A program made the position numbers and the translations under genes. Of a stretch of 64,000 bases of DNA, positions 1 through 64,000 are shown piece by piece; positions within the stretch are counted from its first letter, which is position 1, and each line of letters starts with the position of its first letter. This DNA comes from Harriotta raleighana (taxonomy: Eukaryota), in NCBI GenBank assembly GCA_050575255.1, contig JBNZDD010013686.1, positions 2,913,286 to 2,977,285 of the forward strand, given 5' to 3'. The notes beneath the pieces are model-generated. The model saw only the letters and a program-made list of their open reading frames with translations. It did no database searches and was not told the origin of the DNA.

Positions 1-29
1 GACAGCAATCAGGAATGGGAACCTTAGGT

Positions 30-311
30 GGGAAGTCTTGTAGCTTAGGAACGCCTTGCCAGTGAGAAACCTGGATTCAATTCCAGACAGGGAAATGTTG
101 GGCGAGTTTCCTTACTCCACAGGCCTGATAATAATCCCTCAAAAAAAATCCATAATAAATTGGTCATTTCAATCCAGGACTGTTTGTGGGATACTATTGT
201 GCCCACTGGCTGCTGTGTTTCGCCCACAAATATTCACTCAATTCACTGTACAGCATATTCTATGAAGCACTTTGAGACATGGAAAGTGCTCTATTAAATG
301 CAAGGATTATT
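30..311 (+). mobile_element. tRNA-headed DeuSINE-type SINE (family 1), diverged
   Basis: Degenerate B box (ggattcaattcc), body tgtgggatactattgtgcccactggctgctg, tail tgaagcactttgagac...tgcaaggattatt shared with other copies; a minus-strand tail fragment follows at ~313-380. Confidence 0.8.
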
Positions 312-1255
312 GACGTCTCACAGCACTTCAGAGAATATACTGTGTAAAGTGAATTGACTGTATGTTTTGTGGGCGAAACAAAGTTGTTATTGTAAACTTT
401 CAAAATACAAAGAGGAAAAATAAACAGCCACTAACAATGAACATTGGAACCATGTCAACTGAGGTTCAATAAAAGCTTACCATTAATTCAATCATTGTAT
501 CTACATAAGGAATATAGGTCCATTGAAGTTAAATGGCTTTACTTTGCTGAGAGAAGGCAAACATTAATTATTATTGAAAAAACATTTTTAGCAGCTTTTT
601 AGTCCCCAGATCATAATGTCACATTGCTTGACCTTGACAAAGTTGCATGGAAATCTAGGAGTTGCATGCATTATAACTTTTTGTTCTTTTCACGACTAAT
701 AAACTTGTAGAATTGTCCTGTTTAATGAATAGTAAACAAGTTCTTTTTGAAAAAGAATACTTTTGTCATGCATCTTTTTAGTCTAACCAGTATGAATCGT
801 GTGACATTATCATCTGACCACACACACTGCGATTTATTTCTCCCTAGTAACATGCGGATTTTTAGCAGAACACATTCAATTTGAAATTTATTTGAGGTTA
901 TTGCAAATTATAATTTAAAGTAAAATATTAAAGGGCATTCCATGTCCTGAACATAATTTTTTGGGATTCTGGGTTTTCCTTACAAGGAGAACATAAGAAT
1001 TATTTGACTGACTTTATTTGGCACAAAGGACTTGCATTCCCAGTTAGTATTTGACAACAAGCTATTCCACAATAAAGAAAATCAAACATTTAGATGGATT
1101 GACAGCAAATAAATCTGTCTGAAATTAAGTGTTCTTTGCAAATCACAAGGTAGGTGACTGCAACTTTTAACATTTATTCAAAAATTGTATTTTGAAACAA
1201 ACCAGCCTTCTAATATTCTTTTGTTAACATTTTATTGTAGCCTTCTGTAACTCAG

Positions 1256-1560
1256 TGTGGAGACCTGTGGCTCAGTGTTTAAAGCAGTCACCTGACAAGT
1301 GAGAGACCTTGGTTCGATTCCCGGCAGGGCTAAACCTGTGCAAAGTTCCTTACACCTGATAATAATCCTTCAAAAAAAAATAAAGTTGGTCATTTCAATC
1401 CACGACTGCTCGGGGAAACACTGCTGTGTGCAATTGGCTGCTGCATTTCACCCACAAATATAGCCAATTTACTTTACAGTATATTCTGTGAAGCGGTTTG
1501 AGATATCTGGAAGACATGATAATGCACTATATCAAATGCAAGAATTATTATTATTGTTAT
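1256..1560 (+). mobile_element. SINE family 1, full length
   Basis: A box tggctcagtg, B box ggttcgattcc, DeuSINE-like ctgctgtgtgcaattggctgctgc segment, (tta)n tail. Confidence 0.9.
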
Positions 1561-3182
1561 CGTATTCTTATTGGAAGCCTTTTTGTAATGTAGTCAGTAA
1601 GATATAATAAAATATTAAAAACAAATCAGTCACTATGGTATACAACAATGAAATTCAATGAATAGAGATACAGTTTTCCAAATAATTCAGTAATTAATGA
1701 CTTTGATGTTCAGAAATGGTTTAAAAAGCCAATGAAGTGGAAACACAATCCTTTACCTTAAGTTTTGCTCATTCTGAAATTTGAAGCATCTGTGTAATTT
1801 TCCAATAATAATGAAATACAGATCTTATACGAAGCTACATTCGAGTGAGAGAGAGTCACGCTGATTTTTCCCACCAGTTATTATTCCATACAACCTCTAT
1901 CTGATGAGCATTTTTAAATGTCATTCTGTTGCAGAGACAACACGGGCAATTTTAACAATTTTATCCTCCATTCAAGTAATCGTAAATTGCACATTTCTAA
2001 GAAATGGATGAGATTAGAAATTGAAAGAAACAAGCACATTGTAATGAAAATACTCAACTTAATAGAGCAATTTTGGTTTCATCCCAGACATTAAATATAT
2101 CTTCTGTCGTAAGAAAGTATGATGTACTGCACAAGGGAATGAGCTACAGTGTGGGCATTTTCCACAATAGTCTCAGACAGTGCAGCTGAGCTCTTTGGAG
2201 TAGAGAGAGTCAGAAAGGGAATAAATCCAGATTTCCTTTACAGTGGTGGAAGGGTTAAGGCTGAACAACACAATAGGAGTGAAAGCAACACACTGAAATT
2301 AATTTTGAGTATGAATGTATTCATCCAGGGGTTGTATTTGTAAATAATAATAAAAAAAGATTATCATGCTGTTCTGTGCTCATTTACAATAGTGTTCACA
2401 AGCTTTTGATGCTATCTTTTACATTATTTTCTAGGTCCCTATTCATCATTTAAACACAGATTTTATGTAAGAATTGCATCAAATTATGAAAATATCAAAA
2501 GTCCTTGAAACCCACGATAAAGCAAAATTACAGATATTTTCTGTGAGCAATCCAGTGTACATTAAATGAAGGTAACGTGCATTACATTTACAGATTCAAC
2601 GATTTACACATTCAATGATGTTAAATATCATAGTTATTATTAATCATTACACTTCACATGGTGGAATAACAACGAACTGTGTGCACTGCTCATTAATCCT
2701 AGTTTTATAGAACATTTTATATTTTTTGACTTTCACAAACACTACTGGATGACCTCAAATGTAATAGTGTAGATTAATACTTTGTGCTTAAAGACAAATT
2801 AAATTGCTGTTGGAAATGAACAAGTGAAAATGCAAAGCAAAGATAATAGAATGAGGTTGAAATTCCACCCAACAGAAGGTCTAGCCTCTCAAGTATTGAA
2901 AGTTGGAACAGCAAAAGTCCTGAAATGAATCCTCAAAATGTAAATAACATGCCCATTCCATATGTGAAATATGTAAGATACATTCAACAATTCACTGCTA
3001 CTTATTTTGAACAATTTATCCCATACATGTGTTTTGAAAAGCTTTCGTATATTTCACAAACTCATGTTCACCTACAAATACCGAGTCAATACACATCACA
3101 ATAAAATTCTATGAAGCCCTTAGAGACATCCCGCCGATGTGAACGCACTACATCAATTGCAAAGATTATTATTGTTACATTT

Positions 3183-3499
3183 ATAATAATAATCCTTGCA
3201 TTTGATATAGTGCTTTTCACATCTTATCGACGACCCAAAGCGCTTCACAGAATATACTGTAAAGTGAATTGACTGTATATTTGTGGGCGGAATGCGGCAG
3301 CCAATTGCGCACAGCAGTGTCCCACAAACAGTCATGGATTGAAATGACCAATTTTATTATTGTGGTTATTTTGGAGGGATTATTATTAGGCATGTGGAGT
3401 AAGGAAACTTGCCCAAGGTTCGCCCTGATCTGCCTGCATTCGAAACAGATCTCATGCTTGTAAGGCGAGTGATCCAACCACTGAGCCACAGGAGTTCCA
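3183..3499 (-). mobile_element. SINE family 1, copy A (left boundary of triplication)
   Basis: Minus strand: A box TGGCTCAGTGG, B-box remnant TTCGAATGC, conserved body and (TTA)n tail; lies tail-to-tail with an older plus-strand tail at ~3110-3175. Confidence 0.9.
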
Positions 3500-3649
3500 T
3501 TTGACATGTATGTTGAATAAACTCAGTATTTTTTCAACAAGTTAAAATGACATCTTTCAACTAAATCCATAAAACAACAAAGTCATTGATTGTTGGTCTT
3601 AATTTAATTCCAGCAAAATATCTAACATCTTATACAAGGTTGCCCAACA

Positions 3650-3900
3650 GTGAAGCACTTGTACACAGTGTAGCTGAGCCACACAACTCAGGAAACACTT
3701 GGGTTTGATTCCCAGTCTGTGCTCAGATGACTGAGGTCAGTCAGCTTTGTCATAATAGGGGCCCTTTATCCAGACACTGCTGAATCAGAGTGAAAAACAA
3801 TCAAACAGCGTTACAACTCCTGATCACTGACCAATAACTCATGTTGAAAGGTGTGCATATTGGACATATAGGAAGTTTTTGCTTGTTTGTGTGGCCCCTC
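3650..3900 (+). mobile_element. Old SINE-like repeat (family 2); also at +4900 and +9800
   Basis: Motifs ctgagccacac...gggtttgattcccagtctgtgct...actcctgatcact...gtgtgcat recur degenerately at ~22.3k, 27.1k, 28.9-29.5k, 50.8k, 55.4k, 58.1k and 60.7k. Confidence 0.6.
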
Positions 3901-5093
3901 AGAATCACATTGTCTGCCACGATCAATCCTCAGAAACAAAGAATGGCTTTTAGGGCAGACCCTGCTATCACAATATACTCTAGCATGAGTCACTGTCTGC
4001 AGGAGATAAATGAAGAAAATTGGTGGCAAAATATAAACTGAACTCTAAGTAAGAAATATTAATATTTTCAAATATATCGAGACAATAAAATGCTAAACTC
4101 ACATTCATCGCTGGAATAACTTGACATCATAATCTACAAATTTAATCATGTGTCATTCTTTCCTATGGTTCAGTACATCATAGACTATATCCACAGGTTT
4201 TAAATTTAAATCAAGTCATGTTTGTTGGTTTGATCCCTGTTCAGTGTCAGCATCATAGTTTTTTCCCTTTCCAGTGTTCCATCATTAGAAATATATGTTG
4301 GATTTAAAACCTTTTTTGCTATGGTTAAGGTTTTCAACAACTTCAGATGCAATTTCAAAAACATTTGTGTTGATTAAATATATAGTCTATTGAAAAGAGC
4401 ATCTTTTCATAACTGGTATCCTCCTTAAGAATTTCGCTTCAGGTGCAATTATTTTTCAGCAACTGAGTCCAAAATGGGTTTCAATCAATTTTAGATTTTA
4501 TGAAATTTTAAGCACAGTAATAGGGTTGGCCCTTTTTTGAGGTTAAGAAGAACAAGAAGAGAAGCCCCACAAGAAGAAAACCTACATTTTCTTCTGCAGA
4601 GAAAAGCTATTCCATACAGTGTTTTAACAAATAAAACTTAGAGGAAGTAAATATACCACATTTGTACAGGATTTATATCAAGGACTTTTGTTTAAAACTA
4701 TATTTGGAAAAATGCATTTGAGAACAGTAAGAACATATTTTTTAAAAAATGATTTTTAACAGCCTTGAAACATTCTTGACACTTACATTCATCATACAAA
4801 GATTACAACCTGGACTTGACGGGATTTGATAAAATTCACATACACGTTGGGAATAATTGTTTCTGAACATTCATGCTTTTTTGAGGTAAAGTAGATCACC
4901 AAATCTGTCTATTTATCACATTTTGATTGTCCACATATATTATTCTATCTTTTTCCTTCCCCCTCTTTTCTTTAAATGACTGTCTATGTTATATCTACAA
5001 CAAATTCACTTTGAACATTTGCTCCGTATCCATCTGAAACTAATGGCTTCAAACTTCTTACTACACACATAGCTGACAGTTCTTGTCAACTAC

Positions 5094-5244
5094 CTTTGTG
5101 AATGGATCTTTATTCTGAATGACTCTGTCCACATAGCCTTGAGCACTGGCGTCTCATCATTGGGGCAATTTCTATGAAATTTAACTGCAGAAATATGAGC
5201 ATATTCTTTGCAAAGCTTATTTTGAACAAAAAATCCTGGTTGGT
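5094..5244 (-). CDS. Candidate internal coding exon, 151 nt, phase 1->2: (D)QPGFFVQNKLCKEYAHISAVKFHRNCPNDETPVLKAMWTESFRIKIHSQ(R); gene unidentified
   Basis: Acceptor ctcttcAG, donor AAG/GTAGTT, only one of three frames open, non-repetitive peptide; no homology recognised. Confidence 0.3.
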
Positions 5245-6361
5245 CTGAAGAGATGCATTTATTTTCTGATCCTACATATGACATATTTATTTAAAAATGG
5301 GTTACTGTAGATTTGATCTGTACAATACTTCTTTGAAAACGTGGCATAAATCTGCAACTGTTTTAGGAACAAATGATTCATTTCCACGACTATTATATTA
5401 AACAATTAGCAAAAATAGGCTATTTAACCAATGTCAACCAGTGACTATCACAGAAAATGGGAACAATCTACAGATCAATTTCATTAGTCCCCGTAAATGG
5501 TCTACATGTTTATTGCAATGCAGCCATGCATTTCCACAATAGTGTATTAGTGGAGCTGCTTTTTATTTTTCTAAAGAGATTTGATTGAAAGCAATTGTTC
5601 AAAGCATGGAAATAGTATTCTAAGGTCTGTGAATGAAGGCTCAGTTTGAAAAGTCATTAACTGTTCATATACCACAGGATGTTCAATTAACTTATGCATA
5701 TTACATAGTTGTATAGTTTTACACCTGGGCATGGTTCCATTGGAATTGGTTTGATATTTCATGGGCTTCTCAAAGTCATGATAAATCCTTTATTCACAAC
5801 TCTGTGAAAGCTCTGAATCTGGATCGAGACTATACCTTGAAATAAAGTCGAACAATATGAAAGTTTCAAATGAAGGACATAAATAACATTGCCTTCATTA
5901 TTTCCCATATCCTGGAGGTAAATGTTTAAATTACAGCACCATGAGGTGATGGGTTACCTGATTTATAACCCAGTGACATTTGCAACATTATACTGCTTTT
6001 AAATCAGTAATAGAAGTGATACTCGTAGAACATAGCAAGTAAACAAATATGACCTAGTTATATAGCTCTCGGTGAGATACAAATACTTCTTTCTGTTTAG
6101 TTGGCTCCATTGTTTTCTCATGCTATGTTGCATTAGTATAAATATTACCATCAAGCAAAAACAATATCGATGAGTATTGAATGCATGCTGTCCCCCTCCC
6201 CAAGACAGACAGATTTCCATAACTAGATTCTTACACAAGCACCACCACAACTGGTGAATGGAGTCTAAACTGAGGTGATGAGATAAGAAAAGAGATGGTG
6301 GGGGGGGGGAGGGAAAGGGGAGGAGTCAAAAGGTGCAGCAGCCACATTCGCAAGCATCACT

Positions 6362-6625
6362 AACTCCATCCCGCAATTCCTTCACCTCGCTTCCTCCCTT
6401 GCTTCCTTTAAGGCCTGTCTCAAGACCCTCCTCTTCGATCGTGCCTTCTACCGCCCTCCCAACTCTCTCCCTGCCCTCCTCTCCTCCCTACTCTGCCTCT
6501 CCCCCTCATCATGTCCCGACCTGACTGTTCAGTGCCTTGGGACGTCCTCCCGACGTGAAGGGCGCTCTATAAATGTAATTTTGTTGCTGTTGTTGTTATT
6601 GTTGTGTTGTTGTTGCTGTTGTTGT
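6362..6625 (+). mobile_element. L2 LINE 3' end (5'-truncated)
   Basis: Encodes NSIPQFLHLASSLASFKACLKTLLFDRAF, typical of the L2 ORF2 C-terminus; then pyrimidine-rich UTR, gggacgtcctcccgacgtgaagggcgctctataaat and (gtt)n tail. Confidence 0.85.
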
Positions 6626-8071
6626 AACTACATGACAACCAGCAAAAACCCTCTTTGTTGCTGGTAACTATGTGAAACTAAATTAAATGTGTCTGGTTTG
6701 AAACCTTGTTGTAAGGACCCAATAAATAACATGATACAGCACCACAAACAACTTGTTACACAGCACCCTGCTGTATGTATTGAGAGAGCACAAGTACACA
6801 ATGACTTGATAGTTGAGTGGCCTGGAAGCTCTTTTCACACTGCTATGATTTCAGGGTTGAGGTGCAGTATTGACTAACCACAAGTAGCGTTGTACCCTCT
6901 GGATGGGAAGTTTTGAATGCAATAACTTCTCACCCAGAAGAAGAAGATAAATTGTTTGCTTCTTGTCTCATGGTGGCCAATCACAGCAATGTCCCACAAA
7001 CCACCCAAACAATTAGGTTTCGGAAAAACTGCAGCCCACATATAAATATTAATTGTTACAGATTTTAATTGCCACTGCATAATTTGAATAGGAAACAAAG
7101 CCCAACAAATCCAATCGCATGTGAAAGCAATTACAATCCCCAATTCCCAAAAAATAATATGTGGAAAAATATTTTGTTTTCTGGGCGAGGGGCAAAAATA
7201 AAGAAAAGAGACATTGAAGCATTTGACTTATTTAGAAATGAGAAACGTGCCTGGGAAAGTCATAAATACCAGGAAGCTACAAGGCAGACAGATTATTCTA
7301 AGGCTGGGCAAGCTCAACACGGAAGATATGGGTGGATTGTCAATCATGTCAACTTGTTAACGTAATGGCTGTGGCAGGGCTAACAAGCAGAAAAATCACC
7401 AAGGGGTGAGAACAGCATGACACAAAAGATAAACGTGCCAAGGAATGACAATGAGAACATGCGCAAAGTTTAGTACTACAGGAAGCAATGATTTTCTTTT
7501 CATTGTCTGCTTCTAAAGCCTTAAAGTAGTACAGTTTACAAGCTGAGCACACTTCGCTCTTTGTTTTTTTGTCGGGAGTCGCTTTTTTGTTTGAAATAAA
7601 ATGTCTTTCTAAAGTACTTTCTCCCCAATTTTCATTTCCAATGCTGATGTGTACAAATGCAATACTTTCAACTCTCCAGACATGGTTAATGCTTTTGATT
7701 CTTGTTGCAGTGACTCTTATTGAAAGTGCTTGTGGGGGATCATAGGTGAGGACATGGTTGGCTTTTGCTCTGAAACCACCCTCTCCGAATTTATTAGGAA
7801 TGAATCTGATTGCAAGGTGTTGGAAGAATGCTGCTGCCTTTGGAGCTGCACTCTAGCACATGAACCATCTAGCGACACACTGTGCAAATAAAAGCTGGTA
7901 ACAATTTTGACATTGCTGTTGAAGCACTGGATGAGTATCTTTGCTCAGCCCCATAATGTCGTCACTTACTGGCATAATGTATGAACTTTCAGATAGAGGG
8001 TCACTGTTTGTGATCAGGACTGGCTGGAATTTGCCTTCAATAGCCCATGCAATGCTGAAGTAATGTCAATG

Positions 8072-8399
8072 TAATAATAATAATAATAATAATCCTTGTA
8101 TTTGATATAGCGCTTTTCACATCTTATCGACGTCCCAAAGCGCTTCACAGAGTATACTGTAAAGTGAATTGACTGTATATTTGTGGGCGGAATGCGGCAG
8201 CCAATTGCGCACAGCAGTGTCCCACAAACAGTCATGGATTGAAATGACCAATTTTATTATTGTGGTTATTTTGGAGGGATTATTATTAGGCATGTGGAGT
8301 AAGGAAACTTGCCCAAGGTTCGCCCTGATCTGCCTGCATTCGAAACAGATCTCATGCTTGTAAGGCGAGTGATCCAACCACTGAGCCACAGGAGTTCCA
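8072..8399 (-). mobile_element. SINE family 1, copy B (junction of units 1 and 2)
   Basis: Tail matches copy D, extreme 5' end and following flank match copy A. Confidence 0.9.
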
Positions 8400-9993
8400 T
8401 TTGACATGTATGTTGAATAAACTCAGTATTTTTTCAACAAGTTAAAATGACATCTTTCAACTAAATCCATAAAACAACAAAGTCATTGATTGTCGGTCTT
8501 AATTTAATTCCAGCAAAATATCTAACATCTTATACAAGGTTGCCCAACAGTGAAGCACTTGTACACAGTGTAGCTGAGCCACACAACTCAGGAAACACTT
8601 GGGTTTGATTCCCAGTCTGTGCTCAGATGACTGAGGTCAGTCAGCTTTGTCATAATAGGGGCCCTTTATCCACACACTGCTGAATCAGAGTGAAAAACAA
8701 TCAAACAGCGTTACAACTCCTGATCACTGACCAATAACTCGTGTTGAAAGGTGTGCATATTGGACATATAGGAAGTTTTTGCTTGTTTGTGTGGCCCCTC
8801 AGAATCACATTGTCTGCCACGATCAATCCTCAGAAACAAAGAATGGCTTTTAGGGCAGACCCTGCTATCACAATATACTCTAGCATGAGTCACTGTCTGC
8901 AGGAGATAAATGAAGAAAATTGGTGGCAAAATATAAACTGAACTCTAAGTAAGAAATATTAATATTTTCAAATATATCGAGACAATAAAATGCTAAACTC
9001 ACATTCATCGCTGGAATAACTTGACATCATAATCTACAAATTTAATCATGTGTCATTCTTTCCTATGGTTCAGTACATCATAGACTATATCCACAGGTTT
9101 TAAATTTAAATCAAGTCATGTTTGTTGGTTTGATCCCTGTTCAGTGTCAGCATCATAGTTTTTTCCCTTTCCAGTGTTCCATCATTAGAAATATATGTTG
9201 GATTTAAAACCTTTTTTGCTATGGTTAAGGTTTTCAACAACTTCAGATGCAATTTCAAAAACATTTGTGTTGATTAAATATATAGTCTATTGAAAAGAGC
9301 ATCTTTTCATAACTGGTATCCTCCTTAAGAATTTCGCTTCAGGTGCAATTATTTTTCAGCAACTGAGTCCAAAATGGGTTTCAATCAATTTTAGATTTTA
9401 TGAAATTTTAAGCACAGTAATAGGGTTGGCCCTTTTTTGAGGTTAAGAAGAACAAGAAGAGAAGCCCCACAAGAAGAAAACCTACATTTTCTTCTGCAGA
9501 GAAAAGCTATTCCATACAGTGTTTTAACAAATAAAACTTAGAGGAAGTAAATATACCACATTTGTACAGGATTTATATCAAGGACTTTTGTTTAAAACTA
9601 TATTTGGAAAAATGCATTTGAGAACAGTAAGAACATATTTTTAAAAAAATGATTTTTAACAGCCTTGAAACATTCTTGACACTTACATTCATCATACAAA
9701 GATTACAACCTGGACTTGACGGGATTTGATAAAATTCACATACTCGTTGGGAATAATTGTTTCTGAACATTCATGCTTTTTTGAGGTAAAGTAGATCACC
9801 AAATCTGTCTATTTATCACATTTTGATTGTCCACATATATTATTCTATCTTTTTCCTTCCCCCTCTTTTCTTTAAATGACTGTCTATGTTATATCTACAA
9901 CAAATTCACTTTGAACATTTGCTCCGTATCCATCTGAAACTAATGGCTTCAAACTTCTTACTACACACATAGCTGACAGTTCTTGTCAACTAC

Positions 9994-10144
9994 CTTTGTG
10001 AATGGATCTTTATTCTGAATGACTCTGTCCACATAGCCTTGAGCACTGGCGTCTCATCATTGGGGCAATTTCTATGAAATTTAACTGCAGAAATATGAGC
10101 ATATTCTTTGCAAAGCTTATTTTGAACAAAAAATCCTGGTTGGT
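9994..10144 (-). CDS. Second copy of candidate 151-nt exon
   Basis: Identical to 5094-5244. Confidence 0.3.
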
Positions 10145-11261
10145 CTGAAGAGATGCATTTATTTTCTGATCCTACATGTGACATATTTATTTAAAAATGG
10201 GTTACTGTAGATTTGATCTGTACAATACTTCTTTGAAAACGTGGCATAAATCTGCAACTGTTTTAGGAACAAATGATTCATTTCCACGACTATTATATTA
10301 AACAATTAGCAAAAATAGGCTATTTAACCAATGTCAACCAGTGACTATCACAGAAAATGGGAACAATCTACAGATCAATTTCATTAGTCCCCGTAAATGG
10401 TCTACATGTTTATTGCAATGCAGCCATGCATTTCCACAATAGTGTATTAGTGGAGCTGCTTTTTATTTTTCTAAAGAGATTTGATTGAAAGCAATTGTTC
10501 AAAGCATGGAAATAGTATTCTAAGGTCTGTGAATGAAGGCTCAGTTTGAAAAGTCATTAACTGTTCATATACCACAGGATGTTCAATTAACTTATGCATA
10601 TTACATAGTTGTATAGTTTTACACCTGGGCATGGTTCCATTGGAATTGGTTTGATATTTCATGGGCTTCTCAAAGTCATGATAAATCCTTTATTCACAAC
10701 TCTGTGAAAGCTCTGAATCTGGATCGAGACTATACCTTGAAATAAAGTCGAACAATATGAAAGTTTCAAATGAAGGACATAAATAACATTGCCTTCATTA
10801 TTTCCCATATCCTGGAGGTAAATGTTTAAATTACAGCACCATGAGGTGATGGGTTACCTGATTTATAACCCAGTGACATTTGCAACATTATACTGCTTTT
10901 AAATCAGTAATAGAAGTGATACTCGTAGAACATAGCAAGTAAACAAATATGACCTAGTTATATAGCTCTCGGTGAGATACAAATACTTCTTTCTGTTTAG
11001 TTGGCTCCATTGTTTTCTCATGCTATGTTGCATTAGTATAAATATTACCATCAAGCAAAAACAATATCGATGAGTATTGAATGCATGCTGTCCCCCTCCC
11101 CAAGACAGACAGATTTCCATAACTAGATTCTTACACAAGCACCACCACAACTGGTGAATGGAGTCTAAACTGAGGTGATGAGATAAGAAAAGAGATGGTG
11201 GGGGGGGGGAGGGAAAGGGGAGGAGTCAAAAGGTGCAGCAGCCACATTCGCAAGCATCACT

Positions 11262-11525
11262 AACTCCATCCCGCAATTCCTTCACCTCGCTTCCTCCCTT
11301 GCTTCCTTTAAGGCCTGTCTCAAGACCCTCCTCTTCGATCGTGCCTTCTACCGCCCTCCCAACTCTCTCCCTGCCCTCCTCTCCTCCCTACTCTGCCTCT
11401 CCCCCTCATCATGTCCCGACCTGACTGTTCAGTGCCTTGGGACGTCCTCCCGACGTGAAGGGCGCTCTATAAATGTAATTTTGTTGCTGTTGTTGTTATT
11501 GTTGTGTTGTTGTTGCTGTTGTTGT
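11262..11525 (+). mobile_element. L2 LINE 3' end, unit 2 copy
   Basis: Identical to 6362-6625. Confidence 0.85.
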
Positions 11526-12971
11526 AACTACATGACAACCAGCAAAAACCCTCTTTGTTGCTGGTAACTATGTGAAACTAAATTAAATGTGTCTGGTTTG
11601 AAACCTTGTTGTAAGGACCCAATAAATAACATGATACAGCACCACAAACAACTTGTTACACAGCACCCTGCTGTATGTATTGAGAGAGCACAAGTACACA
11701 ATGACTTGATAGTTGAGTGGCCTGGAAGCTCTTTTCACACTGCTATGATTTCAGGGTTGAGGTGCAGTATTGACTAACCACAAGTAGCGTTGTACCCTCT
11801 GGATGGGAAGTTTTGAATGCAATAACTTCTCACCCAGAAGAAGAAGATAAATTGTTTGCTTCTTGTCTCATGGTGGCCAATCACAGCAATGTCCCACAAA
11901 CCACCCAAACAATTAGGTTTCGGAAAAACTGCAGCCCACATATAAATATTAATTGTTACAGATTTTAATTGCCACTGCATAATTTGAATAGGAAACAAAG
12001 CCCAACAAATCCAATCGCATGTGAAAGCAATTACAATCCCCAATTCCCAAAAAATAATATGTGGAAAAATATTTTGTTTTCTGGGCGAGGGGCAAAAATA
12101 AAGAAAAGAGACATTGAAGCATTTGACTTATTTAGAAATGAGAAACGTGCCTGGGAAAGTCATAAATACCAGGAAGCTACAAGGCAGACAGATTATTCTA
12201 AGGCTGGGCAAGCTCAACACGGAAGATATGGGTGGATTGTCAATCATGTCAACTTGTTAACGTAATGGCTGTGGCAGGGCTAACAAGCAGAAAAATCACC
12301 AAGGGGTGAGAACAGCATGACACAAAAGATAAACGTGCCAAGGAATGACAATGAGAACATGCGCAAAGTTTAGTACTACAGGAAGCAATGATTTTCTTTT
12401 CATTGTCTGCTTCTAAAGCCTTAAAGTAGTACAGTTTACAAGCTGAGCACACTTCGCTCTTTGTTTTTTTGTCGGGAGTCGCTTTTTTGTTTGAAATAAA
12501 ATGTCTTTCTAAAGTACTTTCTCCCCAATTTTCATTTCCAATGCTGATGTGTACAAATGCAATACTTTCAACTCTCCAGACATGGTTAATGCTTTTGATT
12601 CTTGTTGCAGTGACTCTTATTGAAAGTGCTTGTGGGGGATCATAGGTGAGGACATGGTTGGCTTTTGCTCTGAAACCACCCTCTCCGAATTTATTAGGAA
12701 TGAATCTGATTGCAAGGTGTTGGAAGAATGCTGCTGCCTTTGGAGCTGCACTCTAGCACATGAACCATCTAGCGACACACTGTGCAAATAAAAGCTGGTA
12801 ACAATTTTGACATTGCTGTTGAAGCACTGGATGAGTATCTTTGCTCAGCCCCATAATGTCGTCACTTACTGGCATAATGTATGAACTTTCAGATAGAGGG
12901 TCACTGTTTGTGATCAGGACTGGCTGGAATTTGCCTTCAATAGCCCATGCAATGCTGAAGTAATGTCAATG

Positions 12972-13299
12972 TAATAATAATAATAATAATAATCCTTGTA
13001 TTTGATATAGCGCTTTTCACATCTTATCGACGTCCCAAAGCGCTTCACAGAGTATACTGTAAAGTGAATTGACTGTATATTTGTGGGCGGAATGCGGCAG
13101 CCAATTGCGCACAGCAGTGTCCCACAAACAGTCATGGATTGAAATGACCAATTTTATTATTGTGGTTATTTTGGAGGGATTATTATTAGGCATGTGGAGT
13201 AAGGAAACTTGCCCAAGGTTCGCCCTGATCTGCCTGCATTCGAAACAGATCTCATGCTTGTAAGGCGAGTGATCCAACCACTGAGCCACAGGAGTTCCA
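12972..13299 (-). mobile_element. SINE family 1, copy C (junction of units 2 and 3)
   Basis: Identical to copy B. Confidence 0.9.
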
Positions 13300-14893
13300 T
13301 TTGACATGTATGTTGAATAAACTCAGTATTTTTTCAACAAGTTAAAATGACATCTTTCAACTAAATCCATAAAACAACAAAGTCATTGATTGTCGGTCTT
13401 AATTTAATTCCAGCAAAATATCTAACATCTTATACAAGGTTGCCCAACAGTGAAGCACTTGTACACAGTGTAGCTGAGCCACACAACTCAGGAAACACTT
13501 GGGTTTGATTCCCAGTCTGTGCTCAGATGACTGAGGTCAGTCAGCTTTGTCATAATAGGGGCCCTTTATCCAGACACTGCTGAATCAGAGTGAAAAACAA
13601 TCAAACAGCGTTACAACTCCTGATCACTGACCAATAACTCGTGTTGAAAGGTGTGCATATTGGACATATAGGAAGTTTTTGCTTGTTTGTGTGGCCCCTC
13701 AGAATCACATTGTCTGCCACGATCAATCCTCAGAAACAAAGAATGGCTTTTAGGGCAGACCCTGCTATCACAATATACTCTAGCATGAGTCACTGTCTGC
13801 AGGAGATAAATGAAGAAAATTGGTGGCAAAATATAAACTGAACTCTAAGTAAGAAATATTAATATTTTCAAATATATCGAGACAATAAAATGCTAAACTC
13901 ACATTCATCGCTGGAATAACTTGACATCATAATCTACAAATTTAATCATGTGTCATTCTTTCCTATGGTTCAGTACATCATAGACTATATCCACAGGTTT
14001 TAAATTTAAATCAAGTCATGTTTGTTGGTTTGATCCCTGTTCAGTGTCAGCATCATAGTTTTTTCCCTTTCCAGTGTTCCATCATTAGAAATATATGTTG
14101 GATTTAAAACCTTTTTTGCTATGGTTAAGGTTTTCAACAACTTCAGATGCAATTTCAAAAACATTTGTGTTGATTAAATATATAGTCTATTGAAAAGAGC
14201 ATCTTTTCATAACTGGTATCCTCCTTAAGAATTTCGCTTCAGGTGCAATTATTTTTCAGCAACTGAGTCCAAAATGGGTTTCAATCAATTTTAGATTTTA
14301 TGAAATTTTAAGCACAGTAATAGGGTTGGCCCTTTTTTGAGGTTAAGAAGAACAAGAAGAGAAGCCCCACAAGAAGAAAACCTACATTTTCTTCTGCAGA
14401 GAAAAGCTATTCCATACAGTGTTTTAACAAATAAAACTTAGAGGAAGTAAATATACCACATTTGTACAGGATTTATATCAAGGACTTTTGTTTAAAACTA
14501 TATTTGGAAAAATGCATTTGAGAACAGTAAGAACATATTTTTTAAAAAATGATTTTTAACAGCCTTGAAACATTCTTGACACTTACATTCATCATACAAA
14601 GATTACAACCTGGACTTGACGGGATTTGATAAAATTCACATACACGTTGGGAATAATTGTTTCTGAACATTCATGCTTTTTTGAGGTAAAGTAGATCACC
14701 AAATCTGTCTATTTATCACATTTTGATTGTCCACATATATTATTCTATCTTTTTCCTTCCCCCTCTTTTCTTTAAATGACTGTCTATGTTATATCTACAA
14801 CAAATTCACTTTGAACATTTGCTCCGTATCCATCTGAAACTAATGGCTTCAAACTTCTTACTACACACATAGCTGACAGTTCTTGTCAACTAC

Positions 14894-15044
14894 CTTTGTG
14901 AATGGATCTTTATTCTGAATGACTCTGTCCACATAGCCTTGAGCACTGGCGTCTCATCATTGGGGCAATTTCTATGAAATTTAACTGCAGAAATATGAGC
15001 ATATTCTTTGCAAAGCTTATTTTGAACAAAAAATCCTGGTTGGT
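14894..15044 (-). CDS. Third copy of candidate 151-nt exon
   Basis: Identical to 5094-5244. Confidence 0.3.
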
Positions 15045-16161
15045 CTGAAGAGATGCATTTATTTTCTGATCCTACATATGACATATTTATTTAAAAATGG
15101 GTTACTGTAGATTTGATCTGTACAATACTTCTTTGAAAACGTGGCATAAATCTGCAACTGTTTTAGGAACAAATGATTCATTTCCACGACTATTATATTA
15201 AACAATTAGCAAAAATAGGCTATTTAACCAATGTCAACCAGTGACTATCACAGAAAATGGGAACAATCTACAGATCAATTTCATTAGTCCCCGTAAATGG
15301 TCTACATGTTTATTGCAATGCAGCCATGCATTTCCACAATAGTGTATTAGTGGAGCTGCTTTTTATTTTTCTAAAGAGATTTGATTGAAAGCAATTGTTC
15401 AAAGCATGGAAATAGTATTCTAAGGTCTGTGAATGAAGGCTCAGTTTGAAAAGTCATTAACTGTTCATATACCACAGGATGTTCAATTAACTTATGCATA
15501 TTACATAGTTGTATAGTTTTACACCTGGGCATGGTTCCATTGGAATTGGTTTGATATTTCATGGGCTTCTCAAAGTCATGATAAATCCTTTATTCACAAC
15601 TCTGTGAAAGCTCTGAATCTGGATCGAGACTATACCTTGAAATAAAGTCGAACAATATGAAAGTTTCAAATGAAGGACATAAATAACATTGCCTTCATTA
15701 TTTCCCATATCCTGGAGGTAAATGTTTAAATTACAGCACCATGAGGTGATGGGTTACCTGATTTATAACCCAGTGACATTTGCAACATTATACTGCTTTT
15801 AAATCAGTAATAGAAGTGATACTCGTAGAACATAGCAAGTAAACAAATATGACCTAGTTATATAGCTCTCGGTGAGATACAAATACTTCTTTCTGTTTAG
15901 TTGGCTCCATTGTTTTCTCATGCTATGTTGCATTAGTATAAATATTACCATCAAGCAAAAACAATATCGATGAGTATTGAATGCATGCTGTCCCCCTCCC
16001 CAAGACAGACAGATTTCCATAACTAGATTCTTACACAAGCACCACCACAACTGGTGAATGGAGTCTAAACTGAGGTGATGAGATAAGAAAAGAGATGGTG
16101 GGGGGGGGGAGGGAAAGGGGAGGAGTCAAAAGGTGCAGCAGCCACATTCGCAAGCATCACT

Positions 16162-16425
16162 AACTCCATCCCGCAATTCCTTCACCTCGCTTCCTCCCTT
16201 GCTTCCTTTAAGGCCTGTCTCAAGACCCTCCTCTTCGATCGTGCCTTCTACCGCCCTCCCAACTCTCTCCCTGCCCTCCTCTCCTCCCTACTCTGCCTCT
16301 CCCCCTCATCATGTCCCGACCTGACTGTTCAGTGCCTTGGGACGTCCTCCCGACGTGAAGGGCGCTCTATAAATGTAATTTTGTTGCTGTTGTTGTTATT
16401 GTTGTGTTGTTGTTGCTGTTGTTGT
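16162..16425 (+). mobile_element. L2 LINE 3' end, unit 3 copy
   Basis: Identical to 6362-6625. Confidence 0.85.
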
Positions 16426-17871
16426 AACTACATGACAACCAGCAAAAACCCTCTTTGTTGCTGGTAACTATGTGAAACTAAATTAAATGTGTCTGGTTTG
16501 AAACCTTGTTGTAAGGACCCAATAAATAACATGATACAGCACCACAAACAACTTGTTACACAGCACCCTGCTGTATGTATTGAGAGAGCACAAGTACACA
16601 ATGACTTGATAGTTGAGTGGCCTGGAAGCTCTTTTCACACTGCTATGATTTCAGGGTTGAGGTGCAGTATTGACTAACCACAAGTAGCGTTGTACCCTCT
16701 GGATGGGAAGTTTTGAATGCAATAACTTCTCACCCAGAAGAAGAAGATAAATTGTTTGCTTCTTGTCTCATGGTGGCCAATCACAGCAATGTCCCACAAA
16801 CCACCCAAACAATTAGGTTTCGGAAAAACTGCAGCCCACATATAAATATTAATTGTTACAGATTTTAATTGCCACTGCATAATTTGAATAGGAAACAAAG
16901 CCCAACAAATCCAATCGCATGTGAAAGCAATTACAATCCCCAATTCCCAAAAAATAATATGTGGAAAAATATTTTGTTTTCTGGGCGAGGGGCAAAAATA
17001 AAGAAAAGAGACATTGAAGCATTTGACTTATTTAGAAATGAGAAACGTGCCTGGGAAAGTCATAAATACCAGGAAGCTACAAGGCAGACAGATTATTCTA
17101 AGGCTGGGCAAGCTCAACACGGAAGATATGGGTGGATTGTCAATCATGTCAACTTGTTAACGTAATGGCTGTGGCAGGGCTAACAAGCAGAAAAATCACC
17201 AAGGGGTGAGAACAGCATGACACAAAAGATAAACGTGCCAAGGAATGACAATGAGAACATGCGCAAAGTTTAGTACTACAGGAAGCAATGATTTTCTTTT
17301 CATTGTCTGCTTCTAAAGCCTTAAAGTAGTACAGTTTACAAGCTGAGCACACTTCGCTCTTTGTTTTTTTGTCGGGAGTCGCTTTTTTGTTTGAAATAAA
17401 ATGTCTTTCTAAAGTACTTTCTCCCCAATTTTCATTTCCAATGCTGATGTGTACAAATGCAATACTTTCAACTCTCCAGACATGGTTAATGCTTTTGATT
17501 CTTGTTGCAGTGACTCTTATTGAAAGTGCTTGTGGGGGATCATAGGTGAGGACATGGTTGGCTTTTGCTCTGAAACCACCCTCTCCGAATTTATTAGGAA
17601 TGAATCTGATTGCAAGGTGTTGGAAGAATGCTGCTGCCTTTGGAGCTGCACTCTAGCACATGAACCATCTAGCGACACACTGTGCAAATAAAAGCTGGTA
17701 ACAATTTTGACATTGCTGTTGAAGCACTGGATGAGTATCTTTGCTCAGCCCCATAATGTCGTCACTTACTGGCATAATGTATGAACTTTCAGATAGAGGG
17801 TCACTGTTTGTGATCAGGACTGGCTGGAATTTGCCTTCAATAGCCCATGCAATGCTGAAGTAATGTCAATG

Positions 17872-18199
17872 TAATAATAATAATAATAATAATCCTTGTA
17901 TTTGATATAGCGCTTTTCACATCTTATCGACGTCCCAAAGCGCTTCACAGAGTATACTGTAAAGTGAATTGACTGTATATTTGTGGGCGGAATGCGGCAG
18001 CCAATTGCGCACAGCAGTGTCCCACAAACAGTCATGGATTGAAATGACCAATTTTATTATTGTGGTTATTTTGGAGGGATTATTATTAGGCATGTGGAGT
18101 AAGGAAACTTGCCCAAGGTTCGCCCTGATCTGCCTGCATTCGAAACAGATCTCATGCTTGTAAGGCGAGTGATCCAACCACTGAGCCACAGGATCTCCA
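17872..18199 (-). mobile_element. SINE family 1, copy D (right boundary of triplication)
   Basis: Identical to B/C up to 18193, then ggatctcca versus ggagttcca and a unique flank. Confidence 0.9.
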
Positions 18200-18287
18200 C
18201 GATGTACACCCAATGTACACCCAGATGTTCCAGCTGGGCCTGACTTAATCCCAATGTGCATTACTTTACTGAAAGTAATTCAACTTT

Positions 18288-18852
18288 ATCAATCAATCAA
18301 ATCCAAATTTTATTTATATAGCGCCTTTCACGTCGGGAGGACGTCCCAAAGCGCTGTACAGCCAAGTAGGGGGGGGGGGCTCAGGGAAAGGAGTAGGAAA
18401 AATTGACTGTATATTTGTGGGCGAAACGCGGCAGCCAAATTGCGCACAACAGTGTCCCACAAACACACACAGAAATGGGGGAAAAAAGGGGGGAAAAAAT
18501 GGCAAGGGGGAGAAATGGAGGGAAAAGCGGGGTGGGGTAAAATCAGGGAAGAAAAGGGGGGGGAGAAAGGGGGACAAGGGGGAAATCAGGGAGGGCAAAG
18601 AGGGAGAAATGTTGGTAAGTGGGAAGAGGGAGGGAAGGATGGGTAGGAGGCAAAACCAGGGAGAAAGGGGGGTAAGGGGGAAGAGGGAGGAAAGGGAGAG
18701 AGGGAAGGAGAAGAATAAAAAGGGGGAAAATCAGGGGGCAGGGGGAGTTTAAACAACAACAACAACATCAACAATAATAAACAAAAAAGTAAATAACAAT
18801 CAACAATAATAAACAAACACAACAACAACAATAGAAAACACAACAACAACAA
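18288..18852 (-). mobile_element. Retroelement 3' region (probable L2-type LINE 3' UTR) with (GATT)n tail, purine-rich tract and (CAA)n
   Basis: atcaatcaatcaa tail, cctttcacgtcgggaggacgtcccaaagcgc motif, segment shared with SINE family 1 (18403-18464), G/A tract 18476-18748, (caa)n 18751-18852. Confidence 0.7.
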
Positions 18853-19162
18853 TTAATGACTGTCCAATGCTGGACATTACAGAACCAAAACAGGCCATTT
18901 GGCCCAACTAGTCTATGCCATTGTTTATGTTCCAGATAAACCTCCACACATTCTCACCTTTTCTCCCTATCTATCCTCCTCCCATTCTGAATTCCCTTCA
19001 TTCTTATATATGCTTGCTATTTCTATTATTCCATGCCCTAATCAATGCATTTGTGCTGATTATGCTGTGATATTTTTGGGATTTGGAAGTCATTCATAAT
19101 GTATTATTTTATACCATAGCTAACAAAAGGGAAATGGTCACTTTCTAACAACTGTTCAACTA

Positions 19163-19400
19163 AACAACAACAAAATTACATGCATAGAGTGCCTTTCACA
19201 TCGGGAGAATGTGAACAGTCAGGGGTCGGGATCCGAGCATAGGGGAAGGGGAAGGATGGAGTGGGAGGGGAGGGAGAGAGGTAGGAAGACAGCAGAAGGC
19301 ACGATCGAAAAGGAGGGTCTTGAGATTGGGTTTGAAGGAATCAAGGGAGGAAACAAGGGAAAGGGACTGTGGGATGGAGTTCCAGATTGTAGGGGCACTG
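19163..19400 (-). mobile_element. L2 LINE 3' end
   Basis: Minus-strand ORF contains APTIWNSIPQSLSLVSSLDSFKPNLKTLLFDRAF; (gtt)n tail. Confidence 0.85.
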
Positions 19401-20744
19401 TTGTGTGCGAGAGGGCACACAACAGTGAAGGTACCAATCTGAGTTTACATAATTTAGTGGAATAGTCCTTGTTATATATTCAGTAGCATTTATTCCATTC
19501 CCTTTTATTAGTATTTTCTTTACACTGAACAATGATAGCATTGATTTTTTTTTGTCATACAGAAACAGAAAGGTCAAGTGTGAGTTTTTCCACGTGTTAC
19601 CGGTGAGCTGTACCCACCTCAACTACTGTATCTGCTATTCTATGAACCTGCTGTTCGCATTTTATTTAATGTCTTGAGTGGATATGGTCCAAAGTATTTT
19701 AAAATCCTCTTTCGCTGCAGTACTTCTTGCTTCACAAATCACAGAGGGACAAAGGGTTAATAACAATAAGATTGGTACTTCAAAATTGCAGTCATTGGTA
19801 CATTAAAAAAACAGACTTGTGAGATTTCTAACCAGTCCGGAAGGGTGAGAATAGCTGCTTTGTCATCTTATCATAAATACACATATCCTGACATGGTGTC
19901 AGTTTATTCGCTTCTGTTGTTTGAAAATTAGTCCATTCACTGTCTTTTGGGTCCTGATTGGCTGCCATGTTTATTTAAGCAGTCTGAGAATGGTTGGTAA
20001 TGATAAACTTCTTCACGGGATATTAAACACTGTAATCCTTCACATTCCTAGTTGGTCTTAACAGTGCAGAATAGACTAAGTGGAAAGCTTTTTCTGAGAT
20101 ACTGTCTGTGTCTGCAACAGCAGCATTCGTTTAAAAGCTTCACTGGACTGAACATTTTTTCTTAAAATATTTCATTTGCTGGTTCATGAACTAGCACCAA
20201 TGATGTGTCTAAAATTCAGTACAGTCATTTGGAAAGCCCAACAAGTCAATTTCCTAATGCGGGAATAGTGGATCCACTATCTACATTGCTACTCTGCAAA
20301 TATACATTAGATACCTGTTGTTAAGCCAGTGAATTTAGACCACAAGTGAGTGGAGTTGAATTATGCATGAACAAAAATCTTGTGTCGAGAAGTCCACTAC
20401 CAAAAGTGGTAATCACGAGTTACATAATCACACACCTTCCCCAGGGTTTGGAACATTCAAAATGGAGAGCAATGTGAGTGTTACGTCAGACAATTCTATG
20501 AGTAATCTCATTCAGCGAAGCTGTAAGGGTCGAACCAAAGTGGGGAGAGCAAGGGTTAGGGGAGAAACAATTGCATGTGCCAGTGTAGTTAGAGTACTTT
20601 TCTGATGTTGTAGCTGGAACATGTTTTGGGATGGAGTAAAATAAGGTTTCCTCTGCAACATATTTAGACTTAGTGCTAAAACACCAAATTATCCTTTACC
20701 CCAAATGGTATGGATGTTCCCTCATTACTGATGTCCATTACTGT

Positions 20745-20995
20745 ATCTCAGGTGGTAGCATTCTTGTTTCTGGATCAGAAATTTGCATGTTCAAACCCCA
20801 TTTGATTAATTGGGCCTTGGTGTTACACCTTAGCTGGTCATTCAGTGCAAAATTGGGAAGACTTACATTGTTTTTTTCCATTCGAGGTTAAACTGAGTTT
20901 CCTGCTGTCTGTGCATTTTTATTGAACCTCACCACTTTAAAAATCTTAAAGCACTTCACGAGTAATTACTGTCAAGTGTCATTGTAGGCAAATGC
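20745..20995 (+). mobile_element. Highly diverged DeuSINE (SacSINE1/AmnSINE1-like) remnant; an opposite-strand remnant follows to ~21170
   Basis: ggtagcattcttgtttctggatcagaaatttgcatgttcaaacccc head resembles copies at 43.0k and 48.6k. Confidence 0.5.
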
Positions 20996-22729
20996 AGAAG
21001 CAGATCATGCCACTAAGGTCCCGTAAAAATCCATAAAGCGAATGGTCAGTTGATCTGAAGATTGTGGTTAGGGCAACGAGAGAAATTTTCTGTTTGTATA
21101 GTGGAATGGGATCTTTAATGTTCGCTACACAGGAAAGACCTCAGTTTAAAATCTCATCTGAAAGGCAGATCTGGATTGCATAAAGCTGAAACTATTAAAA
21201 TGAGTTGAAATGTTAAAGCAACATCTAACAGCAACACCTTTTATTCTATTGCTAATTAGGAAACAAGGTGAAACATCTTTTTATTTCCCTACATCTTGCT
21301 GTAAAAGTGTTTTTGCATAGCTCTTACAAACACCCTTTCAGCAGATCCCTTTCAGCAGATCTGCTGTATAATTGAATACAATAAAAGGCTAACGTTTCAT
21401 CGTCATTTTGGAACCATTGAAAATATGGACGTTAATGGTAATATCCAAATCAACAATTTTCCTTACAAGAACGAAGCAAATGTTCTCTAGTCAAACATTT
21501 CATTGTACTTTACGAGTTTGTACTTTCCTTAAAATACATCTTTTTTTGTTTTGCTAGCAATTTTGTTAGAGTAGGAGCTTTGCGTGATCAGATTATTTTC
21601 CCAAGGCTATTCAGATGATCTAAACTGAGTTTCTATAAACACACCTATAATTTCTTCTGACATTTCATGCAGACTGTATGCTCATTTTTCAATTGTTCAC
21701 TGAAAACACCTTAAAGTACTTACCAGTATCATTTCATTTTTTAAAAAAATAGAAAATTTGTATAAAGGAGCCTTTCAGTATAATGGGATTCTGACATGTG
21801 AATCATTATTGATCGTTTCCTTGGGAATAGAGTCACCATAGATTGTGCATCTCGCTTTACAACATATGTTTGGAAGTCGTCCAAAGCCAATGTTACAAAG
21901 AAGGCACAATAAAAACTCTAAAATATTCTCTTTTTTAACATTCATACATGAAAAGGGATGCCAGATTACAATAAATTAATACTACACATTATAAATGATA
22001 AAATTAAGAACATAAGAAACCATGGAAGGAAGAAATGTCCTTCGATTTATCAACCTTCCCACTGAAAATAAGATCATTTCCTTAACAAGTGTTATATTTT
22101 CTAATTAAATATAATCAGTTAACTTAGGCTTTCATAAATATTGTTGTGCCAACTCCCAGAATCATCTTTGTTGTACATTTCTGTGTTATTTTGAAGACTT
22201 ATCCACCAATATCATTATCAGAGACTTGAAGGATGTTGGTTCCGGGAGGTCGGCTCAGCAAAGTGGGTTAGTCTTGCTGATGGATCGGTGACCCTTGCCA
22301 ACAGATTTTTGTAAACCACAGGTAAGAATAGGATTGGGCTTGACTTTGGCCAAGTAGCCTGATACCAATGACTATCTGGACTCATACATGAAGGACAGCA
22401 AGTTGGGAAAACATTCTCATGCCAAGCACCCAGAGTTCAAGGGAAAATAAATAGTTAAATGGCTTGACGCAAGTGATTGTATACACTTGATTGGCATACA
22501 CATTTGCTGTAGAAATAACAGGACAAAAATACATTAAACTGTATGGCACCTGTTCTTATGTTTTGAGGTTTGAAATAAGTATGTAAAGTACTTCCCCGGC
22601 AGTTTACTAACTGGAAGCTGGAAATTTCTTTACCTGCATCAAGAGTTCTGGGAAAGCTTGTTCACTTGAGGAAAGACCTGGAGGTAAGTAATTATCTATG
22701 TTTAGAATAACTAGCATGACCATATCAAA

Positions 22730-23021
22730 GTAATATAATCCTTACATTTGATATAGAGCTTTTCACATCTTCTAGACGTCTCAAAGTGCTTAATGGAATT
22801 AAGCACTGAAAAGTGAATTGACTGTATTTTTGTGGGTGGACACTGCAGCCAATTATGCACAACAGTGTCCCACAAACTGTCGTGACTAATTTAGTTTTTT
22901 TTTCTGAAGGGATTATTGTCAGGCGTATGGAGCAAGGAAATTTGCTCAAGGCTTGGCCCTGCTGGGAAGCAAACCTAGGTCTCTTGCTTGAATCCTCTAA
23001 CCACTGAGCTACCAGACTCCA
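22730..23021 (-). mobile_element. SINE family 1, full length
   Basis: Tail aatccttacatttgatata, body, head ctaaccactgagctaccagactccac. Confidence 0.88.
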
Positions 23022-24489
23022 CTATTATTATTATTATTATTATTAAAATAGTCATTTTAAATAATATCTTGTCCTGCAAAAATGTTTGTGATTGCTGTTG
23101 GTAATCATCATCAAATGCCTGTAGTACCTTCAGGAGACACTCACTACTTCAATGATTCAATTAATCCTTAAGCACTTTTCTCCCTGGGATATGTTTTTAA
23201 TGGAGCAAAGTACAGTACTTATAGTTCTGCCTGACAAATGGCAGAAGTTTATTACGATTGAACTATAAGACTAGGTAAACTCCAAAACTAGTCTGAACTG
23301 GAGAAAATATGGTTTGATCGCAACAGCTAACAGAGCAGCCCCTAACACACCATCTCCATTTAATCCATCATCGGTTGCTCCCTAGAGCGGCAATTTTGCT
23401 AATGGATTAAAACAGAGTAGACAGTAGTAAATAAGTTATAAACATGATAAGCTTACACGGGAACCCCCAGGCTTGCGCCCCCCCTCCCCCTCCCCATTAA
23501 TCCATCTTTAGTAGCTGCCTAAAGCAGCAGTCTTTCCAATGGACCAGATTCTAACAGCATTCATCATTAAATCAACATTCAGTGCTCTAATCAGCAGATG
23601 TTGCTGACATGCACCCTCACTGTAATCTCATTTAACCCCCTCCTGTCAGGAGCAGACAGGGCATGACCGTGTAATGCAGGCTAAATTAGATTTGACACAG
23701 CAAGAGAAGGCATTAAAGATTACTTTATTTTTAAATTCACTCCACGATCCACACCTTTGACTTTTACCTCCCTTCACATTCATATTTTTCACAACACTGG
23801 TCCTTTGAACAAAACCCCAAAAAGCTTTCATGTTTTCCTCTCTGGGGAATTCTTACATTTATTTGCTAAAAGCTGTGTTGCATATTCTGAATTCGGTTGC
23901 TATAATGTTTATTTGAAATTTAATTAACTCAAGATGCACTGGATCAACAAGATGTACATTGAACCAATTGTATGATTAAAATGTAGTAGTGCTAATTTAT
24001 ACTCCGTGGGAGTAGTCCAGCAATCAGTGTGACACAACATCGCACTATGTTATTGGGAACTTTGTAATGAGCAGCAACAAAAGTCCAAGTTGGATTGCAT
24101 TGGTAGTTTTTTACTTCCCCAGAAGTGAGTATCCATTGCTAAATGTTCCTGTCAAATCCAGAAAATGACAGGAAAAGCTATTAAATGCAATGTAAGTGTT
24201 GACATTTCTCAAGATCTTCACTGTATAAATAATGTAGGGATTGGGTACCGGAGTGATACTTGTCATTCATATGTTTTTTTTTTCAGGCTCCTGCATGCAC
24301 GAGAATGATATCACACCCATTGGCAATCCCCACTATGCATTCATGAGTACCTCTATCAGTACCCAAAGTACTTGTGCTAAATTGTATATGGATTCATCTT
24401 CAATAAGCAAGATAAGCTTCAGTACAATCATTTGGCCTTTTAAATCTACATGATGCAGTTAGCTTATGTCCCCCTCCTTCTGTTATTTC

Positions 24490-24558
24490 ACTCCAATGCC
24501 TTGGGACATCCTCTCGATGTGAAGGGCGCTCTATCAATGTAATTTTGTTGTTGTTGTT
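24490..24558 (+). mobile_element. L2 LINE extreme 3' tail
   Basis: ccttgggacatcctctcgatgtgaagggcgctctatcaatgtaattttgttgttg. Confidence 0.8.
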
Positions 24559-24619
24559 CCGTTTCCACCTGATTCCATGGAACCTCCATTTGGAAATTAA
24601 TTTTTTTATTGTTTTAGTA

Positions 24620-24812
24620 GTCCTGTAGTGCATTAGTTAGAGCAACCGCCTCGCATGTGAGAGGATATGGATTTGAATCCCGGACGAAAAATTAGGTTTT
24701 GTTACTCCACACACCTCCAGTTATCTAACTGTAAGTAGGAATCTGGTTGTTAGTCGATTGGCAAATCACTTTTCCTGGGGTAATAATCCCATCAAAAACT
24801 GAAAAAAAAAAA
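24620..24812 (+). mobile_element. tRNA-derived SINE head/fragment of another family
   Basis: A-box-like tagtgcattagttagagc, anticodon-arm-like cctcgcatgtgagagg, B-box-like gatttgaatcc; no intact cloverleaf. Confidence 0.55.
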
Positions 24813-27800
24813 ATTTGATCCCTCGAGCTCTCAATTAAAATATGTCTAACATTTCAAAGATTTAGCACTTACTAAATGGAATTATGGAACCTTGGTTACA
24901 TATTTAAAAGTTTTCATCACAAATCTTTAGTTTACTTATATTTAAATTATTATACAAGGGTACTAAAATGTGATTTTTATTATAAATAATTCACTAAGTT
25001 TTATTAATGAAAACTTGAGCAAGAAAATTGCAATTATTTATAATTATGCGAGAATATAGTATACTTACTGGTACTGGAATATTCTGGGCATTGAAGACAT
25101 GACTAATGGGAGTATTGAAACAGGATAATTTGTCAAATTTCTATTGCATCAATTTTCCTGTACTTGTGAGCAAGAAAATAGATGGTAGGTTGTATGGCAT
25201 GATGTAAATTCTGATTGCAACAACATCAACAATGGGTTACTGCTGAAAACTTATTTCATTTCCAGAACTATGCCATCAAATTGCATTGATATCTTAAGGT
25301 TTTTGTGAGCTTATGTTTTGAACACCACTCTAATTAGTATTCAATAAAATGGCATGCAATTGCCAGCCATAATATTCTTGCCTCTGAAACAAAAGGTTGT
25401 GGACTCAAGCCGCCTATTGGGACCTTGAACTAATATAGTATGTAATATTAAATCTTCAACATTACAATAGGAAGTGTCCATGAAAGAATTCTGAGCAGGG
25501 ATTTGTTTAAAGCAGTTTAATGGCTTCCAAAATATTTTTATTGGAAAGCTGACAGACAGTGAAACTCACAAGGAAATCTAAACAATGTTCAACATTATTA
25601 CCTCCATCACCCCAATCCCACCTCACCCCACCCTGCAGGCACGTGCATTGCTCAATCCACAGGAAAGAACATCAACACGAGTTTCTCTCCATACACAAAC
25701 CATTGCTACAGTTAATACATAAAGTGTTGTGTTTTATAATTAATATTCTACAAGCAAATTAGAGAGAATGCTCACTGTAATAAACATTAGCATTACTCAT
25801 CCCTCTACACTTGATTCAACCATAGTCTAATTCAATCCATTCATTTAGTCAAGTGGAAAGTCCGCTTTACTAAAGCGCTGATATGTGTCCTAGTTGATAT
25901 ACAGACAATCTAATGAATTTATCATTGCTCAATTAATTCATGAAAAATGCAGCTGAACATAAACTCTAATCATTGAATTCTCGGAAATTGTGATAAATCT
26001 TTCCTATAGGTTCAACATTTCACTATTATACTCGCCTTGGCTTTTAGTTTTATACCATTCACTGTGAATAACAATTTATGAAGTTATTGCTTTTATTCTC
26101 CTTCAAAACTGGATTGTAGTTATTTTCCCATCCATATACAGTATATGAAGCATTTTAACATTTAGCAGAAACATCCATTTTGATATTATATCTGAACTAA
26201 GGGACTACACCACAATCCTTACTGATGACCCTCTATTAGTCAAAATGCCAAGACCTAAACAGATTGTCCTGTAATTACACACAGAGTATACAAACACACT
26301 TTGAAAAGAATAGATACAAAGGTTTCCAGTGTCAGTCTATGCTAATGCAGATTATCATCTCTATGTACACACAGTGTATAGGTTATGTAATCTGTTCAAA
26401 GGCCATTTAAGTGTTCACCACTGCTAGTCCTGTGATTCCATAAACTTCATCAGTTTATATCTTGCTGATATTCTGATTCATTTGTTTTATGAGTCGTAAT
26501 TTTATTTTTAAACATAATTTGAATCAATAACAGAAGTAGTATTTCTAAATATTGGTGGATTCCCAGAGTGACATTATCTATTTGCAGCATAGAGGGCAAC
26601 AGTGCAATAGTTTTCACAATAAAGATAGTTTGGGGTGGAATTTCAAAGGGACATTGTTTTTTTTTCCTGCTGTTTACACTTTAGAAGCTGCTCAAGTATC
26701 TATTTTTGTATAATTCCCCCTTTGTTAGGGTGCTTTTCTGATGCACTATTGGTAGCCTAAAAGAGTGGACAGAAAAAGTTCTCACAGCTAATCATTTTTT
26801 GCCTCCCGAGCATCCTCCTCAGAGATGCAACTGTCAGCTGAAGCCACCCTTTCTCCTTCGTTCTTCTTAGTCAAACGACCAGCCTGTCATCCACAGTCCT
26901 TCACATTCCTCCTGAGACTAGGACCTTCCCGTGTGATTAATCATAAACTTTTGAACCTTTTACTGAATAATTAATGCTTCTGATTTTCAGGTTTAAACAA
27001 AAACTTCTGATAACACACCCCAATACAAATAAAAACAAAATTGGTTTTTATCCACTGAAATGGTTCCCTGTTCTGCTCATGCCTCACTTTAGGCAAGGGA
27101 AAGACATCAAGAATTCCCATTCCTGACCCCTATCCAGTGTTCACTGCTGGTCCACCTTTAAAATTGCAGGTATCAGACTGCAAAAGAATCAGACTAAACG
27201 ACGATAAAAATGCCAACATTCACTGTTAAAACTCACATAAGAATAATAGTCACTTGGGTGAGATATTGGGAGGATAATCTGCGGTATAGAATTGCAGAGC
27301 AGAAGATGGGAAAAGTACTTAATTTAGTAGAGAAGAAAACTGGTGGAGGAAGTTTGAAAACTATGGGGGCAAGGGAATAAACGTTTGAAATAATTGCAGG
27401 TTCCAAAAAGAACATTACGTCTTAATGTATATTAACTCTATCATGAAAACATTTCAACGGTTGGTTTTATTCTTTTGGAGTATTAAACAGATTTTTTAAA
27501 ATGTTTTGTGTGAAATAAACGTTACCTATGTTCTTGAACAGGAATGTTGGTGAACTGCCTCAGTATAAATTATTATGCAAATAGATTTTGACGTTGAGAA
27601 CAAAAGCTAAAACAAGTGCCAAATAACTCAGGACATTTCATCAGTTTAGTAAAAATAATTAACTATGAATCCTTCTATTTGATTAATTGTATCAGCATTG
27701 TATCTGTGCTTGTCATAATAATTAATATAATGGCAATGGTTTGCATACTAATAGAAAAACTGGTAGTTTCACAGAAGTTAATTCTTGCCATCCTAATTAA

Positions 27801-28519
27801 CGGCACATGCATATAAGCTTTGTAAAAGGAAACAAACTAGGTTTTATAAATGCATAATTATTCTTCTACTTCATCAAACTGTTTTTTTGTGAAAGTGACA
27901 TACTGAGACTGTCAAACATTGCTGATAATGGAGATAATAGGCATATATTCCTTATGTCACTGAGGGTATTATTGAAGAACCTTAATTAGCTTAGGTACTT
28001 ACTGCACCTTGGAAAGTATTTAATTAACTACTGTCTGAAATAATTAGCTTCAGGTTACTGATGATTTCATTAGCTTTGGTTTCTCCACTTTACACAGACA
28101 GTGAGGTTAGAGTAACTCTGCCCGGTCTGGTGACAGGATAATGGATAAGGAGTCTAGGAAACATAATGGCAACCTTGACCAGCTTAATGAAAAGGAGAAA
28201 GACAAAGATAAAGGAGAATATAATGACTATTGGGCCTGGTCTGAAACTGTATTGTAAAGGTCATGAATCTACAGGCCATACAAAAGTTAACAATTGTAAA
28301 GTTATGATTGTAGTTGGCTACTATAATGAATTAATCTTACCAAATAACAGTAAGATGAATCTCAGTTTGAAATCTGAAAATAGAACCTGAAAATGTTCGA
28401 TATACTTGGAAGGTTGGAACAACAGGATGTATCAAGCATTTCCTTTCAACTTCTAGCCATTTCTTTACTGCAACATTTTTCACAACCTGATTTAGTGTAC
28501 TGCTGGATTAAATAACTCC

Positions 28520-28652
28520 ATTAATATGAGGGAGAAAGGAATAGATGGATATGGGAGGGAGGATTAGTAGTTGAGTCATGCGAATAGAAGCACCAGCCTA
28601 GATGAGATGGGTTAAATGGCCTTTTTCCATGCTATAACACTCTGTGTGATTC
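28520..28652 (+). mobile_element. CR1 LINE 3' tail remnant
   Basis: gggagaaaggaatagatggatatgg...gatgggttaaatggcctttttccatgct. Confidence 0.6.
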
Positions 28653-28879
28653 TTTGACTTAACTATTGAAGTAATTCTTATTATTGCAACAGAAAACAAA
28701 TTTAAAAACATTGAAACAATAAGTAATATGATTACTTATAATAATCACCCATTGCACAGAATGCCAAACCATAGGAAAACATTTCTTATAGTGGTTGGGT
28801 TGTGGCCACTGGTGGTATTATGCATCACAGTGATAGGTAGCCTTTACAATAGATCTTTAGATGTACTAGTTTCGCCATT

Positions 28880-29560
28880 GGATACTGGGTAAAAGCACTC
28901 CACACCAGAATAGCATTGAGCCACAAGACGAGAAACTCACAATTTTGATTCCCAGTGAGTCCTGCTTTACCAAACATCAGTCAGACTAAAACAGCCGATC
29001 TTGGAACGCCTCAGTTGTAGAAGGGAAAAAGAGNGGAGAAGGCAGGATTCCAGCTTCCAGTGCACTATACCAGAATATGCCCAAGTGTGAATCAATCAAT
29101 CAATCAATCAAAATTACATTTATATAATGCCTTTCATTTTGGGAGGATGTCCCAAGGAGCTGTACAGTCAAGTAAAATAGGAAAAATTTACTATATATTT
29201 GTGGGCGAAACACAGCAGCCAAATTGCACACAGCAGTGTCCCACAACAGTCATCGAAGTGGGGTTAGGGGAAAAAGGGGGGAAAGATGGCAAGGGGAGGG
29301 GTCAGGGTAGGGGGAAGGAGAACAGGAAAAACTGACCGTATATATTTGTGGGATGTCAGAATCAGGCATTGGTTGTGGCATCTTGCCACACTCACCCTTC
29401 CCCCCAACACCACCCAACTCTGTCAACATTAATTTTCTCCCGCACATATGAAGAATGGCCACTTTGCAAGGTGTCGGAATGATGCTGTCATCCAAGAAAC
29501 TGAACCCCATTAAGAGTCAACAATCTCACAAAAGGGGAAGTGGAGAAAAAAAACATTCAT
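28880..29560 (+). mobile_element. Old SINE family 2, split by a later insertion at ~29090-29352
   Basis: 5' part (tgggtaaaagcact...gagccaca...tttgattcccag) and 3' part (cacatatgaagaatggccact...ggagaaaaaaa) flank the insert. Confidence 0.6.
29090..29352 (-). mobile_element. Second copy of the (GATT)n-tailed retroelement 3' region
   Basis: Collinear with 18288-18560. Confidence 0.7.
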
Positions 29561-29767
29561 TTGTAACTATAACAATAGCATATATATGATGTCATCAATA
29601 GAGTGGTACATATTATGTTGTATGTTAAAATGTTAGCACATATCCAATCAAAAGTTGATCAAAAGTCAGAAATCAAAAATAGATCAGCTGAAAATATTTA
29701 AAACAGTGCAAAAACAGATCTATTTATTGATGCTTTCACTTTTTTTCACAAGTAAATAGCTCTTAAG

Positions 29768-30053
29768 TAATAATAATCATTGTATTTGATATCACACTTT
29801 TCACATCTTCTAGATGTCTCAAAGCGCTTCACAGAATATACCGTAAGGTGAATTGACTGTATATTTGAGGGCAGCAGCCAAATGCACACAGCAGTGTCTC
29901 ATGAACAGTTGTGGATCGAATGATCAATTTATTATTGTATTTTTGCTTGAGGTATTAATAGTTGTGTGGAGTAGGTAAATTTTCTCAAGGTTTCACTCAG
30001 CCATGAATCGAACCAAGTTCTCTCGCTCTAACCACTGAGCAACAGGACTCCAC
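29768..30053 (-). mobile_element. SINE family 1, diverged full length
   Basis: Tail, body and head (gaatcgaacc...ctaaccactgagcaacaggactccac) recognisable. Confidence 0.85.
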
Positions 30054-30209
30054 AAGTGACATGTTTTTAGTGAATCTTCAATATATTTGAGTACCAACTT
30101 ACTGTTTTACCGTATTCTATTATTTTTCTAGCTCAATACATCTTATAGATTATATTTGACAGTGGTTGTGTTAACATACATACCATGCTTATTCTGCCGG
30201 GGCACCTTT

Positions 30210-30548
30210 AATAATAATAATAATAATCCTTGCATTTGATATAGCGCTTTTCACATCTTATCAACGTCTCAAAGCGCTTCACAGAATATACTGTAAAGTG
30301 AATTGACTGTATATTTGTGGGAGGAATGCAGCAGCCAATTGCGCACAGCAGTGTCCCACAAACAGTCGTGGATTGAAATGACCAATTTTATTATTGTGGG
30401 TTTTTTTGGGGGAGGGTTTATTATTAGGCATGTGGAGTAAGGAAGCTTGCCCAAGGTTTCACCCTGATCTGCCTGGATTCGAACACAGGTCTCATGCTTG
30501 TAAGGCATGTAAGGTGAGTGCTCTAACCACTTAGCCACAGGAGCTCCA
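30210..30548 (-). mobile_element. SINE family 1, young full length
   Basis: Minus strand: A box TGGCTAAGTGG, B box GTTCGAATCC, (TTA)n tail. Confidence 0.92.
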
Positions 30549-33500
30549 AGGTATATCCAAGGTAAATAAAAATCCTATTAAAAATAAATTGGCAGAGCTG
30601 ATGAAAACACCAAATGTTCAGCAACTGAAATTACATTGTTGGTTTCTTTCTTTCATTTCATCAACTACATTTATGGTCCTATTCGCTAGTAAATTCATAA
30701 CACCGTAACTTTAATACTGTATAACTCATAATACCTTGGAGTCTCTGCATGAACTATTTACTTGTTGAACAACAAAAACAAATTATATTTGTATACTGCA
30801 GGGAGTAAAGTAGAAACAAAAATGAAAATGGCTTGGATTTGAAGTTAAAAAAATGAATTAAGAAAAATCAGGCAGAATTTAGATTGCATAATATTTGCTT
30901 CGAATATGAAGGTTCTGAGAGCAGCTGATCAATCTCATTGGTAGATAAGTGCCTACAAAAAATACACAGTCACATTACTTTCGAGTACGTTCTGCAAAGT
31001 GCTTTGAGATATCTTCATGACATGGTAAGATGCTATATCCAATGCAAGGATTACTATTATATAAAATCTTTTTTTATTATAATGTTATTTATTATAATAT
31101 AATAATAAACTAGTTGAATTACTTCCTAAATGTCATTCATTCTTTCTGCAGATTACAATGTTTTCAGAATACTTGTCAACTGTTACTTTCTCTGTTAGCG
31201 CAACAGCCACATACTGCAATTTAAAAAATAAAATTGTTGAAACTATTATTCTTATTTGAACTTTTCTTCCTGTGTTTTTGCCTCCAATACATCCCACTTC
31301 AACATTTAGAAAATAGCCTCACTGTTTCCAAATATTGCCACATTGTTATAGTTTTATTTTCAATAACATCATTTCTAAAAACTTGCATTGAGATAAAGCT
31401 TTAAAAGTTTCACTTTTACCAAGCAAGCCATCATTTTATTTCAGCCTCTTATACTGAAAACAATTGTCCCATGTCGACACTTCAAAATATCTACACAAGA
31501 AGTGTTTATAGTTATTTGAACTCAGTGATTATTTTCCAAGCTGAAAAAGAACATTTCAAAATGATCAGTCCATTGGATGAACTAACAAAATTACTGATGT
31601 ATCTGGTGTGCTCAAAAACAAAACTAAAGCATAGAGGCAGTACTGTATTACATTTCGTTGTCTCATACTGTTGAATGCTTATGAGTATAACACGTTAAAT
31701 CATATTGTTTGCTTCCTGTATCTGAACCCTGAGAATAACTAACAATATGTTATATAAATTGCGGATTCTATTTTCCCTTTTCTCTTTAGCTTTTACATAA
31801 TGATTTTCAATGAATCTGCATGTAGCATGAGAAATGTATCAGGTGGTGGTACTTTATCACTGTCCTGCACTTAGTCATTTTTTTCCTCACGTTTCTCAGT
31901 GCCTTACCACCTATGTGTACGAAGGCTAAGTACACTTTCTGAACAATGACAGAACAGGAAAAGGTCAACAGAGAGCTGGTGTACTACCCCCCAAAAATGC
32001 ATCACGGTGAACTTAAATCAAATTGCCTAGTTTCAGAGTATTAATGCCAATGAAAGAAGCACTTACCATTGAAATGTGTTCATTTCCTTTTAATGTGTAC
32101 AGAAATTCTCATCACTTCCTCCCCTACAAAGGTGTACCATTATTTCAAGGTGCAGAGAGCTCAGATACGGATAGGATGAAGGACAGAAACTTGTCCATTT
32201 ATCAAACTCACTCCCTCACACTAAGGAAGATGTTCCAATGCTGTGCAGTGAAAGAACTACAGGACTGAGACCTTCTCATTCAACCAAGATTGGTTCATAC
32301 AAAAGTCGACAATACACCATTGAAAGCCATTGTTGATATTCAACATTTTTTAAATAGCTGAACAGAATAGACAATATGGCTGAGCGGAAAACTTGGTCAG
32401 GAGTTGACCCGGAGTTAGTGTGCTATTAAAACAAGAAGCTCAGACATGTATCCATAATGAACAGACACGTTAACTTACAAGAATGTAAATAATAAATGCT
32501 TGTACTGTGGATAATTGTGAACTTTACATTTCTGCCAGTCTAAAAGCAGTTGTCATTAAAACAACAAGCTAGGGGCCAGTGTCTGCAACAGCTAACTTTC
32601 ACATGCACGAGAAAACAAGTCTTTTGTCAGCACAAAAAAAAAGCTGATACTTGCCCATGGTATACCGTGTTTGTCAAAATGTAAAACTGAAAAACAAACA
32701 AAAATTGATGTTTATAAATGTAACTGGCCTGGCATAAAACCAAAGCGTTTTAGCAAGTGAATAGATTCTTTAATAATTGTGCACAATACATTTTCAAACT
32801 GTCCATAAGTCATGGTAACCAGTCATGAGTCCACTTCACATGTTGATTACCACCAGACTCTGGGGTTAGTAAGCCACACAACTAAATACTGCTATAGGCT
32901 GCTTTTTTGATAGCTTAGGCTCCAAGCATTTCATTCTACGAAGCTTCTGGAGACAATGCAAATACAATAGCACATTCATATTTTACACTTGACAAACCGT
33001 AATCTCACTTTGTGTAAAAGTTTAATTGTTATTAATGAAAGATGACCGAGAGGATAGGCGCGGAGGCGACTGAAAATGGGAAATTCATTGAAATAGGCTC
33101 GTCTCAAATCCCTAACCTCAAAGGTGGTACCTAAACATGAATGATGAGGAAAAGGGGCTTCATCTAACAGCAGTTAACTGCACTCTGTCAAAGCTAATAG
33201 AGAGGCAGTCAGGCTTCTGGTTACTCCTGGGCGTCACCTTTTTGGGGAAAATAAGATCATCTGTCCTGTCCAGTATCAGTTCTAAATATGACAGATGAGG
33301 TTTTCATTACCATCATCCCGAGGCTTTTGAGAAATTTTTCCTTTCAGTAAGTGCCAGAGCCACTTGAATATGTTATATTCATCTGAAAATTGCAGCTATC
33401 ACACACAGTGCTATCAATGCATTACCTGACCATGTATTTCAGTATTCAGGCATTGAAACCTTTGCTGTCTGACTCCGAGCAGAAATACAAGCTGTCTGCT

Positions 33501-34414
33501 TTACAATCTGAGATACACCTAAACTATTACACATCATCAAAGCATTAATTTAACTATTACGTTACATCAACCGAAATATTGTGGGAAAGGGATATGTAAT
33601 ATCAGTTTATTCGTGGGAAACAGCAATAACAGGTGTCTGCCGGGTTTGTATGTGACACAGAGCTCAGAACTCAAGAACATTTTTAGGTACTGTTGTTAAT
33701 TCAGTTTGAAGGATGGTTTCATTTTTTTTTACAAAAACACAGATTGGAAATCTCAGGGATTTTCCCACATCGGTGGAGAGGTTCATACTGACAAGTTACT
33801 AGAAACAGCGCCAGCAAAATGATTGTAAGACAGTGGTAAACAAAGCCTTCAAGATTAAAAAGTAACACGCTTATATTACACGCTTATATTAAAGGCTACA
33901 CATTGTTGAATATTATAAGCTTTCAAGATATAACATATAAAGTTGTTTGTAAAGTTAATGTCATTATCATTATAATTATTATGTGTATAATTGTGAGGAT
34001 TTTTGGAGGATTGATTTTACGTTATGTCATGTGAGTTCATGGATCTGTGGAAGGTTGCATAACTGCTGCAAAAAAGAATAGAAGCTGTTACTATAGTGAC
34101 TGGGAGACATATATACGATCTCAGATAGTACTGAAAATTCATTGTAAACTCAAGATTTAGAGAATCTCAAAATATGTTTCATACATCCATTTTGTAAGAT
34201 TAAATATACGTGTGAAAAAATATCTCAAAGGATCATGATCAAAAAGATTATAGAGAACGTATTACTAAGCGAGTCACCTCACGTGATAGAAATTTCTGAC
34301 CATGTGATTTTTAAACCTGTGGCAAATCAAATTTTGTCATTACTAACTTTAATCAAATCCACATGTTCGATATAACATCTTTCACATTGGGAAGATGTCT
34401 CAAAGTGCTTTACA

Positions 34415-34597
34415 GCAATGTCGCACCAAAGGAGGCCATTCGGCCTATCGAGTCTGTACCGGCTCTTTGAAAAGAGCAATTCAATCCCACTCCCCAGCCT
34501 CTCTCCCCATAATCACGCAAACCCGTTCTCCCTAAATAAATGTCTACCTCCTTTTTAAAAGATGTTATTGAATCGGCTTCCACCACCTTTTCAAGCA
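34415..34597 (-). mobile_element. CR1 LINE 3' end nested in a DeuSINE remnant (~34370-34770)
   Basis: Encodes EKVVEADSITSFKKEVDIYLGRTGLRDYGER, typical of the CR1 ORF2 C-terminus, plus ataggccgaatggcctcc 3' motif. Confidence 0.85.
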
Positions 34598-34819
34598 AAC
34601 TTAATGAACAATTTTCCCAAAGGGATTGTTGGGTAGGAAACTTGGAGATACTTTATTTTCAGTGGTGTGGTGGGCTCCTTAACCATTCACATAAATATAC
34701 AGACAAGACCTTGGTTTAATGTCTCATTCAAATGCCTAAACCCCAAGCAGTGCATTGAAGTGTTAGTTTAGAGTTCTTGGAAAAAGTTTCTCGCTATAAC
34801 CTCGCCTACAATTGTCCAA

Positions 34820-34973
34820 ATAAAATTGATCATTTGCTTCATGAATGTTTGTGGGATATTGCTGTGTTGCAAATAAAAATACAAATACACAGATTTACAG
34901 ATCCTGTGAAGCACTTTAACATGTTCTGATGATGTGAGAAAGCAACAGATCAAATGCAAGGATTATTATTATT
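34820..34973 (+). mobile_element. SINE 3' half
   Basis: tttgtgggatattgctgtg...ctgtgaagcacttt...aaatgcaaggattattatt. Confidence 0.75.
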
Positions 34974-35940
34974 TTGTCAATCGTGTCAAACATTCCAAGT
35001 GGACTTGGGAAGTTTCTGCACATGAATTTAACCCAGAGCTGACTGCATGATATTTCTGCTGGGCATTGTCTTCATTTTATTTCATCACAATTGCAGTAGC
35101 TGATTTGCACCTCATACAATGTGATGTGTTAAATTCACACATTCATACAGAGTAAAACAACAGTGCTTAACTGTTTTGTTCTCCCCTGTATGAAGTGTGA
35201 ACGACCTTTCTGAGTCTGTTAGAGACCGTAAAATTTGTAAAGGTAAATCTTGCTCACATTCAATAGTTTAAATGGGATTACAATCAGTGTCTACTCCCAA
35301 TATTCCTTCCTCTTTCAAATGCAGAATTTATCTTCTAAAATAAAAATTTGAAATCCAAACCATGGATGAGCATTTCAAAATTCAAATGGGTGCACTGATG
35401 AATAATAATAATAAACCAAGATATTAAAGTTGTTACGATTAGAGATATCCATACCCCTCTGTAATAATACTAATATTTGATTATAGGGATATGCCCCTAA
35501 AGTGAAACACACTAAACAAATATAATTTTGTTGTTGTTGTTGCAGTACCTTTCACAGTGGAACGACATCTCAAAATGCCAACAAAACAGGCAGACAGGAT
35601 CTCAGTTCAATGTTTCATCCATCGGACATGATCTTTAACAATATAAAATTCCTCCAGAACTGTAATACAGCAAAACAACATGAAATTACACTTGTATCCT
35701 GCCTTTCATGTCAATAGTGTCTGGCTGGGCTATGAGCTCAAAGTTCTGATATGAGACTTGAACCCACAACCTTCTGACTCGGAAGCAAGAATGCTGTTGA
35801 CTCTTATTCAAATGTTAGATTTCAGATCGTTCTGAAGAAACAGAATTCAATCTGCTTTCCCCCAAATTGATCACTGATTGGAGAGACTTTATTTGTAGTT
35901 GTTTAAGTAATCCAAGATCCTACTCAATTCAAAGGGTGCT

Positions 35941-36090
35941 TGTATAGTTCCGACGAAGGGTCGTGGATCCGAAACGTTTTCCTTTCTCCATAGATGCTGC
36001 CTGACCTGCTGAGTGTTCCCAGCGATTTCTGTTTTTGTTTCAGATTTCTAGTATCTGCAGTATTTTGCATTTTTCTAAATTACAGTATAT
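35941..36090 (+). mobile_element. Short Penelope-like element with mutated hammerhead motif (copy 1)
   Basis: agttCCGACGAagggtcgtggatccGAAACgtt followed by agatgctgcctgacctgctgag...; matches 39755-39912 and 49065-49227. Confidence 0.7.
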
Positions 36091-36822
36091 ATATATATAT
36101 AAAAACGCAAGTTGTTAGCTGTGCTAAACTGATCATTGCAATGAATGGTTACATTACATTCTTAACTATGACCACATTTCAGTATTGAACACGCTTGAAA
36201 ACAAAAAAAATGTTCCTACCAAACAAACTAGCGCTCACTAGGTGAATATCTGAAACCTCACTGGCAGAGAATTAAAAAAAATTAAAATTTATTTTGAAAA
36301 AAAACATGTTTGCTTGTCAGTATCATTTTGCAAACGAAACATATTTGAAAAATAAACACGATTGCAACTGGCCATATTGTGTTACATCCCAGTACTATAT
36401 TTTCAAATGAGCAAAAACAAAGCTTAGCAAAATGGTACATTCGACGGCCAGGGACAAGCTGTGAGAGAAATGTGTGCTGGAAGCAGGAAATTTTGATTAT
36501 ACAATAAGTGTGACTAGTAACACTGTGCAGCAAATAGCTGTCATCACAAGTTTGGAAATTATGGAATGCATCTCGTGTATGTGCGATAACAGGTTCACCA
36601 AATGAGCCTTAAAGTGAGACGCCAGCATTCGAACAAACAAAACATCCAAACAGCTGTGTGCTGGCGCTTGGCCAACTGTAACCCTGGCAACATGGTTCTC
36701 ATAACTGCTGCTCAGCTTTATGTGGCATCGGTACCACAAACAAATTATGCCTGTGCTACATAGCTGACATCAACGTAACAAACACCCTCACGCTGGCTCT
36801 TATATCTGCCAGCATCCTACTT

Positions 36823-36836
36823 GTCACTATGGCAAC
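36823..36836. promoter_or_regulatory. RFX X-box-like motif GTCACTATGGCAAC
   Basis: Fits GTYNCYATRGNAAC; lies in a repeat-free tract. Confidence 0.4.
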
Positions 36837-39104
36837 GGTTGCATGCAAGGAAAAAGACTGCCAACTCAAACCAAAACTCCATCGCTACAAGATATTTTAA
36901 ATACAACAATAACCGAAGAACATAAAATTGTATGATGGGGTGGAAGGCAATGAACATGTCTATTTACACTTGCAGGGGAAGATAATCACTTCTAGCCTCT
37001 CTTTGGGAAGGGTGTTATCTCCTATCTTTCCCCTTCCTTACTATCTTTCCAATTGTTCCTTGCTTAGTGTCTGGCTCAGCCCTGCCATTATGAGGCACCC
37101 TGAGACATTATCCTTTGTGAAGGGCGCTTGCTATATAAATGCAAGTTGTTGTACACTCAGAATAAGGAAGGCTACACTAATTTCCTACATGAATTCTCCA
37201 TCCTGGACAGTTGAATTGTTTGTGGGGACTCACTGTCCAAGTGTATACGCTAAAAATGGCTGTAGCACTTATTGACAAAGTGCAGCGTGTTTAGATATAT
37301 TTTCATTAGTCGAGTGCAATGCGTAACTATAATTAAGAGCATCCAGGTTAGACTAAAAGTTCCACAAATATTCTGCCTATCCAATAATGCCCTGCTCTTA
37401 TCCCAGGAAGATCCTAGGTAAGTGGAGGCAAGTCTGGCCTATGTAACTTAGTCCTCATCAGGCAGTTCCTTTACCCACTAAACCATCAGGGTAAGTCGTT
37501 TACACGACTCTTTTAGTAATTCTTACAAATTATATATCATAGTTATTGTACAGTAAAGTGGAATTTATAACTAAAAAGATGGACTTCAAAATCAATTCAA
37601 AATCTATTAAGAAATAGTGATTTGCACAAAACAAAATAATTCTGTTGTACAGAATATTCACAGGCTAATTGAAGCTATTATGAAACTTTTTTTTCTAATT
37701 AGTTAATCCATTATTTCAAGTATTAAAGTTCTTGATAATCGATTTCTTTGTCTCTTGGTAATTATGGCACTGCTGTAAATTCTATGAAACGCAATAAGAC
37801 TCATTAACACCCATGTTGAAACATACTTAGATTACATAAGAGGAAAAGAAGATTGGAGATTTAAAACTCTTAAGTGTTCAGCTCTAATAATTGAGAACAA
37901 ATTGTCATTTGTATCCCAATCATCATTTCATGAGTGAAAGACCATTCTCGTTCATGAGAAAGAATATATTGAATTTGTGAAAATTTGCCAATGAGGGGTT
38001 GATAGTGTGATTTAATCATAATAATGATAATAATGCTATAGTGTGATGATAATGATAACAGTGATAGAGTTTTAAAACATGGAAACAATCGTCCACTTAA
38101 TATGAAAGCTGATGTCCAACATATATATACTGTATATACTGTGTATACTGATTGAAATTGAAGCATCTTATAAATCAATAATTGTTGGTTTAGTTGAATG
38201 TATCAGAACAAACCCTATTGCTAGCATTAAAATGATAGAAAAACATGAAAACTGGAGGAAAGAAATGTTTCATCATTAAAGAAGCAATCAGGATCAAACA
38301 AAAATATGACATCCGTCGAAAAGAAATAGAGGGTAGCTCATCCGAACCAACACAAATGTGACATGGAATAAAAATTTTGCTTGAAAAGAAAATGATATCT
38401 TGTGGAAAAACAAATGTGAGAAGCAAATCTTACAGGTCAATTTCCAAGAGAAATGAAAGAATAAGGCCTAGATATGAACAAAATCTACAAATGGTTGACC
38501 AACTGAGACTTCCCACATTTTCCATCACCATGCTTAACAGTATACGAACCAAATGTTGTACATTTACATGTGGCAACAATATTTAGAAGTATGCTTGTAG
38601 ATGTATGTATACATGTGTTGGTACACGGGTGAGTGAATGAGGAAAATAGCACACATACACACACAACCACAATACATCGCGGTTGGCTGAGTACAACACT
38701 TGCTGATTTTGCTAAATACTTGAGATCCAAACTTTAAACACAAATCTGGAAGATGTTGTTCAATATTTGCACCATTTCTGTGCAAATATTGATGCCTGGA
38801 GATTTTGAGAAGTTGAATTTTTTGCAAACTGGCAATTTGCTAATCAGCAAAGATGAGCAAATAGCACATGCCTAGTAATTTGTTCAGCAATGTCTCTATT
38901 TGAATGTGAAGATGGTATTTAATTAGCATAATGTTTGTGGCAAGTGATCATTTTCATAATTCTGCAGTTGATGAATAAACCATAATATAAAACAATCAAG
39001 AAATGATTAATAGACGGTTATGTAAGATTGCTGTAGCTACATTAATGCAATGTGTTGTATTTTATAACTTTAAGACTGTTTAATTGACTAAATAAATAAA
39101 TTTA

Positions 39105-39280
39105 TTGGTCACTTAATCTCTAACTGAGGAACTGTTTGAGGGACACTGCTATATGCAATTGGCTGTTGCGCTTCACCCACAAAATATACAAATAATTCAC
39201 TTTACAGAATGTTCCATGAAGCGCTTTGAGACGACTTGAAGACATGCAGTTGCTCAAAATGCAAGAATTATTTATTATTA
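39105..39280 (+). mobile_element. SINE family 1, 3' half
   Basis: gggacactgctatatgcaattggctgttgcgc...tgaagcgctttgagacg...aatgcaagaattatt. Confidence 0.8.
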
Positions 39281-39396
39281 AGGTCAAATACAAATTTACG
39301 TTGGCTTCTCTTGGTAGATGGGTATTCACCCCCACCCCCAACACCCTCTTCACCCCACCCCTTAAGTATATAGAAACTCATTTATCAGTACCTTAC

Positions 39397-39471
39397 CCTT
39401 AGGTTAAGTTTATACTGGCCACAGGATGTTCCAGTAGAGGTGCTTGAAGTTATCCAGTACTTTTTTTTTAA
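39397..39471 (-). CDS. Weak candidate exon, 75 nt, phase 0->0: LKKKYWITSSTSTGTSCGQYKLNLR
   Basis: Acceptor cttattgcAG, donor AGG/GTAAGG, single open frame; could easily be chance. Confidence 0.15.
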
Positions 39472-39754
39472 CTGCAATAAGCCTTCACATTTAAAATTGC
39501 TTGCCTATTTCCGGCTTAGGTTTGGTTTGTGCATGTGATACCAAGATTGTACGTCCCATACTGTAAAATATAGCAACTCTGTATTAGCAGGACAGAACTG
39601 CAACTGATTTGTACATAGTAATGTCCTGAACACAGTTATGGAGCGAGTGATTAATATTATCTGGGAGAATTGTTGGTTGTCATCTGTGAGCCTGATCAAT
39701 AAATGTTGAAGGTATTCAAGTATGAGGCGAGCACAACTGAGATGCACAATACAG

Positions 39755-39912
39755 TATACTGTAATTTAGAAAAATGCAAAATAATGCAGATGCTGGAAAT
39801 CTGAAACAAACACAGAAATCGCTGGAAACACTCAGCAGGTCAGGCAGCATCTATGGAGAAAGGAAAAGTGAGTTAACGTTTCGGATGCACGACCCTTCGT
39901 CAGAACTATACA
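39755..39912 (-). mobile_element. Short Penelope-like element (copy 2)
   Basis: Highly similar to 35941-36090 including both ends (tgtatagtt...ttctaaattacagtata). Confidence 0.7.
39871..39907 (-). ncRNA. Minimal type I hammerhead ribozyme motif
   Basis: AGUU-CUGACGA-A-GGGU(CGUGC)AUCC-GAAAC-GU-U-AACU: both catalytic boxes, stem II, stem I AGUU/AACU and loopless palindromic stem III ACGU. Confidence 0.7.
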
Positions 39913-42900
39913 ATTTATATTTATTTGGTGCCTTTCATGAGGAGGATGCCTCAAATGGCTTAAGATGCACTGTGTTTTCATGTCATTTGCTAAATCATTT
40001 AACGAGAAAGGTGCAGGAATGCACCCTGGTTTCCCAACACCTTATCCAGGACACAAAGGCTAATTGTACCACTCCCTCTACACTTTGGCTAAATAGGCAC
40101 ATGAGCATTTTAGTACCATATTCTGCATTTATTGCAATTCTATTGTGTAAACTTGATTATCTCTAGTTTAAAATGTCAGCTACATATTCTGGATGACTTC
40201 TTTTCAAATACAATGATGGAAATAAGATAATATGCAACCTGAAGTGATCATTACCTTTTCATTGTGAGCTCTGTCTCCTGCAGGTGTGAATTTCTGTTAG
40301 TGAATGGAATGGGTGTTGGGCTGCCACAACGAATATGGCCTGATTTTACCCAATCATTAAGGGAAATGGTTATTCCTTCAGGTCTTGTTTCATACCACAT
40401 TATGCTGTTCCCATTGTGTAATATTTTGCATACTCTTTCAGAGGTAAAAAGGCTGGTTCTTCACCTCTTTTTCACCTATTTAATAAATGAGCCTTAATAC
40501 TGTCAGCTTCACAGGAGGCCAAGAGGTGTAACATCAGACTCAAGTGAGATAAGAAATTGACAGATTAAGGGAATTAAGAAGATTATGAGTTACTGGTGAA
40601 TAAAACTGTAAAGTTGAGGTGTGAAGATTGTTTGGTGTTATTTCTGGCTCAAGCCTCGTATTAACCCTTTAAGAACATACATTCAAAAGTATTTGGTTTC
40701 TTTATTTCAGAGAAAATGATGACATTTCATGCAGCTCACATTAACACCATTAAACTCCCATACCATTCTAGATAGGGTTTACTTAAATATGTTAGTTTGC
40801 AGGAAAAATTGAGCATGTACTTTTTTTTAACAAGAGCCAATCCCTAGGTTATGCCAAATAGTTTTCCTAGATAATCATTTTAATTCTCCTGTAGAGATCG
40901 TACTGAATGTTGTAATAAACTCAGAAATGAATGGCAGTTCAGGTTTTGATTTACTTGCAGCTGTTGAATAACAAGACAATCTGATAAATACACAATAGGG
41001 GTACAATGCCCCTAGCATGATCTCCTATCACATAATCTGTTATTTTAAATATAAATTATTTTCCACATCAATTGTATTTTCACACACTCACTGCTGGCTT
41101 GTCAGAAATTTCATTATAATCATTTCCCCTCTTTAGCAGGAGGTGAAATTTGTCCCATTTGCCAAATAAGTTCTTAAACTGCAGAGGAGTTGATCTAAAT
41201 ATTTAAGGCAAATGACCTGGTAGGGGAGGAGTAAATAGGTTTGAGTGAAACATGGGAATGATTTAAAAATAGAGCAATACTGTACTACTTGGAACTTAAA
41301 AAAATGCAATACCATGGAATGTTGTCAATCACACACATGCCTATGCAAGCAGCACGTGTGATATAGTCAAATAATCTTGAACACAAGATAACATACTGGG
41401 CCTTCTTCCATATCTGACATAGCACACTTTTTGCAAACTTAAATTTGAATAAAGGAAATAACATTGAATTGTGTGACGTTACTCAAAACTTATATTTTTA
41501 CAATGGGCTCATATTTCATTACACAATGTTGCACCTCACACGATTGTTCGTTTCAAATTCCTTTGCACATGTAAAGCAGGTAAATTAATCTGTGCATAAA
41601 TTACTCTGAAAATAAGGTATTATTGCTGGATTTAGTACATTTAGTTTGCAGTGGTATTGGATGAGGGGGACTCAAACACATCTTAAATGGGATGAAATTG
41701 ATTCTGCTTCAAATTATATTGAACAAAATGAGATGAATGGCAAATAAATTGGTACACTACTGTATTTAACAGCATCAGTACAAGAGGAAAGCAAAATGTT
41801 TCAAATGCTGTACCTTTTGCATATTAATCTGCAGCAGACTTTCACTTCATGTGGTCTCCGACACAGCAATATCAAAAGAAACTGTCAAATCTGAAACCTA
41901 ATCCAATTATACGCACTGCCAGAACTTGCCATAGCTGTTCTGATAAAGCTTCAGACTTTATCAAAATGGAAATTAATGATGAATGAACCACAGGTATGGA
42001 CTTCCATTTTAACATCACAAAATTGTAATTAAAATACTCTGATAACCGTTTAAAAAAGTAAGCTATACTGGATTCCTAAAATACTTATTTTAGGAATTTA
42101 ATTTTTTTGGACCTTTTTTCCAGCATACAATATCATATATTCTGAGTTTGAAAGTGACTTGGTTATATTCCATCTAATTTATTCTTTACTATAAGTGCTC
42201 TTGAGAAAAATCACATAGAGCAAAAGACTAACTTTTGCTATTCTGATCTTTTTAAACAGTTAGATTGCATTTAAAATATGTAGATCACGTGCAATGCATT
42301 TCTAATGCAATTCATGGTTAATTCATGTTAAGTAACAAAACTGTATATGCACAAATTTCTACTCAAGAATGTCAATGTATTTGCGTTTTGCTTTTTTTTG
42401 CCCCTCAGGAACTATTACATCCCCAGTTTATTCTGGAATATTTTGTACATTCACTAAGCAAGTAAAAAATTAAATGCCTAAAATAAGTATTTTAGTACAC
42501 AGAGATCAATTCACTAAGCAGGTAAAAAATTAAATGCTAAAATAAGTATAGCTTACTTTTTTAAACGGTTAATTCACTCTGAATGTTTTTTTTAAATGTT
42601 GGGATAAGAACAATACTGATGAATTCAATGAAGTGCGTGAAGTCCTATGTTTTTTCTGCATCTATTGGCAATGCAAACAAGACATATTCTAGGTTTTATT
42701 TCTTGTGCCAATTTTTCTCATCTAAATGTTCTCCTATTCCTTCTTTTCCCCCCCACTTACTGAAACAGTTTGGATACCAATTTTTTTCTTCTTCTGGCAT
42801 AAGGCTCTATTGGGTACTAATTTGTCCCACATTTATTGATCCCTATCACAATGAAGGATAGAATAGGAGCAATAATAACCAAGGGAAATAGCCCAGGCCA

Positions 42901-42989
42901 CAAGAGAAAAAACATTACACACACAATGACTGGAGACAGCTATTTATATGAAGTACCCTAAAATATACAACTGTGTTAATGACTCATTT

Positions 42990-43392
42990 TCTCACCACTC
43001 TTGCCTCTGAGAAAGAAGGTTGTGATTTCAAATCCTAAATTGGGACTCACATAGTCTAAGATGACAATTCAATGTAGCACTGGGATGTGTTGCATTGTTG
43101 GAGGTGTGTTCATTTAGATGAATTGATAAACCAAGGTCCTGTTCAGGTGGACATTAAAGATCCCATACAATTATTCTTAAAGAGTCTCTCCTGATGTCCT
43201 AGCCAATAATCTCCAAAATCAATTTGATCACTCACTCCATGATTGTTTTTGTGACATTGCTATGCGCAATTGTGTTGCTGCGTTTGCCTACAAATACACA
43301 GTGAACCCACTTTACAATAAATCCTGTGAAGCACTTTGAGACATCCTTCTGACGTGATAAGGTCCTATACTAAATGCAAGGATTATTATTAT
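42990..43392 (+). mobile_element. Near full-length old DeuSINE (SacSINE1/AmnSINE1-like)
   Basis: cactcttgcctctgagaaagaaggttgtg head, Deu-domain-like gcattgttggaggtg...aaaccaaggtcc...caggtggacattaaagatccca, and shared tail. Confidence 0.8.
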
Positions 43393-43401
43393 TTTAATAC
43401 A

Positions 43402-43447
43402 TCACTATGTACACATCAGCCACTGATGGTTGATATGTACATAGTGA
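43402..43447. repeat. 21-bp inverted repeat with 4-nt loop
   Basis: TCACTATGTACACATCAGCCA-ctga-TGGTTGATATGTACATAGTGA; one mismatch and one G-T pair. Confidence 0.9.
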
Positions 43448-44107
43448 CACAGTTCATGTAACATGCACTTCAAGAATTCTTTTAATAAAGGTTAAAATAA
43501 ACAAAAATTCACACAAAGCTGCTCCTTTTCATTTTATCATTATGATAACTGGTTGTTTAAGACCTGAAATATCTACAATTACTAGAAAGAAAGAAATAAG
43601 AGATTGTATCTAGCAAGCAACAGAATTGTGTTCTCAAGAGAAGGCTTTTCAAGTAGTTTATTTAAAGAATTTAGCCAAATGGCTTATTTCCATCCTGTAT
43701 CGTTTAATGTAACCGAATCAGCTTTTAAAATCGTGTTGGTCTACCCGAGTAAAATTACTTCCTTTTCATACAGAAATCATTGCAAAAAGGTTTTACATTG
43801 ACTCTAAAATTAAATTCAAAGTCTCCCACTGCAGAATACACTCACCAATAATGCAAGACTGTAATTAAGTGCTGCGGCACAGTTTGTGATACAACAAATT
43901 AAAGTCAATTTACTTCTCGTCGCAGAAATGTACCCGCAGTAAGAAAAGTCAGTTCCCGCTGTTGCTAAAACACTCCTGATTCACCCCAAGACTTTTCATT
44001 CGAACAGTAATCAAGGTATTTGCTGAATTTCTGTAAGAAATAGAGATGGTGTGGACAACTACACTGTCATTCTCAGTACCATCACTTGAATCAATTCCTT
44101 GGTCCAT

Positions 44108-44325
44108 TTAATAGTAAGAATCTTTACATTTGAAATGGCGCCTTCCACATCTGGAGGACGTCTCAAAGCGCTTCACAGGAAACACCATAAAGTGGTGTGA
44201 GTACCTATTTTGTGAGCGAACGCAACTACCAATTTGCACAGAGCAATGTCCCATGTCTTCAGACTTGTGTCCACAGCCCTCTGATTCAGAAACAAAACTG
44301 CTACTGACTAGGCCGCCTCGCTGGC
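44108..44325 (-). mobile_element. SINE tail plus DeuSINE head fragment
   Basis: aatctttacatttgaaatggcgcc...aaagcgcttcacag...; cacagccctctgattcaga. Confidence 0.65.
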
Positions 44326-47186
44326 TAACAGTGGGAAATACTGAGGTTGAACTGAAAAAAAACACAGCAAGAAAGCCTTTGACAAGGCCTGACAGAAGTC
44401 ACGGTGGTTCTCACAGCTTTCCGCTCTTTTGAAAAAAAAAACACTCACTTCAAGAAACACAACAAAATACAGTTTTTGAAAGCTTGAAGCTTGCAGAGAC
44501 CACTAACATACAATAAGGTTACTATGCAACATCAAGGTAATAGCATTTAAAATATGCACACTTGGGAGACAGTTTTGAGCAACAGCTTATGTGAGGTTAC
44601 CCCCCAAAAAAACGATTCTATCTCTTTAAGAAATTCAAACAATTCTAGTGATACAAAATAAGTATTGTTAAACCTCTGTATCTTATGAAACTGCATTACA
44701 TATTCATGTGCATGGAGTACATCAGAACATTATACCCTGATGCTGGCAGTCAGTTTTTACCATTTTAACTACATGATTAATATCAGCTTCTGCAGGAAAT
44801 TAAACTTAAAAAATTTCAATATGTAGATTAAAAGACAAAATTACAGACACTGGATAATGCAGTACAGTTGATTAATTTTCGTCCCGTGAATGCAAAATCT
44901 TCCAGCAATCTCGTGTGCAAGTCTTGCAAAAATGTCACATTTCAGAATGCAGCGCAGTGCTATCTGGTACTGAGGGCTGGTCCCAGCTGCAGCTGGCACC
45001 ACACTTACACTGCCTGTCAGGAAGATGATGGGTGAATGTAAGGTCTAGCTGTAAAATAATTGAATTTTCATATCAGAGGGAAACAGAATTTCCCAGACAA
45101 TGAAAATGCTGAGTCTCACACTGTTATTTGCAAATACCCTTTGCCACATTACTCGAAATCCAAATGTAAATTTCTGATTTTTTTTTTCCTTTCAGTGCCA
45201 CATGCTTCTTCAGTGTACAACCATCTGTATGAAAATGGAAGCAGATAATAAGTAGCCAAATCTCATATTATTAGAATAGTAATTTACTTGCTGAATCGGA
45301 CAGAGTGCTGTCTCTGTATTTTTGCCAATGTGAATATGACTAAGGTTTAATTAAGTTTCTTGAACTCCGACCTTTCTTAAAGGCAAAACATACCAGCAAG
45401 TTTCGAAAGTGGAGTGAGGAAATCGCCTGCTTCAAGAAATCGCACCGTTTACCAGCGAAGAAAATCATATTCCGTGTCAAAAACAAAAGTTAAGGTGGAG
45501 ACCATCTTTCCATATTCAATTTCCTCGCAAGCACAATGAAAAAACTGTTTCTATAATTACAAGTAAATTGGGAAACACTTGAGACCAAAAGTATCTTGAT
45601 GCATTTTTGCCAACATTCTCCCCTGCTCCTCAGACCCTTGCAGGCGGATGTTTCCATGGATGGTAGGACCTCTTAATGGGATCTTGCACCAGTGTATATT
45701 CTTGATATTAAGCAGAGATCGTGAATGTTGACAGGCTGTTCCAATGTATTACAGTTAAGGCTGATTCCCACCTGCAGTCTACACACACTTTCTAGCAGGT
45801 GGTCACTAGCTCACTATGAAGACAAGGAACCTTTGCTGTTGTTCTCTGACACTTGTCAATGGGGCAACAAGGTAAATTATAGTATCCCAAATATTGCCCC
45901 ATCACAAATCAACTGCCTTAACATCCACAAATGAAGGAATCATTTACAGGATCTCACCTTGTGAGAAAAACTGTTATTTCAATTTTTGTAATAAATGTTA
46001 ATTGCATTGTCATTAAACTTGGTATGATATCGATGTCAGATCCTAATTCCAGTGATAGTCCAGTAGTACAGGGCCTAGAAAGCCACTGATTCCTTTATCC
46101 GGGAAATTAATCTCTTCAAATTAAGATTGTAAAATCACAGTGGAATTTATATTTACAGTACCTAAACATGCTGCTGCACCAACAATAAGAACTTTACATT
46201 ATATGGTCCTTGAAGTGTATGACCAAGATAGGAATTTGTGAGTGCATCTCCATCTAGAGTTTTTCCACCATAAAGATGAATATATTAATATATTGTAAGA
46301 AACAGATGACTATATTTTAGTCATCTGCCTCTATGTTTTATTTCGGCATTAGCCAAAAGGAGCTTGACAATGCTGTAGGCCCACTTAATGCAGATCAGAA
46401 AAGCAACAACAACAAAATTACATTTATACAGAGCCTTTCACATCAGGAGGACATGCCAAGGATTGTCAACGTTTCGAATAAACTGTACCGTTCTTCTAAT
46501 TTCTAACTTTTTAAATATAGTTTAAAAACTATATCTGAAATTCAAACACATGTGTTTCTCTAAACTTAGTTCTTGTTTTATGTCATGTGATTAGCCTATC
46601 AGTTGGCAGTATACTCTTCTCAGACTGTAAAAGAGCTTCAATGTAAAACATTTACCAATGCGACAATAACAACAACAAAATTACATTAATATAGTTCCTT
46701 TCTTGTCGGGAGGACATCCGAAGGTGCAAACACATGGAAAGGGGGAAGACTCACTCCAGTTTAAGCTAGTCACTGGAAGTTTTCAGCAACTCTGCAACAC
46801 ATCTAGGAATTCCTTCAGGATGCCATGATTCAATCAATGGGTTGACAAATTGACATATGATGTGACAATTATCACATCATCAAACAACAAGGTCAGGCCA
46901 ATTGATAAGTAAAGATTGGGAGAGGGTGTGAACTCATCAGTCCTTCCCCACCCATCCTTTCCCACTTCAGTGGTTGGACTTGAAGAGAGGCTGAAACCTG
47001 AAACAGCCAACACAGGTTGTTTCAACATGTTGAAAGACTATCTAAAGAAAGTTATTTATGTTTCACTGCATGCCTAACATTCATCAGGAGAGGTGGTTAA
47101 GGGAAACAAAATTAGAGGGAGAGGGGAAAAAAGGAGATAAATAGATATCATACAGTTCATTACCCATGTGTCAGTAGTAAAACTGA

Positions 47187-47500
47187 ATAATAATAATCCT
47201 TCAATTTGATATATTGTAACACTTTTCATGTCTTCTAGAGTTTCAAAGAACTTCACAGAATATACTGTAAAGTAAATTGACTGTGTCTTTGTGGGTGAAA
47301 TGCGGCAGCCAAATGCACATAGCAGGATCCCACAAAACAGTAGTGGATTGAATGAGCAAGTCATTATTGCTTTTTCCTTGAGGGATTATTATCAGGCATG
47401 TGGATTAAGGAAACTTGCCCAGGGTTTCGCCCTGCTGGGAATCAAACCCAAGTCACTCGATTGCAAGTCAAGTGGTCTAACTACTGAGCTACAGGACTCT
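47187..47500 (-). mobile_element. SINE family 1, full length
   Basis: Tail, body, head gggaatcaaacc...ctaactactgagctacaggactc. Confidence 0.88.
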
Positions 47501-47909
47501 GAGTCAGATGATTGTGGGTCACGCCCCATGTCAGGATTTGGGATTGCATAACCAATGATGAAATTCCAGTGCAGTGGTGCAGTGCTGGTGTTTTGACGTG
47601 ATAAGGCACTATATCAAATTCAGGGTTGATTATGATAATTCCTTTCTATTACCCCTCTAGATCTCTAAACTATTTTCTCTTTCCCCCATTCACCACCTCC
47701 CACTTCATCTTCTTCCATGATTTTTCACTCACTAATAAGATGGGAAGTCCACCAGCTCCCAGGTCTCTCTATGATCACTAAGTAAAATGTAGCTTGCGAC
47801 ATGTGAGTTTCCAAATTAATATTTTTCTTCTCTCCCTTCTTAGGAGGAAAATGGCTGGCCTGGACCTCCACATACATTTTGCTTTGGTAAACCGGGTATC
47901 TCACATATT

Positions 47910-47982
47910 CTTCATGATCTAATAATAGAATGGGGGAGAAACAAGCTGGAGGGGCTGAATGGCCTACTCCTGTTCCTATGTA
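47910..47982 (+). mobile_element. CR1 LINE 3' tail
   Basis: acaagctggaggggctgaatggcctactcctgttcctatgt. Confidence 0.7.
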
Positions 47983-48564
47983 GAAACCTGTCAACATGCT
48001 TAGGAATCCAATTGCAACCCACAGATAAGGAAACATGGAATGAAAACAGACCAACCATTTTGCCCATCAGGGAAATCAACTAAATAGTATCGAATTTGCA
48101 TAGTTTGTATCCCGGGTAGAAATTATTACCCACAACAGGTTTCTCCTACTTCATTGTAATTTGAAGTGGCAGTTTGTATGATCCGAAACATAAGCTCCTC
48201 CAGCTGAACTGATCGCATTTCATGGATAAAATTCCATTATGATAGTTAAGTACACTTTATTAAATACCAAAACACACATTTCTATTCTGTTGATGTTCCT
48301 GCCACAAAAGGATCTGTGCTTGGATTAAACTGGGTATTGTGCGTGCGAAAAATGAAACATTGGTCGTGAAAAGTGCTTTTGTTCTGCACTTCATCCTTCA
48401 AGCTTCTTTGAACCCTTATCTGCTTGGTTAACCCTTTGAGGAGCAAAGAGTTTATTGGATGAAAAGTGGATATTTTCAATAAATTTTCTTTTATATTAAT
48501 GTTTTACATGCAACACACTAATCTGCTTACAGTACATTTTAATCTCACCTAGTTAAGAGCATCA

Positions 48565-49048
48565 CTTTGGGCTCAGTTAGTAGCACTCTCACATCTGAGA
48601 CTAAAGGTTGTGAATTGTAGCCTTACAACGGGACTTGTTAGCTAAATTGACACTGCAGTGCAAGTCTGGGAACTGTTCTGATATCATAGGTGCTGCCTTT
48701 TAGATTAGATATTTAAACCAATGTCTGATATACCATCTTCATGTGCAAGTTAAAGATCTCATGATACGATACAAAAAGGGAACAGAATTAATCCCAGTGC
48801 CCCGGCCAACAATCCTTAAAATGAATTGCTCATTCACCTCATGGCCGTGGGAGGAGTTCTCTGGTACAAATGGCTATCGTATTTGCCTACGAAACAGCAA
48901 CAACAACAAAAATTCCATTTGTATAGCAGTCATTACATGAGAAAACAATCACTTGTAAAGTGCTTTTGCCTCCCAGGTCACTACATTTGATAGCAATAAC
49001 TTTGAAGCACTCAAGATATTTGGACATTTAAGTGCTATATTAAAGCAA
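48565..49048 (+). mobile_element. Old DeuSINE, diverged and interrupted
   Basis: ggctcagttagtagcactctcacatctgaga head, ggtgctgccttt...aaacc...aaagatctcatg Deu-like core, tail remnant. Confidence 0.7.
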
Positions 49049-49064
49049 ACATGAGCATAAAGAT

Positions 49065-49227
49065 AAACAAAACACAAAATACTACAGATGCTGGGAATCT
49101 GAAATAAAAACAGAAGTTGCTGGGAAACTTAGCAGGTCAGGCACCATCCATGGAGAAAGAAAAGCGAGTCAATGTTTTGGGTCCACGACCCTTCGTCAGT
49201 TCTGACAGCAACTTCTGTTTTTGTTTT
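49065..49227 (-). mobile_element. Short Penelope-like element (copy 3) with 14-bp TSD and terminal inversion
   Basis: atgagcataaagat at 49051-49064 and 49228-49241; CTGACGA-A-GGGTC(GTG)GACCC-aAAAC; 49206-49227 is a near-exact inverted copy of ~49102-49122. Confidence 0.75.
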
Positions 49228-51389
49228 ATGAGCATAAAGATGATTAGCGCTGACCATCTTTGAAGAACCATAATAAGATGAAGTAAAACTTAGAAAGAGT
49301 GGAGCACACAGTGTCTTTCCTTGAAGAGCTTGGCTTTATTGCTATGGTAGGTAAGACTCAAATTCGAGGCAGACATATCATAGAGTGGTTATAACAAGGA
49401 CCAACTAGCTGTTTTGGTCTAGAGTAGCCTTGATCTTTGATTGAAAACCTTGATTGCTTCGAAAACTATCTCCTCACTGATCAGCTAAGTAAGACACAAA
49501 TGTCTCCTGTTGGCTGCATTGTCGGAGAACTGCAAGAAGAACACTTCCAAGCTGGCTGAGATGCCAAAAGGGTCTCCAGGGTCTGAAAGTGGAACAACTG
49601 GAAACTTCAAAATGAAAAAGAAATGCTCTTCACAAATGAAAAATACAAATTCTTGACAGGTAGGTCACTGATGTGGTGACATGACACCACAATGATGCCT
49701 GAAGGATCATGGACTTTGGGAAATCTGTTCCACCTAAAATATTTCATGACGTTTATTTGCTGACATACTCCCCACTACTTTACAATTCATTTTTCGCCTC
49801 ATTTCTGGAGCAAATCGGTGGTCAGGAAATAATAACAAGTTAAACTGCAAACACCTCTCATATACCTTGTGCTAGTATCTACTATCTGCCCTTATTATTC
49901 ATGCCCTAAATTATATAATAATCAGTACGATCACATCTGTCAGCCTCATTTAACCTTCTCTGATCTCCCATGATTCTTTGCCGTCAGGACTGAATGCCTG
50001 GTTTCTGCTGACTGGCTGATAACTGGGTGACTGATTGCCCTCCCCATTAACAGACAATGGTATATAGAATTCTCTGACTCATACTGAATATTAATGAGAA
50101 GCTGTGAAAGCTTAGATAAGACTACATAACGAGGTAATAGAGAGGTAAGGAAGAGGAATGAAAGGAAAGGGTAAAGTAAGAATGGGGGAATAGGAAGGAG
50201 AACATATGAGCTGAATGCTTAAGATGGGGGTAAGTAAATGGAAGACGGTCATCATTATGATACAGTGTTCCTACAATTCCTGACGCTCCTGAATAGGCTG
50301 ACACTCATGTAGATAAAGACTATCTGATTGGGAGCTACTGTTTACTAATAAACCACAGCAGTAACACTGGGCTGCTTCCAGTGCTCTTAAACGCAGAGGT
50401 CTCACTCACCAGTCATATGTCTAACCACCCCGTTGAGTTTGAATCATGCTTTAGGACTTACCACTGTTCCGTTGGTTTACTTACAAGTAATCGTAGCACA
50501 GTGAAAGAAAATGGCAATGGAACAACATCTCAAAATTGTTACTTTCATCCGTGTCGATCAACTCTCTTATTTTTTTTGCAAATACTGTATGGAGATCTGA
50601 CCAGATCTCCTGAGGAGCAACAGAAAGTGTAATGGCTGAGTTCAATTGTTCTCATCCATGAGATAAACTTGCCATGTTGGATTTTAAGCTATAATATCTT
50701 ATGACACCCCGGAAGCTCTTTGGTCATCTGTCACATCTAGCTCATATACAACTCCATACTTTAGGAAAATAACAATAAGAATTTGGGGATTCATATATAA
50801 ACAACCAGAGATTCCGTATTGGTGTCTAGTCATTCCTGCTCCAAAGGAATTGTGTGTATATGCATGATAGGTGAAGACAGCATAAAAGTTTGGTATAGAC
50901 TATCTCCTGTTGAGTAACTCAACAACAGTCTGTTTTCTCACACATTAAGAATGACCACTATGGTGGGTCCACTCTTTTGGACCATAAGACAGCATTGTCT
51001 CTTTTGTTTTTTCCTCTTGCCTTGCTGGTACACAACACAATAAGCTTCGATTTTACACTTGGGTTTCAGAATTTTTAAAAAAAAATACTTCGGGAGAAGA
51101 CAATAAGAACAACAACTTTTGATTTATATAGCACTCTCCATGCCGGATGGCGACTCAGAGATGCATCGAAGAGATGGATAAAACTTCACTTTCCAGCAAT
51201 GTTTCATTATTAAACAACAACAAAATTATCTTATTATTAAAGCCAGAGAGTAGACATTAAGACAACTATGACTTTTCTTCAAACTGTTAAAACTTCAGTC
51301 AATGGTGAGTGGTACTACTCTGCACACATTGGATGCTACCTTAATCTGAAAAGGTTTTTTCTTTCGTCTTTCATTTCTCTTCATCTTCA

Positions 51390-51526
51390 CAATAAATCCT
51401 GGGAACTGCTTTGAGATATCTCATTGACATGATCAGGCACTATATCAAGAGCCGTGGGACATCCTCCCGACATGAAAAGCGCTCTATAAATGTAATTTTG
51501 TTGTTGTTGTTGTAAAGATTATTATT
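51390..51526 (+). mobile_element. SINE tail with nested L2 tail
   Basis: ...gcactatatcaa[gagccgtgggacatcctcccgacatgaaaagcgctctataaatgtaattt(tgt)n]tgtaaagattatt. Confidence 0.7.
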
Positions 51527-51531
51527 TGTGA

Positions 51532-51858
51532 TGATAATAAATAACAATCCTTACAAATGACTTTTGCGTTCGAAGGACATCTTAATGTGCTTCACACATT
51601 ACACTGTAAAGGACAGTGGTTGTGTACTTTGGAGGCACACACAATAATTTGCACACAGCAGTGAAGTGAATGATCAATTTTATTTCGGAGATTGCTTGCT
51701 AAAACATCAGGAATGCTGCTTCATTTGAAGGATTCCAACATTTCAGCATACCACCACTACTGCATTCGTGTGTCAGCCTGTACCAAGTTCTGATCTGGGG
51801 CGTTGAACCTGCTATCTCTGACTCAAAGTGGAGTATCCATTGCTTGAGCATGGCTAAC
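51532..51858 (-). mobile_element. Old DeuSINE remnant
   Basis: tgtgcttcacac...tttgcacacagcag...gtgtcagcctg...gaacctgctatctctgactc. Confidence 0.55.
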
Positions 51859-52039
51859 ACAAGATGATTTATAAGAATGACATTGAAAGAAAACTAAGAA
51901 ATCTTTGGAGAGCAGAACTTATTTGTCTTAGAAAAAAAATTGATGGGGTGGGAACATGGTTCACGTCTTTTAAGTGCGATGATTAAACAATTGGTTATAG
52001 GTAGGTTATTTGATTTAAAAGCCCATTTTGTCCACTAAT

Positions 52040-52136
52040 ATACATTCTATTCACTTTACAGTATATTCTGTGAAGCGTTTTGAGAAGGCTAGAAGATGGG
52101 AAAAGCGCTATCTCAAATGCAAGGATTATTATTATT
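52040..52136 (+). mobile_element. SINE family 1 tail
   Basis: ttcactttacagtatattctgtgaagcgttttgag...aaatgcaaggattatt. Confidence 0.8.
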
Positions 52137-52929
52137 ACAGAAGACGTGAAAGTACTATGACAGTACTAATACATCAAATGTGAGGATTGCTATTATAATT
52201 ATTATTAAGACAGAGGTGGACAGAACTGGATGACATGATACTGTATTAATAATGAATGTGTTCAGAAACTCACTCAACATATTGCTTCCTGAATATAGTC
52301 AATGCAAGGAGCTAAATTCCAGAAAACAAAATTGACTAAATATTGATTGAAAATGACTGAACCTGAGAAGTGTTGTTGAGGTGGAGGTGCAGAATCATAG
52401 TTTGTAGAGGGAAATGTTCAATCTGGGGGATCGCAGAGAGCATTTCTTCAGAACCACCCCGAATCCCCCCACCATGAAGATGGTAGGATAGGTTATAAAG
52501 TGTGTGGGTTAGATGAGCTAAATGTCCTTTTCCCAGTTCATGCTTTTGTATAGATTAGAAAGGCACATTCTTTGTTTTTAAAAAAAATCCATGTTCTAGA
52601 AAGGAGGGGGGAAGAATGGGGATGGGGGTATTGATGGGGTGGGGTGGGTGGGGGGGAGAAAGATAGTAAAATAAGAAAGGACAATGCCGCAAAATTCCTT
52701 TTGAAAATAAAAATACTGTTCACTCACCCCGATTTAAAAAAAATACGATTAACAGCAATGTTTATTTGCTGCAGAGATGAAAACTGACCTTCACTTTTAA
52801 AAAAATCATTTTCCGTTGTGCCAAATAAATCGAAGAAAAAAAATGATTGACGATGTGCAAGTCATTTACTTATAACACAAATAATCCTTCATTGTAGAAT
52901 GTGCGGTCTAAAAGCAAATCAATACTCAC

Positions 52930-53023
52930 ACTACACTCCACTATTACAGGTGCAGTTTTGAAAGCGTTTTCTCCCTTTTTTCTGATAATTGGCTCTGGCC
53001 CTATAGTGGAACTCAGCAGAAGG
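52930..53023 (-). CDS. Candidate internal coding exon, 94 nt, phase 2->0: LLLSSTIGPEPIIRKKGENAFKTAPVIVECS; gene unidentified
   Basis: Strong acceptor tgtatttttttctcatcAG, consensus donor /GTGAGT, open frame with plausible peptide. Confidence 0.5.
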
Positions 53024-53046
53024 CTGATGAGAAAAAAATACAGGTA

Positions 53047-53060
53047 GTTTCCATAGTAAC
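53047..53060. promoter_or_regulatory. RFX X-box GTTTCCATAGTAAC
   Basis: Full match to GTTNCCATRGNAAC. Confidence 0.5.
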
Positions 53061-55399
53061 ACTGAAAGCAGCCAGCTTTCTTTTCAGTAAAATAAAGGAC
53101 TTGTCACCTTGTTATTTCAGGCTTCTTATAAACTCAAAGAGTCACAGCTGTAATTTCAAATTACAGTCTTTATAAATGTGTATGCCACAATTATTTTTAA
53201 AGACAAACACTAAAAATCCTTCTAACCATCTTTTTGTAAGGTATTATTAATGCCACTCAATCCTACATATCATACGAGATTATCTCAGCATTGAAGCATC
53301 TATTAGCGTGATGGGCAACTCAGCATCCATCTTCATATCTCTTTTCGGGTGCCTTTCAGTAATGCATTTCTGCAACTTCTGAGCACATCATACCAAAAAC
53401 TAGCTGGAAAACTTTCTTTATTGTTACAACAATGTTTTGGTCCAGTGATAGAATCTATATTTTATGAATTTTGAATCAAACATCACAAGTGATCTATCTG
53501 CGAGCAACCAAATTGCCTTAATCAGTTCCTTTTCCCCTGTTCCAGCACAGAACATGCTGGGAACTGCACTATACTCAAATTCAAATCAAACCGCATGATT
53601 ACGCTCCTTCCATCCTCCTCCCAGGAGTTTGTAAGACAGAAACATTATTTTTGTGCAAGCATTTCTTTAATCGGTTCCAAACTTAAAATCCAACTATTAC
53701 CTGAAAATAGTAATTGTTGAACTTAAACAGTGTTGAATTCTATAACTTTTTTTCGACTGATTAACAATCAAGAGGTATTTTGTGCAGAGTGTGGCAAGTC
53801 CTGGTTGATTAGATACTTTTTCTGATACTGCCATCAGGGCATACACCTTAAATCATCTTAATATAAGATCATTCTCGGAAATTGTCTCAAATATATTTTA
53901 TACCGTAATTCCTCGTTAACCTGCTTGATTTCCACTTCATTTAAAAAAAAAGATAAATGACTGGGAGGGGATCAACCAGGGCCAAAACAGCAATAACTGA
54001 GCTCTGTTTTAAAATAAATTTGCCAGCAGGACTGAAACATTCGGACTTGAGCAAAGTCTCGAGAATTTCCAGCAAAAAAGACTTAGTAAAACACAACTTG
54101 CTAAAACACAACTGGTTCTCAGTCTAATTGCATCAGTTTCTTGTGGGAAAAGGCATGTTAAAAAGTGTCCATTAAAAAAACTCTTGCACACGTGTTACAT
54201 ACAATTCACCAGATTCAGAGGACAGATCCCAATTCAGTAAGCTATTTGATAAACCTTTGCATGCAGTTTACAAAACTGGTTAGTATGGATTGTACATATT
54301 CAACACTCAAATCAATACTTAATATCTAGAGAACCTGGAAGGTCAAAATGCATTATGGACCTAAAGTAAGTAAAGGAGCAGTCTCATGGAAGGAAGAGTG
54401 AATATACATTGGTGTGCTTATCATGTCGAATGCTTCTTTACTACTTTACCTCATTTAAAATAGCTGAAAAACTTATTTTATCAGAAATATAAAGTTTAAG
54501 CAAGCTAACTGGCAGGTCTGGAATTTGCTTAAGACACATTTTTGGTTTCTGAGTTGAGATGATTTTATATATGTGCCCTAGATATGGGTGATGACATTTA
54601 TGGTCCATATCTTTTCATTTGATAGGAATTGCCGATGCATGAACTATACAAGAATAATGTCGTAAATATTGACATGATAGAAACAAATTGGAGGTAGACA
54701 TATTAAAAGCTTACAAAACATTCTGCTATGTGGCCTAGGGTTCAAAGAGAACAATCCTCTTTTTGTAGTTGAGCATTTTTACAGGAATGGACTCATCAAA
54801 AAGCACATTCTCTGAAATTCAGAGATTTGCAAACTATAGGAGAGATCACACGACAGAAAACAGATAGGATTCTGCCTTAAAGCAAGTAACAAGTTAAAGT
54901 GGCCTTCATATTCTGCTTTCTGTTGGCTATAAATATTGAACCAAAGAGTGATCTAAAGATCTTCTGCCAATTAGCCCAAGGCATTTTCAGTCACTTTGAA
55001 GTCCAGGAGTAATGAATTCACAGCATCACTGGGCAATGTGCATGGCCTGCAGCGGAAGGCAGAGTAACTGAAAGAATGCTGAGATGAAGTGTAAGAATAT
55101 GCAAGAAAGATTGTTTCAAAAAAGGTACACGTTTGTTAGATGAATTTAGAAACAATCATTTATTTAAATTCTATATATCTTATCTTTATATCTGTAACAA
55201 TATTTACTCCATCCACATTAAAATACAGGGATGATTAAATTCTTTGGCTATTGAATGCCTATCATTGTTAGGATCAGGTGACATCCTGCAACATAACTTT
55301 GGGTAGCATAGAGTAAAATCTACTGTGGACAAATTCAATTGTGAGCAGAACAGGAAAACAATCATCAGATTTATTAATGCTTCAGTTAGTAAAATAATC

Positions 55400-55720
55400 C
55401 ACCAATGTGCCAATTACCCCAACAAGTTGGGAAAGACCCAAGTTTGATCCCTAATAAATACTGCATCTCAGCTGGTGTGTAGGCTGGGGGCGTGGAGGGG
55501 GGGAGAAACTAATCAGACATATTTAATGATAGGCTTGTTTATGATCACTATCCAATGTCCCTTACCAAAAAGATATGCATCTGTGAACACATGTGATATT
55601 TGATCAGACTTGGCTGTAGTGATGAACAGGATAACAAAATAGACAGCAGCCCCTCCAAAAATAGATAGTATCCAACACTGTTAGAATTGTATGCTAGCAA
55701 CAGTCAGGAGAGTGGATCAT
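55400..55720 (+). mobile_element. Old SINE family 2 remnant
   Basis: agtttgatccct...atctcagctgg...gatcactatccaatgtcccc...gacttggctgtagtg. Confidence 0.5.
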
Positions 55721-57904
55721 TAATGATTTGGGCTAAAATGATTAGATGTTTCTAGCTCATTTTTAACATGCATGATTATCAAATCCATAAAGCTCTCAAA
55801 TATTAAGAAAATAGCGCACAGACATGCTGAGTTAGAATGGGAGTATATTGTGTCAAGTGATTTTCTCATTGAGTTTCTCATTGCAGCTGCAAAAGTCTGG
55901 AAGGCAAAGTGTGAATGAGGCATTTCTGTAGGAGAGTAAACATTAATTCTGCAGTTCTGGCCAGGACTTGGGAGCAGCTTGTGTCTGACCCCATCAGATG
56001 GACAAAACTAATTTAAGAAAACAAGTTTTAGGATTTTGGCCTTTATAAAGTTAAGAGTTGAGGGGAAAGATAAAGAAATACGTTGAATGAAAGAGAAAGT
56101 AAAGTTTCTTGGAAACAGCTTTTGTGATGGAATTTAATTTCGGAACAAAGGAGATAATGAGGCCAGAAATGTTAAAAGATAAGGTATTTTGTATTAAAAT
56201 GTTAGATGGATGGACATTAGAAAATAAATCTCACCATGATTTTTCTAAGTGCATTACATTATTTTGATAAACCAAATGGTTAAAAGAGAAAATACATATC
56301 AGATTGTTCATACACAAGACAGTAACCTTGGTTAGATCAAATCCTCCAAATTGGGCTGTTTTGGGGAAATAATATACTCCTGTCCAAACCTATTTCTTTC
56401 TTATTTACCTTCTTTCTCTGTTATACATTTTCTTCCATTACTTTCTTTGAGCTGACAGAGACGCTCTTATAGCGTCCAAGTCAGGTTGACGTATGTAAAA
56501 AGCAAGAATGCAATCGCACATCTCAACTGACCATCCTTAATTTTAATTTAACTATGATCATCTTATTCACCACTTAGTCCAATGGAAAGTATCATATTAT
56601 GTCTCTGATTATAGATTGAATTAAAACACAAGGTCTGAAATAGTAGCTCCATGAAAACAGCAGAACACAGACTGAGCACTTCAGACATGATGGATTAAAA
56701 GCTTCCCTTCAGACTAACTATGAGCTCTTATCTCTGATCTATCTGCTGCAGCATATGTTTTTGACTGCTGCACAGCATTAACTTTGATGGAGGATTACAA
56801 CCAACAGACTGCTCAAGAGCTTTAACTTTCCTACAAAATTCGAAGGTCATGTTCGTCTAGGTTTTGGATACGTCTGGATACGAAGGAAAGATAATCTTTA
56901 TTCAGTCACCAATACACTTCTGACAGTTAAACATCCAGTCTCCTGTAGTCATCTGGTAGAATCTTTGGGTGTAAACATATTTAGTTCATTGCGTTGAGTA
57001 CTTATTTTAATAGTTTTATATGATTAATGAACCAAATACATTTTAAAGATAAGTTAACCCTTTACACTGGTACCTATCTGGTATTCCGCAGCTAAGGCAA
57101 ACCACCTTAATCTTTTACAGCAGTGAGCTATCTGTAGACTATTTCTTAGTTACAAATTATATAGCCAATGTGTTTTTAATCTGTTATCTTTGAGAAGATG
57201 AGAATAAACAAAACATCTGTACTGTAATTACATTTGTGTTTTATAAGGAGCTATTTGTAAGTGGTAATTATTTATCATTAAAAATAATCTCGACTGATGG
57301 GCCATCGACATGCGAGTAATGAGCTACATATAGCTCAAGTGTCAGACATTCCTGGTAGTTAATGCTATCTGGTATAAAGTATGAAAAATTATGCGAGATC
57401 AGTCTTTTCCTGTAAGACTCTCCTGTGAGGTAAGGGGAACAGTAGCTTCATTTCCGAGGGTATAAAGTCAGGTTATCAGTGTACTTTTGGTGCTTAGAAA
57501 GCACTTCTCCTTTAGATGGATTTGTACCCTTTTAATCCAGGAAATAAGTAGAACTAACTGGCACTCTGTGTAGTGACCTTGCTAAAGATTTCATGGTGGA
57601 TTTTCTCCACCTTGGTAGTAGGCAGCGCCTCTGCTGTTTCAAGATTACATACAAAGTCCACAGTACAGCACAAACACGACACACACAAAAGGATAGCTGG
57701 TCCCTTGTCTATGTCAAGGTGACTGATCTCAGCCAACCACAGCAGTTCCAACTCCAGATCATTACCATTCAAGCATAACTGTTATGTATGCTTCCATGAA
57801 CATTAGGATATGATTATGAGCTAAGGAACCAGGATGGTTATAGATTTGAGTTAACTTTACCAATCTCAGCCAAGGTGGCATTGGGGGATTGTCCTGTACT
57901 CCAA

Positions 57905-58027
57905 TCTCGCCCACAAATATAAAGTCAATTCACTTTCCAATACATTCTGTGAAGCGCTTTGAGATGTCTAGAAGATGTGAAAAGCGCTATATCAAATGCA
58001 AGGATTATTATTATTATTATTATTATT
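57905..58027 (+). mobile_element. SINE family 1 tail
   Basis: tcgcccacaaatat...ctgtgaagcgctttgagatgtc...gcaagga(tta)n. Confidence 0.85.
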
Positions 58028-58429
58028 ACTCTTGAGCAAAGATTTGGTGGTGAAGAATTTGGCTGGGTTCCTGTACTTGACTCCTGTTCAGTCACCACTG
58101 CAGAAAGTGTACTCATGTGAATGTGGGTCAAAGCAGGATTGAGAAGCAATAATTGAGTAGTCTCCTGCTATTAATTGACTGAGCCTCACACATGAACAAT
58201 GGCCACTTGTACACCTACCATTCTATAGGAATCCATTGGGGAACCAAGAGCATATTTCAATATGCAAATCCTGTACATAATTCCATGCTATATAAACAAA
58301 ACTTATGATGCCACATAAAATTGTTTTATTTTCTGTGTCATCATGTATTCCTGCGTTTGTTTAGCAATAAGTTCAATTCTGTAGGTTACTGCAACTCCAG
58401 TGAGGACTTCATTTCTATGCACTATCTTA

Positions 58430-58575
58430 GCATAAGAACATAAGAACACAAGAATTAGGAGCAAGAGTAAGCCATTCGGCCCTTCGAGCATGCCCCGTCA
58501 TTCAATCAGATCATGGCTGATCTTCTGACCTAACTCAAATTGCCTGCCCTATCCCTATTTCCCCTAATCTCTCTA
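58430..58575 (-). mobile_element. CR1 LINE 3' tail with (TTCTTATG)n end
   Basis: cataagaacataagaacacaagaattaggagcaagagtaagccattcggcccttcgagc...atcatggctgatc. Confidence 0.85.
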
Positions 58576-59564
58576 TTTTGCGTATATCAAACTTGAGTAT
58601 CTCAAACTCAGATACACACAGTCTCCAGAAACTCATAAAAATCAAGTCTCCTGTAGTAATGGTCTCCAGACAAAACAAATTGATGCACCTCCATTCTTCA
58701 CTAACTCCTCTCTTCATCACAACATTTATCTATTTTTTGAGAGTTTACCATCATTTTAGGTAATTATATTTAAAAACATACAATTTATTGCAAAAGATCA
58801 ACTCTTTTTCACTGATTCACAAACAGCTTGTAACACTGCGTATGACACAAGAACTTCTCTTCCTCAGCTCAGAAAATATTGTACGTTTCCATGCAAGTTC
58901 ACTATCCCAGGATTCTTTGGGTTGCAACACAAGCAATATTTTCTAAATGCTTAAAAATCATTGCATCTTATTACCAGATGCTTTAAATCTACAATGCTGG
59001 CAATTAAACCTAAACCAATAAAACCAATTTACATTAAAAAAATGTTTCGAGCAAGAAAAAAAAAGACCATTCAGACCACTGAGCTCGCTTCTTCCAATAG
59101 ACTTTCTAAGTACAATTGCACATTCATGGATTGTACCCAGGAAGCTGCTCAAGCTCTGAAGAGTAGGTTGTTCAAAATTCTATTCTTTACAAATCTGTAA
59201 AAATTGGAGACGTTCCTTTATCTATCTTAGACACTCTGTACTGTGTGTGCAAATGTAGGCAACAGCTGTAACCATGGGAAATCAACAAAAGGCTTTACAA
59301 AAAGGTTCCTGAATAGTGCGAGCACAGGCTCTGAATGGCAGCTACACCCACAGGTACATGCAGAGGGGACATTAATGATTCCGAATAGGCACCTGCCACT
59401 TGAAGGAGGGAAAAAATTGGCCCCAGTGTTTCTTTCAACATTAACAAAATAATGCATACGTTTTGCTGATTTTCTCCACTTCTTTTCTGAACATGGATTT
59501 ATGTTTATCCCATGGGAAATGGCCATCCTCTATCACTCACGTCATGATCAGCTAACTTAATTTT

Positions 59565-59655
59565 TATAATAATCCTTGCATTTGATTCAGTGCCATATCA
59601 TGTCTTTGAGGCATCTCAAAACGCTTTACAGAATATACTGTGTAGTGAATTAACT
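59565..59655 (-). mobile_element. SINE tail
   Basis: ataataatccttgcatttgat...aaaacgctttacagaatatactg. Confidence 0.75.
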
Positions 59656-60184
59656 TTACAATTAGTCTTCTTTGAAATTTCCTCTTTATCTGAAAAGTAC
59701 TATTCCAAAAGCAAAGAATATTATTTTATTTATTTTCATTTATTATTTACCTTGTCCAAATGGCTATTCTTAACCCAACTCCAAGTGCTAATAGCCATCA
59801 AGCTGTTTGATCATGGGTGTAGTGGAGTATCACTATAGACCCTCACCAATTATCAGCACTTTCAGCTAGTGTCGCAGAGATCGGTTGATTTTACCCACCC
59901 GAGTCCATGAGTATCAAGGTAAGCTGTAATTCTAACATCCATCTCACAGGATATCATCTACCTTGAGTAAGTTTTTGGACCCTGCTAACATTTTTAGCTA
60001 AGCACTACATAGGGAAATGCTTCAACTGCTGAGGTACAGTGGGATATTATATGGCAAAGGTACCCAAATGGATCTCAATTTGATTCTCTTGTACTCTGTT
60101 TGGATTCAGATTTTGGGCCATGCGCCTACTTTAAATGAAGATGATTAACTTCTAAAAAAGGAGAGGTTAGTTTGTTTTTGTTGT

Positions 60185-60422
60185 ACACTTAGGGCATGGG
60201 GCACGTTAGAACATGGAATGCCCTACCAAAAGCAATTGTTGAAGCTGAATCTGTTAGAGCTCATAAAAGGAAATTAGACAAATAATTGAAAGGAGGAAAT
60301 GTAAAATGATAAGGGGTAAGGTCAGGGCCAGCCGTGAAATTAAATGGTTGGTATTTTCAGAGAGCTGGTTCAGTGATGATGGACTTAATGGTCTCCTTCT
60401 GTTCTGCAAAATTCTATCATTT
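60185..60422 (+). mobile_element. Degenerate CR1 LINE 3' end
   Basis: Translates VRTWNALPKAIVEAESVRAHKRKLDK, then gatggacttaatggtctccttctgt. Confidence 0.8.
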
Positions 60423-61911
60423 TGTAAAATAAAAGATCAATATCATACTTGGGATATTTTCTGTCAATTCTCCCAGTAATGAAAATTGCAGCAACATGTC
60501 ACTAGAGTTTAGGGACAAGAAACTTACGTTGTATAAAGTAAACTAACAGAGTTATGTCTTCCAGTTAATATATTGCCAGTTTCAATGAGTTTGACAATTT
60601 GGACCGGATAATGATTCATTTTGACTGAAAATGTGGTCCGCTTTGTTGAATGTGACTCTTTAAAATGAACACAGAAGGCTAATGGGCAAGTCATTCAGGC
60701 CAGCAGGTCACAGCCCAGGTTCTGTTCTACAATGAGATAGCTAATCTGAAACTTGCATATTGCATTGGATAACACTGGTCAAAAGCAGAGAGGGAGGGTA
60801 AAAAAAGTCAGGGCATTTTATTAGAATTGCCATCCAGTGAACCCCTAATCTAAAATACACATATGAGAGTGAGTGAGGTAGATCAGGATTACATGTGATG
60901 TTCACTACGGACCAAACTTTGCCAAGACTCACTTGTCAATGTTCAAACCCGAGGTACCAAAATATGTATAATATTCTTGCTGCTGTACATCAGAAAGAAT
61001 CATTGCTTTCAGGAAATAGAGAAGAGAGAGAGATAAAAAAACATGTTTTGTATGGACTACAAGTCTTTCATAAATGTCATTCTCATCAGTCCCTTTTTGA
61101 CAGCTCTGCACCTGCCCTCTCCATTTCGAGGTACAGCATGTTAATGAACTAAGCTACACTATGTTACACTGGTCAGCCATCAGACCAGTAAATAGTCTAT
61201 TTACAATAGATTTTTTCACCACTGGCTTACATATTGAATTCTGCTGCGCAGCACAGAAAATGTAGCAGACCTATCTATTAGTTCCTTTTATAATTTCCTC
61301 TGCATACATTCAGGGTCAGAGGCAGTTCAAAAGACCGGTCCAGGCCACAATCCTTAAAGCTGAATGCACAAGCTTTAACTGCAACACATCTCGTAAATAA
61401 ATGTGTGTTGTTTTAAAACAACTTCAAACACCGTCCATCTTAATCTCATTATAATGATAAATGTCACTAAACAAATCCTTGTATTCGGAAGTTATGGTTT
61501 CGGTTTCCTTAGTTTGTAATGTGATTCACGTTTGTATAACTTCATTAATGCATTTCATGTATAGAATGAAACCCAGATGCCAACACATGTTGGTCACCTT
61601 AATAAAGGGCGAGGGAGAAGAAAACATTATAACCTCAAATATATAAGGTTTGAATGGTGAGGAACACATACTTTTCTTTATTTTATGACCATACCAGGCA
61701 TTTCAAAACAATGATCCAGATTCTGATCCATTTATTTGTGCTGCTACATCTGTACGGTTTTTACCTCCCTAAACATTCAGAGTCTGTCTGGTACCCGTTG
61801 CTAATGTATGCCACATTGAGTAGCATCCTTTTTGCTTTCATATATAATAATAATAAAATAATAATCCTTGCATTTGATATAGTGCTTTTCACANTTTTTT
61901 GCTTTCATATA

Positions 61912-62256
61912 TAATAATAATAATATAATAATAATAATCCTTGCATTTGATATAGCGCTTTTCACATCTTATCAACGTCCCAAAGCGCTTCACAGAGTAT
62001 ACTGTAAAGTGAATTGACTGTATATTTGTGGGCGAAATGTGGCAGCCAATTGCGCACAGCAGTGTCCCACAAACAGTCGTGGATTGAAATGACCAATTTT
62101 ATTATTGTAGTTTTTTTTGGAGGGATTATTATTAGGCATGTGGAGTAAGGAAACTTGCCCAAGGTTTCGCCCTGATCTGCCTGGATTCGAACACAGGCCT
62201 CATGCTTCTAAGGCATGTAAGGCGAGTGCTCTAACCACTGAGCCACAGGAGCTCCA
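61912..62256 (-). mobile_element. SINE family 1, young full length
   Basis: Minus strand: TGGAGCTCCTGTGGCTCAGTGGTTAGAGCACTCGCCTTAC...GTTCGAATCC, intact A/B boxes and (TTA)n tail. Confidence 0.93.
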
Positions 62257-64000
62257 AAAATATCCTTGACCCAAGTGAAAAGAGGGTGTTAAGCTAAACA
62301 GCAGAACTACTGCCTGGTAAAATGTTTTCAAGAAATGCATTGACTCACACAAGGCCAGTAGTCTTCAACATGAAGCACGACAAAGGAAAAATAAGTATTA
62401 AGTACAGAATGGTTTAAACACAAATAACATTTGGGGATTTTTTTGTATGCCGTTTTTGAAAAAAAGACCTTAAAGTTAATTGTTTTTATATAACGGAGTG
62501 GAACATTGTGGGTGTATTGCGTAATTTTTTAACAATATAACGAGAAAAATAATTCAGAAACAATTTCCCTTTTGAAGAGGAGAGGGATCAGATGGTCTGT
62601 GTCATGCTTTTCCTTCTCCTTATTTGACTTCACTGGGATCCATGTACACAAGTCACCCACTTGCCCGAGGGGCTTTTTTGTTTTGGCCTTAACTCCGGGC
62701 ACTTGCAGGCTATTGAACTGTCAGAACATCACAGTGGAACCTGATCTTTCCTTCTTCCAACATCTGCACACGCATGTACATTCCAGCAGGCTTCTAGCAA
62801 AATAAATTTACTGTAGTCAATTTCAGTGGAAACGGTTAAAGGCCAATTGGCACCATGCACCGTCCATTCCTCTACCACCCAGGGTTCTGGAGGTCACGGA
62901 CCTCACTGAGCAACCATTGCCAAGGTATTTCTTTAGGATGAGCTAAAATTTGTGCAGGTTTGAGTGGCATTCACCACTGGGGCTCTAGCCTGTAAATTGG
63001 TTACGGAGCAAATACTCTGCCACTTGTACAATTAGGCCTGTAAGGATTTGCTGAAAGATTTACTTTAAAAAGCAGGACCATGGTGAGAGGTTGTCCTTTC
63101 TTTGAGACAGTATGAAAACTGATTAATTGATATGCCCAGCTTGTCATATGACCTAGTGTGAGCTGATGTAGTTTGTTTAGTAAATGGAATAAAAAGGAGG
63201 ATAAAATCGGATTTCCAATCCCAGCTCTTATGCAGCACAGATAAACCATTAATAAATAGACTATAGCATTTTGTTGCACTCACCAGGCATACCTGCGTTC
63301 ATTTAAAAAAATACTGTACGTTCGATTAGATGTTTGCACATGTTCTAAATCTCTACACAAACACACACAAAGCCACATAGTACTTCAGCTTTATTTTTCA
63401 TTCAGTGCACTGCCTTAGAATCCTCTATCAGCTTGCTTTACAGAAAATAACTTTAATCTACTCACTGTAACATTCAACCAACTCAGTTTGCTGATGTGGA
63501 CACTTCCAACAGTATAAGTACAATAGATTAGATATTCTATTATATGGCATTCTTGTACATACAGTATTTGTGATTCATTGTGACAATTTCAAATGTTATT
63601 TGCATAAATCTGATTTCAGTCTGGAAAGATGACTAAACAATCACTCTCTTGAATTGTGCATTTGATCAATAACTTCAAACCTTGTTTCTCTGTTCAGTGT
63701 CCACCAATACAAGCCCTTTGAGATATTATTCTACATGAAGGGAATCGTGTCAATTTAACAGATACTGTTATTTGATGACATCTCTGAAACGGAGGTGATG
63801 AGCAGGTCATTAGAAATGATAAACTGTAGCAATATTGGAAAAATAAAATGATATGCAGTTTCTACATATTCAGAGATTAGACAGGTTTCTGCATGATGCA
63901 GTATCAGAGGGCCTAACATGCAGAAGTTAAAGCTCGATCTTAAGACTGATCACAATGAAGTCAAGTCTTCAGCTTGCCAAGATAGATTTCTCAGTCAAAA

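What the first reader, a model, noticed from the sequence alone, without database searches (positions are those of the whole stretch)
39755..39912. Short non-coding mobile element carrying an intact-looking minimal hammerhead ribozyme
Seen on the minus strand (39907->39871): AGUU CUGACGA A GGGU-CGUGC-AUCC GAAAC GU U AACU. Stem I closes (AGUU/AACU), the predicted cut follows GUU, and stem III is a loopless palindrome (ACGU). Stem II pairing is kept across copies (GGGTC/GATCC, GGGTC/GACCC). Downstream, AGAUGCUG/CAGCAUCU encloses two small hairpins (GCUG/CAGC, UCUG/CAGA). Established: Penelope-like retroelements carry minimal type I hammerheads with palindromic stem III proposed to cleave as dimers. 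Inference: with three copies in ~13 kb and no ORF, this looks like an abundant non-autonomous, ribozyme-processed retroelement family (retrozyme-like). It is sense to the putative minus-strand host transcript.
Basis: partly seen in the sequence, partly recalled or inferred. Interest (0 to 1): 0.8.

Follow-up and report, generated by a model that had tools for sequence, protein, structure and literature searches.

The report
Penelope retrotransposon stub with minimal hammerhead
The motif is a real minimal hammerhead ribozyme sequence, but it sits in a short dead copy of the end repeat of a Penelope-like jumping gene, a kind described in 2014; the one unusual point is that such copies mostly start right at the ribozyme's head, not at its cut site.

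Summary
The motif is there as described (39907-39871, minus). It heads a 138-bp repeat with three copies in the window and at least 5,254 arms in the genome. It is not an ORF-free retrozyme family. It is the pseudo-LTR of a Neptune-type Penelope-like element: 23 of 29 loci picked on the GIY-YIG region carry it downstream, and 11 of 20 loci picked on the ORF start carry its tail 27-37 nt before the start codon. Optional 33-nt tail, inverted arms and 8-14 bp target duplications match published Penelope anatomy. Tandem arrays are essentially absent. Copies decay neutrally: catalytic G8/G12 are lost as often as other CpG sites, stems do not covary, and 4 of 47 copies are intact. In the window only this copy keeps the core. 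One point goes beyond what I found in print: 39 of 53 arms begin within 11 nt around the hammerhead's 5' edge, against 2 of 77 at the cut site. The best reading is run-off cDNA from uncleaved RNA that starts there. Cleavage and expression are untested.

The parts
39770..39907 (-). Copy A: short (138 bp) copy of the pseudo-LTR module of a Neptune-type Penelope-like element
   Evidence: Boundaries from 30 best genomic copies and end tallies; linked to EN and ORF start in long copies
39871..39907 (-). Minimal type I hammerhead motif: stem I 39907-39904 with 39874-39871, CUGACGA 39903-39897, stem II 39895-39883, GAAA 39882-39879, ACGU palindrome 39879-39876, predicted cut between 39875 and 39874
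   Evidence: Sequence; fits the min-HHR description in PMC4209133; cleavage not tested
39788..39852 (-). Three-way hairpin (outer stem 39852-39845 with 39795-39788, two small inner hairpins); candidate binding site for the element's protein (inference)
   Evidence: Present in minimum-energy and centroid folds; covariation not tested for this part
39770..39803 (-). Optional 'tail' of about 33 nt between the two preferred 3' ends
   Evidence: 3' ends bimodal: 36 and 35 of 92 arms, medians 33 nt apart
39755..39769 (-). Flank shared only with copy B (not part of the family)
   Evidence: Found only in L001 and L002 among loci fetched up
35946..36074 (+). Copy B: sister duplicate of copy A, hammerhead broken (U4C, 9-nt deletion of stem I 3' strand)
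49065..49199 (-). Copy C: second subfamily, hammerhead broken (G12A, palindrome broken), with tail
49200..49227 (+). Short inverted, tail-less arm at the 5' side of copy C
   Evidence: Sequence
49228..49241 (-). 14-bp target-site duplication of copy C, 5' side
   Evidence: Read by eye
49051..49064 (-). 14-bp target-site duplication of copy C, 3' side
   Evidence: Read by eye

Best explanation
The repeat is the pseudo-LTR end module of an endonuclease-positive, Neptune-type Penelope-like retrotransposon of a cartilaginous-fish-like genome. In the parent the module lies both about 255 nt after the GIY-YIG stop codon and directly before the ORF start (shown). The element's RT and GIY-YIG nick the target and prime reverse transcription inside the RNA at one of two sites 33 nt apart, giving the optional tail (inferred from end tallies and PMC11167929). 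On the first pseudo-LTR of a transcript this cDNA reaches the RNA's 5' end after about 105 or 140 nt, just before CUGA, and is inserted as is or after jumping to another template, giving solo stubs, inverted pairs and partial tandems (hotspot shown; that it is the RNA 5' end is inferred, about 0.55). The template is uncleaved RNA. The hammerhead was presumably functional in the parent, as a dimer or with protein help (not tested). Once inserted, copies decay neutrally (shown); copy A is intact by chance and most likely inert.
For: EN upstream in 3 of 30 best copies (tblastn E 7e-16 to 8e-23). 23 of 29 EN-picked loci carry the module downstream on the same strand, 15 of them at 190-250 nt. L055 matches shark and coral proteins with RT and GIY-YIG matches over their length (E 2e-81). 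A CxxxxCxxC linker lies before the EN. 11 of 20 loci have the tail 27-37 nt before the start codon; L233 shows inverted arm, EN end, 3' UTR, module, ORF start and RT. Bimodal 3' ends, inverted arm in 37 of 86 loci, direct repeats of 8-14 nt at the ends of 12 of 35 copies against 9 of 1,188 mismatched pairs. Neutral decay: G8/G12 changed in 30 of 92 cells, tolerant CpG sites in 46 of 138. 5' hotspot 39 of 53, 11% expected; cut site 2 of 77, 4.1 expected. TTAAAA lies 28-30 nt before an initiator-like CCAGTT in all 31 long copies that kept both motifs. Of five loci whose module is matched through the hammerhead before an ORF start, four begin at the head.
Against: No intact ORF and no single complete element with both pseudo-LTRs was found. 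The genome's own broken frames gave no Pfam match (0 of 11; 0 of 1); domain calls rest on homologues, where RVT_1 is below its cut-off, and on an Atlas cluster with GIY-YIG on 40% of members. Some EN-picked loci belong to one amplified composite and are not independent. 6 of 29 EN loci lack the module. For the start-site part: no excess of a cap-derived G (G 7, T 5, A 2, C 27 before AGTT in 41 short arms), the C excess suggests templates often reached one base past the initiator A, and the Drosophila Penelope promoter is TATA-less (PMC2377424).
Confidence: 0.88

Rival explanations
1. The short copies come from one or a few short non-autonomous master loci (a SINE-like mini-Penelope) mobilised in trans, which would explain the shared 5' end without run-off from full transcripts.
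For: Sharp 5' end cluster; short copies far outnumber ORF-bearing ones (first-look candidates 2,559 for the module, 129 for the N-terminal RT part); pseudo-LTRs suffice for trans mobilisation in rotifers (PMC3846280 passages); short and long labels are somewhat clustered (22 changes against 31.6 shuffled).
Against: Short and long arms both occur in every subfamily class (31/11, 6/14, 26/13) and 0% of 200 bootstrap trees give one origin (only 98 columns, weak tree). ORF-bearing copies start at the same place.
Confidence: 0.15
2. Same parent element, but the 5' hotspot is a reverse-transcription block or breakage point (structure, a bound factor at the pyrimidine tract and AG, or a 3' splice site as at the Drosophila virilis helix I) rather than the RNA's start. 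This competes only with the start-site step of the best explanation.
For: The upstream sequence also reads as a branch point, pyrimidine tract and CAG; in D. virilis the intron end maps to the 5' end of helix I (PMC4209133). No cap-G excess. 14 of 53 arms pass the hotspot.
Against: No conserved donor in the 300 nt upstream of 43 long copies, and 0 of 75 short copies carry a spliced upstream exon. Arms that pass the hotspot are expected from the downstream pseudo-LTR of read-through RNA.
Confidence: 0.35
3. A non-LTR retrozyme: a tandem, ribozyme-processed, circular-RNA family.
For: Type I hammerhead in a short non-coding repeat; retrozymes derive from Penelope pseudo-LTRs and many families have solo monomers (bioRxiv 10.64898/2026.07.22.740005). 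One true head-to-tail dimer exists (L222).
Against: 19 direct pairs genome-wide at 60-140 nt spacing, 14 of them across assembly Ns, none of the 8 fetched with two complete cores, against 95 inverted pairs. No end pile-up at the cut site. No covariation.
Confidence: 0.04
4. Copy A is a co-opted ribozyme that cuts a host pre-mRNA.
For: It keeps every core base and a 4-bp stem I.
Against: 4 of 47 neutral copies are intact anyway; stem II is weakened; the active dimer fold is 17 kcal/mol above the best dimer fold in the nearest-neighbour model; no partner core nearby on the same strand; no host exon found.
Confidence: 0.03

Closest known systems
Minimal hammerheads (min-HHR) in the pseudo-LTRs of metazoan Penelope-like elements (Cervera and De la Pena 2014, PMC4209133; first half of the text read)
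   Same: Type I, short helix I, extra base between positions 9 and 10.1, G10.1-C11.1 pair, palindromic 15.2-16.2 with no helix III loop, thousands of mostly single copies, close pairs on opposite strands, found in fish Neptune elements.
   Different: Helix II is 5 bp (7-8 bp in the Schistosoma examples); the parts read name no cartilaginous fish (supplements not seen); variation here is neutral decay, not covariation.
Neptune clade of EN+ Penelope-like elements (Craig et al. 2021, PMC8557442; Arkhipova et al. 2013, PMC3846280; passages read)
   Same: RT then zinc-finger linker then C-terminal GIY-YIG; pseudo-LTR; partial tandems; adjacent inverted arm; optional 30-40 bp tail; short target duplications; solo pseudo-LTRs.
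   Different: The tail lies in the 5' UTR, 36 nt before the start codon, not inside the ORF as in the rotifer Pen2a example; no intact copy found; clade not tested by a tree.
Poseidon of Anolis carolinensis, PAc (Frangieh et al. 2024, PMC11167929; first half of the text read)
   Same: Two internal priming sites bounding the tail, downstream of the hammerhead; uncleaved RNA is the template; no ends at the cut site.
   Different: In PAc the ORF starts in stem II; here it starts 168 nt after C3. A pile-up of genomic 5' ends at the hammerhead head is not reported in the parts read.
Non-LTR retrozymes (Cervera and De la Pena 2020, PMC7229834, passages; Li et al. 2026, bioRxiv 10.64898/2026.07.22.740005, parts 1-3 of 5)
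   Same: Short, non-coding, type I hammerhead, pseudo-LTR origin.
   Different: Defined by tandem units with complete hammerheads and circular RNA; this family is dispersed or inverted and stays attached to the parent ORF in long copies.

Membership tests
min-HHR of Penelope-like elements | Core CUGANGA, GAAA, NUH with type I topology | tested here: met
   Copy A; 571 exact 32-nt cores, control 0
min-HHR of Penelope-like elements | Extra base after position 9, G10.1-C11.1, palindromic 15.2-16.2 | tested here: met
   Majority letters of 47 arms
min-HHR of Penelope-like elements | Stem covariation | tested here: inconclusive
   None within this family (5 double changes, 8.7 in shuffles), as expected of dead copies from few parents; a pattern for other families gave 3 hits that look like variants of this one; no other species held
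min-HHR of Penelope-like elements | Self-cleavage as dimer or with protein help | not testable with these tools
   Needs an in vitro assay
EN+ Penelope-like element | ORF with RT and C-terminal GIY-YIG linked to the repeat | tested here: met
   only broken copies
EN+ Penelope-like element | Pseudo-LTR after the ORF and before the ORF start (partial tandem) | tested here: met
   23 of 29 downstream; 11 of 20 upstream of the start codon, L233 partial tandem
EN+ Penelope-like element | Optional 30-40 bp tail, adjacent inverted arm, target duplication | tested here: met
   33 nt; 37 of 86 loci; 12 of 35
Neptune clade | CX2-5CxxC linker between RT and EN | tested here: met
   Read by eye in L033; Nematis shares it (PMC8557442)
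Neptune clade | RT phylogeny | not tested
   No reference set was held
Non-LTR retrozyme | At least two consecutive tandem units with complete hammerheads | tested here: not met
   19 direct pairs, 14 over assembly Ns, 1 true dimer, 0 of 8 fetched with two complete cores; longer units only partly covered
Non-LTR retrozyme | Monomeric linear and circular RNAs cut at the ribozyme | not testable with these tools
   No reads could be laid

The most novel reading that the evidence does not exclude
The element's transcript starts 4-6 nt before the hammerhead core, so the ribozyme is the first structure of the RNA and cleavage would clip off a capped leader of about 35 nt, some 140 nt before the start codon. 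The thousands of short copies would then be inserted run-off ('strong-stop'-like) cDNAs of uncleaved RNA, and jumps from this 5' end would build the inverted arms and partial tandems by which Penelope elements regenerate pseudo-LTRs. The ribozyme would act as a switch that removes RNA from the template pool rather than as a maker of templates.
Probability: 0.4. Interest if true: 0.55.

Novelty: new member of a known kind. Interest (0 to 1): 0.25.

Why it matters
As a motif it matters little: minimal hammerheads in Penelope pseudo-LTRs are described, and this copy is one of many thousands. The copy ends are more useful. They give an in-genome readout that uncleaved RNA is the template, as shown in vitro for the anole element, and point to a defined RNA 5' end at the ribozyme's head. 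If confirmed, that makes two open questions testable: how pseudo-LTRs and inverted arms are regenerated, and what the ribozyme is for.

Tried and rejected
Rfam at gathering and E-value thresholds: no hammerhead match. Pfam on broken frames of the element: 0 of 11 and 0 of 1. Covariation: none. Selection on the core: none. Cap-derived G at 5' junctions: no clear excess. Spliced upstream exon: 0 of 75. Single short master: not supported, weak tree. Other minimal hammerhead families by one exclusion pattern: 3 hits, control 1. Second loose core match at 47060-47087: taken as chance. Host gene: splice-signal scan gave 14 unconvincing candidates and Pfam nothing above cut-off. Sequencing runs: no RNA holder listed, so no reads were laid. 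Earlier findings by sequence and by place: nothing. The dimer-cleavage paper of Lunse et al. 2017 could not be opened and is recalled only. A paper search for run-off or solo short copies found 0 papers with 3 of 5 terms; searches listed no paper on this family in cartilaginous fish. Rows dropped: 5 of 96 arms were removed as duplicates or cut by a contig end and 5 with internal deletions were re-placed, 2 of 47 arms with large deletions were left out, 40 of 148 heads lacked enough sequence or were doubtful, only copies with short 5' ends and a defined 3' end (35 of 60) were used. The loci are the first in contig order, not random.

Full report
Observation. The minus strand at 39907-39871 holds the motif as written. 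BLAST finds two more copies, at 35940-36089 and 49069-49199. Only copy A keeps the core. Copy B has U4C and lacks the 3' strand of stem I; copy C has G12A and a broken palindrome. A and B share one stem II change and flanks that no other fetched locus has, so they are a local duplicate pair and the 'kept pairing' is not covariation. The loose core is not above chance in the window (2 matches, 1.05 expected), Rfam does not match it, and the 151-nt stretch folds no better than shuffles. Its significance comes from the family.

Family size. The genome is 1.1 Gb. An exact 32-nt core occurs 571 times and an exact 22-mer from the hairpin 5,254 times; reversed controls give 0. The 22-mer is exact in 14 of 30 and 8 of 30 copies picked otherwise, which suggests roughly 11,000-20,000 arms. 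The closest proteins are from rays and whale shark at 55-57% identity, so the host looks like a cartilaginous fish (inference).

Parent element. Six of the 30 best copies extend upstream and three carry a decayed GIY-YIG end there. As an independent test I picked loci on that endonuclease region: 23 of 29 have the hammerhead module downstream on the same strand, 15 at 190-250 nt; 6 lack it. Some belong to one amplified composite and are not independent. L055 aligns over the length of a whale shark and a coral protein (E 2e-81 and 1e-64) that match GIY-YIG at or above cut-off and RVT_1 below cut-off. The genome's own broken frames gave no Pfam match; the Atlas put the EN frame with a GIY-YIG cluster (0.96, family on 40% of members). 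A CxxxxCxxC linker precedes the EN, the mark of Neptune and Nematis (PMC8557442, passages). Picking on the ORF start, 12 of 20 loci have part or all of the module directly upstream and 11 have the tail 27-37 nt before the start codon, which lies 168 nt after C3. L233 shows the textbook 5' end: inverted arm, EN end, 3' UTR, module, ORF start, RT. No intact ORF was found.

Insertion anatomy. 3' ends fall in two groups, 36 and 35 of 92 arms, 33 nt apart: the optional tail of Penelope elements (PMC8557442, PMC3846280, passages), which in the anole element lies between two internal priming sites (PMC11167929, first half read). An inverted arm lies within 300 nt in 37 of 86 loci. Direct repeats of 8-14 nt flank 12 of 35 copies against 9 of 1,188 mismatched pairs; copy C has 14 bp. 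Copy A has no clear one.

Not a retrozyme. A pattern for two cores in direct orientation 60-140 nt apart gave 19 hits; 11 showed an assembly N in the listing, and of the other 8, fetched, 3 more span an N, one is a true head-to-tail dimer and none has two complete cores. The inverted pattern gave 95 pairs. The defining tandem criterion of Li et al. 2026 (parts 1-3 of 5 read) is not met for units of this size.

Decay. In 47 arms picked on the hairpin, catalytic G8 and G12 are changed in 30 of 92 cells and tolerant CpG sites in 46 of 138; non-CpG core 10 of 327, non-core 25 of 703 (p 0.85). Mean divergence is 12%, 11 of 47 keep the core and 4 of 47 keep core and stems. Double changes are fewer than in shuffles (5 against 8.7). 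The majority sequence is a perfect minimal hammerhead, so the parent had it and the copies are not under selection. In the energy model the active dimer of copy A is far from the best fold (-3.3 against -20.0 kcal/mol); the model ignores tertiary contacts. Published single motifs did not cleave and dimers cleaved weakly (PMC4209133); the anole ribozyme needed its protein (PMC11167929).

The 5' hotspot. Of 53 arms that reach the core, 39 begin between 8 nt before and 2 nt after C3, where 11% is expected from the loss rate downstream; 1 of the remaining 14 ends in the next 45 nt; at the cut site 2 of 77 begin, 4.1 expected. The same shows in two other sets, in the inverted pairs and in four of five loci matched through the hammerhead before an ORF start. 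Several loci join an ORF-start fragment directly to a second module that begins at the head, as template jumps from an RNA end would. Upstream, TTAAAA sits 28-30 nt before an initiator-like CCAGTT in 31 long copies of both subfamilies (the motif consensuses are recalled). I read this as the transcript start, with short copies as run-off cDNAs of uncleaved RNA (about 0.55). Against it: no cap-G excess, a C one base further up in 27 of 41 arms (a few are long copies with deletions), and a TATA-less promoter in Drosophila Penelope (PMC2377424, passages). A splice-site reading found no donor and no spliced exon. A single short master is not supported (weak tree). An earlier agent noted the same hotspot in another genome (e1-7858714); that is an unchecked note, not evidence.

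Host context. No exon could be identified in the window, so the 'sense to a host transcript' remark is unverified.

Verdict. A real minimal hammerhead motif in a dead stub of a Neptune-type Penelope-like element: a new member of a known kind. The hotspot is a modest, testable lead; my searches did not find it described, but most subscription papers and the supplements were not seen.

Noticed in passing
window 3183-18199: A 4.9-kb unit is repeated three times in tandem at 99.8% identity, bounded by copies of a short interspersed repeat: a recent tandem duplication or an assembly artefact.
   Followed up: no
window 1261-1560, 30209-30549, 47186-47498, 61918-62257 and others: An abundant repeat of about 330 bp with a tRNA-like head (Rfam tRNA hits at 1261-1332 and 47427-47498): a tRNA-derived SINE, not tRNA genes (inference).
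   Followed up: no
L061-L089 (for example L062, L064, L065, L072): A rearranged composite of the same Penelope element (an inverted RT-EN arm back to back with a forward arm, same breakpoint) recurs on many contigs at 84-90% identity, so it was amplified as a unit.
   Followed up: partly
L080 (about 1.1 kb following the module); also L035, L036, L060, L062, L092, L095: A conserved stretch unlike the element's ORF start follows the pseudo-LTR in many long copies: possibly captured host DNA carried along. Identity unknown.
   Followed up: partly
L233:745-758: A strong splice-acceptor-like pyrimidine tract and AG lies 2 nt before the start codon in 14 of 20 loci; an intron in the 5' UTR could remove the hammerhead and tail from the mRNA. 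No donor was identified.
   Followed up: no
window 35940-36089 and 39755-39913: Copies A and B, 3.7 kb apart and inverted, share about 6 and 15 nt of flank: one is a local templated duplicate of the other.
   Followed up: yes
L222: Inverted arm plus a true head-to-tail dimer of the short unit, joined tail end to hammerhead head.
   Followed up: partly
P0007: A skate protein named neuromedin-U receptor 1 holds a piece 68% identical to the Penelope endonuclease region: exonised repeat or annotation error.
   Followed up: no
L220, L221, L226 and the listing: Single Ns flanked by duplicated sequence are common in this assembly and mimic tandem copies.
   Followed up: yes
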